DNA from: Promethearchaeia archaeon
Lineage (GTDB): Archaea; Asgardarchaeota; Lokiarchaeia; Sigyniarchaeales; SOKP01
NCBI GenBank assembly: GCA_049671145.1
Contig: JBATUM010000185.1
Span: forward strand, 1,828 to 65,827
Length of the DNA: 64,000 nt
Reading direction: 5' to 3'
Each line of letters begins with the position of its first letter. The stretch's first letter is position 1. Below are positions 1-64,000 of the stretch, in pieces. A model generated the notes under the pieces. It was not told the DNA's origin. It did not search any database and was given only the letters and a program-made list of their open reading frames with translations. Position numbers and translations under genes: made by a program.

Positions 1-60
1 ATTAATAACTCTCAATACGAGATGCCAAATTTAATCTCTGAGAGTGTTATTACTCATTAA

Positions 61-70
61 TTTTATAAAT
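61..70 (+). promoter_or_regulatory. Candidate archaeal TATA box for the giant ORF
   Basis: TTTTATAAAT lies 31-40 nt upstream of the ATG at 101. A second A/T box, ATATAAAAA, lies at about 82-90. No experimental support. Confidence 0.3.
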
Positions 71-100
71 TAAGAATTTAGATATAAAAAAGTGTAAAAT

Positions 101-3100
101 ATGTTCGAAAAAAAAGAATCTGATATAAAAAAGAGTGAGAAACAGAGAAAAAAAGACATTGATGACGGATTACATAAATATGGAAATTATTTATATAGTA
201 AAGTGTATGGCGCCCCAGAAACGCTTCTAACTGATCATGAAGGTAAGATTGGGTTTTATAAATCCCAAACCATGTTTTGTCCTAAAACCGAATGTCCATA
301 CCATAGAGTCTCTGATCTGAGTTTAAATATTGATTACAATCTTGAAGAATTTGAATCTGAAATCGATTATCAAGAACTTATCGGACATAAAATCAAGCAA
401 GAAGTACAAAATATTACTCCAATTGAAAAAGAACCAGTTAAAACACTTAGAGGACAGTTTCAAGAATTTCTTAAGACCTATAAAATTTCAAATGTCACTC
501 CTGATGAGTACTTTGGTATTGCTATGTTCTTTAATAAATATTATAGAAAATCTGAATCTCCAGATAGTCAAAAATGGGTACTTAAAAAATTAAAATATAC
601 ATCTGATCTGTGTTCCGTAGAGGAAGTGGAGGATACAAAACAGAAGTCCAAGCCACTACCCCATTCTAATGTAAAGCTAATAGGAAAATATGAACGATAC
701 TTAGAATCTCAGAAACGATCCATAAGAAGATCACGATATAATAAGAAAGTCATGAAAAGACGAACAAAAAACCTTAAAAGCTACAAGCCTATTCAAATCC
801 AAGAACCTTCCTTAAAAAAAGAGATTTATAACAGAAATGTTACTCGCCAGCAACTTCACAATGTAAATAAGAATCGTCCATTTAAAGAGAAGCAGATCCC
901 AGACCCCATCTATGATAGAAAAAGCAAGATATATTATGATAGTTCTCTCACTGAAAATTATTGCCTTAAAAAAGTTTTAGAACAGTCCCATGTTCATGAA
1001 TTAACACATAATTATACAGATGAAAGTTTACTTCGGAAAGAAATTGAATTCTTTTATTTAAAAGATTTTCTGGGCTTCTTCTTACGTAATCCTAATTTGC
1101 AAAAGAGTTTTCATTTTAAAGATAGTGATGAAATAGTCCATTTTGCTAAACTAATTAAGGGTTATTGCTATGACTCATTCATTTCTAATATAGTTGAAAA
1201 ATATCTCAAAGAATCCCCTCTTTATAGGTTAATTTCAAATATTTCTCTACTTTCTTCTCAAATCGAAAAGCAAATTATTCCTGCCTTTGAAGATATCATA
1301 TCAAAGAGCAAAAAAATAAGACAAATTATCAATTATGCTGAATGGACTAACTTATTTACTCTTAGTAGGAATATTGAGCATATTCAGAATCAGTTGATTC
1401 AGCACCAAGTAAAACAAAAGCATCACGCTTTACTTATTGGTTTATTACAGCAAGTAAATGCGTTATGTAAAGACGATCAAGTTTTAACTCATTTAAGAGA
1501 CGTATGTAGGTTTATTAAGGTACAAGTTACCTCGATCACTCCTTATATTTATTCCTCAATCAAACTTAAAAATCGTAAACGAGCCCAACTCCTCCTTACT
1601 CACACCCCTGTATCTGATTTAGTTTCATTTGTTAAACGAATGATTGCATATGATATAATAATGCAACGTTTAGAAATGAAGGAAAGCTTGAGCCTTAACA
1701 ATAAGGACGATAAACCTGTAGAAACAACTTTCTCAAAGATAAAAAATATATTTCGAAAAGAAAAAACTCAAAACAATATGAGAAAGAAGAGACTTATTAG
1801 TAGAATAAAATTACCAAAGTCAAAAAAATTACATATCAAATTAAATATATTTAATAAATTTAGGAAAAAGAGAAGGATTACTAAAAAAATTAGAAAAATT
1901 AGAAAGTTAAAAGAATCTGATTATCGTACCAAACATCCAGATGAATCTTTATATAAAAGAATTAGGCGCCGTTCAAAAGAAAAGTTTGGAAAGGTAAGAA
2001 AGAGGTCAATCCTAAATCTTGCAGGAAAAGGACTTGCTTCCTTTGGAGTAATCCTTCTATGCATATATTTAATTATTTCTTTAGACAATTCATTCTTCCC
2101 ATTTCACATTTTTATGGGTTTTCTTATCTTTCAAGTCCTTATTTATGGAATATTATTATTCTTTTCTATTGATAGGTATGTTTTGTCTAAAAGCCGGTTG
2201 TGGTATCTAATACTAAGCCCATTTATAGGTTTTACCTTATTATGGCTATGTGTAAAGCTTGGATTTTCTTTAGGTGCTACCTTAGTGATTCCAATCTTTA
2301 TGGTTGTTTCCCAACTATTAACTAGAAATCGACCTCATATAAGTGTAGAGGAATTAGTGCGCAGATCAACGAGTAAAATACGACATTCTACCTTACGTCT
2401 CTTTTATCACACCCATAAGTTTGGATTTCTAACTTTTTTACTAACTATAGTACTTATCATTTTCTTGTATTTCTATTTCTTTGTCCCCCATCTCAACTAT
2501 ATTCCGCCAATGCTAGCGACACTTGTCATATTTATATTTACTTTTAAGAGCAAGTCAGCACTAAAACGAGTTATAAGAGAAGTAAGGCGAAAACGTGCTA
2601 AGGTAGAAGAGTCAGAAATAAAAGCAAATAAATGCCTGTTAGTACTTCAAGATTCTAATAAAAGGAAAGCATTAATTGTTTTGGTGTTCCTTGTATTATT
2701 TCCGGTTTCCTTTATCGTAAATTCAGCAAAAACTGTTCATTGTCCTCCGGTTGAATTTGCCTATATTTCTCAAGAAGATCGGTTGTCTTCAAGTTCACTA
2801 GATTTTGAAACATTAGAATACCAACCTGATACTACATACTTGGAAGATATCTCCATTAAAGATATGTTTATTATGAAAAGTGAAATCTCTCCTGAATTTG
2901 CACAATCTGCAGCAATGCGGATTCAGCTAATTCCTGAGGATGTGCCGTATATAGAAGGATATCATATTCGTGATCATTATGATTTTAGATCTGGATATGT
3001 AAATGGACCATTAGAGGATTATGCCCTCATTACCAAGGTAGAACTAAATAGGTTTGATATCCTTCCTGGTCAGTATCAAATGCACGTGTATTATACTGAA

Positions 3101-6100
3101 TTAACCGGATTTTCATTTGCCACTTCAACTCCTGAAGAATATGAGATTACTCTTGAAAAAGATGCCATGCAAGTACTTTCCAATGAACGCTTCGAGGATT
3201 TACCAGTAGAATATTATGGAGCAGTTTGGACAGTAGAAAATGTGGTAGATAATTGCTGGACAATTCATTTTGATGGAACATTAACGAATTCTATTCATGA
3301 ACCATTAGCCAATTATGAACTAGATCTCTTTATTGAAGATCATGATACGTGGCAAAAAGTTACCACAGTTACTACTGATCTTGAAGGCAAATTTTCCTAT
3401 GAGTATACTATTTATGGTTCAATAGAAATGAATATGATGATCAAGATTTCCCATGAGGGAAACGGTTTATATAAACCCTTGGAATATATTGAATATGCAG
3501 GTCTAGAAATAAATACTGAACTTGGAAGATTTTTTATTGATGAAGATGGTGATGGGAAAATAGATTGGGGCCTGAGTTTAGAGGATTTATTAAATGCTCT
3601 ACTGGGAATGTCATACGCACCACCTAGTTCCCTTGATTTCCTTTCTCATTTCTCCGAAAGTTCAGGTACAAATACGTATGATGCTGTCCACAATTATCAA
3701 GGGATATTGAAAGGCGATACCCAATGGACAGTGGGAAAGGAAGGTTATGGACTTTATTTTGATGGGGAGGGAACTGTAAGCGAGGGTTCAGAAACCATCG
3801 GAACTACAATTTATAATGCATATGCGAATGTCTCCTATCAATATTCTGATACAGGATGGAATTCTCCTCAAACAACATCAAGCGTGGATAGAAGCGGAAG
3901 TGTGAATTGGTCTAATCCAAACAACGCACAATCTCAGGATGATAGCTACACCTCTTCCAATTTGGAGATAAGTGGAGGGAGTGGAGTGAGCAGTTGGCAT
4001 GCTGAATCCGATTCAGAACAATCAATAACCAGTTCAAGTTATGTTGAAAAACATACCTTAGATTTTACAGCTCCAGCACAAGGGGATTATTTAATTATAG
4101 TAAGTTGTGAGGTAGCTTCGACTTCAACCAGTTATTCGGTGGGAGTGAGAGTGCAGTTAGATGACACTACTACAATCATGGAAGCACTTACTGAAGCATG
4201 TGACTCCAATAGAAATTATGAGTATAAATGCGAATCAACTGCTTATCTAGCTGAAGATTTAGGAAGTGGTTCACACTCTATTGATATCGATGCGAAAAGA
4301 GAAGGGGGAACAAGTTATATTAGATATGCTCGGATTATAGTATTGCGTCTTGATGACTGGCTTTCCACTACAGGAATGTATGCTTATACTTCCACAGAAG
4401 GAAGTACCACTCCGGCGTCAAATCAATGGGTAGATCTTGAAACATTAACCTTTACGCCAGATCAAGCAGGAGATTATCTAGTCTTAGGAAGTGTTGAGGT
4501 GAAAGACTATCATACAGGATATTCGGCAGCAGTGAGATTAGATTATGATAATGGAAGCGAATATCTTCCTGTCATTCAAGGGGAGGAATCAGGACAAAGT
4601 TATATCACATATGAAGCAAAAGATACTACTGATTATCATGCCTTTGTCTTTGGAGGTATAATCAACATAACAGCGTCCCAAAAATCAATCAAATTACAAT
4701 CTTATATGGCTCATACAGGATTTTACAGGGAAGTGAGACGACGTAGAATCATTGCTATTAGATTAGACGCTATGAGTTCTGATACACAATCCACAGAGAA
4801 TGCCTCGAACACATCAACAACCAGCCAGTGGGCTGATAAATCCTCTCTACAGTTTACACCATCCTCTCAACAAGATTACTTTATTATTGGGGGAATGGTG
4901 ATAAAACCGGACCGTACTTGGAAACCTTCTCATGGAGAATTAACTCATACCACTGGAACTGGGACTGGTACAATAAGTTTGGCTAATGTTGATTCTAAAG
5001 ATCATGACAATCCTGCCGATTGCTTTCCTCTCATAGGTATAGCAATTAAACAGTTAAATGCAGAACAGCAGGTTTTTAAGACCAGATACGGGTATGCAGG
5101 AAGCTCAGGGACTACCTATGGTAAGGGTAGTTTTATCATTGCTGTTCCCCTTGGTGGTGGAGGTGGAGGCGGTAGTGCAGAATCAGATAATTTACGCTGT
5201 ACGAATTTTGGATTTAATATTCCCACTGGAGCAACAATAGAGGGTATCGAAGTAGGTATGGACAGATATGCTACTAATATAACTGAAAATTCAATTCGAG
5301 ATGATTCAATACGCTTAAGAAAAACCTCTGGGCCAGTAGGGACTGATAACGCTACTACGGACTGGTGGGACACTATGGATGATGATACATATAATACATA
5401 TGGGGGTTCAACAAATTTATGGGGTACTTCATGGACTCCCGCTGATATTAACAGTATTAATTTTGGAATTGATATTGCCGCAGAAAATATAGGGTCTACA
5501 AATACTGCCTATATAGACCATGTTCGTGTAAAAATTTATTATACAAAACAAGATAGTGGTATCATCCGCCCAGATGGAGATGTATCGGCTCAATGGGAAG
5601 CATCTTCGGACGGAAATCATTATTCGTTGATTAATGAAGAAACCTTAAACACGAGTGATTATATCTATACCTCTTCTAATACCACAGGGAGTGTAATTGA
5701 TGAGTTTACTATGGAAACTTTGAATATACAAAGTGGAACTGTTACCGAAATTACAGTGAAAGTCTATGGGAATGAAACATCGATTGATTCCACAGTTAAT
5801 GTATATTGTGGTAGTTGGATAGGAGCAAAGCAGTTAAATATGGAATCTGGTCAAACTTGGTATACTTATACGTGGTCAGGATTGAATCTATCCCAATCGG
5901 ATCTAGACGGATTAAAGATCAAGTTTGAATCAGTCCAACCACCTTCTGAAGGATCAACTACATATGATTATGTGGATTTTGGAGATATTTTAGACTCTGC
6001 TCTGGGCACTACCAATAATGAGTTTGTAATTACAGGATGGGTATATCCCACTGTGTTAACTTCAAATCAAAGTGATAATGGGATAAAGAACTGTTTTTTC

Positions 6101-9100
6101 TCCAAAGAGGGAATTTTAGAGATCGGTATTAATGAATCTGGCTATCTCCAATTATATATTAATACCAGCTCAATAGAAGCTACTGCCATATATGGATTCC
6201 AAAATGCAATTTCAACTAATAAATGGATATATATTGCAATACGCTACAATAATGGTAATATTGACGTGCTCATTGGCGATACATGGTGTACTTCAGCTTT
6301 GGGAAGCACCGCAGAGCCATGGAGTGGTGGAGGTAATCTGCAGTCTGGTGGTAAATTCACTATAGGGGCTGAGACTACTTCCTATAGCTGTTTTACAGGC
6401 AAAATTGATGAAGTATCGGTATTTAATACCTCTCTTACTAATGCAGAAATTGAAGAGCATAGCTTCCAAATTACTGCTACTGTTGCAAAAGAGGATGGCC
6501 AAGGCGGGTGGACACTTATCACTACAAATGGAGAGGTTATTGAGGGATACCTTAACTTTCAATGTGCAGTAGCAGGAAGAGAGGCAGACACCGTAGAGTA
6601 TTACCTTTCCAATGAAGTACCCGATATGGAAAGTCCAGATACGAATGATTGGTATTTCCTAACTTCTTACTCTTATGATTCATCTTCTTATAATTTTGTG
6701 TATAATTCATGGGATTTGCCAGATAATGACTCGTGGTACTTTATTATTAAAGCAACCGATGTTTATAATGATACGGTTTATACTTATTATGAGACCTATT
6801 TTGGCATTGATCATTTTGATGAGCTAATTAATTTTACTTATCTTGATAAAGATGGCAGAATTAACCAAAATTCTCAAATTGGAGTAATTCCTTATGAGGG
6901 ATGTGAAGGCTATATCTCTCAACTAAATCTTTATGTAAATTATTCGAATGATATTGATTACCTTACAACTGTTAATTATAGTGATTTATATTCAAACTAT
7001 TGGTTATTTAATCTTGATTCCCTTTCAGATTGGATTTCCCAAAAAGGACTGACTCCTGATAATTATGATATTAATTTTTTAATTGAGGCCAATTTATCTT
7101 ATTCAGTTGGAGAGGCTTTCTATCTTTATAATTATACACTTGAAACTATTACGTTAGATATTGAACCCCCCGAACTTGAACTGCTTACTAGTGGCAACTA
7201 CTCTTTTGACTTAGAGGATACTTATGATATTATTGAGGACAATGTACTTACTATGGCGACAAATTCTTCCGATGCTTATTTTGACCGTGTTATTTTGGAA
7301 TATAAATATACCACTCCTAGCACAGCAGGTTGGATTGAATATGGCGAATATTTAGCAGATAATACCTCACTAGCAGATGTCTCCTTTGATATTATCAACC
7401 TTCGAGATGACAACATAACAATTAGATTTATTGGCTATGATGATCTGGATAATTCTAAGATTCTATATTCCTCTGATTATTGGTTTATTAAGAATTTTAA
7501 CAATCACGAAGAGTTTGTAGTAGAAGGGTTAGAAGCGACAGCTTTATACGGGCTTGATGATACAGATAAGATTGACTTAGAGCTTAAAATCTTACCTGTA
7601 GATAATGATATTACCGAAGTGATTGTAAGAACTAATTATGAAGAGTTTAAATTAGATAATATTATATCGGAACAAGAACATATTTATTTTACAGATGATG
7701 GCAGCTCTGACCCCGATATTAAGCTAAATTCGGTATTTTATAATGTATTTGGGGCTAAATTTACCTTTATTCCGGTAAAAGTTATATTGTATCAAGGAAC
7801 TGATATAGTAAATTCTAAAGAGGTAGTAATTACAGTCATATCAGCAGTATTTAATGACACCGTACAAATGTCTAATCTTGAGATCAATGTATCCAGCACC
7901 ACAGATAATATTTATATGAGCTTTGTGAATGAAACTAATGCCTATAATAACTCTCATTCCATTCCATTTGTAGTTCGCAATCAATATCCAGTGGTTAATG
8001 TATATAATTCTCTCAACGAGCTGGTTGAGAGTATCCCCTTATATGCCAATAATGATAGCTGGGGAAGTAAGGTTTATGATACTGAGACTATAGAAATTTC
8101 TAGCAATAAGTTCAATGTATCGCTTCCAACCCCTCCATCGGGAGAGGTATGTTCCATTGATGAAGTATTGCTCAATGGATCTGCATATCCCTTTTCTTAT
8201 TTTATAAGTATGAATACTGGACAAGTATACATCACTTTACTTTCAGGCAATGATCTAGATGGAATTTATAATAGTTCTAACCCCATTTCAATCATTTATG
8301 GCGTATCTACTTCTCCCCATCCCACTGAACAATTTGTGGGGAGCTTTGATTTTTCTAACCTACATCAAGATAATTATACCTTTATAGGCAAATTTTATGA
8401 TATTTCTGGTGAAGTCTCGACATATTCCATTTCACAACCCACTATTATCGATTTTGATGGGCCAGAAATCTATCAACAATTTATGCAAGAAACTGCAGTA
8501 AATCCCGAAACTGGAACCATTTCATTTGTGATTGAAGACTTTTCAGGTGTATCCCATTATTACTTTAACACTACCATTGAAGGATATTGGGATATTGCGG
8601 GTGATATATATACTTTTTATTTCAATGATACTTCTATCAGTGAGGGAACTACCCATATCATCCTTTCTTGTAATGATACGTTAGGGTATGAATCCCAACA
8701 AACATTTGTTCTGTTTTTAGATAAAACAACTCCTTCTTTTGACGGTGTAGAAAGCAGTACTGATGTATGGAATGGATTATTTGAAATTTATGCAAATATT
8801 AGTGATAATTCAGGGTATACAGTAGATATCGAGCTATTACATATTTCTTCAAATACTATTTCCTCCAGTTTTGAGCATACGTATATTGAAATTGCTCCGG
8901 ATCAATGGCAGATTTTACTCGATAGTACTCGATTGCAAAGTGGCTATTATAACATTTCGATCATTGCAACTGATGCTGCCGAGAATATCCAAACCTATGT
9001 CATTGATAATGTGTATTTTGACAATACTATTTCGGTTATCGAGGAGTTAAAGGAAGAGGTATTTATCGATAGCGAAAGCATGTATAATAATACGATCCAT

Positions 9101-12100
9101 GACGAGCTATATTTCAGTGATGAAAAATATATCACGTTTACTGCATTTGATGAGATGTTTGATAATTTTAACTGGAGTAGCATTGATCAGGCTGTGTATG
9201 AGCAGCTAGGAGTGAAAAATGTAACCTTTTATTATACGAGCCAACTTGCTTGGTATCCGCTTCAAATTTATGGAACCCTCGATTATGAAACATTTGTGTA
9301 TAAAATCACTGGCTATGATGATCCACTTAATACTAACGTACAAAATATAAAAAGTATCCAGAAGTTAAGGATTGCAAATATTACCGTAGATAAATTTACT
9401 GTATTGCTGGATGGGACTTCTATATCTATACGAATCGATGAGCAATACCGTTACCTACTTTCTTCAGAATACAGTGATCAGATTGAAGCGCAATTTTATG
9501 AATTTGTGGATGATAATGTTCTACTAGCATTTGATCAAGTTTCTGAAAAGTGGAAATTAAAATCTACCGGTGAAAATTATTTCAATATTTCACAATATTT
9601 AACCTTAAATGAAGGAGATGAGTTCCTGTTCTGGTTTGAAATTGAAGATGGATTAGGAAATCTTATCCATTCGCACAAATATCATGGGGTATATGATAAT
9701 TCCATGACTAAGGATGGCTCAGATTCCTTTTTTAAATGGAGCTTAGGAACTAACTCCACTGGGGCAGGGATCGTTCTGTTTGGTTCTGATACTTATGCCG
9801 ATAGCACCATTCAGCTTAATTCTTCATCTATAGAAAATACTATCTTCGATGAATCCGATGTACAGCGTATCTATATTTATGGGTCGTCTGACCAGTCTAC
9901 ATGGGAGTTTATAGGTAGAGCCTATTATTCAGGAGAAGAAAGTATATGGAACTATTATTGGGACGGAGATATTATGGAACAATTACCTCCCGATCATTAT
10001 AACTTAAGGGTGTATTTATTTGATAGAGCAGGTAATTATCTTTCAGAGACTCATGTTATCCGCACGTTTGATTATACCCAGATTGCCTTAATTACTGATC
10101 TTATCTTTGGAGAGATTTTTGACTATAATTCTACCGCAAATTCCAATGAACAAGAGCTAAAAGGAATTATAGAAAATTATTTATCAGGTTCTTCAACGAG
10201 TTTATGGGATGTAATTGCTGAGTATTATAATCCTAATACAAAAGAGTGGATTCCTCTCGCCACTGATCCTGCTACCATTGTGGCAAATGGAAATTCAGCA
10301 AACTATACTATTACATGGGATATTAATCAAGATACCGCATTTATGGACACCATGTATAATTTAACCTATAATTATCTACCTTTACAAATCGCTTCTCCTA
10401 CCCAACAGAGTTTATGGGGTTCATGGGGCACATTTGGTATTGCCAGTGAATGGCAACCGATTATTATTTCGGAAGTCTCTTCAAATCTCGATATTTCGGT
10501 ATATAAATTCAATAGTACGACTGGGTGGGAACTTGATACCTCGTTAAGCAGTGAGGCTACCATTTCTTCAATTGAAGGGCAAGTGTTCAAATTATTCGAT
10601 ATTAATAAGGATGGAGTTTATGAAATTATTCGAGTATCCAGCTCGAAAATTGATGTTATATATTTAGACGGAAGTTCAGATTGGACAATTAAAGAGGATG
10701 TGACTGGTCTTTCTGGATATGAATATTCTGCCTTTGATATAGAGTATGATGGTACTTCCTCAAATTCCGTTATGGTAATTACCCAGAAAGATAGTTCACA
10801 ATTACTCTCATTGTGGTATTATCGGTTTGATTCTGAGTTTAATCTTACAAAAGTGGAAAGTGTTGAATGTCCTATAAATTTTGAACCATATGCCATTAAG
10901 ATAGAAAATTATTTCTCTGGCTCTGATAGAAAGGCCATTTTAGTAGGGGGATTAATTTCAAATTCTTATATTTCTCAGGTATTTGAATATGATTTCAACT
11001 TAAACCTCAAATATGTTATTGCTGACGAAATTATAGGTAAAGTTTCAGTTATCGAATATGATCAGATTAATGGGATCGATTCTATCATTCTAGGAGTTGA
11101 GCGCCTTGCTATCGGCAAGATGGATGCGGTTATTACTTTAAAACGGACTACTGGTACAGAAGAATGGGTTGAGTTTGAGCTTTCGGGTTTTGACGATCTT
11201 AAATTTCAGATTATTGATTTAATTACCATCCAAGAAAATAATATGAAACACCTTATTATCTCCTCTAAAACAGGGTTATTTCAGACAAGAATTATAACTT
11301 TACAGGATAAGACTTCAATTACTAGTCCGATATGTTTTATATCCGAGACTTATGCTAAAGGGGAGCTATCTCCTACGAACTATCCGGTTGTCACTCCTAA
11401 TAACCTACCCATTTATAATATTCAAAAAGCATCTTATAAAACAAGTGGAAGTAATCAATGGCAGACTTTAAATCCGGAAAAGTACCGCTATTCTCGAAAT
11501 GAGATTAGACTAGACCTACAATCCATCTGGTCTTCGTTAACGTACATCAAAATCGCTTATTCATTTGAATCGTTTGTGGCAGAGGCTCGAAGTTCTGTAG
11601 ATCCATCTTTTCAATCCTATTCAGGTACGTCTGATACCCAGAGTGTTTCTGCTTCGGGAATGTTTTTCAATGATTTCTCCTTACCGTTTGCCTGGCTCAA
11701 CCCTACCTCGAATTATTATGCTCCAAATGCCCATTGGAATACTTTACCCAACAGTCTGACCTATCAATATACCCCTGTCATTTCGGGGTTAGGCAATAAG
11801 GTTGTATATCCCACTATTAAATCTGATTGGGCAGAGAATTGGGGTTCCGAATATCTTAATATGCCAGAATTAGAAAATTCACTTATTTATTACGGAGATG
11901 GATATGACACGGGACAATTAACGCAGTATTTGAACTCCAAAGATCCTGATTTAGCAGATACCATGTATCTCAATAATTATGTAGATGGGATGTATATTTC
12001 CAACCCTTATATCTCAGAAAATTACAATTTTTCTGATATGTACTATTCCGATATACACAATATCAATAACCAGAACGGACTGTATAATTACTACGACGGT

Positions 12101-15100
12101 TCCCAGAAGGTAATTGCAAGAAATTCATTAGAAGACTGTCAGGTGTACGGTTCCAGTAACTCAAAAGTATTTGAAGAAGAGACGTTTCCTACCAAAGGTG
12201 AGGATCATTACTTACATTCAGTAACTTACATTTATGGCTCTCCATCATCAGGGAGCATTGCAAATACTAAAAGAGATGATAGTAATTACTTTGAGATGAA
12301 AAGCCAATTTTTCCATGATCCCTATGGTGATGATTATCAGGAATTTAATGTCGACCTCAATATTGATGGAGGGTATGGAGGAGATGATTATTATGTTTCT
12401 GTCCGGGTTACAGCGCCAATAAGTGTCCGTTTAATTATCAACGGCGTTTATGCCCAAGGAACAAGCATCGATGTAAATCTTGATTACATTGGAGATATTA
12501 CTCAGATAAAGTTAACTGCTGGCCGACCCGCCTCACAAGGTCAATTTAAAGTAAAGCTTTATTATTTTAAAGTAGCAAAATCTCTTTCTGCAGATTCCCC
12601 GCTCTATCAAAATCCTTCGGCACAAGAGGCCGAATATGTATTAGCAAACAGAAGTCAATATCTTGCTACAGACACGAGCGATTTTGCCGTATTCGGACTG
12701 GGATTTACTTATAAATTACCAGTGATCGATAGAGATGGCATAGAGGGCATTCATATAATGTTTGATGCGGCAATTTCTGCAGTGACCGCTGATAAGCATT
12801 ACCCTCTTTCTATTCAATTATGGAACTATGAACAGAATCGGTGGGAGTCGATTAATGTATCTAAACTAGATAGTTCTGATACTTACGATGATAATTATCT
12901 GGATAAGGACTTTTGGGCATGGGATCCAGGAGCTAGTTCGTATAAGGATGATAAATTCAGATCATCATGGCTTACCCAAGATGATACTAGCATTAATACT
13001 ATCTGCTTTGGAGATTGTGTTCCCCATTCAATAGATGCTTCTGGCTATATAGATTTTGATTCTTCGGTTGAAAACGGTGGTAACTTATTCAATACCAGTA
13101 AAACTGGATATTCTCGAAATAATGAGTATATTAGTCATTATCGAGTGTTATTTAACAATACAGCCTATGCAAATAAACTACAGGCTAACAGTTTGGTTAT
13201 TGACCCTAATAACTTTTTCACCAGCACTAGCACATTTCCCGCATATACTGATTCCTCTCTATTTTATTCTGCCAACTTTTATACTGATTTTCTTAACGAT
13301 CTGCATGAATTTAAAGTACGGATCGTTACTGAGAAAGAATCAGGGCAAGGTACTAATATTAATGCGTATCTATGCATTGGGGATTGTAATACCTATGTCC
13401 ATACTGATTCTTCTTACTTAAACTATGACGAGTTTGAATCTAATGCCCTTGATGGTAGACATATAAGCGATGATTTGGAGTTTACAGATCAAGGCATGAA
13501 ACTATATGGCTATAGTGGATTTAATCTTAAGGGAGTTCCTGAGGTTCAGAAATTCCGCGACGCCTTTAATTCATATCAATGGCAATTCGAAGGAACAGAT
13601 GATTCTACTATTTACTTTACAAAAGACATCCTTCAGGGAACTGTTGTTCGTTCATTGCATCCCAGTACAAATTACGATACTAATAACTTTACCAGTTATA
13701 GGAGACAGGATGCAGTTATAGATTATCCATTTTATAAATCGGCTCTTAAAGGAAATTATAAGGCAGGAAGTCTTCTGAGCATTGAGACCAATAATGGAAT
13801 ATATCTAAGCTATACCTCAGAAAAAGATACCTATCACGAGGCCGAAGTAAAAATATATAATTACTTCGATCAGATGTCGGGTAATGCTGCGAAGACATAC
13901 ACTATCTATTATGATATTGAAAGTGAAGGAACGGTTGATTTTATGTCTCTCTATAATGAAGATGAGACAATCGCCCAATGGGATGGGGGTGAGCTATCGG
14001 GAATGGATAGGGTAGAAGATCCAAGTACCTATAACCTCTATGTCTATGCCCGTTCTAACAGTAATTTTACCTTAAATATAGACCAGCTTGTTGTGGAAAC
14101 CACTCCAGAAGAGTGGGAGACGTTCATGGAGTTGGATACATTAGAGGAGTATTTAACATTCGGATCCAATGATAAGTTTAACCTAACTGTATCACGTGAT
14201 TCTTATCTTTATATTCCCACCCCTAGCCCTATAGCTAAACTGTATTCCACGTATCTATTTGACGAAGATACGATTACTTGGAACAATAAGCCTGCTGATA
14301 GAGGATTGATAACTCAAAACACCCTTCCTCAGAGTTCAACTTCCGAGATATTTGATTTGGGAACGATACATCCTACAAAACAGTATATAAAGGTTGATAT
14401 TTCCGCTACGGGCGGGTTTAACTTTTGGAGCCCCATTGTGAATTATCAATTTGCAAAGTCATATCAAGAAGGCGGCATGTTATACATGCAAACTAATACT
14501 ACGGAATTTTTAACATTGAAAAGCCCTGTGTATGCGAAAAATACTACCATGACACTAAATGACCACATCGTGGTAGAATGTAAGACTACCTCTTCAAATC
14601 AAATTAACCTTGCTTTACTTAGTGGGGATGTAGTAGTCAAAAACTATACGCTAATCCCTCAGAATAATACTGACTTTACCTCTCAGTTTATTGCATTAGA
14701 TACAAATTCCACCATAAAATTTGATCAAATCATTATTTCAGGACAATTAGACGAGGCTGAATATTTTATAGCGAATTCCATCACTGTTTTCGAAGGAGAA
14801 AGTATTGTGGACGTAAAGCTTTCTGCTTATGATTTTACTATAAAAAAGAATCAATGGCCGAATGTGCTCCCAGAAGGAGCAAAAGATCAAGAGCTCTCTG
14901 ATCCGATCTATGGTCAAGAAAAAGATGGACTCTACTATAACTTAAGTTCAGGAACATTTATAGATTATCAACAATTAATTGTGGAATTTGAATTTCCATT
15001 ATCTGCTGAAGAAATAACTAATGCTCATAAAGTTCAAGTTCGATTAAACGGCTATGCTCAAGGCGCCTCATTAGATGATGCCATATTCAAATATTTTAAT

Positions 15101-18100
15101 TTTGATAATGGAAATGAAGAGGAGATTTCATATGTGAAAAATAATGGTGAGTATAGATTTTCTATTCCAAAATCTGATTTTGCCACGTTAAAATACGATA
15201 ATGATAATTATTATGTCAATTTTAAAATGATTTTAACAAACACATCTATGGGTCCAGATGATGAATTTACTTTGCATATCGATAGCATAGATGCTATAGT
15301 ATTTAAGGATTGGAGTGTTGATCATGATCTTTATCGTGTAAGCTATGTGTTTAAGCGGTTAGGTGATTCACAGACTGGCGGGAATGTTACCCTTGCGGTA
15401 AATGATGATATTTTGCTCACTATTGACGATAATGATTTATATACTTCTGGATATGAGAATGTGGTAAATTTCTATTATGATACCCAAACTCAAGAATGGA
15501 GCGCATTTATTAATGAGGATCCTGAAGATAAAACTAATGCAACAGACACAGAATTATCCTTAAAGCTTCGGGTAGAATCTCACTATAATAATGTTAACCA
15601 TGGTATCTTACTTAAATCAGTAGATCATCATTTCTATAAGAAAATTGAAAATAGCTTAAATTTTGAAGAATATAAGTCGATCCTCTATAGTTATGAAAAT
15701 AGGTTAGGTAACGCGGAAAGCGTTATTATAGGCAATAGTAGCGATCTTATAACCCCCGAAAATCTATTCACTCAAGTGTGTGCAGATATTGATGTAATTT
15801 ATAGCTTTCATGATGAGATGGTTCCAGATAACATATTGAGCTATTCGTTGAACCCTACATTGGAAAGTACTTATCAAGATACTTTAGCTGCATTTAACTA
15901 TACAGAAACAGGATTCATTCCAAAGAGCTCTACCTCTTCTGAGATTGAGGTATATAATGACGAGAAGATTGCTGTAGAAAATACTACTTCCCATACCCAG
16001 AACGGATTGCCGTATCGATGTTCAGGATTTTTCGATGATCAATATCTGAGCAATAACACTCTCCGTTTTACAATAAAGAACTCTATTCAGACACCGCTTT
16101 TTGGAAGAAGCAATGAGACGCTTTATGCTAATCTTAAATTAACAGATGTAGATTTAGAGTTTAATGTTATCATTAGCCCTACATATACCGGCTTTCCACT
16201 GGAAAACACCAATGTAGAAGGAAATGATGAGACTGTATATAATCCTTCCGTATTATGTAATTATTCTGCGTATTCACAGAGCAGATTCCGTAATTCTGCA
16301 ATAGATGATGTCCAAATTCCTTTAATTAGCCCTATAGAATTAGATTTTAGTTCAATAAATCTAGATGATTTTGGCACCGCGAATTTGGAACTAGCATTAG
16401 GATTGGATATTTTCAGGAATAATATATTATACAATCGTAGTTGGAGTCTCCGCTTTAGGTTGTTATATTATAATTATAGTTCAGATAGTTGGGTGGATTT
16501 TCAAGGAATGCTTCGCGTAAAGAATAATGGAGTTGATAAAGCAGTATGGAATCCTGACTCGACGGATAATTTTATTGATTATCTCCAAGATCCAAACGCT
16601 AATAATTTTATTCCTATTTATAATGAGAATAATATTGTTATTAAAAATCCGATCACGATTAATAATATTAATACTGACACTATACAAGGCGGAATTATGA
16701 AATTAATGTTTATTTCCTATATCCTTCCTGGTAATTTTTCTGGTGATGGTAATAATAATTATTTTTTCTACGAGAGAGCTGATCCTGATGTACCTATAGA
16801 GATTTCACAGAGCTTAACTATTCAGGAATGCATAATGATTGGTGAATCAAAACAAATTATGTATCCTGAGCCTTCGCTTAAGGCTACTCTGGGCTTGGAT
16901 GAGAATTTCAGAGCTAATTTGAGCTTAATTGAGAATCTTGGCGATATAATTGCAATCCGCGGGTTATACGAAGATGGTGACGGTATTTTATATCAATACC
17001 CAATTGACTATTACTGGACCACCTCTGGTAATGAACTTGCTTTTAATTCTCCGATGAAATATTTATTTACCAATGTTTCTATTGAATATGTTCCTCAAGC
17101 TTCTCTTTCATACAATGCTACTGATGGATTATGGTATCTCCCTAATTTGATTACTATAAATGGAAAGAATTATACCCAACCCTTCTTTGTAAGCAATCTC
17201 TATGTAAATGATACTCTATATGGCACCTATGTTCATCCAAGTGTGGATGTTGGATATGTGCTTGGTTTTGATGATAAGAATGTGTATGCTAACTTTTCAA
17301 CTCCAATTCATCCAGATTCCAATGTTTACGGAGCAATTTACTTTGGGAAGGTAGATAGCAAATATCTATACCAGATTAAACTTAAAGATGAACTATTGTA
17401 TAAGTATAATGTATTAAATGATGAGGATGACCTAATTGGCGGAATTATCAAGTTGGGACTGAATGTTGGCTTTACTAATGTAATCTATTCTGAACTATCC
17501 CAAGTTTCTTGTTCAGATTACTTATTAGATATTACTTTATATAGTTTGTCCGAAAATAACGATGAAGAGCTTGAAAGAGAAAAGATCGGAACAATCCATA
17601 TAGATTTGGATAAAAATTGGGTTGGCTATCATTATTATGATTTGGAAATTAATCTGGATCAGTGCGAATTTGTTAATGAAAGTAAAGGAATTAAACGCTT
17701 AGCTGAAGCTCTTACTCGTGGAAGTGCTGCAGATCTCTATATCGAAGTAGAAAGCGTTATTACTAATTGTTTTGTGAACGGACCTTTGTTTAAAGGATTA
17801 TATGCCCAAGACATTATTTCTGCCGAATTTGAAATCGAGTCAGACACTTCAGAAATACAATATAATGGCGCAGAGGTAGATAATGCATATATCGAGATAC
17901 CACAGAAGAGTATTATGCTTACCAAGATCGGTACGAACATTTATAAGTTTGGTAACCTAAAATATAATTTTGGTTTTGTTGTTGATGAGCTTCGCGCAGA
18001 AGGATCTGTTGTTTTAGCGGAAAATACGCATTATGAGTTTGATGCAGGAAGCCGTACTATTACTCTTATCGGTGATGATTACAAAGGTTATTCAGGTCTT

Positions 18101-21100
18101 TTGTCCGCAGACATTACATATTACGCATTTAAATGGAATGCGGGACAAGTCTCAACTTTAGATCCTATTACCCTTACATTTACTCAGGATTATGTACAAA
18201 ATATTACGAAATTTATGGAATTTATTATTCAATATGATACCATACCTGGAATCGATATAGAAAAAATTGATTTTATCTCAGGCAGAATAGTATTAAGTGA
18301 TGAGGAAAAAAGTTCTGCATTACTCAATATTTACCTCTATAACTTTGTTGAAGATAAATGGGAACTTACTCCGTTTGTACCCTATGATGACTACAGTGGC
18401 TCACTGATCTATTCTTACGTGGCTGATCGGAACTTCGTAGTATTTGAAGACTACTTTAATCAGACTGGTTCAGATACATTTGAAATAAAAGCAATCTTCA
18501 CTGTGGAGCAAGAATCAGGAGAATGTTTTGCTTCTAAGATTGGTTTTGGTATTACGTCCATTGGTGCTAAATTATATTACAATACTCCTAGTGTTCAACA
18601 TAAGCTTAATCCTGCTGTTGAGTTTGATATTGATATTACGGATTACATCACTGATCCGAATATCTATTTAGAAGAACTCACAGTTGATTTAATGTATGAG
18701 GCAGAGATTGAGTTTGATGCCGCATTTATCTATTCCCAATATGCGTTATTAGAGGAAAATTTTAATTTCTACATTAGAAATAACTATTTAGAATTTGACG
18801 AGTTTGAGTTAAACCATAATTCGATTACACTCTCCAGAGAGGAGGTTTACTGTTTCCTGTATCATGATATAGTAAACGAGAAGTATTATTTACGAGCAAA
18901 ATTAGAATATGACTGGAACTGTATTTTAGAGATAAATTTAGGAAGTAGTTCTAAATTAGAAATTATCTCTGAATTGACCTTGCTTAAATATGATCTTACG
19001 GTAGATTATACTTATTATGAGACGACACGCATTTCTGCCAATGAAATTACTGTACCCCATGAGATCGTGCCCATTTATGCTCCAAATTATATTGAGACTC
19101 AATCAGGAATTAACAATTTAGCTGATGACGAAGAATTAGACCTTGGAATTTTTGGAGGGTTTTTACGAAATGTAGACACTCGACAAAGGCTGATGATAAG
19201 GCAAAAGTTACTGTATAATTTTACAGAGTCGCAACAGGATTGGACGCAAATTATTCTTGACCATGAATACACTGATTCTACATTGCGTTTTGTAGTTCCT
19301 TACGGTTATATGGAAATCCCAGAAACTTATATTATTAATTCTACATATTTTGGTTTTATAGCTGACCATGAAGTGGTTCATGTCGAGTTATATTATAAGG
19401 ATGGTCAGACAGATACTAAAGTTGCCAATATGACACAAAATGAAGAGGAACCTACCCTATTTAAATATACGTGGAATGACGTGAAGGGAGATACAGGAGC
19501 TTCCACAAATGATACTATTGAGGTAATGTTTAATGTAACTGATATTTTAGGAAATAATGCAAAATATCGATATAATCTCACAGCAGATTTTGATCCACCA
19601 ACTCCAACCATCGAGTTAGGTGACGGGGTCCAAGATTTCGAGTCAGCAAATACAGCGACTCCCCTTACCGAGATTGATTTTATTTGTGGAGAGCAGTCAT
19701 CTTGCACCGAGGAATATAGAATAGTTGATCTGGTGTCTGGATTTGTATCAAGTTGGAATGAGATAAACCATAGTGAAATTTCAATTTTGCATGATTTAGG
19801 TGATCTTTCTGCAAATTTTTCCATTGAATATAGGGTAATTGATATCGCGGGTAATGAAAATATCACCTCAATTTACAACGGAAACTATCAATATATCCAA
19901 TTTTCGAAAGAAAAATCTATAACGCTAAATGATGATACAATAGATCTAAATTCGTATACAAATCGCGAAATTTCATTTGCAGATGGTAATGAATTTAACC
20001 ATTCCTCACAATTAGATGTTTTCATTAACGGTTTTAGATATGGTACTGCATACTTAGATAGCGGTTATTACAAACTTTCCTTTGGCAATGAGAATTCTGA
20101 GAAGACGTTAATCGGTTATTCTGAATCTTTAATTAGTAATAATATTTTTAGTAATATTAACCCCCTTGACCATGTCAGCTGGGAAGTTCGAGAGGACGAA
20201 TATTTTGCAGTAGTAAAGCATGTATTACTTAATGATAATATTGAAATCTATAACTACCTTTCATTTAATACGACTGCTCAATTTGAACTGGATCATCTAT
20301 ATGATCGTGGCTTTAGTTTACATGATTTTATGTATCTTAACCGCGTGTATTATTATAACGAGACTGATGGCAATGTGTATACATTGATCTCAGAATTAGA
20401 TTATAGCATTACCGAGAATGGTTTTGTAGAATTTCCAGAAAATTCCACTATTTATGACCTCTATCAGAATTCTGATGTACAAGATGGTGTAGTCTACTTT
20501 AACTATTGCTATTCACCATACCAGGAACAATTATTATTAACTAACGCCGATGGATTCTTTGTAAATGTGTCGATCCCTGATGTTTATTATCATCATACTA
20601 CAATCCAAAAATTAGTAGTCAGCTTTAATGATATAGATGGTAATACGTTTACTAAAATTTATTATGATTTGGACTTACGTAAATATTTTATGGAGGACGT
20701 AAAAGCTCAATATGAAAATTATATGTTCAAATTGGGTAAAATGATGAGCATTCCCCTCTATATAGATTTTAGTGATATTGCTTTATCTAATCCTGGCAAA
20801 AATTTTGCATTACATTTATTAGAGTCTATCAGCTTCAGAATTACTGATTCTGAGAAATGGCCCGGTTCTTATATCCAAAATTTTAGTGATTATACGGTTA
20901 TGAATTTACCCTATCAGCGTTTTGCAATAACAGATCTTAAACTATATAACTTGATTAGCGATACTATTGATGCTGATGAACAGGGCTATGTTACTGCTAA
21001 TATAACATTTACTGCTCCAGAGTATTATGGCTTCTATGCTGAAGAGGAGTTTAAAATTAAGCGGTTAGATATTGTATTTACTGATGTGAAAGCCTATGTG

Positions 21101-24100
21101 TATCACGAAGAAATTCTTGATGGTTCTACTGTGGCAATTGAATATTCGGATCAAATCATATTGAATTATCGCTGGAACAATACTTTTAGCCCAGTTATTA
21201 TGGATGATGTTGTAAATCTTCCTATCACATTAGAAAATGCCAGTAATGGTGATATTCTTGGCTTTAGTGTGGCAAATTGGATTACCAAACTGGATATGGA
21301 TTCGGAGTCTGGCTATTATACTAGATACTACTACTCCCAATTTTTGGCTCCGTCGTTGCTTGGAGAGTTCAATATATCTTTTGGATCATTAGGTACACCG
21401 ATTTTTAATATGACATTTATTAGTCCTCCGATCTTCATCTTAAATATTACCCAAGAAACTTTATCTGCTACTGAACCAATATATCTTGCTGATGATATGT
21501 ATGAGCTAAAGTATGGTGAAACACTGCTCTTAGATGGATGTATAGCGGATAATGATGAGTACTTAATTGAAGATGAGGTGTATGAATATAAATATGAAGA
21601 GGCAGTGGATGGAAAAACTACTCATGCTCTTAAAATCCTCTCTCCTTTTGGTGATGATGAGTTTATAGACAAAGAAGAATTTTCCATTTACTTTATTAAT
21701 GATAAACTCAATGTTAAATGTTTATATTCCACGCTCAATGGACTGCATTTTGTAAATACTTCCTACTTGGATGGGAAAAGGGAGCCTACAATTAGCTATG
21801 TAGATAATTCCTTCATCCTTAATATTAATTGGTACAAGAAATCAGATCATTTTATTGAGTATGATACACTATTACTTATTTCTTATAAGGTTTTAAAAGG
21901 AAAACCAATTTCTCCCACATCCTTTAGCTCTCTCGATTCCTATGGAAATGATATGCAGCAAAACCTTATAGAAATCCCATTTGCAAAATACGATATACTA
22001 AGTAGAAGTTGGATTACGGAGGATGACTTTGAAAAACAACTTTTTGTTGACAAACAGTTATTATATAAAGATGTAGAAAGCACTCAGGCAACTATTCAAG
22101 GACCTCAATATGATGAAGGCAGTTTAATTCAAACTGGCATTATTGATATCCATGCAGTTTATGTGAATAAGAGTTACTCAGACAAATTTTGTCATGTAGC
22201 ACCAACCGAATATACTTGGTCAATCAATGCGAATGGTGAATTAGTAGTTGAAGATTTGAACTATTCGTCTGGTGACGTATTTAAAGTAATATATTATGCT
22301 GTTGAGCCTGTTGCCCTTAGCCATTCAGTCGCAAACCCCCAATATCAGATTTCTCATATCACAGTGACTAATGATACAGGGTATAGTTATGAATTTGTGG
22401 AAGGGAATGATTATAAAGTTTCTGAAGATGGTTATACGCTGTATTTCCTTGATTTATACAATGAATTCCTTAAGAACAATGTTTTTACTATTTATGACTA
22501 CTTTAATATCACATATCATGCTCCTCTTTCCAGAAAGGTAGATTTATCGCAAAATGTCTTACTTATGTTACAAGATACGGAGGGCAATGATATTCCTATT
22601 GATAATATTCCAATTGATAGTTTAGGCTTTTTCCAGTATAAAAAACAACTTAAAGTAGACAGCGATCTTTCACTTCCCTTAGGAGGTGGGAAACAGCTTG
22701 TTCATTTAACGCTTAAATACTTGCCTTTAAGTGTATATAATAAATCTGCTGATCAATCAATCACTATTGATTATGAAGATCAGAATGTCGGTAAGTTTTA
22801 TCCATATGTTGAGAGTAATGCTTGGGCTAAACCGTTTACAGTTATAACAATCCCTCATAGAGTCAAATTGAAGATGGTAGAAGATCCTACTCAGGACATG
22901 GTGATCACTCAAGAATTCTATGAGGAACGAGAATATAAATTTAATTATAATCCGGTCGAGGCTTTAGAGAATGGAGAAGAATATACAAAAATAATGATTG
23001 ATGCCTTAGCAAAGGAAGAATATCAGTTCACTTTTAGGTTAAGTGATTTTGATGATAAACCAATAGAAAATTCTGTAGTATGGCTACATATTGGACTAAT
23101 GCCCAAAAGTAAAACTGGATTTTTGAACGAACGCGCAGTAATTGATGAGTATAATATTCACCCTTATTTTGAATCATTAGGTACTGAGGAATTTACTTCA
23201 CGAGGTCCAGGTATTGGTACAAATAAAATGTTTGGAAGACCCCTCACGTATGAGCTTAATTATTATAATACTAACTACTCTGCTTATGGTCCTTATGTTT
23301 GGCTATATGGTATCACCAACGCCCACGGAGAAGTGATTTTCGATGTATCATTTGATAATGACTTTATTGAGGATTTTACTGACATCTTTGGACTTATGGA
23401 AGGATTTAGCTCAGTAGAGGACATTGTGTTGTATATTAGAGCATTTAGCACTGATTTTGACTGGGATGAGTTTACAATTGATTCTCCCGATCAATATCTT
23501 TGTTCCAAAGATGGAGATGTATATAATGGAATAACAGAAGAGCATTATAGCTATATTTGCTCAATTAATAACACTATAAGCTATAATTTAGCTTTACAGG
23601 ATAGTACCTATGTTGAAGGTTTAATCCACCTATATAAGAACCATATTGCACTTGGGGTTCATGATCATGTATCTTATGACTTACCTGATGCAAAAGTAAG
23701 GTCTCGTTATGATCCATTAAAATTACATCTCGATGTGACTGAAGCAGATCCTATTCCTACTACAGAAATGTATACCCTTCAATCATTAACCAAACTGCAT
23801 GCTAGTTCAGAATTAGAACCTTCAGGTAATCCTATTCTCTCTGATGATTATACCTATTATGCCTATGTCAATTTTATTACACCTTCTGGAAGTGTTGCTG
23901 AATCGACTTATCGAGCAATTTTAGATGGAGGGAATAATGGATATATTACTTTTGATAATCAGACCATCAAAGACATTTTAATTGATTTAGGTCCGGGAAT
24001 CTCGACCATCCAAATTCAGGTGGCTGAGTCGGAGTATTATCAGGCTTCACCAGTGGTCATGGTTCCTCTTGAAATAAAGCCAGCAAACTGGACAAAATTT

Positions 24101-27100
24101 GGGGAAAAGAATCTTGAAATCGATTTAATTGATCCATTTATCAATGCTTATGGCAATGCGTTTGATAATGACAACTACATACCATTTGAGAGCAATTATC
24201 CTCATCTTATTGGTACGCTATGGATTGATCCAGATTACCTAGGGACTGGGGATAATAGATCTGCTAAAGAGCGTTCTGCCTTGGATTGTATGGAACTGAA
24301 CTTAATATTTAATCCAGATAATACCGATCCAATCCCATTAAGAAAAGGAGTCATGCTTAGCCCTGGAAATCAAGACGGTATAATGTTATTTGATATCGGA
24401 TTTGGTCCAGAAGATAGTTTCTTAATGGACATATCCGGCGTTCTTAATTTCAGTTTTAGTATTGAAGATACAAAATATGGTATTTATGAAGATAATAGAA
24501 CTTTTGAGGCATATCTATTAGATCTAAGACTAGAGGAGAATCCTTCCTGCTCTACCCCAACCACTCTCTGGTCAGTATATGAAAATGGTTTCGACACTTC
24601 TGGAGTTGATCATTTATCAGTGAAAGTAATTGATCCCTCTATCATCAGTACCGAGACAGGAAGCTTATCTTTAGGAGGTTTTGAAAATGGAGTAAATTAT
24701 GGATTTGAAATTGAATTTGAATATGATCCTGAGGTTGAGGAATATGCAATTGATGCTCAAAGTGAACTGTTAAGCTTATTCTGCCTTGAATCGATTACCT
24801 CCTTAGAAATTATTAATGAAACTGGTCAAGAAGTGACTGGGTGGTCTCAATATTATCCAAGCCCTTCTAATCTAAGAGAGCAGTCAGCAATCAAATTCGG
24901 TAGTTCCACTCCTAAAAATTATACGAAGTTTATCATCATATATAAGTTTGAATTTGAGTTTGGCACGAATAATTATGTAAACATGATATTTGGTCCGAGT
25001 AATAATATGAACAAAACTTCTATTTTGTTCTATTTTGAAGATGGATTCCTACCACCTAGCGAGGATAGCAAGTCATTTATGTTTATACGATATAACCAAA
25101 CAATTGCTGGAACAGGAGCGAGCTCCTATAAGTTGGATTACAGTATTTATGGAGCTACTTCCGGAGATGAAGATAAATTTATTATCTACAATGAACAGGA
25201 GTTAGAAGAGGAACTGAATAAAGAGGTATCCCTTTCTATTAATGGCGTTGATCACCATGCCTATATTGAGTTTAATGAGACTATTGGAAGCGGTACAAGC
25301 TTTAACGTAATCTATGGAGTCTCTTCGCAGTATATGTTAGGATATGGATTCCAAAAGGAAGATAAATCCTATAGCGATTCAGTACGATTAATGTATAATA
25401 ATAATTCGGCAGCTTCTATCATTGATAGTTCCAGTAATACGGTAGGAACAGTAGTTTTAGATGATCCTTCACTATATATCAGCCTTGATAATTCTCCAAA
25501 TGAGACCGTGTTAGAGTTTTACAATGTACCTATGCTTTATGCCCCTGAAATCATTATGACTTTTAAGTTAGATCCTATGAATACTAAATTAATTAATGAA
25601 AATTATCAAAATGAAGAAAATACACTTAAAATCAAGTTCTATTATGTTGCCCAAGGTGGATATGGATCCTATTATACTGATGCCCTTGAAATTCCTCTAA
25701 ATTATACCAAGATTCAATCAGACTTGATAAATGATATATATACCCTTCAATATTCAAAAGATTTACAAGGTATTTATGAGGCATTTGGAGTTGGATCCCT
25801 TGATATTTACATTTCGATCTCTCAGACCGGAAACAATTCCAATTATATCCCTTATATTATCTTAGAACAGTTCGATTACTTATGCGATGAGCATTTGGTA
25901 GAGATGTATGCCCGTATGCCTTTAACTAAAGAGGGTGAGATGGATGTAGAGGCAATTATTAATACTCCGCATTATTTCCAAGTATTCTCTCAGCCTTTTA
26001 TTGACTGTGAATGGGGTGAGTCTCCATTTGATTTGATGAATGGTTCGGAGATCACCGTCGCGCTTGAAGATTTGATCCATTCCAGTTTAGTCTCTTTAGA
26101 TGTGGAAGATGGAAATTACGGCTTCACCTATTTAGGCACCATGGAAACATTACCAATTAATTCTGAAAACTATTACATGATCCCTAATTTGGGGGTATTT
26201 ACTGATGCCTATTCAGTAGATGAAGTGACCTATAATGAAGGATTTTTGAACCTCTTTTATGGAGCAGGAGCACAGGTTTCAGGTGAATATGAATATTATA
26301 ATAGACACTATATGGTGCATGAAAGTTCTCCAGTAGATGATTATTATTCTGTAATAGGTAGCGGAGTACCTACTTCTTGGGAAGATATGTTTAATATCAC
26401 TAACCAATTCTTAACTACCCAAGAGATTGATGTATCTGGGACTGTGCTTTATCATCAATTATTCGATTTAACCACTGATACAATTGACATGGGAGATTTA
26501 GAGGATGTACTGGGTAATATTACAAATGCTTACTTTGCTTTACAGTTGCCAGATGAGGTGAGTATCGCCCATATACGAGCCATCGGAACTCCATATGAAT
26601 ATGATTTATCAGTACAAGGATTCCCAGTGGGTGATTATGTGGATGGTACGTATTGCAAGGTGAAGACTTCAGGTACCACTCAAGCTTTTGATACCCGAAT
26701 AATTGATCTAGATCTTTTGAATGCTAGTACCGATTTTGACCTCAAATTCGCGACAAATGGATCGAAATATATTGTTTTCTATAAGCCCACAAGTTTTGTT
26801 CAAAATTTAGCCGAAAATGATATGATAATGGTCGATTTTTGGGCATATTATACATTTGCTGAAGGATTTGATTATGAAATTGAAGAAGATCCAATTAATC
26901 CCTATGTATCAATAATCGATTGGGATTATAATATTGAAAGCTTACAATCGTATACCATGCATCCTGATTTTGCCAATGGTTCCAGCTTTAGTATTGAATT
27001 TTCTGCATTAGATTGGAATTCTATTAATAATCAATATATCTATGATGGAGAGGATGAGTTTACCTTCCATCCATCCATCTCAACTAACATTACCGTTCCT

Positions 27101-30100
27101 TATTATGGTGATGCGACTGAAGACTTTTCCCTATTAAATATTGTTCCTGAGGAACAATGGAATGATACTGAGATCTTTTATTATGTGTACGTATATATTT
27201 GGGACGGAGAAAACGAAAGCTCTACAGAACTATATGAGCTACGAGAAGCCTTTTATAATGGATATATTACTCAGGATGAAAATTGTAGCTTTTATTTTAC
27301 GTTAAATTTCACCGCAATGGAAGACTACATCAAAATCATGGAAGGTAATAATTATGAGATCATATCAGATACCTATGCGTTTGTACAAGTTAGTTTTATT
27401 TCTGATCAACTCAAGTATCCACTATCCCATACACCATTTAATTACGATTATGTGGGCACGGAGCATACCAGTTATCATATAAAACTTACGATTAGCAATA
27501 ATGATCCTATTTATAGTTATCAAACTTCAGAATTCAGTAAGTATGTGCTCAAAATTGAAGATAATTATATCCATTTCCAGAATAGAAACTACTCTGAAGA
27601 GGGATATATTGCTAATAAGACAAATATTAAGATTGAATATAAATTCAAATTACAACCAGGGTTATTAGAGCAGAAGCATGTATTAATGACAATTTATCCA
27701 TGGAGCAATACCTTTGATTCTATATTTGATGGCCTGACCGCTGCGGATGGCTCAATGATGAGTTATCGAGAGAAGTACCGAAAATTATCGGGAGGATCGA
27801 TTATTTCGCCATTTGAATATTCCTTATCCATCAATGAGACTTATTCTCTCTTGCTTAGTTATCGTCTCAACCAACGAGAATATTTTGAGGAGCATTTTGA
27901 AATTGATCATCGCACAGGAGAAAATGAGTTTTATTATATGCAAGAGGGGCTTGATCTTTATGTTTCTGAGTTAGTAGAGGATGGAATCCCAGCAGTATAC
28001 GTATATTATCATGATGAAGAAGGTCGGCTTAACTTTTTGGACAGGGAAAGCTATCTTGTCGATACCAATATACATAAATTAACCATATTATCAGATAGTA
28101 ATCCCATCATAACCTATATTAAGGATTTCTATGTATCGTTCCTTGTGACTCCCCATGACTTTATCAGCACAGGATATAAGTTTACCTATAACCCTTCCAT
28201 TAAAAATATTACCGAAACGCTTACTTTAACCAGTTGGAATGTACTAAATGGAGAATCGTTTGATGTGTATCCAAATTTTGATGCCTATTATTATTTAAAT
28301 GAGGATACGTTAACCCCCACCTTCTGTGAATCATTTGCCACTCAAATTGGAGCTGTTTTAGAAGAGGAAGAGCGGCTGGTGCTCAACTTTACTGACGCAT
28401 TAGATTCACAAATGTTAACTGATATTAGGGATGGAAAATATCTCTCACTTTATATCAATACGGCATTTAGTAATTATGAAAGCCTTGACCATATTACCAT
28501 TGAATTGAATGATACATCAGGGATAATGAGCGAATTTACTCAAGTATATACTCGTAGCGATCTAGAATATTGGGATTTCAAAATTAAGGTGAGGTTGCCC
28601 TCCACTGCTAATACATTACAAAATATGACTATTATTCCAGAATTTAGAAGTGATGATGAATATTCACCTAATAATTCTTTAGGAGTTCCTCGTTTTGATA
28701 TGATAGAATGGGATTCTCAAGCCTTAGTTGAAGATATAAACGGTCAATATATGCTCCATAATCTTGAATATCCTCTCTATACGGATGAAAGCTCCTTAGA
28801 CTTAGCATATCTCTTTACTGATAAGCTGGAGTACTTAGGATTACCAACTGGAATTGCATTTAATTGGTCAATTGAAAAAGATGCTTTAGGTAAGGATATA
28901 TCCATACTCCACATCCCAAGTATTTATGTAGATCCAATAACCTCTGTAAATTGTACTTTTGAAGATGGAGATACCATTTTCTTACGCTATAATTCTCCTG
29001 TTGAAAAAGAGATAGGCATTGGAATCGAGTCGATGTACTTCCATAAGGAACCTTACGGATATGATTCACTTTCCACTTTAGCGGAGTGTATGCTCATTAA
29101 TGCCAGTAGTTCAGAGTCGTTCGTGGAGTTTATTGCGCCTTATAGCTATAACTTTAGTTTGTCGTTGACTCCATTTGATACAGAGTATATGGGTTCCTAT
29201 AAGAACATAGAAATTGAATTTAATGTAAGCTCTTTAGCTCAGTTTGCCGATGGAGATGGGTATGTTGACTTTTCTGATCTAGTATTTTCAGTTCCAAACC
29301 CAGCTTATGAATTAACTATTCAAGAAGTTGCCCTAATTGAACATTCACTTGCTCCATCTGAGTATGTAGACGAATTTTACAGTAGAATATGGCAATATAC
29401 TGAGCTTGAGGAATTTACCTCTAGTGCTGATCCTGAAAGTGATCAATACCATCTTTTACTAGAAGAAGGTCCTATATTCTATTATGATGCTGATGAAGGT
29501 AAGTGGTTAGAACATTTGAAAATCTATGATGAAAATTATAATTATTATTCTGCATGCGTACAAGGAGATGCGGATGCTAAAAATTACCAGCTTCTGTATG
29601 ATTCGACATCTGGTAATTTCACATGGAATAACAATTTTGATAAAACCCAAGAGTATTGGGGTATGGAAATTGAATTGCCTTCAATAATTGATGCCAATAC
29701 TTCATTTTATTTTGAGTATTGTACCAATAGTTCTTGGGTTCACCCCATCACTCTATATTATACCCATATCGATTTTGATTCCGTTGATATCATCTATAAT
29801 TATGAATATTTATTGACACCTCGATTTGAAGAATGGTATGGTGAGATAGTAGAAAATAGTAATTATGACTATGAATTAGTGCAGTATTATGGCGAGACCT
29901 TTACTGTATATACAGATGAGAGCGTATATTCTCATATTTTTAACGTAGAATATAGCTTTACTAAAGATTTTGTAAATATGTCCTTATACAAGATTGTAGG
30001 GATGTATGCAAACTATACTGAGTTGATGATTGAAGATGATGATGTCAATTTCGATATTACGTTCGATGTAGAAGATAAAAACGTGACCATCACTGATCTC

Positions 30101-33100
30101 AATTCTGGGGATGGATTGTTAAATGTATTTGATTCCATTACCATCTTCTTAAATTATTCTTTTGGACCTATTTCTATGCTTACTGAGGTATATCTCTCAG
30201 ACGAGTTTAACCAGACTTATCTTACCGACATGGAAGAAACTTTTTACGATTATGTATCATGCTCCTTCTCCTATCATGCCAATTCACCCAATTATTTATT
30301 TGCCGAGCCTTATCAATATATAATATCGGGTTCCAGCTCATTTTCACCCATAAATTTCAGCAGAAACGAGGATTTAACCACCGGATATCATTTAGAAAGC
30401 TATGATACCACCACATTGTATACCAAATTTGAGATTTTTGAGGATCCGTTTAATGTTATTTATGAGGCAGATATTGATTCGAATGGAGAAGTGGATTATA
30501 AACAAGAAGTTGATGTCGATAAAGACGGAAAAGTGGATATCACCAGATATGGTGTCGAAGATCCTGAATATGCAGGACAGATCATTTGGTATAGAGTTAT
30601 TCAAGAATTTGAATCTACCGAAAGGACCATAGAGCTTTTTGAAAATCCAGAAAAACGTACTGAATGGTTTGATCTAGACGAGAGTCATGTAGGTACTCTC
30701 CTCGATGCAGAGTATAGGGAAGGTGTACTTGAGATGTTTGGGATTGATTCTTTAGAAGGATTTCCTCTTTGGAATCCTACCTATTGGAATATGTGGTGCC
30801 AGCGCTCGACCAAGCAAAGCTCAAGCAAAGAACAAGTGGTGACCACCAAGTTTTATAGTATCCGCTCCGATGAGAACAGAGATGGTTATGCAGAAACGCA
30901 AGTAAATTATCTTAAGACTATTGCCACCACCTATACCAACCTTACTACTATTGAAGAAACATATGTTGCGGGGCAAACTACCTGTATAACATCTCATAAA
31001 TTAGACTATTCAAAGATGAGCGCAATTTTTTCAATTGTAACTGTAGAACATCTTGAGAGCGGAGAATTCCCTGATAAATTTAAAAAGTTTACCGGGATTA
31101 TAGAACAACTTAAAGAAAGCTTTACCAAATATGTAAGGACTACTTGTGTATATTATAAAGACACCCAGATTTCTGAACAGATCAAATATATTGAATTTGA
31201 AGAGGGAGAAATAAAAGAGACTCGTGTATATTCTGATAATTTTGTTGATGAATTTTCGGCTTTTGACTGCGAATCGACCATCCAGACGTTAACCATTACT
31301 ATTAATGATACGGAACAGGCTCAAGAAGTTGTATCACCCGCAGCTTTTATCGCTGAAATCTCCACGTTAAACTGGACAACTCCAACATGGGGAATCGATG
31401 ATGTTCCCTTAAAATTTGATTCACTTACGACCATTTCCAGTGAGGGAGATATTGTAGCTGAAAATTATTATGAGAGAACAATCATAATTAGCGTTCCTTC
31501 TATCTATAGTCTTTATCATGAATATTTGTCAGATGAGCGTGCAGGTATGTTGCCAGTTGCCACTAGTAATACATTGTTTAGTGTAAAAGGTGTATTTATC
31601 ACACCTCCCGACGGTCAAGTGTTTTACTCTTCAGATAAACTAGATTATCTTTCGGGTAGACTTGTGGAAGACGGAGATGGTTCGGGAGGATTTAGTGTTA
31701 AGGCAAAAACTGAGGGTCATTATCTTTATTATGATAGCGATGGAAATGGTTATTACGAAACTATTTTTATTTTATATCCTGATCATGTAGGCGATGGAAT
31801 TTATACCGTAATGTCTGTTGGATTTAATTATGATGGAAGACAAGTTTTTGATCCATATGAGGTTTTGGATTATGAGATTCTTCAAGGTAACGTTAAGAGC
31901 GAAACTGAGCAGAGCGCTAAAGTAGTTGGTGCAGTTTGTCATCGAACCTTGCTAGCACAAATCGATGAAGTCTATCCTAATGATTTTGATGGAGTTATCG
32001 CAAAGGATCATATTTTTGAGATTATTAAATTAGTCCGCAGAGGTGATATCAATAAATATTGGCCAGAATTGTATTATGAGGTATATCATGACCAGTATGC
32101 CAGGAGTTGGGAATTATATAGCCAAGGATTTCAGGATGATCTGTGGGATCAGACCAGAAACCAATTAATTGCGGGAATTGTAGGCGGCTCTCTCGGTATT
32201 TTTAATGTTGCTCTTGGAGGTCTTGCTTATGCCTTCATATACTGGGGCTACTCCATGATGGAATCAGAGGAGAAGAAGCAGTTAGCCGAGAATCATATGC
32301 GTTCCGCCACGTTTTACTCAATTGAAACTGAGCGAAAGGATCCTATTAAGGTTAGCCAGAAACATCCAGCAGATGGTCCAGAGGATATGTGGGAGAATAT
32401 TAACGGACATCCTAGTGCTTTCTACACTGAAGTAAGTGGTGGAGAGCCGGGTAATTTATATACTGGTCAGGCAGTTATTATTCCACCAAGAAGCTTTTCC
32501 ACGTGGAGTGAAAGTATGTATCATGTAAACCCTCACGACTATCCAGACTTAGCAATTGGATATCTGAATCTAGATTATTTCTTTTTAAGCAGTGAACTTT
32601 CCGCATATAATGATAGACCACATTATTCATTTTATTTTGACAATTTAGGCAATATGGATGACCTTTCTGAGGTTTTCTCTGCCCTCTCGGAATTAGGAGC
32701 TAGACCGACTGATCCAAGTTCTTTCTTTGCTAAAGCATTATTATACCATCAATATCGCCATAATACTTTAGCATACTTGGAGGATCACGTAGAAGTAATT
32801 TCTGATAAGGAGTTTAATGCTATCCGTCCCATTTGTATTAATGGAAGACCACGCTATGAATTTATTAATGCTAATGATGAACTTAATCAATTAACTTTAC
32901 CAAGATCTCCTCTATATCAACCTATCGTAGTTGATCAGGAGAGGTATGACGCACTTGTGGAGGAGTTTGGCGTTCCTATCGGAGTTATTTCAGTAGAGGT
33001 AGCAAGTGATCTACTCGAAGAGGATTATACTTTAGGTATTTCCTCTTCAGATATGAACCTAGCAGAAAGAGAGAGCTATAATGCTAAAATCCCGTTAACC

Positions 33101-36100
33101 GCCACTAAATTTGACTATCCTATTACTAAAGTTACAATTGAAGGGTTTTCACCTACTTATGGTCCTTATGGTCTGCTTGTAGTTGATGAAGAACCCTTAT
33201 TTGAGGTAGAGCTTGATACATATGACTACAAGTTGATAGGAGGTAATTTGTATTTCCTTCAAAGTATTAATACCATAGCGGCACAGAAGGATCCAGACTT
33301 CAATAATAAAATTTCCACCATCCAAAGTATGGACAGAGAGTTCTATTACAGAGTTAATATATTTTTCAATACCATTGTGCCCTATGACAGTTCCCGTGTG
33401 TATGATGATGAATTTACTCAATCTAGCAGACCAGCTCAGGTGTTATATGAATATGTGGATACTGAAGCCGATGATTTAGGCAAGTTAGCACTAGCTCAAT
33501 TGATTTCCTTGAGTATTGGCAATTATCTTGAAGTATTTACGTTAGCAACAGCAACCGCAGAATATCATACCGAGCAAAGATATACGACTGATATCACCTT
33601 ACAATCTACTCTTATCACTTCACTTGCACTTGCCCCCATGACCATAGCTAATTTGTACGGATCATTCTCGAGCTCAGTTTTGGCTGAGCTTTCCGAGGAG
33701 GCTGGAGAGGAGATTACAAAATTGACAACCCAACAAGCGTTAATATGTTTGGCTAAAGCTTCTGCTGTTGTGTTAGCGAGCATTCCCACTTCAGTTCTTA
33801 AGGAAGTCTATGAAGAATTATATATCGATACGTGGATTGAGCATACTACTGATAGAATTGTTACTGCACTTGGCGGAGATGAGGGAGCTGCATCATGGTG
33901 GTCAACTTTTATCTGTTCTTTTAGAGAGGCATTTCTCGGATGGTTTAGTGATGTAAATATTGGTTCTGGAGCTGATTCCCAAGTTACCACCGAAACTACT
34001 CAAACCACAGGCACTCCTACCTATGCTGATATGGGATTGAATGCCGCGTGGGATTTAATTCAAAACACAGAGCAGGCCCTTCAAAATATTGAAGTTGCTA
34101 TACAACAAGGACGGAAAGTAGCTTCTAAAGGAATTTTAAGCTCTTTAGTCGATACTGATTCTATTCTGGCTCTTCTCTTATCTATACCAGGATTAATAGT
34201 AGGCGGTTTTGGGTTAGGAGCTCTTTCACTGCTAGGTTCTGCTAGTATGGATATGATTCATGCCCAGATCCAGAAGAATGTAGCAAGAAAATGGGTTAGC
34301 GCATATGAAAGTATACAAGAGAATATGCAGCAGAGTTTGGATGGGTTAATAGAACAAGAGATTGCCCGACCGAAGATCAAAACTTTAGATCTTGAAGTTT
34401 TCAACTATCCAACGGTAGGATATACCCCAGAAATTGGGAGGCAATTAACCCAAAACTATCTTACTCCTGCACAAATCATTGATCAAACTAATACACTTAT
34501 AGCAGATACAGAAAAGACATTAGCAGAGATAGAGTCTCGGTATGAAATTCAGAAAGAAAATATTGAACAACAATTAGAAGTTTTAAAAGAAATGGTAAAT
34601 TCAGAGTCCGTTTCCAATGAAAATCCCTTTGAAATTTTTGTAGCAGAAGCTGCTGTGAAAGCTGATCCTGTTTATGAAGTAAATGGCATGAGAATATGGA
34701 TTCAACCGCTTCCTGCTGAGCATTATAACTTAGATCATGATATGACATTGAATGAATTTTTAGCTTTAATAGACATCTTAAATGATCCTTCAAAACAAGC
34801 GGTATTCAATGGTTTTATTCTCCAACATGGGACAGAAATTCTCACCGCACAAGGGATCATTCGATTAGATGGAAATATGCCCCTTTCTCAAGCATTAGAC
34901 CTTATTGGATATGATCGAAATAATTTGGAAGATCAATTTAATAGGTTAGCTCCTTGTATTCAAATAATTGACACAACTACACTCCTACAATTACAAGATG
35001 ATATATCGAATCTATTCAATCCTGATGCAAGAGAAGCAATTTTTTATCGAAATAGTATTTCTGACTATCAACGAAGTTATTTTTATTATAAATTTTTAAA
35101 AGTTTATCAAATACAACAATCTGAAATAAAAAACACATTTAATAAACCGATATATGAAGTAATCTATAGTAGGCTAGTGAATAGCTTACCAACGGATATT
35201 GAATTTACACTAGAGGCGTGGAAGCAAGAAGTTGATGATAAAGCAAAACAAGAAGGAAAAATTACAGATGAATTTAGATATATTGTTGACCTATGCCTTA
35301 AAGAAGTAATTTTACTTAATTTGATCGAACTCTCAGGTGCGAACGAAATTGACATAAATGAAATATTTAACTCATTGGATAACTACTTAGAAAATAATTT
35401 GGATGCCCTTATTGAAAAGTTATCTGATCCCAAAAATTTCGCATTACTCTTAGCTGAAGTCAAAAACAAGATCATTGACAACCTCGCACAAGATGACTTA
35501 TCAGTGTTTTTAGCCCTTACTCACCGATACTTTGATTCCATAAACCCGAATCCAAGTCAACTAAATCTGTTGGATGAGCAATTTCAAAATATCCTAATAT
35601 TAAAAGATTTATCTACTATAGCTGAAGATAATAATGTTCGTAATGAAATTAATTTTCTGTCCGATTTTATCTACCGATTACTCAATATTTACTCTGAAAC
35701 TGCTATTTTAGAGGGTTTAAATGATTTACCTGTACCAGGAGATAAAAGAGAAGGAAATGATTTTATAAATAAATTCTTAAATATGCAGGGTCCTAATAGT
35801 GAAATCCAGTACTCCATAAATCACCTCAGAAATATGTTCACAGCATTAGGATTAAATAATGACCTTTTGAAAGAGATGCTTTTAGATCAAAAATCTTTCT
35901 TTAGGGTTTTACGTCAAAAAATTCAACAAGCTAGCCAAAATCAAGATTTAGATCAAGAAGTTAGAAATATATTCAATAATATTGAAACAAACTTAGGAGA
36001 TTTAGATTTCAATGGAAATGATGGATTCACGAGTGATGAAGAGATGCTTTTAAAGATTTTAGATGAAGAACTTAATAATCTTTTTGGATATGTTGGTTAT

Positions 36101-36973
36101 TCACTTTTACAATTAGGTTTAATATCAATTGACAATAATTGGAATTTAGAATTTAAAGCCCCAAAAGATATAGGAACTCTAATAGATATTATTAGAAATC
36201 TTAATATTCATGCCAATTTTGAAATTAATTTGGATGGTGCGAATAATATAGAGAATGTGGCAAATCTAATACTTTCAATATTATTATCAGGGCACTATAA
36301 AACGTATACAATTGTTGACGAGACAGGAAAAGTAATAAAACAGAAACAAAAATATACTCATCCCGGAAGAGATTTCTTAGGTAATTTATTCGAAAATTAT
36401 CAAGTAGGTATTAAAAATCCTCTTTATCACATCAATATCAATGATATTTTTACAAAACAATTTATTTACACTCGACATTTTGTTAATTTCTTTAGATTGT
36501 CTCAATTATATGATGAAAAATTATTCTTTCAATTACCACCAGGTACTCAATTCACTAAAGCAAAAACCATTGGAATTGTTGAATCTGTGGGTGGTGAACG
36601 AATAATCGATGAAATTAATAATATTCGAGTAAAAGATAATAGACGTGTATTTTGGCTCGAATTAGGAAACCAATTTAGTGGATTTGAACATATTCTGTAT
36701 GACAGGAACATATTCGGTACATTTGAATTGAATAAAGAGAAAAATCCTTATGGGCATATGAGAGACTTTGCAGAGTGGGGTGGTTTTTATACTAGAGAGG
36801 ATATAGCGACATTAATTTTGAATACAATTAAAACACAAGAATACACAAGTAGTATAAATGAAAATGGAATAGAAGAGTTAAGATTCGAAGTAATGACAAA
36901 TTTTGGAATTATTAAGGAATTTGTTATCATAGTTGCGAGTAATGGATATATAATTTCTGCTTATCCGCAATAA
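101..36973 (+). CDS. Giant (12,290 aa) membrane-anchored surface/adhesin-like protein with a C-terminal toxin-like domain
   Basis: A single 36,873-nt reading frame is open in AT-rich DNA, while all other frames carry only short ORFs. Order of parts: soluble N-terminus, Lys/Arg-rich stretch, hydrophobic cluster, long N/S/T/Y/D-rich region with Ig-like, LamG-like and DxDxDG motifs, second hydrophobic cluster. The C-terminal region recurs as orphan copies downstream. Confidence 0.9.
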   Translation: MFEKKESDIKKSEKQRKKDIDDGLHKYGNYLYSKVYGAPETLLTDHEGKIGFYKSQTMFCPKTECPYHRVSDLSLNIDYNLEEFESEIDYQELIGHKIKQEVQNITPIEKEPVKTLRGQFQEFLKTYKISNVTPDEYFGIAMFFNKYYRKSESPDSQKWVLKKLKYTSDLCSVEEVEDTKQKSKPLPHSNVKLIGKYERYLESQKRSIRRSRYNKKVMKRRTKNLKSYKPIQIQEPSLKKEIYNRNVTRQQLHNVNKNRPFKEKQIPDPIYDRKSKIYYDSSLTENYCLKKVLEQSHVHELTHNYTDESLLRKEIEFFYLKDFLGFFLRNPNLQKSFHFKDSDEIVHFAKLIKGYCYDSFISNIVEKYLKESPLYRLISNISLLSSQIEKQIIPAFEDIISKSKKIRQIINYAEWTNLFTLSRNIEHIQNQLIQHQVKQKHHALLIGLLQQVNALCKDDQVLTHLRDVCRFIKVQVTSITPYIYSSIKLKNRKRAQLLLTHTPVSDLVSFVKRMIAYDIIMQRLEMKESLSLNNKDDKPVETTFSKIKNIFRKEKTQNNMRKKRLISRIKLPKSKKLHIKLNIFNKFRKKRRITKKIRKIRKLKESDYRTKHPDESLYKRIRRRSKEKFGKVRKRSILNLAGKGLASFGVILLCIYLIISLDNSFFPFHIFMGFLIFQVLIYGILLFFSIDRYVLSKSRLWYLILSPFIGFTLLWLCVKLGFSLGATLVIPIFMVVSQLLTRNRPHISVEELVRRSTSKIRHSTLRLFYHTHKFGFLTFLLTIVLIIFLYFYFFVPHLNYIPPMLATLVIFIFTFKSKSALKRVIREVRRKRAKVEESEIKANKCLLVLQDSNKRKALIVLVFLVLFPVSFIVNSAKTVHCPPVEFAYISQEDRLSSSSLDFETLEYQPDTTYLEDISIKDMFIMKSEISPEFAQSAAMRIQLIPEDVPYIEGYHIRDHYDFRSGYVNGPLEDYALITKVELNRFDILPGQYQMHVYYTELTGFSFATSTPEEYEITLEKDAMQVLSNERFEDLPVEYYGAVWTVENVVDNCWTIHFDGTLTNSIHEPLANYELDLFIEDHDTWQKVTTVTTDLEGKFSYEYTIYGSIEMNMMIKISHEGNGLYKPLEYIEYAGLEINTELGRFFIDEDGDGKIDWGLSLEDLLNALLGMSYAPPSSLDFLSHFSESSGTNTYDAVHNYQGILKGDTQWTVGKEGYGLYFDGEGTVSEGSETIGTTIYNAYANVSYQYSDTGWNSPQTTSSVDRSGSVNWSNPNNAQSQDDSYTSSNLEISGGSGVSSWHAESDSEQSITSSSYVEKHTLDFTAPAQGDYLIIVSCEVASTSTSYSVGVRVQLDDTTTIMEALTEACDSNRNYEYKCESTAYLAEDLGSGSHSIDIDAKREGGTSYIRYARIIVLRLDDWLSTTGMYAYTSTEGSTTPASNQWVDLETLTFTPDQAGDYLVLGSVEVKDYHTGYSAAVRLDYDNGSEYLPVIQGEESGQSYITYEAKDTTDYHAFVFGGIINITASQKSIKLQSYMAHTGFYREVRRRRIIAIRLDAMSSDTQSTENASNTSTTSQWADKSSLQFTPSSQQDYFIIGGMVIKPDRTWKPSHGELTHTTGTGTGTISLANVDSKDHDNPADCFPLIGIAIKQLNAEQQVFKTRYGYAGSSGTTYGKGSFIIAVPLGGGGGGGSAESDNLRCTNFGFNIPTGATIEGIEVGMDRYATNITENSIRDDSIRLRKTSGPVGTDNATTDWWDTMDDDTYNTYGGSTNLWGTSWTPADINSINFGIDIAAENIGSTNTAYIDHVRVKIYYTKQDSGIIRPDGDVSAQWEASSDGNHYSLINEETLNTSDYIYTSSNTTGSVIDEFTMETLNIQSGTVTEITVKVYGNETSIDSTVNVYCGSWIGAKQLNMESGQTWYTYTWSGLNLSQSDLDGLKIKFESVQPPSEGSTTYDYVDFGDILDSALGTTNNEFVITGWVYPTVLTSNQSDNGIKNCFFSKEGILEIGINESGYLQLYINTSSIEATAIYGFQNAISTNKWIYIAIRYNNGNIDVLIGDTWCTSALGSTAEPWSGGGNLQSGGKFTIGAETTSYSCFTGKIDEVSVFNTSLTNAEIEEHSFQITATVAKEDGQGGWTLITTNGEVIEGYLNFQCAVAGREADTVEYYLSNEVPDMESPDTNDWYFLTSYSYDSSSYNFVYNSWDLPDNDSWYFIIKATDVYNDTVYTYYETYFGIDHFDELINFTYLDKDGRINQNSQIGVIPYEGCEGYISQLNLYVNYSNDIDYLTTVNYSDLYSNYWLFNLDSLSDWISQKGLTPDNYDINFLIEANLSYSVGEAFYLYNYTLETITLDIEPPELELLTSGNYSFDLEDTYDIIEDNVLTMATNSSDAYFDRVILEYKYTTPSTAGWIEYGEYLADNTSLADVSFDIINLRDDNITIRFIGYDDLDNSKILYSSDYWFIKNFNNHEEFVVEGLEATALYGLDDTDKIDLELKILPVDNDITEVIVRTNYEEFKLDNIISEQEHIYFTDDGSSDPDIKLNSVFYNVFGAKFTFIPVKVILYQGTDIVNSKEVVITVISAVFNDTVQMSNLEINVSSTTDNIYMSFVNETNAYNNSHSIPFVVRNQYPVVNVYNSLNELVESIPLYANNDSWGSKVYDTETIEISSNKFNVSLPTPPSGEVCSIDEVLLNGSAYPFSYFISMNTGQVYITLLSGNDLDGIYNSSNPISIIYGVSTSPHPTEQFVGSFDFSNLHQDNYTFIGKFYDISGEVSTYSISQPTIIDFDGPEIYQQFMQETAVNPETGTISFVIEDFSGVSHYYFNTTIEGYWDIAGDIYTFYFNDTSISEGTTHIILSCNDTLGYESQQTFVLFLDKTTPSFDGVESSTDVWNGLFEIYANISDNSGYTVDIELLHISSNTISSSFEHTYIEIAPDQWQILLDSTRLQSGYYNISIIATDAAENIQTYVIDNVYFDNTISVIEELKEEVFIDSESMYNNTIHDELYFSDEKYITFTAFDEMFDNFNWSSIDQAVYEQLGVKNVTFYYTSQLAWYPLQIYGTLDYETFVYKITGYDDPLNTNVQNIKSIQKLRIANITVDKFTVLLDGTSISIRIDEQYRYLLSSEYSDQIEAQFYEFVDDNVLLAFDQVSEKWKLKSTGENYFNISQYLTLNEGDEFLFWFEIEDGLGNLIHSHKYHGVYDNSMTKDGSDSFFKWSLGTNSTGAGIVLFGSDTYADSTIQLNSSSIENTIFDESDVQRIYIYGSSDQSTWEFIGRAYYSGEESIWNYYWDGDIMEQLPPDHYNLRVYLFDRAGNYLSETHVIRTFDYTQIALITDLIFGEIFDYNSTANSNEQELKGIIENYLSGSSTSLWDVIAEYYNPNTKEWIPLATDPATIVANGNSANYTITWDINQDTAFMDTMYNLTYNYLPLQIASPTQQSLWGSWGTFGIASEWQPIIISEVSSNLDISVYKFNSTTGWELDTSLSSEATISSIEGQVFKLFDINKDGVYEIIRVSSSKIDVIYLDGSSDWTIKEDVTGLSGYEYSAFDIEYDGTSSNSVMVITQKDSSQLLSLWYYRFDSEFNLTKVESVECPINFEPYAIKIENYFSGSDRKAILVGGLISNSYISQVFEYDFNLNLKYVIADEIIGKVSVIEYDQINGIDSIILGVERLAIGKMDAVITLKRTTGTEEWVEFELSGFDDLKFQIIDLITIQENNMKHLIISSKTGLFQTRIITLQDKTSITSPICFISETYAKGELSPTNYPVVTPNNLPIYNIQKASYKTSGSNQWQTLNPEKYRYSRNEIRLDLQSIWSSLTYIKIAYSFESFVAEARSSVDPSFQSYSGTSDTQSVSASGMFFNDFSLPFAWLNPTSNYYAPNAHWNTLPNSLTYQYTPVISGLGNKVVYPTIKSDWAENWGSEYLNMPELENSLIYYGDGYDTGQLTQYLNSKDPDLADTMYLNNYVDGMYISNPYISENYNFSDMYYSDIHNINNQNGLYNYYDGSQKVIARNSLEDCQVYGSSNSKVFEEETFPTKGEDHYLHSVTYIYGSPSSGSIANTKRDDSNYFEMKSQFFHDPYGDDYQEFNVDLNIDGGYGGDDYYVSVRVTAPISVRLIINGVYAQGTSIDVNLDYIGDITQIKLTAGRPASQGQFKVKLYYFKVAKSLSADSPLYQNPSAQEAEYVLANRSQYLATDTSDFAVFGLGFTYKLPVIDRDGIEGIHIMFDAAISAVTADKHYPLSIQLWNYEQNRWESINVSKLDSSDTYDDNYLDKDFWAWDPGASSYKDDKFRSSWLTQDDTSINTICFGDCVPHSIDASGYIDFDSSVENGGNLFNTSKTGYSRNNEYISHYRVLFNNTAYANKLQANSLVIDPNNFFTSTSTFPAYTDSSLFYSANFYTDFLNDLHEFKVRIVTEKESGQGTNINAYLCIGDCNTYVHTDSSYLNYDEFESNALDGRHISDDLEFTDQGMKLYGYSGFNLKGVPEVQKFRDAFNSYQWQFEGTDDSTIYFTKDILQGTVVRSLHPSTNYDTNNFTSYRRQDAVIDYPFYKSALKGNYKAGSLLSIETNNGIYLSYTSEKDTYHEAEVKIYNYFDQMSGNAAKTYTIYYDIESEGTVDFMSLYNEDETIAQWDGGELSGMDRVEDPSTYNLYVYARSNSNFTLNIDQLVVETTPEEWETFMELDTLEEYLTFGSNDKFNLTVSRDSYLYIPTPSPIAKLYSTYLFDEDTITWNNKPADRGLITQNTLPQSSTSEIFDLGTIHPTKQYIKVDISATGGFNFWSPIVNYQFAKSYQEGGMLYMQTNTTEFLTLKSPVYAKNTTMTLNDHIVVECKTTSSNQINLALLSGDVVVKNYTLIPQNNTDFTSQFIALDTNSTIKFDQIIISGQLDEAEYFIANSITVFEGESIVDVKLSAYDFTIKKNQWPNVLPEGAKDQELSDPIYGQEKDGLYYNLSSGTFIDYQQLIVEFEFPLSAEEITNAHKVQVRLNGYAQGASLDDAIFKYFNFDNGNEEEISYVKNNGEYRFSIPKSDFATLKYDNDNYYVNFKMILTNTSMGPDDEFTLHIDSIDAIVFKDWSVDHDLYRVSYVFKRLGDSQTGGNVTLAVNDDILLTIDDNDLYTSGYENVVNFYYDTQTQEWSAFINEDPEDKTNATDTELSLKLRVESHYNNVNHGILLKSVDHHFYKKIENSLNFEEYKSILYSYENRLGNAESVIIGNSSDLITPENLFTQVCADIDVIYSFHDEMVPDNILSYSLNPTLESTYQDTLAAFNYTETGFIPKSSTSSEIEVYNDEKIAVENTTSHTQNGLPYRCSGFFDDQYLSNNTLRFTIKNSIQTPLFGRSNETLYANLKLTDVDLEFNVIISPTYTGFPLENTNVEGNDETVYNPSVLCNYSAYSQSRFRNSAIDDVQIPLISPIELDFSSINLDDFGTANLELALGLDIFRNNILYNRSWSLRFRLLYYNYSSDSWVDFQGMLRVKNNGVDKAVWNPDSTDNFIDYLQDPNANNFIPIYNENNIVIKNPITINNINTDTIQGGIMKLMFISYILPGNFSGDGNNNYFFYERADPDVPIEISQSLTIQECIMIGESKQIMYPEPSLKATLGLDENFRANLSLIENLGDIIAIRGLYEDGDGILYQYPIDYYWTTSGNELAFNSPMKYLFTNVSIEYVPQASLSYNATDGLWYLPNLITINGKNYTQPFFVSNLYVNDTLYGTYVHPSVDVGYVLGFDDKNVYANFSTPIHPDSNVYGAIYFGKVDSKYLYQIKLKDELLYKYNVLNDEDDLIGGIIKLGLNVGFTNVIYSELSQVSCSDYLLDITLYSLSENNDEELEREKIGTIHIDLDKNWVGYHYYDLEINLDQCEFVNESKGIKRLAEALTRGSAADLYIEVESVITNCFVNGPLFKGLYAQDIISAEFEIESDTSEIQYNGAEVDNAYIEIPQKSIMLTKIGTNIYKFGNLKYNFGFVVDELRAEGSVVLAENTHYEFDAGSRTITLIGDDYKGYSGLLSADITYYAFKWNAGQVSTLDPITLTFTQDYVQNITKFMEFIIQYDTIPGIDIEKIDFISGRIVLSDEEKSSALLNIYLYNFVEDKWELTPFVPYDDYSGSLIYSYVADRNFVVFEDYFNQTGSDTFEIKAIFTVEQESGECFASKIGFGITSIGAKLYYNTPSVQHKLNPAVEFDIDITDYITDPNIYLEELTVDLMYEAEIEFDAAFIYSQYALLEENFNFYIRNNYLEFDEFELNHNSITLSREEVYCFLYHDIVNEKYYLRAKLEYDWNCILEINLGSSSKLEIISELTLLKYDLTVDYTYYETTRISANEITVPHEIVPIYAPNYIETQSGINNLADDEELDLGIFGGFLRNVDTRQRLMIRQKLLYNFTESQQDWTQIILDHEYTDSTLRFVVPYGYMEIPETYIINSTYFGFIADHEVVHVELYYKDGQTDTKVANMTQNEEEPTLFKYTWNDVKGDTGASTNDTIEVMFNVTDILGNNAKYRYNLTADFDPPTPTIELGDGVQDFESANTATPLTEIDFICGEQSSCTEEYRIVDLVSGFVSSWNEINHSEISILHDLGDLSANFSIEYRVIDIAGNENITSIYNGNYQYIQFSKEKSITLNDDTIDLNSYTNREISFADGNEFNHSSQLDVFINGFRYGTAYLDSGYYKLSFGNENSEKTLIGYSESLISNNIFSNINPLDHVSWEVREDEYFAVVKHVLLNDNIEIYNYLSFNTTAQFELDHLYDRGFSLHDFMYLNRVYYYNETDGNVYTLISELDYSITENGFVEFPENSTIYDLYQNSDVQDGVVYFNYCYSPYQEQLLLTNADGFFVNVSIPDVYYHHTTIQKLVVSFNDIDGNTFTKIYYDLDLRKYFMEDVKAQYENYMFKLGKMMSIPLYIDFSDIALSNPGKNFALHLLESISFRITDSEKWPGSYIQNFSDYTVMNLPYQRFAITDLKLYNLISDTIDADEQGYVTANITFTAPEYYGFYAEEEFKIKRLDIVFTDVKAYVYHEEILDGSTVAIEYSDQIILNYRWNNTFSPVIMDDVVNLPITLENASNGDILGFSVANWITKLDMDSESGYYTRYYYSQFLAPSLLGEFNISFGSLGTPIFNMTFISPPIFILNITQETLSATEPIYLADDMYELKYGETLLLDGCIADNDEYLIEDEVYEYKYEEAVDGKTTHALKILSPFGDDEFIDKEEFSIYFINDKLNVKCLYSTLNGLHFVNTSYLDGKREPTISYVDNSFILNINWYKKSDHFIEYDTLLLISYKVLKGKPISPTSFSSLDSYGNDMQQNLIEIPFAKYDILSRSWITEDDFEKQLFVDKQLLYKDVESTQATIQGPQYDEGSLIQTGIIDIHAVYVNKSYSDKFCHVAPTEYTWSINANGELVVEDLNYSSGDVFKVIYYAVEPVALSHSVANPQYQISHITVTNDTGYSYEFVEGNDYKVSEDGYTLYFLDLYNEFLKNNVFTIYDYFNITYHAPLSRKVDLSQNVLLMLQDTEGNDIPIDNIPIDSLGFFQYKKQLKVDSDLSLPLGGGKQLVHLTLKYLPLSVYNKSADQSITIDYEDQNVGKFYPYVESNAWAKPFTVITIPHRVKLKMVEDPTQDMVITQEFYEEREYKFNYNPVEALENGEEYTKIMIDALAKEEYQFTFRLSDFDDKPIENSVVWLHIGLMPKSKTGFLNERAVIDEYNIHPYFESLGTEEFTSRGPGIGTNKMFGRPLTYELNYYNTNYSAYGPYVWLYGITNAHGEVIFDVSFDNDFIEDFTDIFGLMEGFSSVEDIVLYIRAFSTDFDWDEFTIDSPDQYLCSKDGDVYNGITEEHYSYICSINNTISYNLALQDSTYVEGLIHLYKNHIALGVHDHVSYDLPDAKVRSRYDPLKLHLDVTEADPIPTTEMYTLQSLTKLHASSELEPSGNPILSDDYTYYAYVNFITPSGSVAESTYRAILDGGNNGYITFDNQTIKDILIDLGPGISTIQIQVAESEYYQASPVVMVPLEIKPANWTKFGEKNLEIDLIDPFINAYGNAFDNDNYIPFESNYPHLIGTLWIDPDYLGTGDNRSAKERSALDCMELNLIFNPDNTDPIPLRKGVMLSPGNQDGIMLFDIGFGPEDSFLMDISGVLNFSFSIEDTKYGIYEDNRTFEAYLLDLRLEENPSCSTPTTLWSVYENGFDTSGVDHLSVKVIDPSIISTETGSLSLGGFENGVNYGFEIEFEYDPEVEEYAIDAQSELLSLFCLESITSLEIINETGQEVTGWSQYYPSPSNLREQSAIKFGSSTPKNYTKFIIIYKFEFEFGTNNYVNMIFGPSNNMNKTSILFYFEDGFLPPSEDSKSFMFIRYNQTIAGTGASSYKLDYSIYGATSGDEDKFIIYNEQELEEELNKEVSLSINGVDHHAYIEFNETIGSGTSFNVIYGVSSQYMLGYGFQKEDKSYSDSVRLMYNNNSAASIIDSSSNTVGTVVLDDPSLYISLDNSPNETVLEFYNVPMLYAPEIIMTFKLDPMNTKLINENYQNEENTLKIKFYYVAQGGYGSYYTDALEIPLNYTKIQSDLINDIYTLQYSKDLQGIYEAFGVGSLDIYISISQTGNNSNYIPYIILEQFDYLCDEHLVEMYARMPLTKEGEMDVEAIINTPHYFQVFSQPFIDCEWGESPFDLMNGSEITVALEDLIHSSLVSLDVEDGNYGFTYLGTMETLPINSENYYMIPNLGVFTDAYSVDEVTYNEGFLNLFYGAGAQVSGEYEYYNRHYMVHESSPVDDYYSVIGSGVPTSWEDMFNITNQFLTTQEIDVSGTVLYHQLFDLTTDTIDMGDLEDVLGNITNAYFALQLPDEVSIAHIRAIGTPYEYDLSVQGFPVGDYVDGTYCKVKTSGTTQAFDTRIIDLDLLNASTDFDLKFATNGSKYIVFYKPTSFVQNLAENDMIMVDFWAYYTFAEGFDYEIEEDPINPYVSIIDWDYNIESLQSYTMHPDFANGSSFSIEFSALDWNSINNQYIYDGEDEFTFHPSISTNITVPYYGDATEDFSLLNIVPEEQWNDTEIFYYVYVYIWDGENESSTELYELREAFYNGYITQDENCSFYFTLNFTAMEDYIKIMEGNNYEIISDTYAFVQVSFISDQLKYPLSHTPFNYDYVGTEHTSYHIKLTISNNDPIYSYQTSEFSKYVLKIEDNYIHFQNRNYSEEGYIANKTNIKIEYKFKLQPGLLEQKHVLMTIYPWSNTFDSIFDGLTAADGSMMSYREKYRKLSGGSIISPFEYSLSINETYSLLLSYRLNQREYFEEHFEIDHRTGENEFYYMQEGLDLYVSELVEDGIPAVYVYYHDEEGRLNFLDRESYLVDTNIHKLTILSDSNPIITYIKDFYVSFLVTPHDFISTGYKFTYNPSIKNITETLTLTSWNVLNGESFDVYPNFDAYYYLNEDTLTPTFCESFATQIGAVLEEEERLVLNFTDALDSQMLTDIRDGKYLSLYINTAFSNYESLDHITIELNDTSGIMSEFTQVYTRSDLEYWDFKIKVRLPSTANTLQNMTIIPEFRSDDEYSPNNSLGVPRFDMIEWDSQALVEDINGQYMLHNLEYPLYTDESSLDLAYLFTDKLEYLGLPTGIAFNWSIEKDALGKDISILHIPSIYVDPITSVNCTFEDGDTIFLRYNSPVEKEIGIGIESMYFHKEPYGYDSLSTLAECMLINASSSESFVEFIAPYSYNFSLSLTPFDTEYMGSYKNIEIEFNVSSLAQFADGDGYVDFSDLVFSVPNPAYELTIQEVALIEHSLAPSEYVDEFYSRIWQYTELEEFTSSADPESDQYHLLLEEGPIFYYDADEGKWLEHLKIYDENYNYYSACVQGDADAKNYQLLYDSTSGNFTWNNNFDKTQEYWGMEIELPSIIDANTSFYFEYCTNSSWVHPITLYYTHIDFDSVDIIYNYEYLLTPRFEEWYGEIVENSNYDYELVQYYGETFTVYTDESVYSHIFNVEYSFTKDFVNMSLYKIVGMYANYTELMIEDDDVNFDITFDVEDKNVTITDLNSGDGLLNVFDSITIFLNYSFGPISMLTEVYLSDEFNQTYLTDMEETFYDYVSCSFSYHANSPNYLFAEPYQYIISGSSSFSPINFSRNEDLTTGYHLESYDTTTLYTKFEIFEDPFNVIYEADIDSNGEVDYKQEVDVDKDGKVDITRYGVEDPEYAGQIIWYRVIQEFESTERTIELFENPEKRTEWFDLDESHVGTLLDAEYREGVLEMFGIDSLEGFPLWNPTYWNMWCQRSTKQSSSKEQVVTTKFYSIRSDENRDGYAETQVNYLKTIATTYTNLTTIEETYVAGQTTCITSHKLDYSKMSAIFSIVTVEHLESGEFPDKFKKFTGIIEQLKESFTKYVRTTCVYYKDTQISEQIKYIEFEEGEIKETRVYSDNFVDEFSAFDCESTIQTLTITINDTEQAQEVVSPAAFIAEISTLNWTTPTWGIDDVPLKFDSLTTISSEGDIVAENYYERTIIISVPSIYSLYHEYLSDERAGMLPVATSNTLFSVKGVFITPPDGQVFYSSDKLDYLSGRLVEDGDGSGGFSVKAKTEGHYLYYDSDGNGYYETIFILYPDHVGDGIYTVMSVGFNYDGRQVFDPYEVLDYEILQGNVKSETEQSAKVVGAVCHRTLLAQIDEVYPNDFDGVIAKDHIFEIIKLVRRGDINKYWPELYYEVYHDQYARSWELYSQGFQDDLWDQTRNQLIAGIVGGSLGIFNVALGGLAYAFIYWGYSMMESEEKKQLAENHMRSATFYSIETERKDPIKVSQKHPADGPEDMWENINGHPSAFYTEVSGGEPGNLYTGQAVIIPPRSFSTWSESMYHVNPHDYPDLAIGYLNLDYFFLSSELSAYNDRPHYSFYFDNLGNMDDLSEVFSALSELGARPTDPSSFFAKALLYHQYRHNTLAYLEDHVEVISDKEFNAIRPICINGRPRYEFINANDELNQLTLPRSPLYQPIVVDQERYDALVEEFGVPIGVISVEVASDLLEEDYTLGISSSDMNLAERESYNAKIPLTATKFDYPITKVTIEGFSPTYGPYGLLVVDEEPLFEVELDTYDYKLIGGNLYFLQSINTIAAQKDPDFNNKISTIQSMDREFYYRVNIFFNTIVPYDSSRVYDDEFTQSSRPAQVLYEYVDTEADDLGKLALAQLISLSIGNYLEVFTLATATAEYHTEQRYTTDITLQSTLITSLALAPMTIANLYGSFSSSVLAELSEEAGEEITKLTTQQALICLAKASAVVLASIPTSVLKEVYEELYIDTWIEHTTDRIVTALGGDEGAASWWSTFICSFREAFLGWFSDVNIGSGADSQVTTETTQTTGTPTYADMGLNAAWDLIQNTEQALQNIEVAIQQGRKVASKGILSSLVDTDSILALLLSIPGLIVGGFGLGALSLLGSASMDMIHAQIQKNVARKWVSAYESIQENMQQSLDGLIEQEIARPKIKTLDLEVFNYPTVGYTPEIGRQLTQNYLTPAQIIDQTNTLIADTEKTLAEIESRYEIQKENIEQQLEVLKEMVNSESVSNENPFEIFVAEAAVKADPVYEVNGMRIWIQPLPAEHYNLDHDMTLNEFLALIDILNDPSKQAVFNGFILQHGTEILTAQGIIRLDGNMPLSQALDLIGYDRNNLEDQFNRLAPCIQIIDTTTLLQLQDDISNLFNPDAREAIFYRNSISDYQRSYFYYKFLKVYQIQQSEIKNTFNKPIYEVIYSRLVNSLPTDIEFTLEAWKQEVDDKAKQEGKITDEFRYIVDLCLKEVILLNLIELSGANEIDINEIFNSLDNYLENNLDALIEKLSDPKNFALLLAEVKNKIIDNLAQDDLSVFLALTHRYFDSINPNPSQLNLLDEQFQNILILKDLSTIAEDNNVRNEINFLSDFIYRLLNIYSETAILEGLNDLPVPGDKREGNDFINKFLNMQGPNSEIQYSINHLRNMFTALGLNNDLLKEMLLDQKSFFRVLRQKIQQASQNQDLDQEVRNIFNNIETNLGDLDFNGNDGFTSDEEMLLKILDEELNNLFGYVGYSLLQLGLISIDNNWNLEFKAPKDIGTLIDIIRNLNIHANFEINLDGANNIENVANLILSILLSGHYKTYTIVDETGKVIKQKQKYTHPGRDFLGNLFENYQVGIKNPLYHININDIFTKQFIYTRHFVNFFRLSQLYDEKLFFQLPPGTQFTKAKTIGIVESVGGERIIDEINNIRVKDNRRVFWLELGNQFSGFEHILYDRNIFGTFELNKEKNPYGHMRDFAEWGGFYTREDIATLILNTIKTQEYTSSINENGIEELRFEVMTNFGIIKEFVIIVASNGYIISAYPQ
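2030..2725 (+). other. Cluster of about 6-7 predicted transmembrane helices (N-terminal anchor of the giant protein)
   Basis: Hydrophobic runs include LASFGVILLCIYLIISL, FHIFMGFLIFQVLIYGILLFFSI, LWYLILSPFIGFTLLWLCV, LGATLVIPIFMVVSQLL, FGFLTFLLTIVLIIFLYFYFFV, MLATLVIFIFTF and ALIVLVFLVLFPVSFIV. A K/R-rich stretch (about 1780-2010) precedes them. Confidence 0.7.
4051..5150 (+). repeat. Three tandem protein repeats of about 120-130 aa inside the giant ORF
   Basis: The units start HTLDFTAPAQGDYLIIVSCEV, ETLTFTPDQAGDYLVLGSVEV and SSLQFTPSSQQDYFIIGGMVI. They end RIIVLRLDDW, RIIAIRLDAM and SFIIAVPLGGGGGGG. Confidence 0.7.
5969..6465 (+). other. LamG / concanavalin-A-like lectin domain (main part)
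   Basis: The sequence ...NEFVITGWVYP...WIYIAIRYNNGNIDVLIGD...GGKFTIGAE...FTGKIDEVSVFNTSLTNAEIEEH matches the Laminin_G_3-type pattern (hydrophobic core strands, then F-x-G-x-I-D-E-V-x-h-h-N-x-x-L). Confidence 0.6.
10480..11300 (+). other. Possible FG-GAP/VCBS-like beta-propeller region
   Basis: Blades of about 50-60 aa recur, with motifs such as FDINKDGVYEIIRV, FDIEYDGTSSNSVMVIT, KAILVGG and DSIILGV. Judged by eye only. Confidence 0.3.
14160..14420 (+). other. Possible DNRLRE/CBM-like module
   Basis: DKFNLTVSRDSYLYI...LFDEDTITWNNKPA resembles the TWNNxP signature of DNRLRE-type carbohydrate-binding modules. Confidence 0.3.
30470..30539 (+). other. Two adjacent DxDxDG-type calcium-binding loops
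   Basis: DIDSNGEVD and DVDKDGKVD lie 8 aa apart. Similar loops occur at about 3540 (DEDGDGKID), 10600 (DINKDGVYE) and 31735 (DSDGNGYYE). Confidence 0.5.
32520..34290 (+). other. Conserved pre-toxin module shared with the orphan ORF at 41867
   Basis: The two copies are collinear. Giant gene: LNLDYFFLSSELSAYNDRPHYS, FNAIRPICINGRPRYEF, LYQPIVVDQERY, YNAKIPLTATKFDYPITKV. Orphan: LNLDYFLMTSELPAYNFRPGYS, FDTIRPVCKDGRPQYEF, LYQPIVLDQYRF, YKAKIPLFQHEFDYPVQNV. Both continue into matching hydrophobic segments. Confidence 0.8.
36482..36970 (+). other. C-terminal cassette CT1 (putative toxin domain plus junction)
   Basis: From VNFFR onward it is collinear with orphan CT2. CT1 reads VNFFRLSQ...AKTIG...RVFWLELGNQFSGFEHILYD...ASNGYIISAYPQ. 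CT2 reads VNFFRSSH...AKTIG...RVTWLELGNQFGGMEHILYD...SSNGYIINAHPW. Confidence 0.6.
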
Positions 36974-37033
36974 AATTTTATTATAATTATAATTTTGTAT
37001 TATTAAAAACATGAAAAAATAGGAGCGAAATAA

Positions 37034-37504
37034 ATGGAAATAATAGTAAAAAAGGTAAGAACAGGAGCAGAATATGAAGGCAAAATTGCAAATTTTTGGA
37101 TTTTAGGGCAATTAAAAGATTCCTCATGTATATGGATCTTTGACAGTAAGGCATATGATTTAAGGAAACACATAAACAACAATGTTGAATGTTTAATTTT
37201 AGCTTTTTTAGTGAATCTTACTCAAAAAGATTATAAGCAAGATAACAAAGAATCAATAACTAATATAATTAGTGGAAATTTTATTAAATCTGCTCTAATA
37301 ACATCAGACTGGAAGTTGCCATGGAATTATAAAGAAAAGCACTTTGCGGCATTAAACACAAATAATGGTTTGGTTTTATTGGATTGGGCAGATCTTGAGA
37401 CAATACCTATTCGAGAAAACATCGAAATTAAATTTCAAGAGCTAGATGAATTAAAATTATATGTACAACGATTCGATTTGGTAGCTTGGCATCCAATTGA
37501 ATAA
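37034..37504 (+). CDS. Putative immunity protein 1 (AWHPIE family, 156 aa)
   Basis: It starts 60 nt after the giant ORF stop and is preceded by a TAGGAGCG Shine-Dalgarno-like sequence. No TM segment or signal peptide is visible. It is paralogous to 38503-38985 and to the remnant at 41297-41536, and its C-terminus reads VQRFDLVAWHPIE. Confidence 0.6.
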   Translation: MEIIVKKVRTGAEYEGKIANFWILGQLKDSSCIWIFDSKAYDLRKHINNNVECLILAFLVNLTQKDYKQDNKESITNIISGNFIKSALITSDWKLPWNYKEKHFAALNTNNGLVLLDWADLETIPIRENIEIKFQELDELKLYVQRFDLVAWHPIE

Positions 37505-37590
37505 TTTTTATTCTATTTTCTTTAATTCCTCTACTTATTAAATATAATTAAAAGATAATCTAAAAATAGTAAAAAATTGGAATAAAAAAT

Positions 37591-37941
37591 GTGGATCTAA
37601 TGGTAAGATTAAATCAAGAATTTGATGAGCCAATAAGTGAAAGTATGTCAGGATTTTTAGTAGATATAATTGACAAAATAGATGAAATTACTGAACAAAA
37701 CCCTGATCAAATAATAAATGATTATCTGGCAAAATATTATGAAAGAAGGAAGCCAGTAGAACATTCTTTTAGTGATGATTTAATTGAAATTGTCAAAAAT
37801 GATATTATACTCAATATAATAGAAGTGAATACAGAAAAATTTGAAAATGTTAGTCAACCTGTAATGAATAAATTAATTGTGTTTTTCAAAGATTTTTTTA
37901 TAGATGAATTCCATAAATACAAAAACATTGAAATAAGTTAA
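37591..37941 (+). CDS. Hypothetical acidic protein; possibly a decayed pre-toxin linker of the orphan cassette
   Basis: GTG start, 116 aa. Its end overlaps, in another frame, the point where CT2 homology begins (37937). KNDIILNIIEVNTEKF weakly resembles KNPLYHININDIFTKQF in the giant protein. Confidence 0.35.
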   Translation: MDLMVRLNQEFDEPISESMSGFLVDIIDKIDEITEQNPDQIINDYLAKYYERRKPVEHSFSDDLIEIVKNDIILNIIEVNTEKFENVSQPVMNKLIVFFKDFFIDEFHKYKNIEIS

Positions 37942-38494
37942 TTTCTTTAGATCATCTCATTCATGGAATTTAGAATTAATTTATGAATTAAGAGGAAATG
38001 GTGTAACTTTTGATATTGCAAAAACAATAGGTCTAGCAAGAGAAGGTCGAGAAATCATAGAATTACCTGATGGCTCCTTTGCAATTAGTGGAAGGGAAAG
38101 TAGGGTTACATGGCTAGAATTAGGAAATCAATTTGGTGGTATGGAACATATTCTGTATGATACATTTATATTTGGCTCTTACGCTCCACACCCTACGCAT
38201 TTAGGCCATCTTGGGGATTTTGCAAAGTATGGTTATGATACAAAAGAAGAAATTGCTGAATTAATATTAAAAACAATCCATGAAAATGATTATTATATGT
38301 ATCTTGGTAGACATACTTATAGAATTGAGACTAAATCAGGTGAAACTATATATATAGGAATTATTATATCATCAAATGGATATATAATTAATGCCCATCC
38401 TTGGGATCGGGATCAGGATGATATTGATAATTTAAATAAAATCTTTCAGGAGATTGATGATTATTTCAATTTTAAATTATTTAATAATTGGTGA
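37937..38494 (+). pseudogene. Orphan CT2 cassette (start-less copy of the giant protein's C-terminal about 185 aa)
   Basis: The frame opens right after a stop at 37934-37936 and translates to VNFFRSSHSWNLELIYELRGNGVTFDIAKTIGLAREGREIIELPDGSFAISGRESRVTWLELGNQFGGMEHILYD..., collinear with giant residues VNFFRLSQ...EHILYD. The first ATG is internal, at 38141. Confidence 0.75.
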
Positions 38495-38502
38495 ATATTT
38501 TT

Positions 38503-38985
38503 ATGAAAGTTTTCTTAGAAAAAGTAAATATTGGGACTGAATCAGAGGGAGTAATATATGAATTCCTAATTCATGGTCGATTAAATAGTAATCAAATTAT
38601 ATATATTCATGATGACGCTGCGAAATTTGATCTTCGAAATTTTGAGAATCAGGTAGTTGAAATTCTTTTAGTAGCACATAATATTTCCCTTAAAACCACT
38701 TCAAGGAGACCTGATACTCAATTAATAGATAGGGAACTTAGAGTTATTAAAGGCAACTATCTTGGAAGATATGTTCTCCCTAATGAATGGCATGATTCGA
38801 AATATTTTCATAATGAGAGATCCTATAAGTATTGGCATCATCTTGATCTTCATGCGATTAAAGCGGAAAATGGAATATTTATAATTACGAATGAGAATGC
38901 TGAAAAGTTACCCATTGAAAAAGGAGAAAAAAGCTATTTCTATGTTGATAGTTTTTATATGATTGCATGGCATCCAATTGAATAA
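38503..38985 (+). CDS. Putative immunity protein 2 (AWHPIE family)
   Basis: An ATG at 38503 lies 8 nt after the CT2 stop (the track's TTG at 38488 is less likely). The N-terminus MKVFLEKVNIGTESEG parallels MEIIVKKVRTGAEYEG, and the C-terminus reads VDSFYMIAWHPIE. Confidence 0.6.
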   Translation: MKVFLEKVNIGTESEGVIYEFLIHGRLNSNQIIYIHDDAAKFDLRNFENQVVEILLVAHNISLKTTSRRPDTQLIDRELRVIKGNYLGRYVLPNEWHDSKYFHNERSYKYWHHLDLHAIKAENGIFIITNENAEKLPIEKGEKSYFYVDSFYMIAWHPIE

Positions 38986-39024
38986 TTTTGACTCTATTTT
39001 TTATTTAAAATTCCTCTACTTTTT

Positions 39025-39078
39025 AAATAATTTCTATAGACATTTTCTCCCTCCCCCATGGTGCCCCTGTTGAAAAAG
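39025..39078 (+). repeat. GC-rich direct repeat, copy A
   Basis: AAATAATTTCTA...CTCCCTCCCCCATGGTGCCCCTGTTGAAAAAG. Its partner at 46563-46628 shares the AAATA(A/G)TTTCTA, CTCCCTCCCC, TGGTGCCCC and TGAAAAAG blocks. Confidence 0.6.
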
Positions 39079-39328
39079 AAGATTAAAGATTTTCTTCACA
39101 TCTAAAGATGAAAACATACGAAATAATAATCATTTTGAAGACACTATCTGTTGAAAAGACCAATTTCTCCCTAATATGATCCCACTTCGTGTGGGATGAA
39201 AACTTTCTATTCGTGAGGAAAGTTGTTGTCTCCACTATGTGCGTTAATATCTTCCACCCAAATTCTAATAATCATTCTAAATTTTACATATCAAAATATT
39301 TAAATACTCTATTTTATCTAATATAGTA

Positions 39329-39353
39329 AAGAGATATATTTTTTATATCTCTT
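39329..39353 (+). promoter_or_regulatory. Perfect 10-bp inverted repeat immediately upstream of the ORF at 39359
   Basis: AAGAGATATA-TTTTT-TATATCTCTT ends 5 nt before the ATG at 39359. It could be an operator or a 5' hairpin. Confidence 0.3.
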
Positions 39354-39358
39354 CAAAA

Positions 39359-39634
39359 ATGAAAGAAAATTTTAATTGTCAACGGAAAAATAATGTAAAT
39401 CAAGGCGTATTGCATAATTACAGATTAATTTTAGAAGGGATTATACGCTTTGAACATGAGAAATCTATTCTTTTTGAACTTAGAAAGAATAAAGAATCCT
39501 ATATTTCTTTTAAGATTAAAAAAATAGTAGCAGATATTAAATCAATCACCTTTAATGAGTGGCAGATCAAGAAAGAAAACTTCTATAACAAATTAAAAAT
39601 CAATGAAATAGGGAGAGTGCCATGGAGATCTTAA
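39359..39634 (+). CDS. Hypothetical small protein (91 aa), translationally coupled to the helicase-like gene
   Basis: The ORF overlaps the next start by 13 nt. No recognisable motif. Confidence 0.4.
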   Translation: MKENFNCQRKNNVNQGVLHNYRLILEGIIRFEHEKSILFELRKNKESYISFKIKKIVADIKSITFNEWQIKKENFYNKLKINEIGRVPWRS

Positions 39635-41094
39635 AAGTTAATTCAGAAGAATTAGTTAGATATCCTGTTAAAAATTTCATTGGAAAGGGAACTTTTAATA
39701 ATAAAAGTTCTGGAACGGGTAAAACTTGGAAGAGTTATGAAATTATAGACTATGGAATAGAACATCAAATGCTCATGATGATTTGCTTACCGACTCATGA
39801 TAATATAAAGGAATTTATAAAGAGAATGAATAACCATAGGGATAATGCAATTCAGTTAAAGGGTAAAATGAAATATTGCAAGTTAAGAAATAAAGTCAAT
39901 GCTTACTTGATCGGATGTACAACATGTAAACATCAAAGAAAATGTCGATATATAAAGCAATTTTCAATAGCAAAAGATAAACAGATTATATTCATAGTTC
40001 CACATCATCTACATTTGGTTCGTGAATTTAATCCAGACATTCTTATAATCGATGAAAGTATAGAAAAACAAGCTCATAAAGGAATAAAAATTCCAGAAAG
40101 GGTAAATCCGAATAATTATTTAGTACAAGCGAATTGTAATACCTGTCCATTTAGTAATAAGTGTTCAGATCAGCGTAAGAGGTTTAAAAGAAACCACGGT
40201 TGTTATTTTACGTTATACAAAACCCTTAATTTGGATGATTTTGAACCAGAATCTTTAGAAGAATATTTTTTCAAATATAATTATGAAAATTTAGACAATA
40301 TATTTGCTGTTGAAGATAATAGTAGAAATCACGTTATTATCGGAGATACACCTCTAGATTTCTTAAATCAAGTCAATACTCTTATTTTCAATTGTGCTAC
40401 AACAAGAATTTCAATTGCAGAGAAAATATTTCAACGGAAGTTCGATATTGTAATATTAGATGAAGAAAAATTAGAGAATAGGATATTTTTACTAGATGAT
40501 CTAATGACAAAGAAGAAAACTAAAGTAGAATTAACTAATGCTGAGAAATATTTTGAAGTACTGAATATCCCATTAGGAGATAAGACGTTGATCTATACTA
40601 AAAAAGAATTTGAAGAATATTTTAAAAAGAAATTTCCTAAAGTAAAAACAGGTCATTATGGTGATAGCAGGGGTTATAACAAGTTTGAAGAATGTGAAAA
40701 TGTTATTATATTTGGAAGATACGGACTAACACCAGCAGTTCAAATGTTATTGGAATTAAGAGGGTATAAATCAAGAGAAATACACTGGTTTGAAAAAGCA
40801 GAGGAACTTCAAGCTATGCATAGAATTCGACCGATAAGAGATAAAAATAAAATGATTTATTTATTATCAAATTCTCTTAAAGAAGTTGTTGAACCAACAG
40901 ATTACATTAATTTGAATAGTTTAAAAATTGGTTTCGAAATCCTTAACGGAGATTATGAAGGTATGACGAAAACTGAGATATATGAAAAAGTTAAGGGAAA
41001 CATAAAAGATAAAATAAGAGCTATCGATACATTACAAAACACAGGCAAAATAGGAGATATGACAGGGAGGGGCAAGAAATTACAGAAGATATAA
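39622..41094 (+). CDS. P-loop NTPase, divergent XPD/DinG-like SF2 helicase with Cys clusters
   Basis: Walker A is SSGTGKTW and the Walker B/DExx-like motif is ILIIDESIE. A CATT motif-III-like element and QAMHRIRPIR (motif VI-like) are present. The cluster C-x12-C-x2-C-x5-C (CKLRN...CTTCKHQRKC) sits between motifs Ia and II, as in XPD Fe-S helicases. A second cluster reads CNTCPFSNKC. Confidence 0.45.
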   Translation: MEILKVNSEELVRYPVKNFIGKGTFNNKSSGTGKTWKSYEIIDYGIEHQMLMMICLPTHDNIKEFIKRMNNHRDNAIQLKGKMKYCKLRNKVNAYLIGCTTCKHQRKCRYIKQFSIAKDKQIIFIVPHHLHLVREFNPDILIIDESIEKQAHKGIKIPERVNPNNYLVQANCNTCPFSNKCSDQRKRFKRNHGCYFTLYKTLNLDDFEPESLEEYFFKYNYENLDNIFAVEDNSRNHVIIGDTPLDFLNQVNTLIFNCATTRISIAEKIFQRKFDIVILDEEKLENRIFLLDDLMTKKKTKVELTNAEKYFEVLNIPLGDKTLIYTKKEFEEYFKKKFPKVKTGHYGDSRGYNKFEECENVIIFGRYGLTPAVQMLLELRGYKSREIHWFEKAEELQAMHRIRPIRDKNKMIYLLSNSLKEVVEPTDYINLNSLKIGFEILNGDYEGMTKTEIYEKVKGNIKDKIRAIDTLQNTGKIGDMTGRGKKLQKI

Positions 41095-41250
41095 TCGAGC
41101 TTTCGTAATTACTGCTATTTTCCAAATCCTCTTCTTTATTATATATAGGGGGAAAAATAACAGATGTCCAAGCCCTTTTTTCTTTTTTTGTTCAAAATAT
41201 TAACAAAAAACTATTAAACTCTTTTTTAAAAGCAGTTTTCATCAAAAAAG

Positions 41251-41294
41251 TATCATCAATTCACAGACCAACATATCATCAATTCACAGACCAA
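41251..41294 (+). repeat. Tandem duplication (two 21-nt copies, 23-nt period)
   Basis: TATCATCAATTCACAGACCAA occurs at 41251-41271 and again at 41274-41294. The duplication lies exactly at the 5' break of the immunity-gene remnant. Confidence 0.85.
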
Positions 41295-41296
41295 AT

Positions 41297-41536
41297 GTAA
41301 TTCAAGGTATTTACATAAATAATTATGAAATACCAATAAAATGGAAAGACTACGATAAATTTTATTCAGAAAGATCTATTGCAATAAAAACTAATGAGGG
41401 TTTTTTTTTATTAGACGCATCTGATGTTAAAAAAATGTCAATTCGGGGAAAAAAAGAAATTAAATTAAAGGAAGGTCAAAAAATTACTCTTTATGTTGGG
41501 AGGTTTGATCTACATGCTTGGTATCCACTAGAATAA
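41297..41536 (+). pseudogene. 5'-truncated remnant of a third AWHPIE-family immunity gene
   Basis: It translates to VIQGIYINNYEIPIKWKDYDKFYSERSIAIKTNEGFFLLDASDVKKMSIRGKKEIKLKEGQKITLYVGRFDLHAWYPLE*. This is collinear with the C-terminal halves of the two intact paralogs. No in-frame start lies upstream. Confidence 0.7.
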
Positions 41537-41866
41537 TTATTAATTTTTAATTCAATTCCATTCACATTATAATCTCTCTATTTAAAGGTAAACTAATTTA
41601 GCCAAGCCGGCTTAATAGGGTAATATCTTAGAAGCTAGTTGTATAAAAAATATCTATGTTTCTGATCTTAATGTAGAGTAGTTAAACCAACTCCTGGTTA
41701 AATACGAGTTTCATAATGATTTGAATGAACTCTTAACCATCAATGCAGAGCGTCAAATCCTGCATAATATCCAAGATTTTTCCAGAGCATTTTTACACAT
41801 GTATGAGTTGTAACCTTAATATTAATTTTAAGTCCGCAGGGAGATAACCTTGATGGATTCTTAGAT

Positions 41867-44800
41867 TTGCTATGGGACAATTTATTGAGCATGGGAGCCT
41901 CTGATCCTGACGTATTTGTTGCTCTTGATTTTGATGACCTAAACTTAGATTATTTCTTAATGACTAGTGAGCTACCTGCTTATAATTTTAGACCGGGATA
42001 TTCATACCCAAATACCAATAATCTCGATAACGTATATCATACATATGCGGTTAATACATTAGGTTACGTGGAATATCTAGTACAACACTCCTCAAATAAT
42101 CAATTTGACACAATTCGCCCAGTATGTAAAGATGGAAGACCTCAATATGAATTTGTGGAGCGCGATAGCTACGATAAAGTGCTCCCGCAATCAGTTCTTT
42201 ACCAACCAATCGTATTAGATCAATATCGATTTAGCCAGCTCAGACCTCAGCTTGGTCATCTTATCGTAAATGTACAGTGTAGACCTCATGATTATAATAA
42301 TTCTATTGGTATTAACCCTTATGTGATGAATGCAGTCGAGGCAGATGTATATAAAGCCAAAATTCCACTCTTTCAGCATGAGTTTGATTATCCCGTGCAG
42401 AATGTTTACATCGATATTGTAAAAAGTAATCCTGAATATGAAAACGGAATACTCTCAAATTTGAATTTGAAATATCTTGCCCAAGACATTTATGTAAATG
42501 AATCATATTATGCATTTGAGCAAGGACAGCTCTACTTCACTGCCCCAATTGAGACCTTAATTACTCAAAAATATCCCCATTATAGGACCGCACTAAAGGA
42601 TATATGGCGGATAGAAGGTATGAATTCCAAGGTATACTATCGCCTCCATGTCTATTTTGATGTTTTTGTTCCTGATCTTACAGAAGAGACTCATAGATTA
42701 GCACTAGCCCAAGCATCTTCCTATGCAATTATGGATTATTTCAATCAATACACTTACGCTGAAGTCACAGCGAATATGATTTCTGAAATTGCTTATACTG
42801 AGACAGTAACCTTCTGGTCCACTATTATTAGCGCTCCTATGATGATGTTTGGTTCATACCTCGTAGAGGGTTTAGAAGAGGGGATAGCACGAGCAGGAGT
42901 GCAAATGGCGTTGACCACGCTTACCGCTCCGATAAAGGAAGTATTCCAAGAAATTATTATGGATGGATTTATAGAGGCATTCGCCGAGAATTTTGCGGAT
43001 ATAATGGGCTGGTCTGACGATGTTGGATATTGGCTCTCTGCTTTAGCAACCTCAGGTCGAGAAACTTTGTTGGGTCCCTTAGGAAAATTAACTTGGGGAA
43101 AGATTCGAGAAATGACTAAGTTGGACCTTGAGATAAAAAACACCGTTAAATTAATGCAGCAGGCAACTCAATCTCAAGATACCGATACTGCCAATAAACT
43201 TCGTCAGACATTAGAAGATCTATACCGACAACAAAGTGAAGCTAGACAACAGAAAGAACAGGAGAAAAAGACATGGAAAAAATTACTTGCCTCTGACTTT
43301 TTCAAGGGAGTTCTAATGACTATTCCATCTGCCTTTATTGGTGGATTTAACATATTTTCTTTCATGGGAATGCAAAATATGCTCTCAGGTACGTTGAGCC
43401 ATATTAATATAAAGACATTTTCTAAGATACGAGCGGTACAACAAGCGTCCAGAAGAGGAAAATTACAGCACATTCTTGATGAATACGGAATTGAGGGTGA
43501 TGTCCTTTCCAGAAATATCGAAAGCAACTTGAAACAGCCTACCGATATTGATGGAGAAGCGCTACATAATTTATTTAAAGAACAGAATGAAGAAGACCTT
43601 CCGGGAGTAAAGAATACTATAGTGTTTAACCCCAATCCTAAGGCTGCTAAAACTGTGGAAAAAATTAATATACCGAATAAGTTTGAGGAGATCCGATTAG
43701 CAAATTGGGTTGATGAATTAACAAAAGATTATAAATTTGAGGATAAGAAGAAAATCTCTGACCAAGTAAGTAAGACGACAAATAATGTTGAAGAGACTGA
43801 ACTTAAGTCTGACATCATGATCGGGGATCTATATGAAGGCTTATTTTACCAATTTAATAAAATTCGAATAGGGAATCTCTATCATGAATTTTATGCCACT
43901 GGAACTTTGCAAACCGATGGTAAGAAAGTCTCGAAATTACTCTATTCTAAGCAATTGATAACCGATGCGATTATTATGCTCAGTTCCACTAAATATAAAG
44001 GAGTCCCAATTATCATAGACCAAGAAATCAACTTCATAGTTCTAGAAGCTATTATAGCTAAAATAAAAGAAGGACACACGATCACCCAGCTTGAGAGAAT
44101 AATAATGGACATTGGCATCTTTATTGAAGGAAGATACGATATTATTGGAAAGGTAAATTCAGCGTCTGATTTCAATGAAAAATTCTTTGAAAAAACGAAG
44201 CGGAATGTAAAGAAACTTGGAATTCTAAAAGTAATAGGGAGATCGATGTTTGGCAAATTAAAACCAGGTGCTAAAGTTGCTTATGAGATTAAGAACGAGG
44301 GAGAAGTGTATAATGTAGATGATATTATTGTATTTTATCGGGATGGAGTGAAAATTGTCCATCGGGTTGAATATATATTCGAATCCAATGGTGAAATCTT
44401 CTATGTAACCGAGGGTGTGAATTCCGATACTAATCCATATGTAGATAGTGATCTTGTTTCCAACGATCAAGTTATTGGAAGAGTCACTGAGATGTCTGAA
44501 CAAGATTTATCCGCTCTTATAGAAATGGCAGAACAAGGGAAGGTCCCCTCTATTGAGGGTTTAGGAATGTCGAATGCTTTAGAAAAAGTCTATCAATCAC
44601 TATACAAAACAAGCAAAAGCCTTAGAAATATGAGGGATAATCCTATAGGCTTAACTAGGGAACAACTATTAGATTTTGTCATAAATAAAATTTCTGAGAT
44701 AAATGTAGAAGCTTTTACAGATATAGATAAAGTAAAGGAAGCAAGAATAAGAATATTAACTACATGTTATGAAATGATTGAAAGGAATATCTATTCTTGG

Positions 44801-45658
44801 TTTAGTAAAGACTTAAGTAAAAAAATGATTACTTATCTGTATAAAGAATTTATTTACCCTAGTGGCAAATCTACACATCCAGTTAGTTCAGATTATTTTA
44901 TAGACCAAGTACTCATCTTGGGTGAAGTTCTCAAAAGCTTGAATAATTATTACGAGCCAGAGACATTTAAGGAAAATCTAAAAGCTCTTCTCAATAGCAG
45001 AGAGTTTCGTTCTTATAATAATTTAGGTGGTTCTCAAAAGCAAGAATTCATTAATAACCTAATTAAAAATGTATGGAAAAATTCATATGAAAGTTTATGT
45101 TTAGAATTACTTTACAAAGAATTCACATACCAAGGTAAGGAAGCATTATATTACAAACCAGAAGATGTGCTTATTGAGAAAACGACTTGTACAACTGTTT
45201 TAAAAAGTCCTGGAGATAACTTTTTCCAACCTACTGAAATTTATCTAACTTTTGGTGAACATGAATTTAAATTTGATAAACGTGCTGGAAATGGTATAAT
45301 ACATATTTTTGCAGGACATTGGGCTGATTTCGCTAGATTACATCCTGATCTTAATACTCCTGAAGCCATAGCAAAATTCATATTTGAACTAATTAAGTCT
45401 CAGAAGGGAGTCGTTATGGAAGATGGAGGTAAAATAGTATATGCATTCCGATTTAAAGGGGAACAAAAAGTCCGTTATGTAGAACTTTTAGTTGATGATG
45501 GAGGACCAATGGGTCCAGAAGGTAGATTACATACAGCATATCCAGTAGATCTTACAAAATCCAAATATAAAGATAAATATATAGAATACAGAAATTATTT
45601 TATAAGACATTCAAATCTAATTCAAAATGATATAGACTTAAAAAATATACTAGTATAA
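41867..45658 (+). CDS. 5'-truncated paralog (orphan module) of the giant gene's 3' end, with a distinct CT3 domain
   Basis: The 1,263-codon ORF has only a TTG start. Its first about 500 aa are collinear with giant residues encoded at about 32520-34290. Decayed, frame-broken homology continues upstream (41700-41866). The C-terminus carries a third variant of the CT domain. Confidence 0.7.
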   Translation: MLWDNLLSMGASDPDVFVALDFDDLNLDYFLMTSELPAYNFRPGYSYPNTNNLDNVYHTYAVNTLGYVEYLVQHSSNNQFDTIRPVCKDGRPQYEFVERDSYDKVLPQSVLYQPIVLDQYRFSQLRPQLGHLIVNVQCRPHDYNNSIGINPYVMNAVEADVYKAKIPLFQHEFDYPVQNVYIDIVKSNPEYENGILSNLNLKYLAQDIYVNESYYAFEQGQLYFTAPIETLITQKYPHYRTALKDIWRIEGMNSKVYYRLHVYFDVFVPDLTEETHRLALAQASSYAIMDYFNQYTYAEVTANMISEIAYTETVTFWSTIISAPMMMFGSYLVEGLEEGIARAGVQMALTTLTAPIKEVFQEIIMDGFIEAFAENFADIMGWSDDVGYWLSALATSGRETLLGPLGKLTWGKIREMTKLDLEIKNTVKLMQQATQSQDTDTANKLRQTLEDLYRQQSEARQQKEQEKKTWKKLLASDFFKGVLMTIPSAFIGGFNIFSFMGMQNMLSGTLSHINIKTFSKIRAVQQASRRGKLQHILDEYGIEGDVLSRNIESNLKQPTDIDGEALHNLFKEQNEEDLPGVKNTIVFNPNPKAAKTVEKINIPNKFEEIRLANWVDELTKDYKFEDKKKISDQVSKTTNNVEETELKSDIMIGDLYEGLFYQFNKIRIGNLYHEFYATGTLQTDGKKVSKLLYSKQLITDAIIMLSSTKYKGVPIIIDQEINFIVLEAIIAKIKEGHTITQLERIIMDIGIFIEGRYDIIGKVNSASDFNEKFFEKTKRNVKKLGILKVIGRSMFGKLKPGAKVAYEIKNEGEVYNVDDIIVFYRDGVKIVHRVEYIFESNGEIFYVTEGVNSDTNPYVDSDLVSNDQVIGRVTEMSEQDLSALIEMAEQGKVPSIEGLGMSNALEKVYQSLYKTSKSLRNMRDNPIGLTREQLLDFVINKISEINVEAFTDIDKVKEARIRILTTCYEMIERNIYSWFSKDLSKKMITYLYKEFIYPSGKSTHPVSSDYFIDQVLILGEVLKSLNNYYEPETFKENLKALLNSREFRSYNNLGGSQKQEFINNLIKNVWKNSYESLCLELLYKEFTYQGKEALYYKPEDVLIEKTTCTTVLKSPGDNFFQPTEIYLTFGEHEFKFDKRAGNGIIHIFAGHWADFARLHPDLNTPEAIAKFIFELIKSQKGVVMEDGGKIVYAFRFKGEQKVRYVELLVDDGGPMGPEGRLHTAYPVDLTKSKYKDKYIEYRNYFIRHSNLIQNDIDLKNILV
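44237..44494 (+). other. Sec11/S26B signal-peptidase-like (S24/S26 fold) domain embedded in the orphan module
   Basis: The boxes occur in the canonical order: GRSMFG (box B, Ser), DDIIVF (box C), KIVHRV (box D, His), VTEGVNSDTNPYVD (box E, diverged from TKGDNNxxxD), then QVIGRV. Confidence 0.55.
45265..45655 (+). other. CT3 putative toxin domain (divergent member of the CT1/CT2 family)
   Basis: FKFDKRAGNGIIHIFAGHW...PEAIAKFIFELIKSQ...EGRLHTAYPVD aligns with CT1 FWLELGNQFSGFEHILYD...REDIATLILNTIKTQ...SNGYIISAYPQ. Confidence 0.5.
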
Positions 45659-45728
45659 AACTAAAATTAATAAACTATTATCTCTATCTATTTTTTTAAT
45701 TAGGATCAAAAATCAATCTGATGTTATT

Positions 45729-46568
45729 ATGGGTTTTTATAAAATAGACGGAAAAAAATATGAGGTAAAAAAAGATTATATCAATCTATATGAATGTGGA
45801 TTAAATTTAATTCGTGATATTATTGGTTTAGACCAACTGGTAAATTTAAGAGCTTTATTGTTAGAACGTAACAATATTAGTGATATCGAAGGATTGGAAA
45901 ACCTTATAAATTTAAAAATTTTAAACTTAGAGGATAATCATATTAATGAGATTAAGGGATTAGAGAAACTTACAAATTTAGAGACATTGAAATTGAATAT
46001 TAATTCAATAAGTAAAATAGAACAAATTGAAAATTTAACGAATTTAATAGAATTAAACTTAAGTTCAAACAATATTAAAATAATAGAAGGACTTACGAAA
46101 TTGATAAAATTAGAAAAATTATCTTTGGCAAATAATCAAATTTCCAAAATTTCTGGTTTAAATTCGTTAAAAAATCTCTCTCTATTAACTTTAGATTCTA
46201 ATAAAATCACAAAAATAGAGAATCTACCCATATCAAAAAAATTAGAATCTTTAAGTTTAGGTGATAATAAAATCACTGAAATTTCTGGCTTAGATAATTA
46301 CAGGAATTTGATACTTTTATATTTAAGAAATAATAAGATTAGTGAAATTACGGGTTTAAAATCTCAGAATAATTTGGAATATCTTGATTTAAGCAATAAT
46401 AATATTAAAGAGTTAAAGGGATTAGAGAGGATGACAAAATTAACTCAATTAGAATTTGGTGGAAATTTAATAGATCCTAATTTGATTGAAAAATTAGGTG
46501 GTTTAGATAGAAGTGGATGTGCATTACAACCTCAAAAGTTTGTTGAATATTGTAGAAAAAATAAATAG
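45729..46568 (+). CDS. Leucine-rich repeat protein (about ten 22-aa LRRs, SDS22/internalin-like)
   Basis: The unit LxxLxxLxLxxNxIxxIxGLxx repeats regularly, for example LENLINLKILNLEDNHINEIKG and LEKLTNLETLKLNINSISKIEQ. No TM segment or signal peptide is visible. Confidence 0.85.
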   Translation: MGFYKIDGKKYEVKKDYINLYECGLNLIRDIIGLDQLVNLRALLLERNNISDIEGLENLINLKILNLEDNHINEIKGLEKLTNLETLKLNINSISKIEQIENLTNLIELNLSSNNIKIIEGLTKLIKLEKLSLANNQISKISGLNSLKNLSLLTLDSNKITKIENLPISKKLESLSLGDNKITEISGLDNYRNLILLYLRNNKISEITGLKSQNNLEYLDLSNNNIKELKGLERMTKLTQLEFGGNLIDPNLIEKLGGLDRSGCALQPQKFVEYCRKNK

Positions 46569-46628
46569 TTTCTAATTAAACTTTCTTTCCTTTACCTCCC
46601 TCCCCTGTGGTGCCCCCTCCTGAAAAAG
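46563..46628 (+). repeat. GC-rich direct repeat, copy B
   Basis: AAATAGTTTCTA...CTCCCTCCCCTGTGGTGCCCCCTCCTGAAAAAG. It is the partner of copy A at 39025-39078. Confidence 0.6.
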
Positions 46629-46725
46629 TAAGCGAAAAAAATTATTTTGAATTAGAACCTCTATTTTAAGAAATTTGAAACACACTAAATTTTTATTAAT
46701 CGGTTAATTCTATAAAAATGAAGAT

Positions 46726-47316
46726 ATGACTAAAAATATTGATTTACATACCCAACTTGTATTGAAGTTATTAAATGGGTTAAATTCTAAACCGATAGAT
46801 GGAAAAATAAAATTCCAAAAGATAGCTTTCTTGGTTTTAAGGAATTTTGAAGAGATATTTGAGTTTTTTGATTTCAAAGCTCATAGATTTGGTCCTTATA
46901 GTGAATCTTTGAATTATACTTTAGAAGAAGTTAAGAACAAGGAAGAAGCACAAATAGAGAAAGATACAATAAAAATTACTGAAAATGGGAGAAAAAAATT
47001 AAATGAATTAGAATCCATTACAGAGTTAAGCGAGAAAGAGAAGAAAAATAAGGAATTAATTGAAAAAGCAATTGAAAATATAAAGGAAGACTTTATCAAT
47101 TTCACCAGTGATGAGATGTTAGCTTTTATTTATAAAAGTTATCCTAACTACATAAGTGATTCTATTGTAGCCGATAAAATGGACTATGAGAAAATATTTC
47201 TTGAGTTATATGATAAAGGTGAATTAGGAATATCAAAAATTGCTGAGTTAATGGACTGGGAGTTTCAAGATGCATACGATTTTATAAAAAAGAACACCAA
47301 GTTACAAATCTTATGA
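46726..47316 (+). CDS. Putative antitoxin (C-terminal UPF0175-like HTH; N-terminal Panacea/DUF4065-like region)
   Basis: The C-terminus GELGISKIAELMDWEFQDAYDFIKKN resembles the UPF0175 HTH that partners with PIN toxins. The N-terminus KFQKIAFLVL...FKAHRFGPYSESL resembles the Panacea pattern. The stop overlaps the PIN gene start (ATGA). Confidence 0.45.
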   Translation: MTKNIDLHTQLVLKLLNGLNSKPIDGKIKFQKIAFLVLRNFEEIFEFFDFKAHRFGPYSESLNYTLEEVKNKEEAQIEKDTIKITENGRKKLNELESITELSEKEKKNKELIEKAIENIKEDFINFTSDEMLAFIYKSYPNYISDSIVADKMDYEKIFLELYDKGELGISKIAELMDWEFQDAYDFIKKNTKLQIL

Positions 47317-47804
47317 TAGTAACAAAACTCTTTGATACAGTCGTTTTAATAAATATTCTCCAAGATATTGATATTGAAGATATATTACTCAACTGGGGTG
47401 AAAATCCTAGCTATGACCAATGGACTTCTTATGAGGTAAACCTAGAAGTTCAGAAGAAAGCAAGAATCAAGCTTGATAAATTGATTACTGATAATGTTAT
47501 AAGAATCTTCAATCAAGCACCTCAGAATAATCTTAAACAAATTCAAGGTTTTAACCCTAAATTATCAATAGCTGACTGTTCTCTAATATATCACTATACA
47601 AGGGTAAATAACGTTATATGTTTAACAAATGATTTAGACCTTAGAAAGTATTTCATTAAAAACAATTTTAGGTTATCAGGGACTAATGGGATTTATTTAA
47701 AAGTACTAAAAGATGGTAATTTTCCCAAAGATATCATTGAAGAAAAATTTAAAGATTTAAAAAACGACTCTCGGGTGTTTCCGCAACCTGAAATTAATAA
47801 CTAA
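47313..47804 (+). CDS. PIN-domain toxin (VapC/DUF3368-like)
   Basis: An N-terminal Asp is present in LFDTVVLINIL. Later acidic positions occur in IADCSLIYHY and ICLTNDLDLRKY (the T-x-D motif). The 4-nt start/stop overlap with the upstream gene is typical of TA pairs. Confidence 0.6.
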   Translation: MIVTKLFDTVVLINILQDIDIEDILLNWGENPSYDQWTSYEVNLEVQKKARIKLDKLITDNVIRIFNQAPQNNLKQIQGFNPKLSIADCSLIYHYTRVNNVICLTNDLDLRKYFIKNNFRLSGTNGIYLKVLKDGNFPKDIIEEKFKDLKNDSRVFPQPEINN

Positions 47805-49009
47805 AAATCATAAAGAGATTTTGTTTTTATAAAATTATCTAACCAATTTACCTTATTTCTTATCTGGTCTTTAATACCAATTTTATTTACTAAGATCTTA
47901 AGTGTAGGCTCGTTATTTTTAATTTTCTGATGTAAAGTATTCATTTCTAAATTTAAATTAGCATAATTGAATTTCTTTTGGAAAGTATTTCTTTTTATGT
48001 ATGTTGCAGTGGTAAAGTTTTGAAAACTTGGTTGGATTAACGGATTTGGAAAAATATTATTGAATTCAACTCTATTAGAAATCCTATAGTAATTATACTC
48101 ATCTGTATTTAACAAATTAGTGTTAACTTTAATAATGGTTTTAGCAGGTCTTTTTGTTTTTTTCTTTTTTGGAATTTTTGTTGTAGCACTTCCTCCTGAT
48201 AAATGATTAATTCCTAAGATATCTGTTCCAACTGAGGGAGTTAGTAGATCTTCTGCCGGAAAAGGATTATATCTATTTCTGTTTGAAGGAATTCTTAAAT
48301 TTATTACATATTTAATAGTTTCTTCTAATTTTGTTTTATCAATATCATAAAGTGTTCTAAAAACTTGCGAATAATGAGGATAATATGCACTTAAACTGGA
48401 TCCATTAAAATCAAAACAAAACATCATTAAATCTAAGGATACAAACTTTTCAACAATTTTACGAATAAAAGCTTGAGGTATGGGAGGAATTATACCCATT
48501 ATAGGTTTGTTATTTAAAGTATCGGCAATTTTATGGCATTTATCAATGAAAACTAAATAATCTTGTAAGATTGAATTGCTATTAACAACTTCTCTCACAC
48601 CGTGAATGATTGGAAAAGTTACAATATCAGTATATAAATAACTAGCATCCATCATAAATTCAAGCAGTTTATCATCAAAAACTTTAAAAGGATTTCCCTC
48701 AATTTTCTTGTAGGAAGTTAAAAAGATTTTAGGTTTGTTTTTGACATTTCTAGTGTTTTTATTACGAAATCGATTTATTATTTTATCTCCAACTTTATTA
48801 TTAATAGGAGCATTTAAAACATCCTTTATGTTAAAAGTGCTCCAAAATTCATACAATTCATTAGAAAGAGAGGAAGGCATCGTTTCTTGAGAGATAGTAG
48901 GGTTTTTCACAGGAAAGGGTGTCTGAAATCTACGATTATTTATCTCTATTTCCTTTGCAAAGGAATAAATTTCATTATCTTTAGAAACACTTTTTATTCT
49001 TAAGGTCAT
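47801..49009 (-). CDS. Hypothetical protein (402 aa)
   Basis: A long ORF convergent with the PIN gene. It contains a basic patch, KKKKTKRPAKT. The N-terminal RRFQTPFPV faintly recalls the TGT/DpdA TP-x-F-x-P strand, but that is not sufficient for a call. Confidence 0.5.
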   Translation of the reverse strand: MTLRIKSVSKDNEIYSFAKEIEINNRRFQTPFPVKNPTISQETMPSSLSNELYEFWSTFNIKDVLNAPINNKVGDKIINRFRNKNTRNVKNKPKIFLTSYKKIEGNPFKVFDDKLLEFMMDASYLYTDIVTFPIIHGVREVVNSNSILQDYLVFIDKCHKIADTLNNKPIMGIIPPIPQAFIRKIVEKFVSLDLMMFCFDFNGSSLSAYYPHYSQVFRTLYDIDKTKLEETIKYVINLRIPSNRNRYNPFPAEDLLTPSVGTDILGINHLSGGSATTKIPKKKKTKRPAKTIIKVNTNLLNTDEYNYYRISNRVEFNNIFPNPLIQPSFQNFTTATYIKRNTFQKKFNYANLNLEMNTLHQKIKNNEPTLKILVNKIGIKDQIRNKVNWLDNFIKTKSLYDF

Positions 49010-49394
49010 TTAATTCTACTTTATTGATTTTATATAATAAAGTTAGTTAATATCACAATACTATATCAAAAACCTATAAAATTTATCATTGAGATTAATT
49101 ATTTTATGAATTTAATTTGTATAATGTTTGATATAAGTTTGTTGTTTTTAAAAAAAAAAAATGTGATTCTCTTCATTTTATTTTTAGTCTTAAATTTTAG
49201 AAGAAAGCACCGAAGCTTTTTAAATGATACTTTATCTCCCACTAAGATGAGTGAAAAATTATTAAAAGATGATTAGTTAACAAAAAAAAAGGAAAAGAAA
49301 ATCATTTTAGATGGAAATATAATTGATTTTTCTTTGAATAATCCTTAACTTTTGTTTATAGGGCAAAAACCAAAAGAGGAGTGTATGAAGACAT

Positions 49395-49523
49395 ATGGAA
49401 ATAGTAAAAGTCAATTCTGAAGAATTAGAAAATTATCCGATTGAAAATTTTATTGGCCATAGTAAACCCGGAACAGGTAAAACATCTTATGGCCTTTCCG
49501 CCATTTTTTTTATCTTTATTTAA
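49395..49523 (+). pseudogene. Truncated second copy of the helicase-like gene (N-terminal 42 codons)
   Basis: MEIVKVNSEELENYPIENFIGHSKPGTGKTSYG matches MEILKVNSEELVRYPVKNFIGKGTFNNKSSGTGKTWKSY of 39622-41094, then runs into a stop. Confidence 0.7.
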
Positions 49524-50077
49524 TATTGAATTAGAGATTATAATTGAAATTCTTTTATCTACTATTATCTCTGGCCAATTTTGATGTATAATTTTGATTA
49601 GCTGTTTTTGATACCATAAATTAAATTTACTAGAATGTTTTTTTATTTGTATAAAATAAGCGTTTCTTTTATCAAAACGTAATAAAAGCACAGGTCCTAA
49701 ACTCTTTATAAAGCCATCAGATTCTACTGTTATATTTAAATGAAGGTGATAAATTCCCCAGTCATTCAGAAATAGATCATTATAATCAAACTTTTTTAAT
49801 AATCGGCTTAAAAATGCAGTGGATCTTCACCATTTTTAATTTTTTGCTCAATTAATTGGATGGCACTTTTTTTATCAGGAGGACATAAGAATTCCTTTGA
49901 ATTTAAAATATTCCTTGGTATATTTTGAATTAAACGATTTTGAAGATTTAGATATTTAATACATATTTCAGTAGAATTGTTTAAATCTTTAATTTGATTT
50001 TTATAGTTAATCGAGGGCTGAAAACACTTTAATATTTTTAATCGTTTTTTAATAATCCTAACAAAGTCACTTTTCAT
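49425..50077 (-). pseudogene. Frameshifted and 3'-disrupted gene of unknown function
   Basis: Two consecutive minus-strand frames overlap at about 49808. The first is 50077-49808 and ends ...KNGEDPLHF*. The second opens at about 49830 and reads ...FDYNDLFLNDWGIYHLHLNITVESDG.... Its tail runs antisense through the helicase fragment. Confidence 0.45.
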
Positions 50078-50133
50078 CTATAGGTTTTTGGAACTTTTTC
50101 TTTAAATACTTTGATGATTTGATAGAGTCAATA

Positions 50134-50358
50134 ATGAATTACATTTTTATCAATGGTTATAAATTGAAGGGCATAAATGATTTAGTGTTTGAGTGTTTAA
50201 AACCCGAACTGGAATATATTTGAGGAAAAATTCAGAGTAGTTTAGAGAATGTTACAGATGAGACAAAAGAATATCAATCTGACATTATAGAGTCCTATAC
50301 TAAAGTGATTCATGAAATGCTGAAATACACTGAAGGTAAAGATTTTTTTAAGAGATAA
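50134..50358 (+). pseudogene. Small ORF interrupted by an in-frame TGA (50221-50223)
   Basis: MNYIFINGYKLKGINDLVFECLKPELEYI-TGA-GKIQSSLENVTDETKEYQSDIIESYTKVIHEMLKYTEGKDFFKR* ends 8 nt before the ATG at 50366. Confidence 0.25.
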
Positions 50359-50365
50359 ACCCATC

Positions 50366-50707
50366 ATGTCTGAAATAAAAATTTTTGAAAGAGCATTAGA
50401 AGATGTGTTATTAAATAAAACAGAACTTAATAATCTTAAATCTATTATTAAGGATGTAGCATCTGGAAAAGGCAGCGATAAATTTTTACGAGAGCAAATC
50501 ATAAAAAATCGTATAAACATTATAAAGGATCTTTTAAAGCTTTTTCCCTTTTTTACAACATCGGTAAGAGATACAAACAAGATTTCCATGCCAATTAATA
50601 CTTTACAAGAAGAGTTGCAGGAAAAAAATGCATTTTTAGAACAAGTTGGGCAAAGAATAAATAATATTTATAATAGACTTAAAAAACAAGACCACACTGC
50701 CCCCTAA
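50366..50707 (+). CDS. Small predicted coiled-coil protein (113 aa)
   Basis: ATG-initiated ORF with heptad-like charged sequence (LQEELQEKNAFLEQVGQRINNIYNRLKK). It lies upstream of the ATPase pair on the same strand. Confidence 0.45.
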   Translation: MSEIKIFERALEDVLLNKTELNNLKSIIKDVASGKGSDKFLREQIIKNRINIIKDLLKLFPFFTTSVRDTNKISMPINTLQEELQEKNAFLEQVGQRINNIYNRLKKQDHTAP

Positions 50708-50892
50708 ATAATGATTACTCAAAACACCAATTTTTAGAATTTTATTCAAAAACCTTCACATTACTTAGTTCTTCTTTTGGCCAATGATTTGTTTCAATCC
50801 AATTATCATCAACAAACTAACAGGTTGGAAATATCAAAACAATTTTTCATTTAAATATAATCAAAATTAATGAATTAAAAATAAGAATATAG

Positions 50893-53800
50893 TTGTTTAA
50901 TATGAGTTTAAAATATAGCGATTATCTGAAAAACAAAAAAAACGATAAAAAATATAATGAATCTCGTTTTGAAGATGAGGGTGATAATTCTGATTATTTA
51001 GATATTTGGACGGTAAATCCTTTTTATAAAGATATTAATACTAAAAAGTTAAGAGCCAAAATAGGCTTTTTTGCAATTTTAATCTTAGCAACATCGTTTC
51101 TAATTCTATCTCTCTTTTCTAAAATTAATTACTTAATAGGAGCAATAGCTTTCCTTCTAGTATTGCTATTTTATGAAAATATCTTTAACTTTTTCAACAA
51201 CCTCTTTACAAGCGTTCAGGGATTGAAGTGGATCAATCCATATAAAGATTTGATATTCTGGACAAATGATCCTGAAACCCTTGTAATGGTAAATAAGAAA
51301 AATTCGTTGGTATTTGCAATTCAAATATTTGAAGTTAAAACCTTGCCTGAGAATGTCCATCCTACTTTAAATCATTTTCTTAAAGCACTAAACAATGCAA
51401 ATATTAAATACTCGTATCAGGTCGTACAAACTCCATTGATGTATCAAAAACTCAAAATAAAGAAAATTAGTAATAATGAAACTTCAATTTATTTTAGTGT
51501 ATTTGATCAGAGAAAAGGCATTTTAACTAAAAGCAAAATTGATAATTTAGTTCAAACTGTACGGTTTAACTCAAAAATATTCAAGTCTCATCTTAGTTCG
51601 AATTTTCATCATACACAAATCTCCTTATTAAGCGGGCTTAATTTAATTAACGCGATTAGAGCAATTTTTTGTGGAATTAATCTTGATAAAATAGAGTTTA
51701 GAGACCTTAACAATGAGCATTCTAAAAACAATGTTCGTTACATAGTAAAATTAATAGTTATAGCTCTTTTTATAGGATTAGTATCTTATTTTTCAACGTA
51801 TTTTTCACTTCCTTGGATATTCATACTCTTATTAGATATTATAATCATAATGGCGCTCATTTTCATTTGGTGGGAAGATTTGTTATATTCTATTTCAAGG
51901 GTTTGTTTTCTTAATAATATAAACGTAAAATCTGTTGATCCCTTCATAGATATTAATTTTTATCGAATGAAAGGGTGTAGAGATACGCTTTTTCTTCTCT
52001 TAGATGATCACTTATTAATTGGACTCAAACAATTTAGCTTAAAACATGCGATTCAGAAATGCTTTATATATTCCGAGAAACTTTTCCGAGAGCTGAATAA
52101 TCAGAAAATAACTTTTATTTATACTCTTCAGGCTATACCTTTATTACCTAGCGATTTTAGCAAAAAATGTTCTAAATTTCTAAATGAAAAAGGATATTCA
52201 GATATGAAAAGAATATTTGGGGAAACAGTGCTTGGTGGAACATCTACTCCTCCAGCTAAAAATGCCCCCCTAGTGTTTAAAAATTGGTTAAACATGAGAT
52301 CAGGGATTTGGAACACAATTTTAACAGTGTCAGTATTATCATATCATTTTATTAATCCAAGAGATATTAGCCATTTTGAGGATGTAGAGGAAGACCTAAT
52401 AAGTAAGTCTGAAATTATGCTAAGGGCATTTGAGGACAATTTTCTCAATCTTAAATTAACTCAATTGAGAAATCATAAACTAATTAATGGATATCGATTT
52501 GTGTCTCTTAAAAATAGTTTATTCAAGGCAAAGAACACAGGTTTACCTTGTGTATATTTCCAAGGAAAGACCTTAATATATCTAAATGCTATTTCAAATG
52601 AATTTAAAAAAGGATTAGAAACCAAAATCGCTGCAGAATTTAATACTCCCCTCCATTTGAAAAATGATATTATTATAGGAGAAACCATCAATACTGAGTT
52701 CTTAGAAAAAGAAGGTGAATTAGGCTTTAAACTTGAGCAGGTAAAGCAACTACTAATTACTAATGGGCTTTCTGAGCAAAGAGAACACACAATGATGAAG
52801 ATTGTAACGGAACTTATAAAGATAGGAATACCATGTGTGATATTTGATTATTCAGGAAAGTGGTCGAAACTAATCAGTAATTTTAAAAATACGTACTTAG
52901 AAGAGACCTTTTTATATTTCAAATTAGGACGCTCATTTAGCCTGTATTTAATAGATTCAGAAGAAGATTATGATAAACATAACTTAGAATATTTAAACTT
53001 ATTTTACGATGTATTTGCGTTAGCCTTTAAGGAACAAAGAAAAAGTGTTGATCTTCTCAAAGAATCTGTAACAAAAAATAAGGAAATTGATATAAGCACA
53101 CTTGCTTTAGAGCATGAAATGGAAGAACAACTCTTTAAAAAAAATAATTATAATAGTTTGCTTGAGCTTTTACAGGGATTTATTGATTGGAGAGCTTTAT
53201 TTTCATCTAGATCGTTAAAATTTGAACAAGAAATTAAACCTATTGATTTTCTTAAAATTGATAAAACGATCATCATTGATTTATCTTTATTAGAAGAATT
53301 GAAACAAAAAAATTTCAGTACCTTTGTTCTCTTATCCAAATTCATACATCATCTTAGAAATGTAAATGATTTTCACAGAAAAGTTATTATTATTCCTCAT
53401 ATCGATCTTTTTTTTGATGCATATTACATTGATAATTACAATATGGTTGATTATGGTACAATCGAAAAGTTTTTAGATCCATTTCTTGACAATGGATTTG
53501 GGCTAATTTGTTCAGCAAATCAAATACGATATCTGCATTCTCATGTGTTTACCTACTTTCCAAATATCATTACATTTAAAGCTACGGATCCTCGAGATAT
53601 TGCGGTGTTAAAAAACACAATAAATTTGCAAGAATTACAAGGAACAGGTTATTATAGTTCAAAACGAAATAATACATACCAAATTGATTATCTTATGAAT
53701 TTGCGAAAAAATGAAGTCATTGTAAAAAGATCTGATATTAATCAACCATTTCCGGGAGAAATTAATTACGATCAACTCCAATTAACCCCTCTCCTTTCAC

Positions 53801-54717
53801 AGGATACAATAGCGGTTTATATGGAAAGGCAAGGATATGCTTATAAAGATCATGAGAGACGTATCTTAGAAAGAGCTAAAGAGACACTTTTTGAAAAAGA
53901 TTTTGGAATCTATTCGGAATTTATTGATGATATAATTAAGTTTTTGGCTAATATAAGTGCCGTTGATAAGATTGGGGGGAATTATGAGCATAAACTTAAA
54001 GAAGAACTTCTAAAATATATTCATTCAAACGCAATACATAAAACGAAAGATAAGAAGAAAATTAAGCAATTAAGAGATGCCCTTTTCCGCATTCTTAAGC
54101 AACAAAGTTATTTAGTTGAGAGTCACCCACTTCAAGCGAGTGGAGGGCAAACTACACGCACTTGCTATAAAGTCGGACAAAAATATCATAACGCACTTAA
54201 GGATTATTATAGCTCAAAAAAAAGGTTAGCCCCTAATATTTCTGTTGATGTAATTGAAAAGAATATAAAGAATAATTCTAAGGGGCTTAATATGTTAAAA
54301 GGGGTATCTTCAAATGATACAATCAGAAGTGATAAATTTAAAGATATAGTATTTAGAGAATTGGGAAGTTTTATATGGCAATTATTTAAATTGCATGACG
54401 CAAATGAGAATAAACACTACGAAACATCATTAAAAGTTGGTAAAGATTTGATCTTTAATTATCTTACATCATTATACAAGATATTTCTTAAAATGAACGG
54501 AGGTCAAACTCCTGAAAGCATAAAACTTCCCTCATTTATTACGGCTCTGACTTCTTATAAAGTTATTCCATTTACTATGAATATGATTAAAGATTATTGT
54601 CAAAAATCAAAGCAATTATCCCAAAATGCAGAAAATCCCGAAAAGAATGCTCATGAATTAGAAGATTTAATCATGGAATTCTACAAGACTACTAGAATGC
54701 ATTTTATAACAAATTGA
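50893..54717 (+). CDS. Membrane-anchored HerA/VirB4-like protein with degenerate Walker A and B (pseudo-ATPase)
   Basis: There are two TM hairpins (about 51058-51175 and 51733-51875). The C-terminal half is collinear with the next gene, but its P-loop reads TNGLSEQREHT against MSGLTGVGKTT, and its Walker B reads VIIIPHIDLF against VIMMDEVGSI. Shared blocks are IIIDLSLL/VYIDLSGF and NIITFKATDPRDI/IKILFRTDKEDL. The ATG at 50902 may be the true start. Confidence 0.6.
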   Translation: MFNMSLKYSDYLKNKKNDKKYNESRFEDEGDNSDYLDIWTVNPFYKDINTKKLRAKIGFFAILILATSFLILSLFSKINYLIGAIAFLLVLLFYENIFNFFNNLFTSVQGLKWINPYKDLIFWTNDPETLVMVNKKNSLVFAIQIFEVKTLPENVHPTLNHFLKALNNANIKYSYQVVQTPLMYQKLKIKKISNNETSIYFSVFDQRKGILTKSKIDNLVQTVRFNSKIFKSHLSSNFHHTQISLLSGLNLINAIRAIFCGINLDKIEFRDLNNEHSKNNVRYIVKLIVIALFIGLVSYFSTYFSLPWIFILLLDIIIIMALIFIWWEDLLYSISRVCFLNNINVKSVDPFIDINFYRMKGCRDTLFLLLDDHLLIGLKQFSLKHAIQKCFIYSEKLFRELNNQKITFIYTLQAIPLLPSDFSKKCSKFLNEKGYSDMKRIFGETVLGGTSTPPAKNAPLVFKNWLNMRSGIWNTILTVSVLSYHFINPRDISHFEDVEEDLISKSEIMLRAFEDNFLNLKLTQLRNHKLINGYRFVSLKNSLFKAKNTGLPCVYFQGKTLIYLNAISNEFKKGLETKIAAEFNTPLHLKNDIIIGETINTEFLEKEGELGFKLEQVKQLLITNGLSEQREHTMMKIVTELIKIGIPCVIFDYSGKWSKLISNFKNTYLEETFLYFKLGRSFSLYLIDSEEDYDKHNLEYLNLFYDVFALAFKEQRKSVDLLKESVTKNKEIDISTLALEHEMEEQLFKKNNYNSLLELLQGFIDWRALFSSRSLKFEQEIKPIDFLKIDKTIIIDLSLLEELKQKNFSTFVLLSKFIHHLRNVNDFHRKVIIIPHIDLFFDAYYIDNYNMVDYGTIEKFLDPFLDNGFGLICSANQIRYLHSHVFTYFPNIITFKATDPRDIAVLKNTINLQELQGTGYYSSKRNNTYQIDYLMNLRKNEVIVKRSDINQPFPGEINYDQLQLTPLLSQDTIAVYMERQGYAYKDHERRILERAKETLFEKDFGIYSEFIDDIIKFLANISAVDKIGGNYEHKLKEELLKYIHSNAIHKTKDKKKIKQLRDALFRILKQQSYLVESHPLQASGGQTTRTCYKVGQKYHNALKDYYSSKKRLAPNISVDVIEKNIKNNSKGLNMLKGVSSNDTIRSDKFKDIVFRELGSFIWQLFKLHDANENKHYETSLKVGKDLIFNYLTSLYKIFLKMNGGQTPESIKLPSFITALTSYKVIPFTMNMIKDYCQKSKQLSQNAENPEKNAHELEDLIMEFYKTTRMHFITN

Positions 54718-54825
54718 AATCAAGTTTTTTATTTAAATATCCCTAAAATATTAACTTTTAAAACAAAATTCGAGGTGGTTTAGATCGAACCAGAATTTTG
54801 GCATGGAGTAGTAAAAATTACTCAA

Positions 54826-56772
54826 GTGCCTAATATGAAGAACAGTAGTGAAAATAATAACTCATGGCTCTGTAATCCTTTTGGAGATGCCAGAGTTTAT
54901 ACTACAAGGATTACGCTAGACGAGGAATTTTCGTGGGAATTCTTTTTTAAAGAAGATTCTAAAAAGGAAGCTTATCAAAGTGCTGAGTCGTTTCTCCTTT
55001 ATTTAAAAGAGGTTTATCCAGGGTTAGCAGGACAAGTGAAAGTCAGAGGAATAAATTATATGGACTTACAAACAAAGAAGCAGATCTTTGAACTTATTTT
55101 ACCCAATCCTGTATTTGCGAAAAAAATCAACTTAATCAAAAAAATAATGAATTTATTTCCAGTGAGCAAAGAGTTTAAAAAGAGTTTTTTTATCTCATGG
55201 CAGGAAGATGATTCTGTCATTAAAGAACTGGAAAATTTTGCGAAACTAAAGCAACATATTACTTTAGATGAGAATTATAAAGCAAAAGTATTCTTTCTAA
55301 TTGAGCCAAAATTCAATAATAATTCAGAAATAAGTAACCAGGTAATTGAAGAAATAAAAGAATATATGGCGATGGATATACGCAATGCGGATAATGAAAA
55401 TGCATCTATAAGCGACGCACCTCCGGATACATGGAGATATATCTTAGAGGAGATGGTGTTTTGGAAGAATATTTTAGATTGCGATACAGGCAGGTTTTAT
55501 CGACGCGTGGAAGGAGGAATCCCTCCAGAAATGATACCTGCTTTTATTAGTCCTAAAGTAGTTGATTTTAGTTTTAATCATGATATTCCTTTAGATAAAG
55601 CATTTACTATTAAAAATGAGAAGATTGGGTTTAATTCTGACTTTAGAAACAATAGTTCTCGAATTCTTTTAGGATATTATATCAAACATGGGGTTATTAC
55701 TGAGAATCCTGTTTATCTACACTTAGAAGATTTAGTCCAACATATATTTATGTCAGGATTAACTGGTGTAGGGAAAACTACTATAGAATCCCAATTAAAA
55801 CAACGTATAAAGAAGACAGGTAATCCCTGTGGAGTGTTAACGATCAAATTGTTGAAAGGAAATGAATCTTTTATGTTTAGCTCAGAGATTATGCTCAAAA
55901 AAGGAGATCCCAAATTACGAGTACCTTATATCATGGAAGGAGAAGAAATTGACCAAATTATAGAACAAGTTGCTGGATACTCTGTTGCTTCAGTGGGATT
56001 AAAAAACGTTGTTGTTTCAATTATGGAAATCGTATTAACCCATGAATATGAAAATAAAGGTAAATTTCCAGCAAAAATCAAGCAAGCTTTTGCACGCGTT
56101 CATTTACATCTGGAGGAGAATCCTTACCATAAAAAATTTCAAACTAACATTTTGAAAGCTTTAGAAAATCGGGTAATGAAACTTTTATCAAATCCAATTC
56201 TGGAGAAAATTTTGGAAACGGGACCAATCCCAGAGTGGTTTATTGAATGGCAAAATGGTAAAGATGTGTATATAGATTTATCAGGATTTAAGAAAAGTGC
56301 GCAAAGACTGCTGGTTCACGCGATCTTCCAATTAATTCGTACTTGTTCCCCTGAATTAGATGCAAAAAAACTGATGCATAGTAAAGATCCTTCTCAGAAG
56401 CTTAAAAATGTCATAATGATGGATGAAGTAGGCTCTATTTTAGGAAAACCAAAGTATCAAAGTTATGATGATGACGAAACTATAACGAAGCATTACTTAG
56501 AAATTGTGTTTGAAGAATTTTTATCCGCCTTCAGAAGTAGAGGAATTGGTATAATCCTTGGGGATCATATGCCTTCCAGATTATTTGAAGGAGTTTATAA
56601 ACTTCCTAGCATAAAAATATTGTTTAGAACAGATAAAGAGGATTTACAAAAGTTTGGGTTAGATGTAGAGGATATCATGGTTATTGACACTCTAAAAAAT
56701 CGGTTTGCATTCATTAAAGATGGTGTTAATTCAAGAAGATTTCTATTCTATACGACTGACTACGAATTATAA
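54826..56772 (+). CDS. HerA/FtsK/VirB4-superfamily ATPase (intact Walker A/B)
   Basis: Walker A is GLTGVGKTT and Walker B is NVIMMDEVGS. The family-typical YIDLSGF block and the C-terminal GIGIILGDHMPS...IKILFRTD block are present. The ATG at 54835 is a possible alternative to the GTG start. Confidence 0.7.
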   Translation: MPNMKNSSENNNSWLCNPFGDARVYTTRITLDEEFSWEFFFKEDSKKEAYQSAESFLLYLKEVYPGLAGQVKVRGINYMDLQTKKQIFELILPNPVFAKKINLIKKIMNLFPVSKEFKKSFFISWQEDDSVIKELENFAKLKQHITLDENYKAKVFFLIEPKFNNNSEISNQVIEEIKEYMAMDIRNADNENASISDAPPDTWRYILEEMVFWKNILDCDTGRFYRRVEGGIPPEMIPAFISPKVVDFSFNHDIPLDKAFTIKNEKIGFNSDFRNNSSRILLGYYIKHGVITENPVYLHLEDLVQHIFMSGLTGVGKTTIESQLKQRIKKTGNPCGVLTIKLLKGNESFMFSSEIMLKKGDPKLRVPYIMEGEEIDQIIEQVAGYSVASVGLKNVVVSIMEIVLTHEYENKGKFPAKIKQAFARVHLHLEENPYHKKFQTNILKALENRVMKLLSNPILEKILETGPIPEWFIEWQNGKDVYIDLSGFKKSAQRLLVHAIFQLIRTCSPELDAKKLMHSKDPSQKLKNVIMMDEVGSILGKPKYQSYDDDETITKHYLEIVFEEFLSAFRSRGIGIILGDHMPSRLFEGVYKLPSIKILFRTDKEDLQKFGLDVEDIMVIDTLKNRFAFIKDGVNSRRFLFYTTDYEL

Positions 56773-56803
56773 TTATAGGAGGGAGGGAATCTGAATTAGT
56801 GAA

Positions 56804-59800
56804 GTGGGGGATGAGTGGGATGAATATGAAAAAGATGAAGACACGAATCCTGAGAAAGAAAAGGATTTAGACGAGTTAGAGGAAGGATATGACCCATTTT
56901 CGTTGAAATCAAAGGTTATGGAAAATGAAGAAGAACAAGAGTATGATCCCTTTTCTTTGCATAGAGATGAGTGTGATACAGAAACAACTGAAGATTACGA
57001 TCCTTTTTCCTTAACTGAGGGCGATTCTGCGAATGAAATGGATGAAGATTATGATCCATTTTCTTTACATAGAGATGAAGTAAGTGAGGAACAAACTGGA
57101 GAAGAAGACATTACTCAAAAAGAAGAACGAGAGGAAATATGTGAAAATATTGATTCCCAATCTACTCTATTAGTGCAAAGAGAGTCTAATAAAGATGGAG
57201 AAACTTGTGATGAACGAGCAGAGGAAAATAGTGAGCAAGAGAAAAATCAAACTGAAGATACTGAAGAAATAATAATGCCTGATCCAGAAAAATATGAACA
57301 AGACCAAGAGACAATTTATGATCCAGCTGAGATTGATTTTATTAGAGATATGGAAGAACTAGGGAGTATTTTAAAAGAATCTGAAGAAAGTAGAGGCATT
57401 TCTGAAGAGGAATTAGAGGAATATGATAATACAGGTTTTAATGCAGAGCAAGCATATCAAGAAATAAAAGAAAAAAATAGAGAAAAAGAATTAGAGCAAA
57501 AGGAATTGCCTTTAGAGGAACATGATCTCCAAAATACGGTTGAGAAGGCGGAGGAGCAACATAATGAAAATTTAAAAGAGAGAGAATGCAAGGAAGAAGA
57601 TGAATTACCAAAGGAAATAACCGATTCGGAGGAATTTCAATACCTTTGGGAAGAATATGATAGACTTGAACAAGAAGGAACGAACCTCGAAGAGATTTCT
57701 GAATTAATGCATGAAGCGGAAGAGACGTATCAAATGTTAAAAAATTATGAGGAAGAATTAGAAGAAATCTATGAACGACAAGAAAAGCAAGGTTTAGAAT
57801 CAATTGACCATAAGAACGAGGAAAAACCAGAAGATTATAGAATAGAAGTTGAGAGTGTATATGAAGCAGAATATTTTATTGATGCTGAAATACAATTACA
57901 AACAGAAGGTAAATCATCAGAAGAAATAACCAATGAAATGCAAAAAGTTGAAGAAAAATATGATTTTGAGGAAAAAGTGGAAAAACTTCATGAAAAACAG
58001 AGAAAGGATAAATATAATTCAGTTGATCATGAGAATGAAGAGGATGAAGATGACCAAAGGGAGGAGATTGACAGAGTAGATGTGATAGAAGGTGTTGTAG
58101 AAGCTGAAGAAGAATTCCATAAGCAAGGAAAATCTCAAAAAGAAATAGATGAGAAGACTGAAAGAATTGCCAATAAATTTTATAAAAATGAAATAGAAGA
58201 ACAGCTACAAAATAGACCAGAACAAGAGGTTAATAAGGAACTTGGAACTGAAGTTACTGAACCTGAATTTGCTTTAGAAGAACGAGATCAGATCAACCAC
58301 ACCTCTTTTGATAATAATGATCAAAAAATTGAAATTTATCCAGAGATGGAAAATAGAGAAATATTAGAAGAAATCGATATAGAAGTAGATGACTCCACAA
58401 ATGATAGAGGATCGTATCAAGAAAGTATGGAAAAAGCTATTGAAAAAGAAAACAAACCAGAAACCGAAGAATCACAGGAAAAAGAATATGAACTCCTCCA
58501 ACAATTATATCACCAAGATACAGGGAGAAGACCTCAATATAGAGGAAGAGAAACAAAAGAGTATAGTCAATGGTTAGAACATCAAAAGTTAAAAACTAAG
58601 AAAGCCAAAGAAAAAGAAGTGAAAGAACAAGAAGAGGAGAGATGGAAAGAGATACTTAAAGATTGGATAGAAGAATCTAAAGATGAAATGCCCAGCTCTG
58701 AACTTAAATTAGTTTTAAAAGAGATAATTCAAAAGTTCGAAATATTAGAAGAGTTATATAGAGAAGGTGTAAATTTAACTGAAATCGAAAGAGATCATTG
58801 GCTCTCTAAATTAATAAAGCTTCAAAACAAATATCCAATTCATTTACATTTATATCAAAATATCTACGGATTTAAAGTATATGTTCAAGAGAGTCATCCT
58901 TGGGATATTAATCGAATAAAAAACAAATTTCTTAGACATTTGGTTAAAAAATATAAAATTTTAAAACAAAACTTAAAAAATATTAATTTCGGCAATATAA
59001 AAAGTTCAGAATTAAGAAGCATTATTAAAAAATATCATAAATTTACGTTAAATAAATATTTAAAAGTTAAATATCCAAATAGAGGCTTTCAAATAACCAA
59101 ACAATTTTTCAAATGGTTAAAGACTGACGGAAACGCTGCTAAGATGGATAAAATAACTAATATTTGTAAAGAAATTAATACTAATCAAGAACTATATAAC
59201 TTTTTTATTTATCTGGTTATAAATTCATTATTATCTCTTAAAAAAATCTCTGAAAAATTTAAATTTCTCGGTTTTAATATCCACTCATCCGCTTTGGGAA
59301 AATATGCTAAAAAAATTTTAGGAGCAGAATATAAAATTCGATTTCCAAGTGGCAAGAAGAGAATTCAATCATTTAATAACAAAAATTTATGTTTTCACAA
59401 TCTCTTAAATAAAGTTTTATTACAGAAATTTTATGAATTTCGGGAAGAATTTCCTAAAAGTTATCCAAATACAGGTAGGATTATAGGTGATAAGTTTATT
59501 TTATGGATTAAGAAAAATTTGAAAAATTTTGATGAAAAGAGATATTTACTTAAATTGATTGAAAGAGTTAATGGAAATAGAGAGATTACTCAATATATAA
59601 TAAGTTTAATTTACCATTCCGAATTAACTCAATTGGATATTGTAAATGAGCTTTGGAAGAAAAACTTAAAAATTTCCCGAGAAGCAATAAGAAATATTGC
59701 GGAACAGAATTTGTCTTATGATAAATACAAAGAAAGATTTTCAAGATATAAAAAATCTTATAATTATGATGAGCAATTATCATCAAATAGCTCTCTTTAT

Positions 59801-61603
59801 CAAAGTTTATTAAATCCAGTATTACATACCTCATTTAAAAATTATTACCAAACTATTGGGAAGTACGCTAATATAGGAAGAAAAATTTCTAATTCCTTTA
59901 AATCATGGATTAAAAGATCAAAATATAAACTTAATAAGCGTCAAAGAATCCTTAATTTAATTGAAAACATCAATAAAAATAATGAAGTTGAAAGATTTAT
60001 CATCAATATTATTCGAAATTCAATAGATAATTCAAAAGAAAGAACTTCTTTAGGCGAAATTTCGAGAATGTTTAAAAACTTTGGCTTAGATGTCTCTCGA
60101 ATGACTGTAACTAGAATCGCATTGGAAAAAGTATTTAATAATGATCTAGAGATATTCCAAAAATATTTTAAACCTGGACAAGATGAAGAATTTAAAGATA
60201 TTGATCTTCAAAACTTATTCTTTGACGATATAACTAATTTTGGAGTAGTAAGTAAATTTAAAAGCTTTAGAAGAATAACGAGAGAGGAAGGAAGAGAGTT
60301 ATATCCGAATATAGGTACAAAGATTTCACCATATTTTATTGAATGGATAAAAAAAAATATTAAAAATGATGATGAAGAGAAGCAAAAATTAATTCAATTA
60401 TGCGAAAAAATAGACGAAGAGTCGCAAATTTTACAACTAATCCTTCACAGAACATTATCTTCAGATTTAAATATATCTGAAATCGCGCTTGAAATGGAAA
60501 ATCTAGGACTTAATGGTCAACGGGGTACCATTTCAAAAAACGTATTAAAGTATATATATAATAATGATAAAGAAAATCTAAACTTAAGATTTCCATCAGA
60601 TTTAAGTTCAGAATTGGGAACTTGGACTCATATATGCATTAGAGATTTATTATCTAAGCATTTTATATCCATTAATTATAAATATTATTCAGAAGTACAA
60701 ATATTTCCTCCTAGTAATAAAAAGGCAGATGGGATTTTACTAAATATTAGACAAAATAGATATTTGCATGAAAAGTTAAATCTTTCTAAAGATGGAAATA
60801 GATTTAAAAACAAAATGGGAATTAAAAATAATATCATTCAAAAAATTAAAGCTATTCAATTTGATTTTACAAGTGATATTTCTGATGAAAATATTATAGA
60901 CAAATGCATAAAATATCAAAATCCAAATATTTTATTGATTATCGTATGTACAAACTGGAAAAATAAAAAGGCTAATAGAAGTTTGCCTCCTCTCTCGAAT
61001 AAAGTTAAGAATAAAGATAATCTTTGTATTATTAGTGCTAAATTATTCACTGAATTTATAGGATTGAATCAAACTTTAAAACAAGAATTCCTCAATATTA
61101 TTTCTAAAAGCAATAAATCAAATTTAACTTTCTTAAAACAATATCATAAGAAAAATTATCCAAATCTTACTAATTCTGGAACTATAGAATTGAAAAATGA
61201 TATTGGCTCCAAATTATTTAATAGAGTTTTTAAAGATCTTGAAATAAGCGAGGTAAATGAACTCATTGATACCTCAAAACTTGCATCTAAATTTGTTTCA
61301 TTTTGTTTGGAAAATATAAATTCCCAATCGAATCAGCATGAATTAAAATCTCATATAATATCAAAAGGTGGATATAAAGGAGGATACTTCAAATTTACAA
61401 CTAAAAATTTATATGAATTTAAGAAATTTGTAAAAACAAAAAATCTAAATTTAAACTATTTGTCTAAGATTTTGGCAAATATACATGGAATTCGTAATAT
61501 TTTTTATAAAAAGATATTAAGATATAATTCAACACTTAAGAGAAGGACAGAACAAAGAGTAATTTTGATTAAGAAATCTTTTTTAGAAAGTCAAATACAC
61601 TGA
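56804..61603 (+). CDS. Large (1,599 aa) acidic/coiled-coil protein with four HTH-like modules and a possible nuclease-like end
   Basis: The GTG start is preceded by TAGGAGGGAGGG. The N-terminus has four (E/D)YDPFSL motifs, followed by a long E/K-rich region with about 70-aa repeats, four about 125-aa repeats each ending ...RFPS/KPG, and a C-terminal alpha/beta region. Confidence 0.75.
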   Translation: MGDEWDEYEKDEDTNPEKEKDLDELEEGYDPFSLKSKVMENEEEQEYDPFSLHRDECDTETTEDYDPFSLTEGDSANEMDEDYDPFSLHRDEVSEEQTGEEDITQKEEREEICENIDSQSTLLVQRESNKDGETCDERAEENSEQEKNQTEDTEEIIMPDPEKYEQDQETIYDPAEIDFIRDMEELGSILKESEESRGISEEELEEYDNTGFNAEQAYQEIKEKNREKELEQKELPLEEHDLQNTVEKAEEQHNENLKERECKEEDELPKEITDSEEFQYLWEEYDRLEQEGTNLEEISELMHEAEETYQMLKNYEEELEEIYERQEKQGLESIDHKNEEKPEDYRIEVESVYEAEYFIDAEIQLQTEGKSSEEITNEMQKVEEKYDFEEKVEKLHEKQRKDKYNSVDHENEEDEDDQREEIDRVDVIEGVVEAEEEFHKQGKSQKEIDEKTERIANKFYKNEIEEQLQNRPEQEVNKELGTEVTEPEFALEERDQINHTSFDNNDQKIEIYPEMENREILEEIDIEVDDSTNDRGSYQESMEKAIEKENKPETEESQEKEYELLQQLYHQDTGRRPQYRGRETKEYSQWLEHQKLKTKKAKEKEVKEQEEERWKEILKDWIEESKDEMPSSELKLVLKEIIQKFEILEELYREGVNLTEIERDHWLSKLIKLQNKYPIHLHLYQNIYGFKVYVQESHPWDINRIKNKFLRHLVKKYKILKQNLKNINFGNIKSSELRSIIKKYHKFTLNKYLKVKYPNRGFQITKQFFKWLKTDGNAAKMDKITNICKEINTNQELYNFFIYLVINSLLSLKKISEKFKFLGFNIHSSALGKYAKKILGAEYKIRFPSGKKRIQSFNNKNLCFHNLLNKVLLQKFYEFREEFPKSYPNTGRIIGDKFILWIKKNLKNFDEKRYLLKLIERVNGNREITQYIISLIYHSELTQLDIVNELWKKNLKISREAIRNIAEQNLSYDKYKERFSRYKKSYNYDEQLSSNSSLYQSLLNPVLHTSFKNYYQTIGKYANIGRKISNSFKSWIKRSKYKLNKRQRILNLIENINKNNEVERFIINIIRNSIDNSKERTSLGEISRMFKNFGLDVSRMTVTRIALEKVFNNDLEIFQKYFKPGQDEEFKDIDLQNLFFDDITNFGVVSKFKSFRRITREEGRELYPNIGTKISPYFIEWIKKNIKNDDEEKQKLIQLCEKIDEESQILQLILHRTLSSDLNISEIALEMENLGLNGQRGTISKNVLKYIYNNDKENLNLRFPSDLSSELGTWTHICIRDLLSKHFISINYKYYSEVQIFPPSNKKADGILLNIRQNRYLHEKLNLSKDGNRFKNKMGIKNNIIQKIKAIQFDFTSDISDENIIDKCIKYQNPNILLIIVCTNWKNKKANRSLPPLSNKVKNKDNLCIISAKLFTEFIGLNQTLKQEFLNIISKSNKSNLTFLKQYHKKNYPNLTNSGTIELKNDIGSKLFNRVFKDLEISEVNELIDTSKLASKFVSFCLENINSQSNQHELKSHIISKGGYKGGYFKFTTKNLYEFKKFVKTKNLNLNYLSKILANIHGIRNIFYKKILRYNSTLKRRTEQRVILIKKSFLESQIH
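56887..57067 (+). repeat. Four YDPFSL short linear motifs in an acidic context
   Basis: GYDPFSL, EYDPFSL, DYDPFSL and DYDPFSL are spaced 12-13 aa apart. The second and fourth are followed by HRDE. Confidence 0.9.
59069..60600 (+). repeat. Four tandem modules of about 125 aa with a helix-turn-helix-like core
   Basis: Each module begins (K/S/L)Y(P/A)N-x-G-x-x-I-x-x-x-F-x-x-W(I/L)K and contains a segment such as LSLKKISEKFKFLGFNIHSSALGKYAKKIL, LTQLDIVNELWKKNLKISREAIRNIAEQNL, SLGEISRMFKNFGLDVSRMTVTRIALEKVF or NISEIALEMENLGLNGQRGTISKNVLKYIY. Confidence 0.6.
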
Positions 61604-61634
61604 ATTAGGTAAAGGTTTACCTTAAACTTATAGT

Positions 61635-61913
61635 TTATTTGTTAGATCTTCTATCCGCCTTTGCCCTCTGAGAAACAGTTCCAGCATGTACGCTACAACT
61701 AATACAATAGTATTTCGTCTTAGTGGGAGCTTGAATAATCGTTCCTGATTTTTTAAGCTCTGTATACATTCTTCCATCTACTAATGGAACTCTTCTTGTC
61801 ACAGCTTTAGCTTTACTCCGAGCAACAAAACGCCCACACTTAGCACACTGAACTTTTGAGTATTGGCCTTTACGTGAACCGCTTTTACCGCCACTTTTTC
61901 TCTTTTTGGGAAT
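61635..61913 (-). CDS. rps26e: Ribosomal protein eS26
   Basis: The minus-strand translation is (M)PKKRKSGGKSGSRKGQYSKVQCAKCGRFVARSKAKAV...KYYCISCSVHAGTVSQRAKADRRSNK*. It matches the eS26 pattern (PKKR..G, C-x2-C ... C-x2-C-x-H). It is absent from the ORF track because the only plausible start is ATT. Confidence 0.8.
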   Translation of the reverse strand: MPKKRKSGGKSGSRKGQYSKVQCAKCGRFVARSKAKAVTRRVPLVDGRMYTELKKSGTIIQAPTKTKYYCISCSVHAGTVSQRAKADRRSNK

Positions 61914-62055
61914 TAAAATCAGCCTTTTTAAAATAGTTTTAGATGAAGTTTTAGTTCTATTTATTTGAATAAGATAAACCTTAAAAAATTTATGCTTTCC
62001 CTTAGTTTTTTAACAATTTCGAGTGATTTCAATGTAATACTTTAGAAGAAATGCT

Positions 62056-62787
62056 TTATTTCGATTTTTCTTTATCAATTTTATGCAAAGATTTAAATGA
62101 ATATAAAATTCTCTGGAGGATGGTAAAAATAAGTAATCCCGTATATATTATAATGAAAATAGGAAAAAATAGTGTGAAATGAGAGCCATATATGAGTTTA
62201 GATAAATAATAGATCCAAGATTCAGTAATAAAAGCGAACCACAAAATTATAAGTCTTTCCGCTCTTTCCATGAATCCAATTCCTTTCATTTCAATTCCCT
62301 CATTTTCAGCACGCGCCCTTATATAAGAAATCATTATTACTAAAAAGAGAAGAATATAACCCCATAGATAATCGATCAATTTTCCAAATATCAGGCTTAA
62401 AATAATTACAGCATCAGATAATCTATCTAAATTTGAATCTAGGAATGCTCCTGCCCTTGAATTATGACCAGTTCTTCTAGCAACTTCTCCATCAAAAACA
62501 TCAAAAGTTCCAGCCCAGAACATTAGAAAAGGTACAATCCAAGCCGACCATATTGGAAAGTGGAGTCCTCCAATTGAAATAAAAAAAGCAGCAGCAATAG
62601 AAAATATAAAACCAATAAAAGAAAGAGAATTAGGAGAGACATTATGCTTAATTAAAAGCTTTACTGGACGATCAATAAATTTATCAAGTAGCTTTCTTTG
62701 ATTTTGTCTCTTTGTATTCGCTTTTTCTTTGTCACTCATTTTCATTGCCGTTTTCGAAATTAGAGATATTATAATTTTAACATTCAT
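62056..62787 (-). CDS. CDP-alcohol phosphatidyltransferase family (archaetidyl-inositol-phosphate/serine synthase-like)
   Basis: The full signature D-x2-D-G-x2-A-R-x8-G-x3-D-x3-D is present in DVFDGEVARRTGHNSRAGAFLDSNLDRLSD. The protein has multiple TM helices. The true start may be an internal Met (MKMSDKEK). Confidence 0.85.
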   Translation of the reverse strand: MNVKIIISLISKTAMKMSDKEKANTKRQNQRKLLDKFIDRPVKLLIKHNVSPNSLSFIGFIFSIAAAFFISIGGLHFPIWSAWIVPFLMFWAGTFDVFDGEVARRTGHNSRAGAFLDSNLDRLSDAVIILSLIFGKLIDYLWGYILLFLVIMISYIRARAENEGIEMKGIGFMERAERLIILWFAFITESWIYYLSKLIYGSHFTLFFPIFIIIYTGLLIFTILQRILYSFKSLHKIDKEKSK

Positions 62788-62803
62788 TAAAATAAAAAAT
62801 TTT

Positions 62804-63406
62804 TCATATTAATAACTCTAAATTTAATCTTATTAATCGAATTACAGAAGAAGCTAAATATGATTGAGTTCCTAAACTTAAATTTGGTAGTTTTAACTCA
62901 ATCAATTCTTTTGATTTTAATATTTCACCAGTTTGACTACCAATAACGAAAATAATGTGCTCTTGTGATGATATCTCCTTTATATATTTAAAGAAATCTT
63001 GTCCACTCTCATCTAGAACATATATCGTATATTTTTGCTTTTTATAGGCGTTTAACGTATTAAAGATATCTTGATTAATGTATTTAATATTTTTTAAAGG
63101 GTTTTTACTATACTTTAGCTGACCAGTTCTATTTTGGATTAAATCTACAAAATATTCTGTAAGTAGAATTTCATTTTTTGGAAATACCTCCTCATCCAAT
63201 GATTCAGGGTCAAATACAAAAGTACCATATTTTTCTAAAAACACCCAAATTTGGATATTATTATTAAATCCTTTTTGATTCAATAAGGCAGCTAGAATGC
63301 ATCTTGAAATTACATCTAATCTTCCCGTTGAACCAGGAATTTCTTTAATTGTATAATTTGTAATATCTACACTACTAGATTTAATGAAGAAAAGTATTTC
63401 CATCAA
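62804..63406 (-). CDS. trmY: tRNA (pseudouridine54-N1)-methyltransferase TrmY-like SPOUT protein
   Basis: IKEIPGSTGRLDVISRCILAAL matches the conserved TrmY/DUF358 N-terminal motif (LPGSxGRLDxxCRC). The length, about 200 aa, is typical. Confidence 0.65.
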   Translation of the reverse strand: MMEILFFIKSSSVDITNYTIKEIPGSTGRLDVISRCILAALLNQKGFNNNIQIWVFLEKYGTFVFDPESLDEEVFPKNEILLTEYFVDLIQNRTGQLKYSKNPLKNIKYINQDIFNTLNAYKKQKYTIYVLDESGQDFFKYIKEISSQEHIIFVIGSQTGEILKSKELIELKLPNLSLGTQSYLASSVIRLIRLNLELLI

Positions 63407-63598
63407 AAATTAAAAATGAATCCTATAAAAAAAATGTAGTAAAAATTTCTTAACTAAAAAAGTTCTAACTTTATACTATAAAATCCTGGTCACTTTTATT
63501 ATATTAACCTAAAAATTGGTCTAAAAAACCTTTTAATAAAGCAAACGGGTTACTTAAAATGAAAACCAAAAAAAATCTAATAAAAAGAGATATAAAAA

Positions 63599-64000
63599 AT
63601 GGAATCTGCAAAACTTAAAAAAGTAAATAACAATGATGTTGCAATTGAGGTTAAAGACTTAAAGAAATATTTTGAAGATGTAAAGGCAGTAGATGAGATT
63701 TCTTTTAAAATAAACAGGGGAGAATGCTTTGGATTCTTAGGACCAAATGGTGCCGGAAAAACAACAACCATTAATATTCTTTCTTGTTACCTAAAACCGA
63801 CAAGCGGAGAAGGTAGAGTAAATAATTTTGACGTTGTAAAAGAAGCAGCAGAAGTAAAAAAACTTATTGGAATAGTACCACAAGAAAACATTTTTTATGA
63901 AGAATTTACTGTATATGAAAACTTAATGTTCTTCGGAAAAATGTATACGGTAAATTCGTCAATTCTTAAGCAAAGAGCCAATGATCTAATTAACAAAGTT
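63599..64000 (+). CDS. ABC transporter ATP-binding protein (5' part; runs off the window)
   Basis: MESAKLKKVNNNDVAIEVKDLKKYFEDVKAVDEISFKINRGECFGFLGPNGAGKTTTINIL... carries Walker A GPNGAGKTT. The frame is open to the window end and is not in the track because it has no stop. Confidence 0.85.
   Translation, partial: MESAKLKKVNNNDVAIEVKDLKKYFEDVKAVDEISFKINRGECFGFLGPNGAGKTTTINILSCYLKPTSGEGRVNNFDVVKEAAEVKKLIGIVPQENIFYEEFTVYENLMFFGKMYTVNSSILKQRANDLINKV

Follow-up and report, generated by a model that had tools for sequence, protein, structure and literature searches.

A fourfold YDPFSL array in the predicted disordered acidic tail of a Promethearchaeota protein, a candidate docking element for a neighbouring HerA-type ATPase

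The locus described here lies within a 64-kb stretch of DNA (the window, meaning the whole stretch that was analysed) and comprises three genes on the plus strand, which encode a 1,274-aa membrane protein (50893..54717), a HerA/FtsK-superfamily ATPase of 648 aa as called (54826..56772) and an acidic protein of 1,599 aa (56804..61603, GTG start). The last is identical to protein WBH31_09155 of the NCBI metagenome-assembled genome of a Promethearchaeia archaeon. Between position 61603 and the convergent archaetidylinositol phosphate (AIP) synthase gene there is no plus-strand ORF of at least 30 aa, and no conserved gene follows the array protein across homologous loci. The GC-rich intergenic stretch 61600-61950 was considered as a possible RNA; it gave no Rfam match and a fold z-score of only -1.2. 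Sequence searches against the PDB yielded nothing useful for any of the three proteins beyond weak matches of the ATPase profile to STIV B204 and HerA.

The 648-aa protein matches Pfam DUF87 (24.0 bits, cutoff 23.2) and the PADLOC HerA model (6.4e-11), and a Foldseek search with its AF2 model returned HerA 9x1m (E=7e-14) and HerA 4d2i (2.5e-13), with VirB4 4ag5, SIR2-HerA, TrwB, 8wod and 8ziq among the further top matches. Walker A reads GLTGVGKT (aa 311-318, plus strand 55756-55779) and Walker B VIMMDEVG (aa 529-536, plus strand 56410-56433); G311, G316 and K317 of the former and D533 and E534 of the latter are invariant in an alignment of six sequences. As modelled, this protein adopts the HerA fold, and both of its Walker motifs are intact; the N-terminal 270 aa are poorly modelled, so that a HAS-barrel is not confirmed there. 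Its true start is probably an ATC at 54784, as judged from sequence, which would give it the conserved N-terminus M/I-x-PEFWH, and near its N-terminus it carries the motif SWLCNPFGD (plus strand 54862-54888). The idea that the N-terminal domain (aa 1-270) is a fast-evolving, co-evolving receptor was not supported, since its divergence did not differ clearly from that of the ATPase domain.

The 1,274-aa protein has four predicted TM helices (aa 57-92 and 284-326) and bears the motif DIWTVNPFYKD in its N-terminal tail. It matched nothing in Pfam, NCBIfam or the PDB, the latter searched also by profile. Towards the C-terminus it shows a weak resemblance to HerA (hhalign against the ATPase family, E=0.034, probability 1.5%), with a degenerate Walker A equivalent (NGLSEQREHT) and loss of the Walker B Asp-Glu. 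The preliminary description had spoken of adjacent ATPases in the plural; this holds for the 648-aa protein, which folds like HerA and keeps both Walker A and Walker B, but not for the four-TM protein, whose Walker motifs are degenerate. Orthologues of the 1,274-aa protein lie upstream of the ATPase at other loci as well, about 60% identical in L002, L006 and L014 and 90% identical in L025.

Close to the N-terminus of the 1,599-aa protein the hexapeptide YDPFSL occurs four times, in an array of four 18-aa units (aa 26-97, plus strand 56879..57094), each unit having the form x-x-x-YDPFSL followed by a nine-residue acidic spacer. All four copies are on the plus strand: copy 1 at aa 29-34 (56888..56905, context EEGYDPFSLKSK), copy 2 at aa 47-52 (56942..56959, followed by HRDE), copy 3 at aa 65-70 (56996..57013, followed by TEGD) and copy 4 at aa 83-88 (57050..57067, again followed by HRDE). 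The period is exactly 18 aa. Thus the array, whose copies start at aa 29, 47, 65 and 83, had been correctly described as four evenly spaced (G/E/D)YDPFSL motifs within 61 residues (G28 to L88; the preceding residues are G, E, D and D), with HRDE after two of them (copies 2 and 4) and in Asp/Glu-rich surroundings: residues 1-110 are 42% Asp+Glu with a net charge of -37. The start position 56887 given earlier is the final base of the Gly28 codon, a trivial offset. No further YDPFSL is encoded in any of the six frames of the window. Among 100,000 composition-preserving shuffles of aa 1-110, a non-homopolymeric 6-mer occurred twice in 39 and three or more times in none, against four occurrences observed.

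The four copies are 100% identical as peptides, while at the nucleotide level each pair differs at 2-5 of 18 positions; all of these differences are synonymous, and they touch five of the six codons. The spacers share 8-42% amino acid identity, and Tandem Repeats Finder reported no 54-nt DNA repeat at the array. A recent DNA duplication as the source of the repeats is ruled out by the absence of a tandem repeat at the DNA level. Peptide identity in the face of synonymous divergence and unrelated spacers argues for selection on the peptide, and synonymous divergence, unrelated spacers and the missing DNA repeat together indicate that the repeat is kept at the protein level. By this sequence pattern, the array is under purifying selection at the level of the peptide.

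The array is part of an N-terminal module (aa 1-160, plus strand 56804..57283) that also holds a conserved cap and the motif ENIDSQSTLLV, and that is predicted to be disordered. AF2 assigned it pLDDT values of 26-33 and no secondary structure, and in charge-hydropathy space the N-terminal segment falls far on the disordered side (scaled hydropathy 0.314 against a boundary of 0.525 at a net charge of 0.31). A folded structural repeat or a Ca-binding repeat is ruled out by the AF2 disorder and the hydrophobic nature of the invariant residues. The placement of the motifs in a disordered acidic tail, as had been proposed, is therefore borne out by prediction (pLDDT about 30 and the charge-hydropathy result), and the proposed short-linear-motif array displays the standard signatures of that class, i.e. 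predicted disorder, conserved islands in diverging spacers and a copy number that varies among relatives. The cap, I/M-S-E-x-G-D-E-W/Y (plus strand 56795..56830), starts at an ATT that immediately follows an in-frame TGA and precedes the called GTG by 9 nt; among 25 family genes, the codon at the homologous cap start is ATT in 12, ATA in 7 and ATG in 4. Downstream of the array the short motif (Y)ENIxSQSTxLV (aa 114-124, plus strand 57143..57175) is conserved family-wide.

The remainder of the protein consists of three plus-strand regions. A Glu-rich helical region (aa 161-560, 57284..58483; AF2 helices with pLDDT 70-88) opens with the conserved sequence DPExYExDQExIYDPxEIDFIRDMEELG and holds three helical-hairpin repeats of the EGKSxEEI type. 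The conserved all-helical core domain that follows (aa 562-724, 58487..58975; AF2 pLDDT 70-85) is the signature of the family and found 60 matches at E<1e-3 among 1.84 billion representatives; Foldseek gave no PDB match with E<1 for the core and only non-specific helical matches, all E>1, for the model of aa 1-724. Finally, a variable basic C-terminal region (aa 725-1599, 58976..61603) comprises four HTH-like repeat modules and a possible degenerate PD-(D/E)xK segment. Aa 1-560 carry a net charge of -140, aa 725-1599 one of +69.

Relatives of the 1,599-aa protein were seen only in metagenome-assembled genomes of Promethearchaeota, with several copies per genome. The acidic family has no match in Pfam, NCBIfam, PHROGs or the PDB, and a description of it or of the ATPase/array cassette was not found in the literature searched. 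Scans of PHROGs and of viral contigs were both negative, so that there is no evidence for a viral origin. Every member with a preserved N-terminus has an array, comprising 3-8 acidic/aromatic repeats with periods of 13-18 aa, and both copy number and motif sequence vary widely among relatives. The usual repeat core is aromatic-[D/N/E]-Pro (YDPF, DDPF, YNPF, FDPN, WDPN, FEPDY); other cores are WNEIDW and FNSGFHEM, and some clades have DxDG-like repeats such as YDFDGSLD. C-termini include LAGLIDADG_3 (12 of 46 members) as well as GIY-YIG, treble-clef Zn finger and HTH domains. We conclude that the array proteins form an undescribed, modular and recombining family restricted to Promethearchaeota.

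A search for the motif in homologs, as had been suggested, recovered Y[DH]PFSL in the orthologues P0003 and L025. The exact YDPFSL is absent from most members, which have other motifs; conservation across the family extends to the array and usually to its aromatic-[D/N/E]-Pro core. The P0003 orthologue retains five YDPFSL/YHPFSL copies and the L025 orthologue YHPFSL together with HRDE, in both cases with diverged spacers; L025 is 67-89% identical to the 1,599-aa protein in aa 1-160 and 38-57% identical past aa 160. The first 108 aa alone, searched against 5.8 billion proteins, gave 31 word-sharing candidates and none at E<=10, a weak result as biased composition suppresses the scores.

Searching outward from the acidic protein, the HerA-fold ATPase was found directly upstream in 10 of 16 informative loci; searching from the ATPase, an array protein was found directly downstream in 41 of 48 cassettes. 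The first 220 aa of the downstream ORF contained at least three aromatic-[DNEHVI]-P or [DNH]PF motifs in 37 of the 48, and four more have arrays without Pro; unrelated ORFs of the same loci had 0-2 such motifs. Intergenic gaps in the cassettes are 0-31 nt. Without exception the ATPase has a membrane link, provided by a separate TM partner (in the window the 1,274-aa protein), by a TM protein of about 230 aa or by 4-7 fused TM helices; the TM-fused ATPases can be followed by partners of 142-202 aa that are little else but an array. Four family loci (L003, L018, L022 and L024) have no adjacent ATPase; arrays are still present in the last three.

Of the 24 cassettes with an ATPase at least 40% identical to that of the window, 13 had three or more [D/N/H]-P-F copies; of the 24 below 40%, none did. 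These counts are not independent events, because motif classes coincide with ATPase clades. ATPases of 88, 51, 46 and 45% identity are accompanied by xPF or [FY][DN]PD arrays, with cores that are only 32-53% identical, whereas ATPases of 28-39% identity are accompanied by other arrays although the cores are 57-66% identical. P0002 shares the C-terminus (79-84% identical) and has a different array; P0003 shares the array and has a different C-terminus. By these comparisons, array type tracks the similarity of the ATPase and does not follow the acidic protein's own core or C-terminus. The module of aa 1-160 goes with the ATPase encoded upstream, while the core and the C-terminal DNA-binding/nuclease-like domain assort independently, a sequence pattern which recombination with breakpoints in the repetitive acidic region could produce alone, because the ATPase gene adjoins the 5' end of the acidic gene and both would be transferred together. 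The motif sequences themselves differ greatly between cassettes although their ATPases share conserved features. That YDPFSL mimics the W-x-x-N-P-F motif, which both the ATPase and the membrane protein carry N-terminally, was considered and rejected: W-x-x-N-P-F is invariant even beside quite different arrays and hence does not co-vary with them.

Adjacency to the ATPase, the existence of array-only partners and the tracking of ATPase similarity by array type support, indirectly, the view that the array docks onto the ATPase. We therefore propose that the YDPFSL copies, a multivalent array in a predicted disordered acidic tail, most likely serve as a docking or recognition element for the upstream HerA/FtsK-type hexameric ATPase, a reading to which, on comparative sequence data, we give an about even chance. 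Several motif copies (peptides such as EDYDPFSLHRDE) would engage equivalent putative sites on the ATPase ring, and a spacer of 13-18 residues, which in extended form would measure roughly 45-60 Angstrom, could reach from one protomer to the next. Within the motif Y, P, F, S and L are invariant while Asp tolerates His (YHPFSL in L025 and P0003), which points to contact with a hydrophobic pocket framed by electrostatic steering. Multivalent docking of this kind would provide avidity and tether the DNA-targeting C-terminal module to a membrane-bound motor, and the tether might serve either in regulation or in delivering to the motor the protein or its bound DNA.

Type IV and type VII secretion coupling ATPases recognise short signals in their substrates, and the array could likewise be a translocation signal by which the membrane-anchored HerA/FtsK-like ATPase recognises the unfolded acidic N-terminus and then moves the protein across the membrane by threading or export, DNA possibly being carried along. 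Such a role would fit the constant membrane tie of the ATPase (TM partner or 4-7 fused TM helices), the presence of VirB4 and TrwB among its Foldseek matches, the substrate-like build of the acidic protein (a conserved N-terminal region with a cap ahead of the array, joined to a variable C-terminal nuclease/DNA-binding module) and the multiple copies of the family per genome. In the cassettes, however, no pilins, channel proteins, relaxase or other secretion or conjugation components were found, and no conserved co-oriented immunity-like gene lies downstream; known T4SS/T7SS signals are single and mostly C-terminal, and neither HTH arrays nor LAGLIDADG domains are typical of toxins; we consider this explanation unlikely.

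Charge suggests another possibility. With -140 in aa 1-560 and +69 in aa 725-1599 of one chain, the acidic tail might be a DNA mimic, its aromatics standing in for bases, that autoinhibits its own basic C-terminus or exerts regulation by filling the DNA pore of the HerA-type motor. The C-terminal modules are of DNA-binding and nuclease types, HerA relatives are DNA translocases, and the Phe-ended acidic tails of T7 gp2.5 and bacterial SSB act as DNA mimics or autoinhibitors of this kind. Simple charge mimicry, however, needs no exact conservation of a motif; hydrophobic residues (Y, P, F, S, L) occupy the invariant positions and it is the acidic one that tolerates His, array type varies independently of the C-terminal domain (P0002, P0003), and array-only proteins exist that have no DNA-binding domain at all, all of which makes mimicry quite improbable.

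The chance is slimmer that the array docks onto an unlinked cellular hub, such as a eukaryote-like adaptor domain of the Asgard host, or onto a viral or competitor target. Set in acidic, disordered sequence and varying in number and spacing, the D/N-P-F cores (YDPF, DDPF, YNPF) do resemble endocytic motif arrays, L018, L022 and L024 keep arrays without an adjacent ATPase, and the rapid turnover of motifs would fit an arms race; yet the window and the fetched loci yielded no candidate hub domain, the ATPase is the only gene consistently linked to arrays, and the search restricted to the N-terminus found no other array-bearing proteins. That the repeats have no specific function, being low-complexity expansions made by slippage or generic Ca2+/metal-binding acidic repeats, would accord with the compositional bias of the region, the wide variation of array copy number and sequence among relatives and the DxDG-like repeats of some clades, but is very unlikely given peptide-identical copies that are synonymously diverged between unrelated spacers, motifs kept between orthologues while spacers diverge, the recurrence of arrays in 41 of 48 cassettes, and conserved residues that are hydrophobic and not metal ligands.

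Multivalent short-linear-motif arrays in disordered tails typify the interaction networks of eukaryotes and have rarely been documented in prokaryotes. Here, such arrays define a Promethearchaeota-restricted family coupled to a membrane-associated HerA-type ATPase, with swappable domains of the homing-endonuclease and HTH types. Should docking onto the ATPase be correct and the arrays be the recognition code of the motor, this would be a simple and testable peptide-receptor system. The uncharacterised Asgard cassette may act in defence, DNA transfer or translocation, and it helps to explain why assemblies of Lokiarchaeal genomes break at such loci. In its boldest form, which we regard as a long shot, the proposal would make the cassette a new Asgard-specific machine, in which a membrane-anchored HerA/FtsK-type motor reads N-terminal aromatic-[D/N]-Pro(-Phe) arrays to recruit, thread or export modular DNA-targeting proteins, and hence a new archaeal defence, DNA-transfer or protein-translocation system.

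Among known systems, HerA-NurA, SIR2-HerA and DUF4297-HerA likewise place a HerA-fold ATPase with intact Walker motifs beside a nuclease or DNA-targeting partner, and the partner module is swappable here as it is there. Some of the homologous loci adjoin pAgo/Piwi, Schlafen-AlbA_2, DUF3800, SIR2 or NYN genes; the 1,599-aa protein and 46 family members gave no Pfam or PADLOC match to NurA, SIR2 or DUF4297 domains. Partners in the known HerA complexes attach to the N-terminal face of HerA as folded domains and not via peptide arrays, whereas here the partner has an acidic stretch of about 560 aa that bears the motif array near its N-terminus, the ATPase is membrane-linked throughout and the family is found only in Promethearchaeota. 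With the T4SS coupling proteins (VirD4/TrwB/TraD) and the T7SS proteins EssC/EccC with their LXG-type polymorphic toxins, the cassette shares a hexameric P-loop motor at the membrane (predicted here), structural similarity of the ATPase to VirB4 and TrwB, and a candidate client with a conserved leader and a variable C-terminal nuclease-like domain. D2 and D3 of EssC are degenerate ATPase-like domains, and the 1,274-aa partner has, by weak similarity, a domain of that kind. In contrast to T4SS and T7SS, the putative signal is an N-terminal tandem array and not a single C-terminal one, no immunity genes were found, and Pfam, NCBIfam and PADLOC searches of the window and of the genes called at homologous loci turned up no secretion components (channel, pilin, relaxase, EsxA-like). 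Polymorphic toxins would join a conserved N-terminal region to variable C-terminal toxin domains; the C-termini are variable here, but HTH arrays and LAGLIDADG are not established toxin domains.

Docking peptides of bacterial hubs in DNA metabolism and division offer a further parallel. The SSB C-terminus DDDIPF and the FtsZ C-terminal peptide D-I-P-x-F-L also consist of an acidic run followed by Pro and by Phe or Leu, and are borne on a disordered linker; unlike the four internal, N-terminal copies of YDPFSL, they are single C-terminal copies that use the terminal carboxylate. In the endocytic proteins Eps15, epsin and AP180, arrays of DPF, DPW and NPF motifs bind the AP-2 appendage and EH domains. 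Neither of these domains was seen in the window or the loci, the linked partner is, unlike there, an ATPase, and many family members use FDPN, WDPN, FEPDY, WNEIDW or FNSGFHEM instead. What the two have in common is a tandem D/N-P-F motif in acidic disordered sequence, variable in number and spacing and kept while the spacers drift, with the same logic of multivalent avidity; the resemblance is probably convergent.

The four YDPFSL motifs reported in the preliminary description are present in the N-terminal tail of the 1,599-aa acidic protein (ORF 56804-61603, plus strand) at aa 29, 47, 65 and 83 (nt 56888-57067). They are evenly spaced, at a period of exactly 18 aa; the residues ahead of them (G, E, D and D) and the HRDE after copies 2 and 4 are likewise as described, and the Asp/Glu-rich setting amounts to 42% Asp+Glu over aa 1-110. 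No further YDPFSL was found in any frame of the 64-kb window. A complex 6-mer recurring three times was obtained in none of 100,000 shuffles of aa 1-110, against four occurrences observed. The copies encode the same peptide, yet pairs carry 2-5 synonymous differences and five of the six codons vary; identity between spacers is 8-42%, and Tandem Repeats Finder detected no DNA-level repeat under the array. Judged from the sequence, it is selection at the peptide level that maintains the repeat. The window has a G+C content of 32%, the protein has an identical counterpart, annotated as hypothetical, in a Promethearchaeia (Lokiarchaeal-type Asgard) MAG, and two archaeal markers, archaetidylinositol phosphate synthase (62056-62787) and TrmY (62804-63406), are encoded on the minus strand.

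An AlphaFold2 model of aa 1-724 was computed from an 8-sequence alignment. The first 160 residues lack secondary structure (pLDDT ~30), and charge-hydropathy analysis places the tail far into the disordered side of the boundary; helical hairpins occupy aa 170-470 (pLDDT 70-88) and an all-helical core aa 555-724 (pLDDT 70-85). Net charge is -140 over aa 1-560 and +69 over aa 725-1599. Foldseek with this model gave no match at E<1, and sequence searches of Pfam, NCBIfam, PADLOC, PHROGs and PDB gave none for the protein. By inspection, the C-terminal third contains four HTH-like repeats, and the C-terminal part holds a candidate degenerate PD-(D/E)xK segment. A Y-P-N-x-G-x-x-I-x-x-x-F-x-x-W-I-K-K module is repeated four times within 58976-61603, each time followed by an HTH-like segment; its first part resembles the core's Y-x-Q-x-T-G-K-R-P-x-Y-x-G-x-E-T-K-x-F-x-Q-W-L (58487-58576), so that core and C-terminal modules may share an origin.

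Promethearchaeota MAGs and metagenomes were the only sources of homologues in the searches run: 10 proteins in the initial search, 60 matches of the core profile (alignment A2) among 1.84 billion cluster representatives, and 19 loci in a scan of 185,579 species genomes, where every named organism belonged to Promethearchaeota. A viral contig scan returned no family member. Several copies can share a genome (seven loci in one MAG, four in another), multi-copy genomes being MAG 9R3_44 (loci L007-L013 and L015) and Loki_b31 (L017, L019, L020 and L023). Many contigs break off in the acidic N-terminal region or shortly before it; near-identical family modules apparently break short-read assemblies. 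The proposed search for the motif in homologues gave a divided answer: a tandem acidic/aromatic array opens every member whose N-terminus is present (3-8 copies, periods mostly 13-18 aa, D+E 33-50%, K+R 2-9%), but the motif itself differs by clade. Among the motifs seen are YDPFSL, YHPFSL, DDPFDE, YNPF(T/E)(P/C)PDY, GYDPFKPPD, (E/Q)FDPN, FFDPNVDP, WDPNP, WDPTP, WDPG, FEPDYEL, F(V/I)PNYEL, FDPDEDYDW, WN(E/D)IDW, DFNSGFHEM, YDFDGSLD and DELADEYD. The commonest array core is aromatic-[D/N/E]-Pro. With predicted disorder, peptide-level selection and arrays throughout the family, the idea of multivalent motifs in a disordered acidic tail is well supported. Besides the array, three short elements are conserved within or at the edge of the disordered region: an N-terminal cap, (M/I)-S-E-x-G-D-E-(Y/W); (Y)ENIxSQSTxLV; and DPEEYExDQEPIYDPxEIDFIRDMEELG. 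The C-terminal third is variable, with LAGLIDADG_3 in 12 of 46 members and GIY-YIG, a treble-clef zinc finger or many HTH types in others; inspection of the alignment showed HNH-like H..H/C..C signatures in three homologues (P0003, P0007 and P0008).

The preliminary description had named the adjacent ATPases as the obvious candidates for a docking partner; the term ATPase fits one neighbour and not the other. The 648-aa protein encoded at 54826-56772 (plus strand), a gene separated from the acidic one by 31 nt, carries the Walker A motif GLTGVGKT and the Walker B motif VIMMDEVG, narrowly passes Pfam DUF87 and matches PADLOC HerA at 6e-11; a PDB search with its profile retrieved STIV B204 and Sulfolobus HerA. 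The AlphaFold2 model (pLDDT 70-90 at the ATPase domain, aa 270-645, and low over the N-terminal 270 aa) matches HerA (9x1m, 4d2i), VirB4 (4ag5), SIR2-HerA, DndH-C and TrwB at E 1e-9 to 1e-14. On the features tested, this ATPase belongs to the HerA/FtsK superfamily. The product of the next gene upstream (50893-54717, plus strand) is 1,274 aa long, has four predicted TM helices and gave no database match. Similarity of its C-terminal part to the ATPase family is weak (hhalign, E=0.034), and other residues stand in place of those of Walker A and B; the label "ATPase" is therefore not justified for it. Both proteins carry W-x-x-N-P-F near the N-terminus (ATPase SWLCNPFGD, 54862-54888; membrane protein DIWTVNPFYKD, 51001-51033), kept in all orthologues seen, also as SWLFDPFG, regardless of the downstream array. 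The acidic protein's cap, I-S-E-V-G-D-E-W, begins at ATT 56795 directly after an in-frame TGA, and the conserved ATPase N-terminus, I-E-P-E-F-W-H..KITQVP, at ATC 54784 directly after TAG. Of 25 family genes, 12 have ATT, 7 ATA and 4 ATG at the site of the Met that some orthologues carry; near-cognate codons right behind an in-frame stop seem to be the start sites of both cassette genes.

Elsewhere in the window, a single 12,290-aa ORF (101-36973, plus strand) fills more than half of the sequence, with one Laminin_G_3 domain (aa 1954-2117) as the only Pfam match over its first 8,200 aa. A 1,263-aa protein (41867-45658, plus strand) has a signal peptidase I-like segment (TIGR02228 at 5.7e-10, below its cutoff) and weak matches to the archaeal Argonaute PAZ domain and an oligonucleotide cyclase; a leucine-rich-repeat protein (45729-46568) and a weakly SocA/Panacea-like protein (46726-47316) follow on the same strand, and 41867-47316 may be a conflict-related neighbourhood. 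The intergenic segment 61600-61950 has 33-45% G+C against ~22% in its flanks and no convincing ORF; it gave no Rfam match at gathering score and a minus-strand fold z-score of only -1.2.

Seen from the acidic protein, 10 of 16 informative loci have an ATPase gene immediately before the acidic gene; the membrane protein precedes the ATPase in the window, L002, L006, L014 and L025. Four loci (L003, L018, L022 and L024) are without an adjacent ATPase; in L022 and L024 the acidic gene, its array still there, stands beside Kae1, Bud32 and L7Ae genes. A metagenome scan with the ATPase alignment returned 48 loci, and pooling with the earlier cassettes gave 48 with a readable downstream ORF. At least three aromatic-[DNEHVI]-P or [DNH]PF motifs occur in the first 220 aa of 37 of these 48 ORFs, and non-Pro arrays in 4 more, against 0-2 such motifs in unrelated ORFs of the same loci. 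Gaps between ATPase and array gene are typically 0-31 nt. In a divergent group (L056, 5227-9937; L058, 5446-10939; L060, 5233-8028; and related short contigs) 4-7 N-terminal TM helices are fused to the ATPase (839-945 aa), which is followed by a 142-202-aa acidic protein consisting essentially of the array (FEPxD or YEPLDE repeats) and a Pro-rich, basic tail; a second array protein (437-753 aa) comes next in L056 and L058. What recurs at minimum is thus a HerA-like ATPase tethered to the membrane, together with an array-bearing acidic protein. Several cassettes also encode, upstream of the ATPase or large membrane protein, a ~230-aa protein with five predicted TM helices and HExxH (L002, 2929-3651; L005, 7246-7962; L026, 5343-6035; L027, 7293-7997); its Peptidase_M50B match in L002 is weak, and tblastn found no counterpart in the window. 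In L001, the P0003 locus with a YDPFSL array, a fragment (792-1031) that corresponds to no more than aa 1-80 of the 1,274-aa membrane protein abuts the acidic gene (1042-5388) with no ATPase between, an arrangement explained either by deletion in the cassette or by a join made in assembly.

Relatives were compared with the window protein region by region. The L025 protein is 67% identical over aa 29-88, 89% over aa 89-160 and 38-57% beyond (C-terminal part not available); P0003 is 86% identical over aa 1-28, 68% over aa 29-88, 65-76% over aa 161-724 and 25-32% C-terminally; P0002 shows 33-54% over aa 1-160, 63-80% centrally and 79-84% C-terminally. Y[DH]PFSL, DDPFDE, [FY][DN]PDEDY and YNPFTPPDY arrays go with ATPases sharing 88, 51, 46 and 45% identity with that of the window, and core identity in these cassettes is no more than 32-53%; FNSGFHEM, FEPDYEL, DELADEYD and WNEIDW arrays go with ATPases of 28-39% identity, and there the cores reach 57-66%. 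Of the 24 cassettes at 40% ATPase identity or more, 13 have at least three [D/N/H]-P-F copies, versus 0 of 24 below, counts that reflect clades rather than independent events. Array type tracks the ATPase across cassettes, and it does not co-vary with the C-terminal domain. Linkage alone could yield the array-ATPase pattern, as the ATPase gene adjoins the acidic gene's 5' end.

We give about an even chance to the array being a multivalent docking or recognition element for its cognate HerA-type ATPase ring. It is the context that supports the ATPase as partner: tight synteny down to array-only partners, and co-inheritance of array and ATPase. The motor is associated with the membrane. The motifs would bind equivalent sites on neighbouring protomers, which 13-18-residue spacers could bridge; multiple contacts would give avidity, and the array would couple a DNA-targeting module to the motor. 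A translocation signal is unlikely. That the acidic tail is a DNA mimic or autoinhibitor is improbable, given array-only proteins and an array that varies independently of the C-terminus. Docking onto an unlinked hub, e.g. a eukaryote-like adaptor, is decidedly improbable. Hardly any credence can be given to metal binding or to no specific function, in view of the synonymous divergence among YDPFSL copies and a motif kept between orthologues. The positions that do not vary (Y, P, F, S, L) are hydrophobic, while Asp is replaceable by His (YHPFSL in L025 and P0003), which argues for pocket contact rather than metal chelation or mimicry of charge alone.

The cassette could plausibly be a defence system of the HerA-plus-effector kind: its effector module can be swapped, and pAgo/Piwi, Schlafen-AlbA_2, DUF3800, SIR2 and NYN genes neighbour some homologous loci. 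Alternatively, given membrane anchoring and VirB4/TrwB similarity, it may have a translocation or DNA-transfer role. The cassette is not HerA-NurA, SIR2-HerA or DUF4297-HerA, since no NurA, SIR2 or DUF4297 domain was found in the array-bearing partner, nor is it assigned to the polymorphic toxin systems, since no immunity gene was found, or to type IV or type VII secretion, since searches for apparatus genes found none. A literature search found no description of this cassette. While the motor class is already known, the array-bearing modular partner is undescribed and unusual for a HerA-type motor. In its presumed mode of action, though not by membership, the array resembles eukaryotic DPF/NPF arrays and the acidic Pro-Phe tips with which SSB and FtsZ dock.
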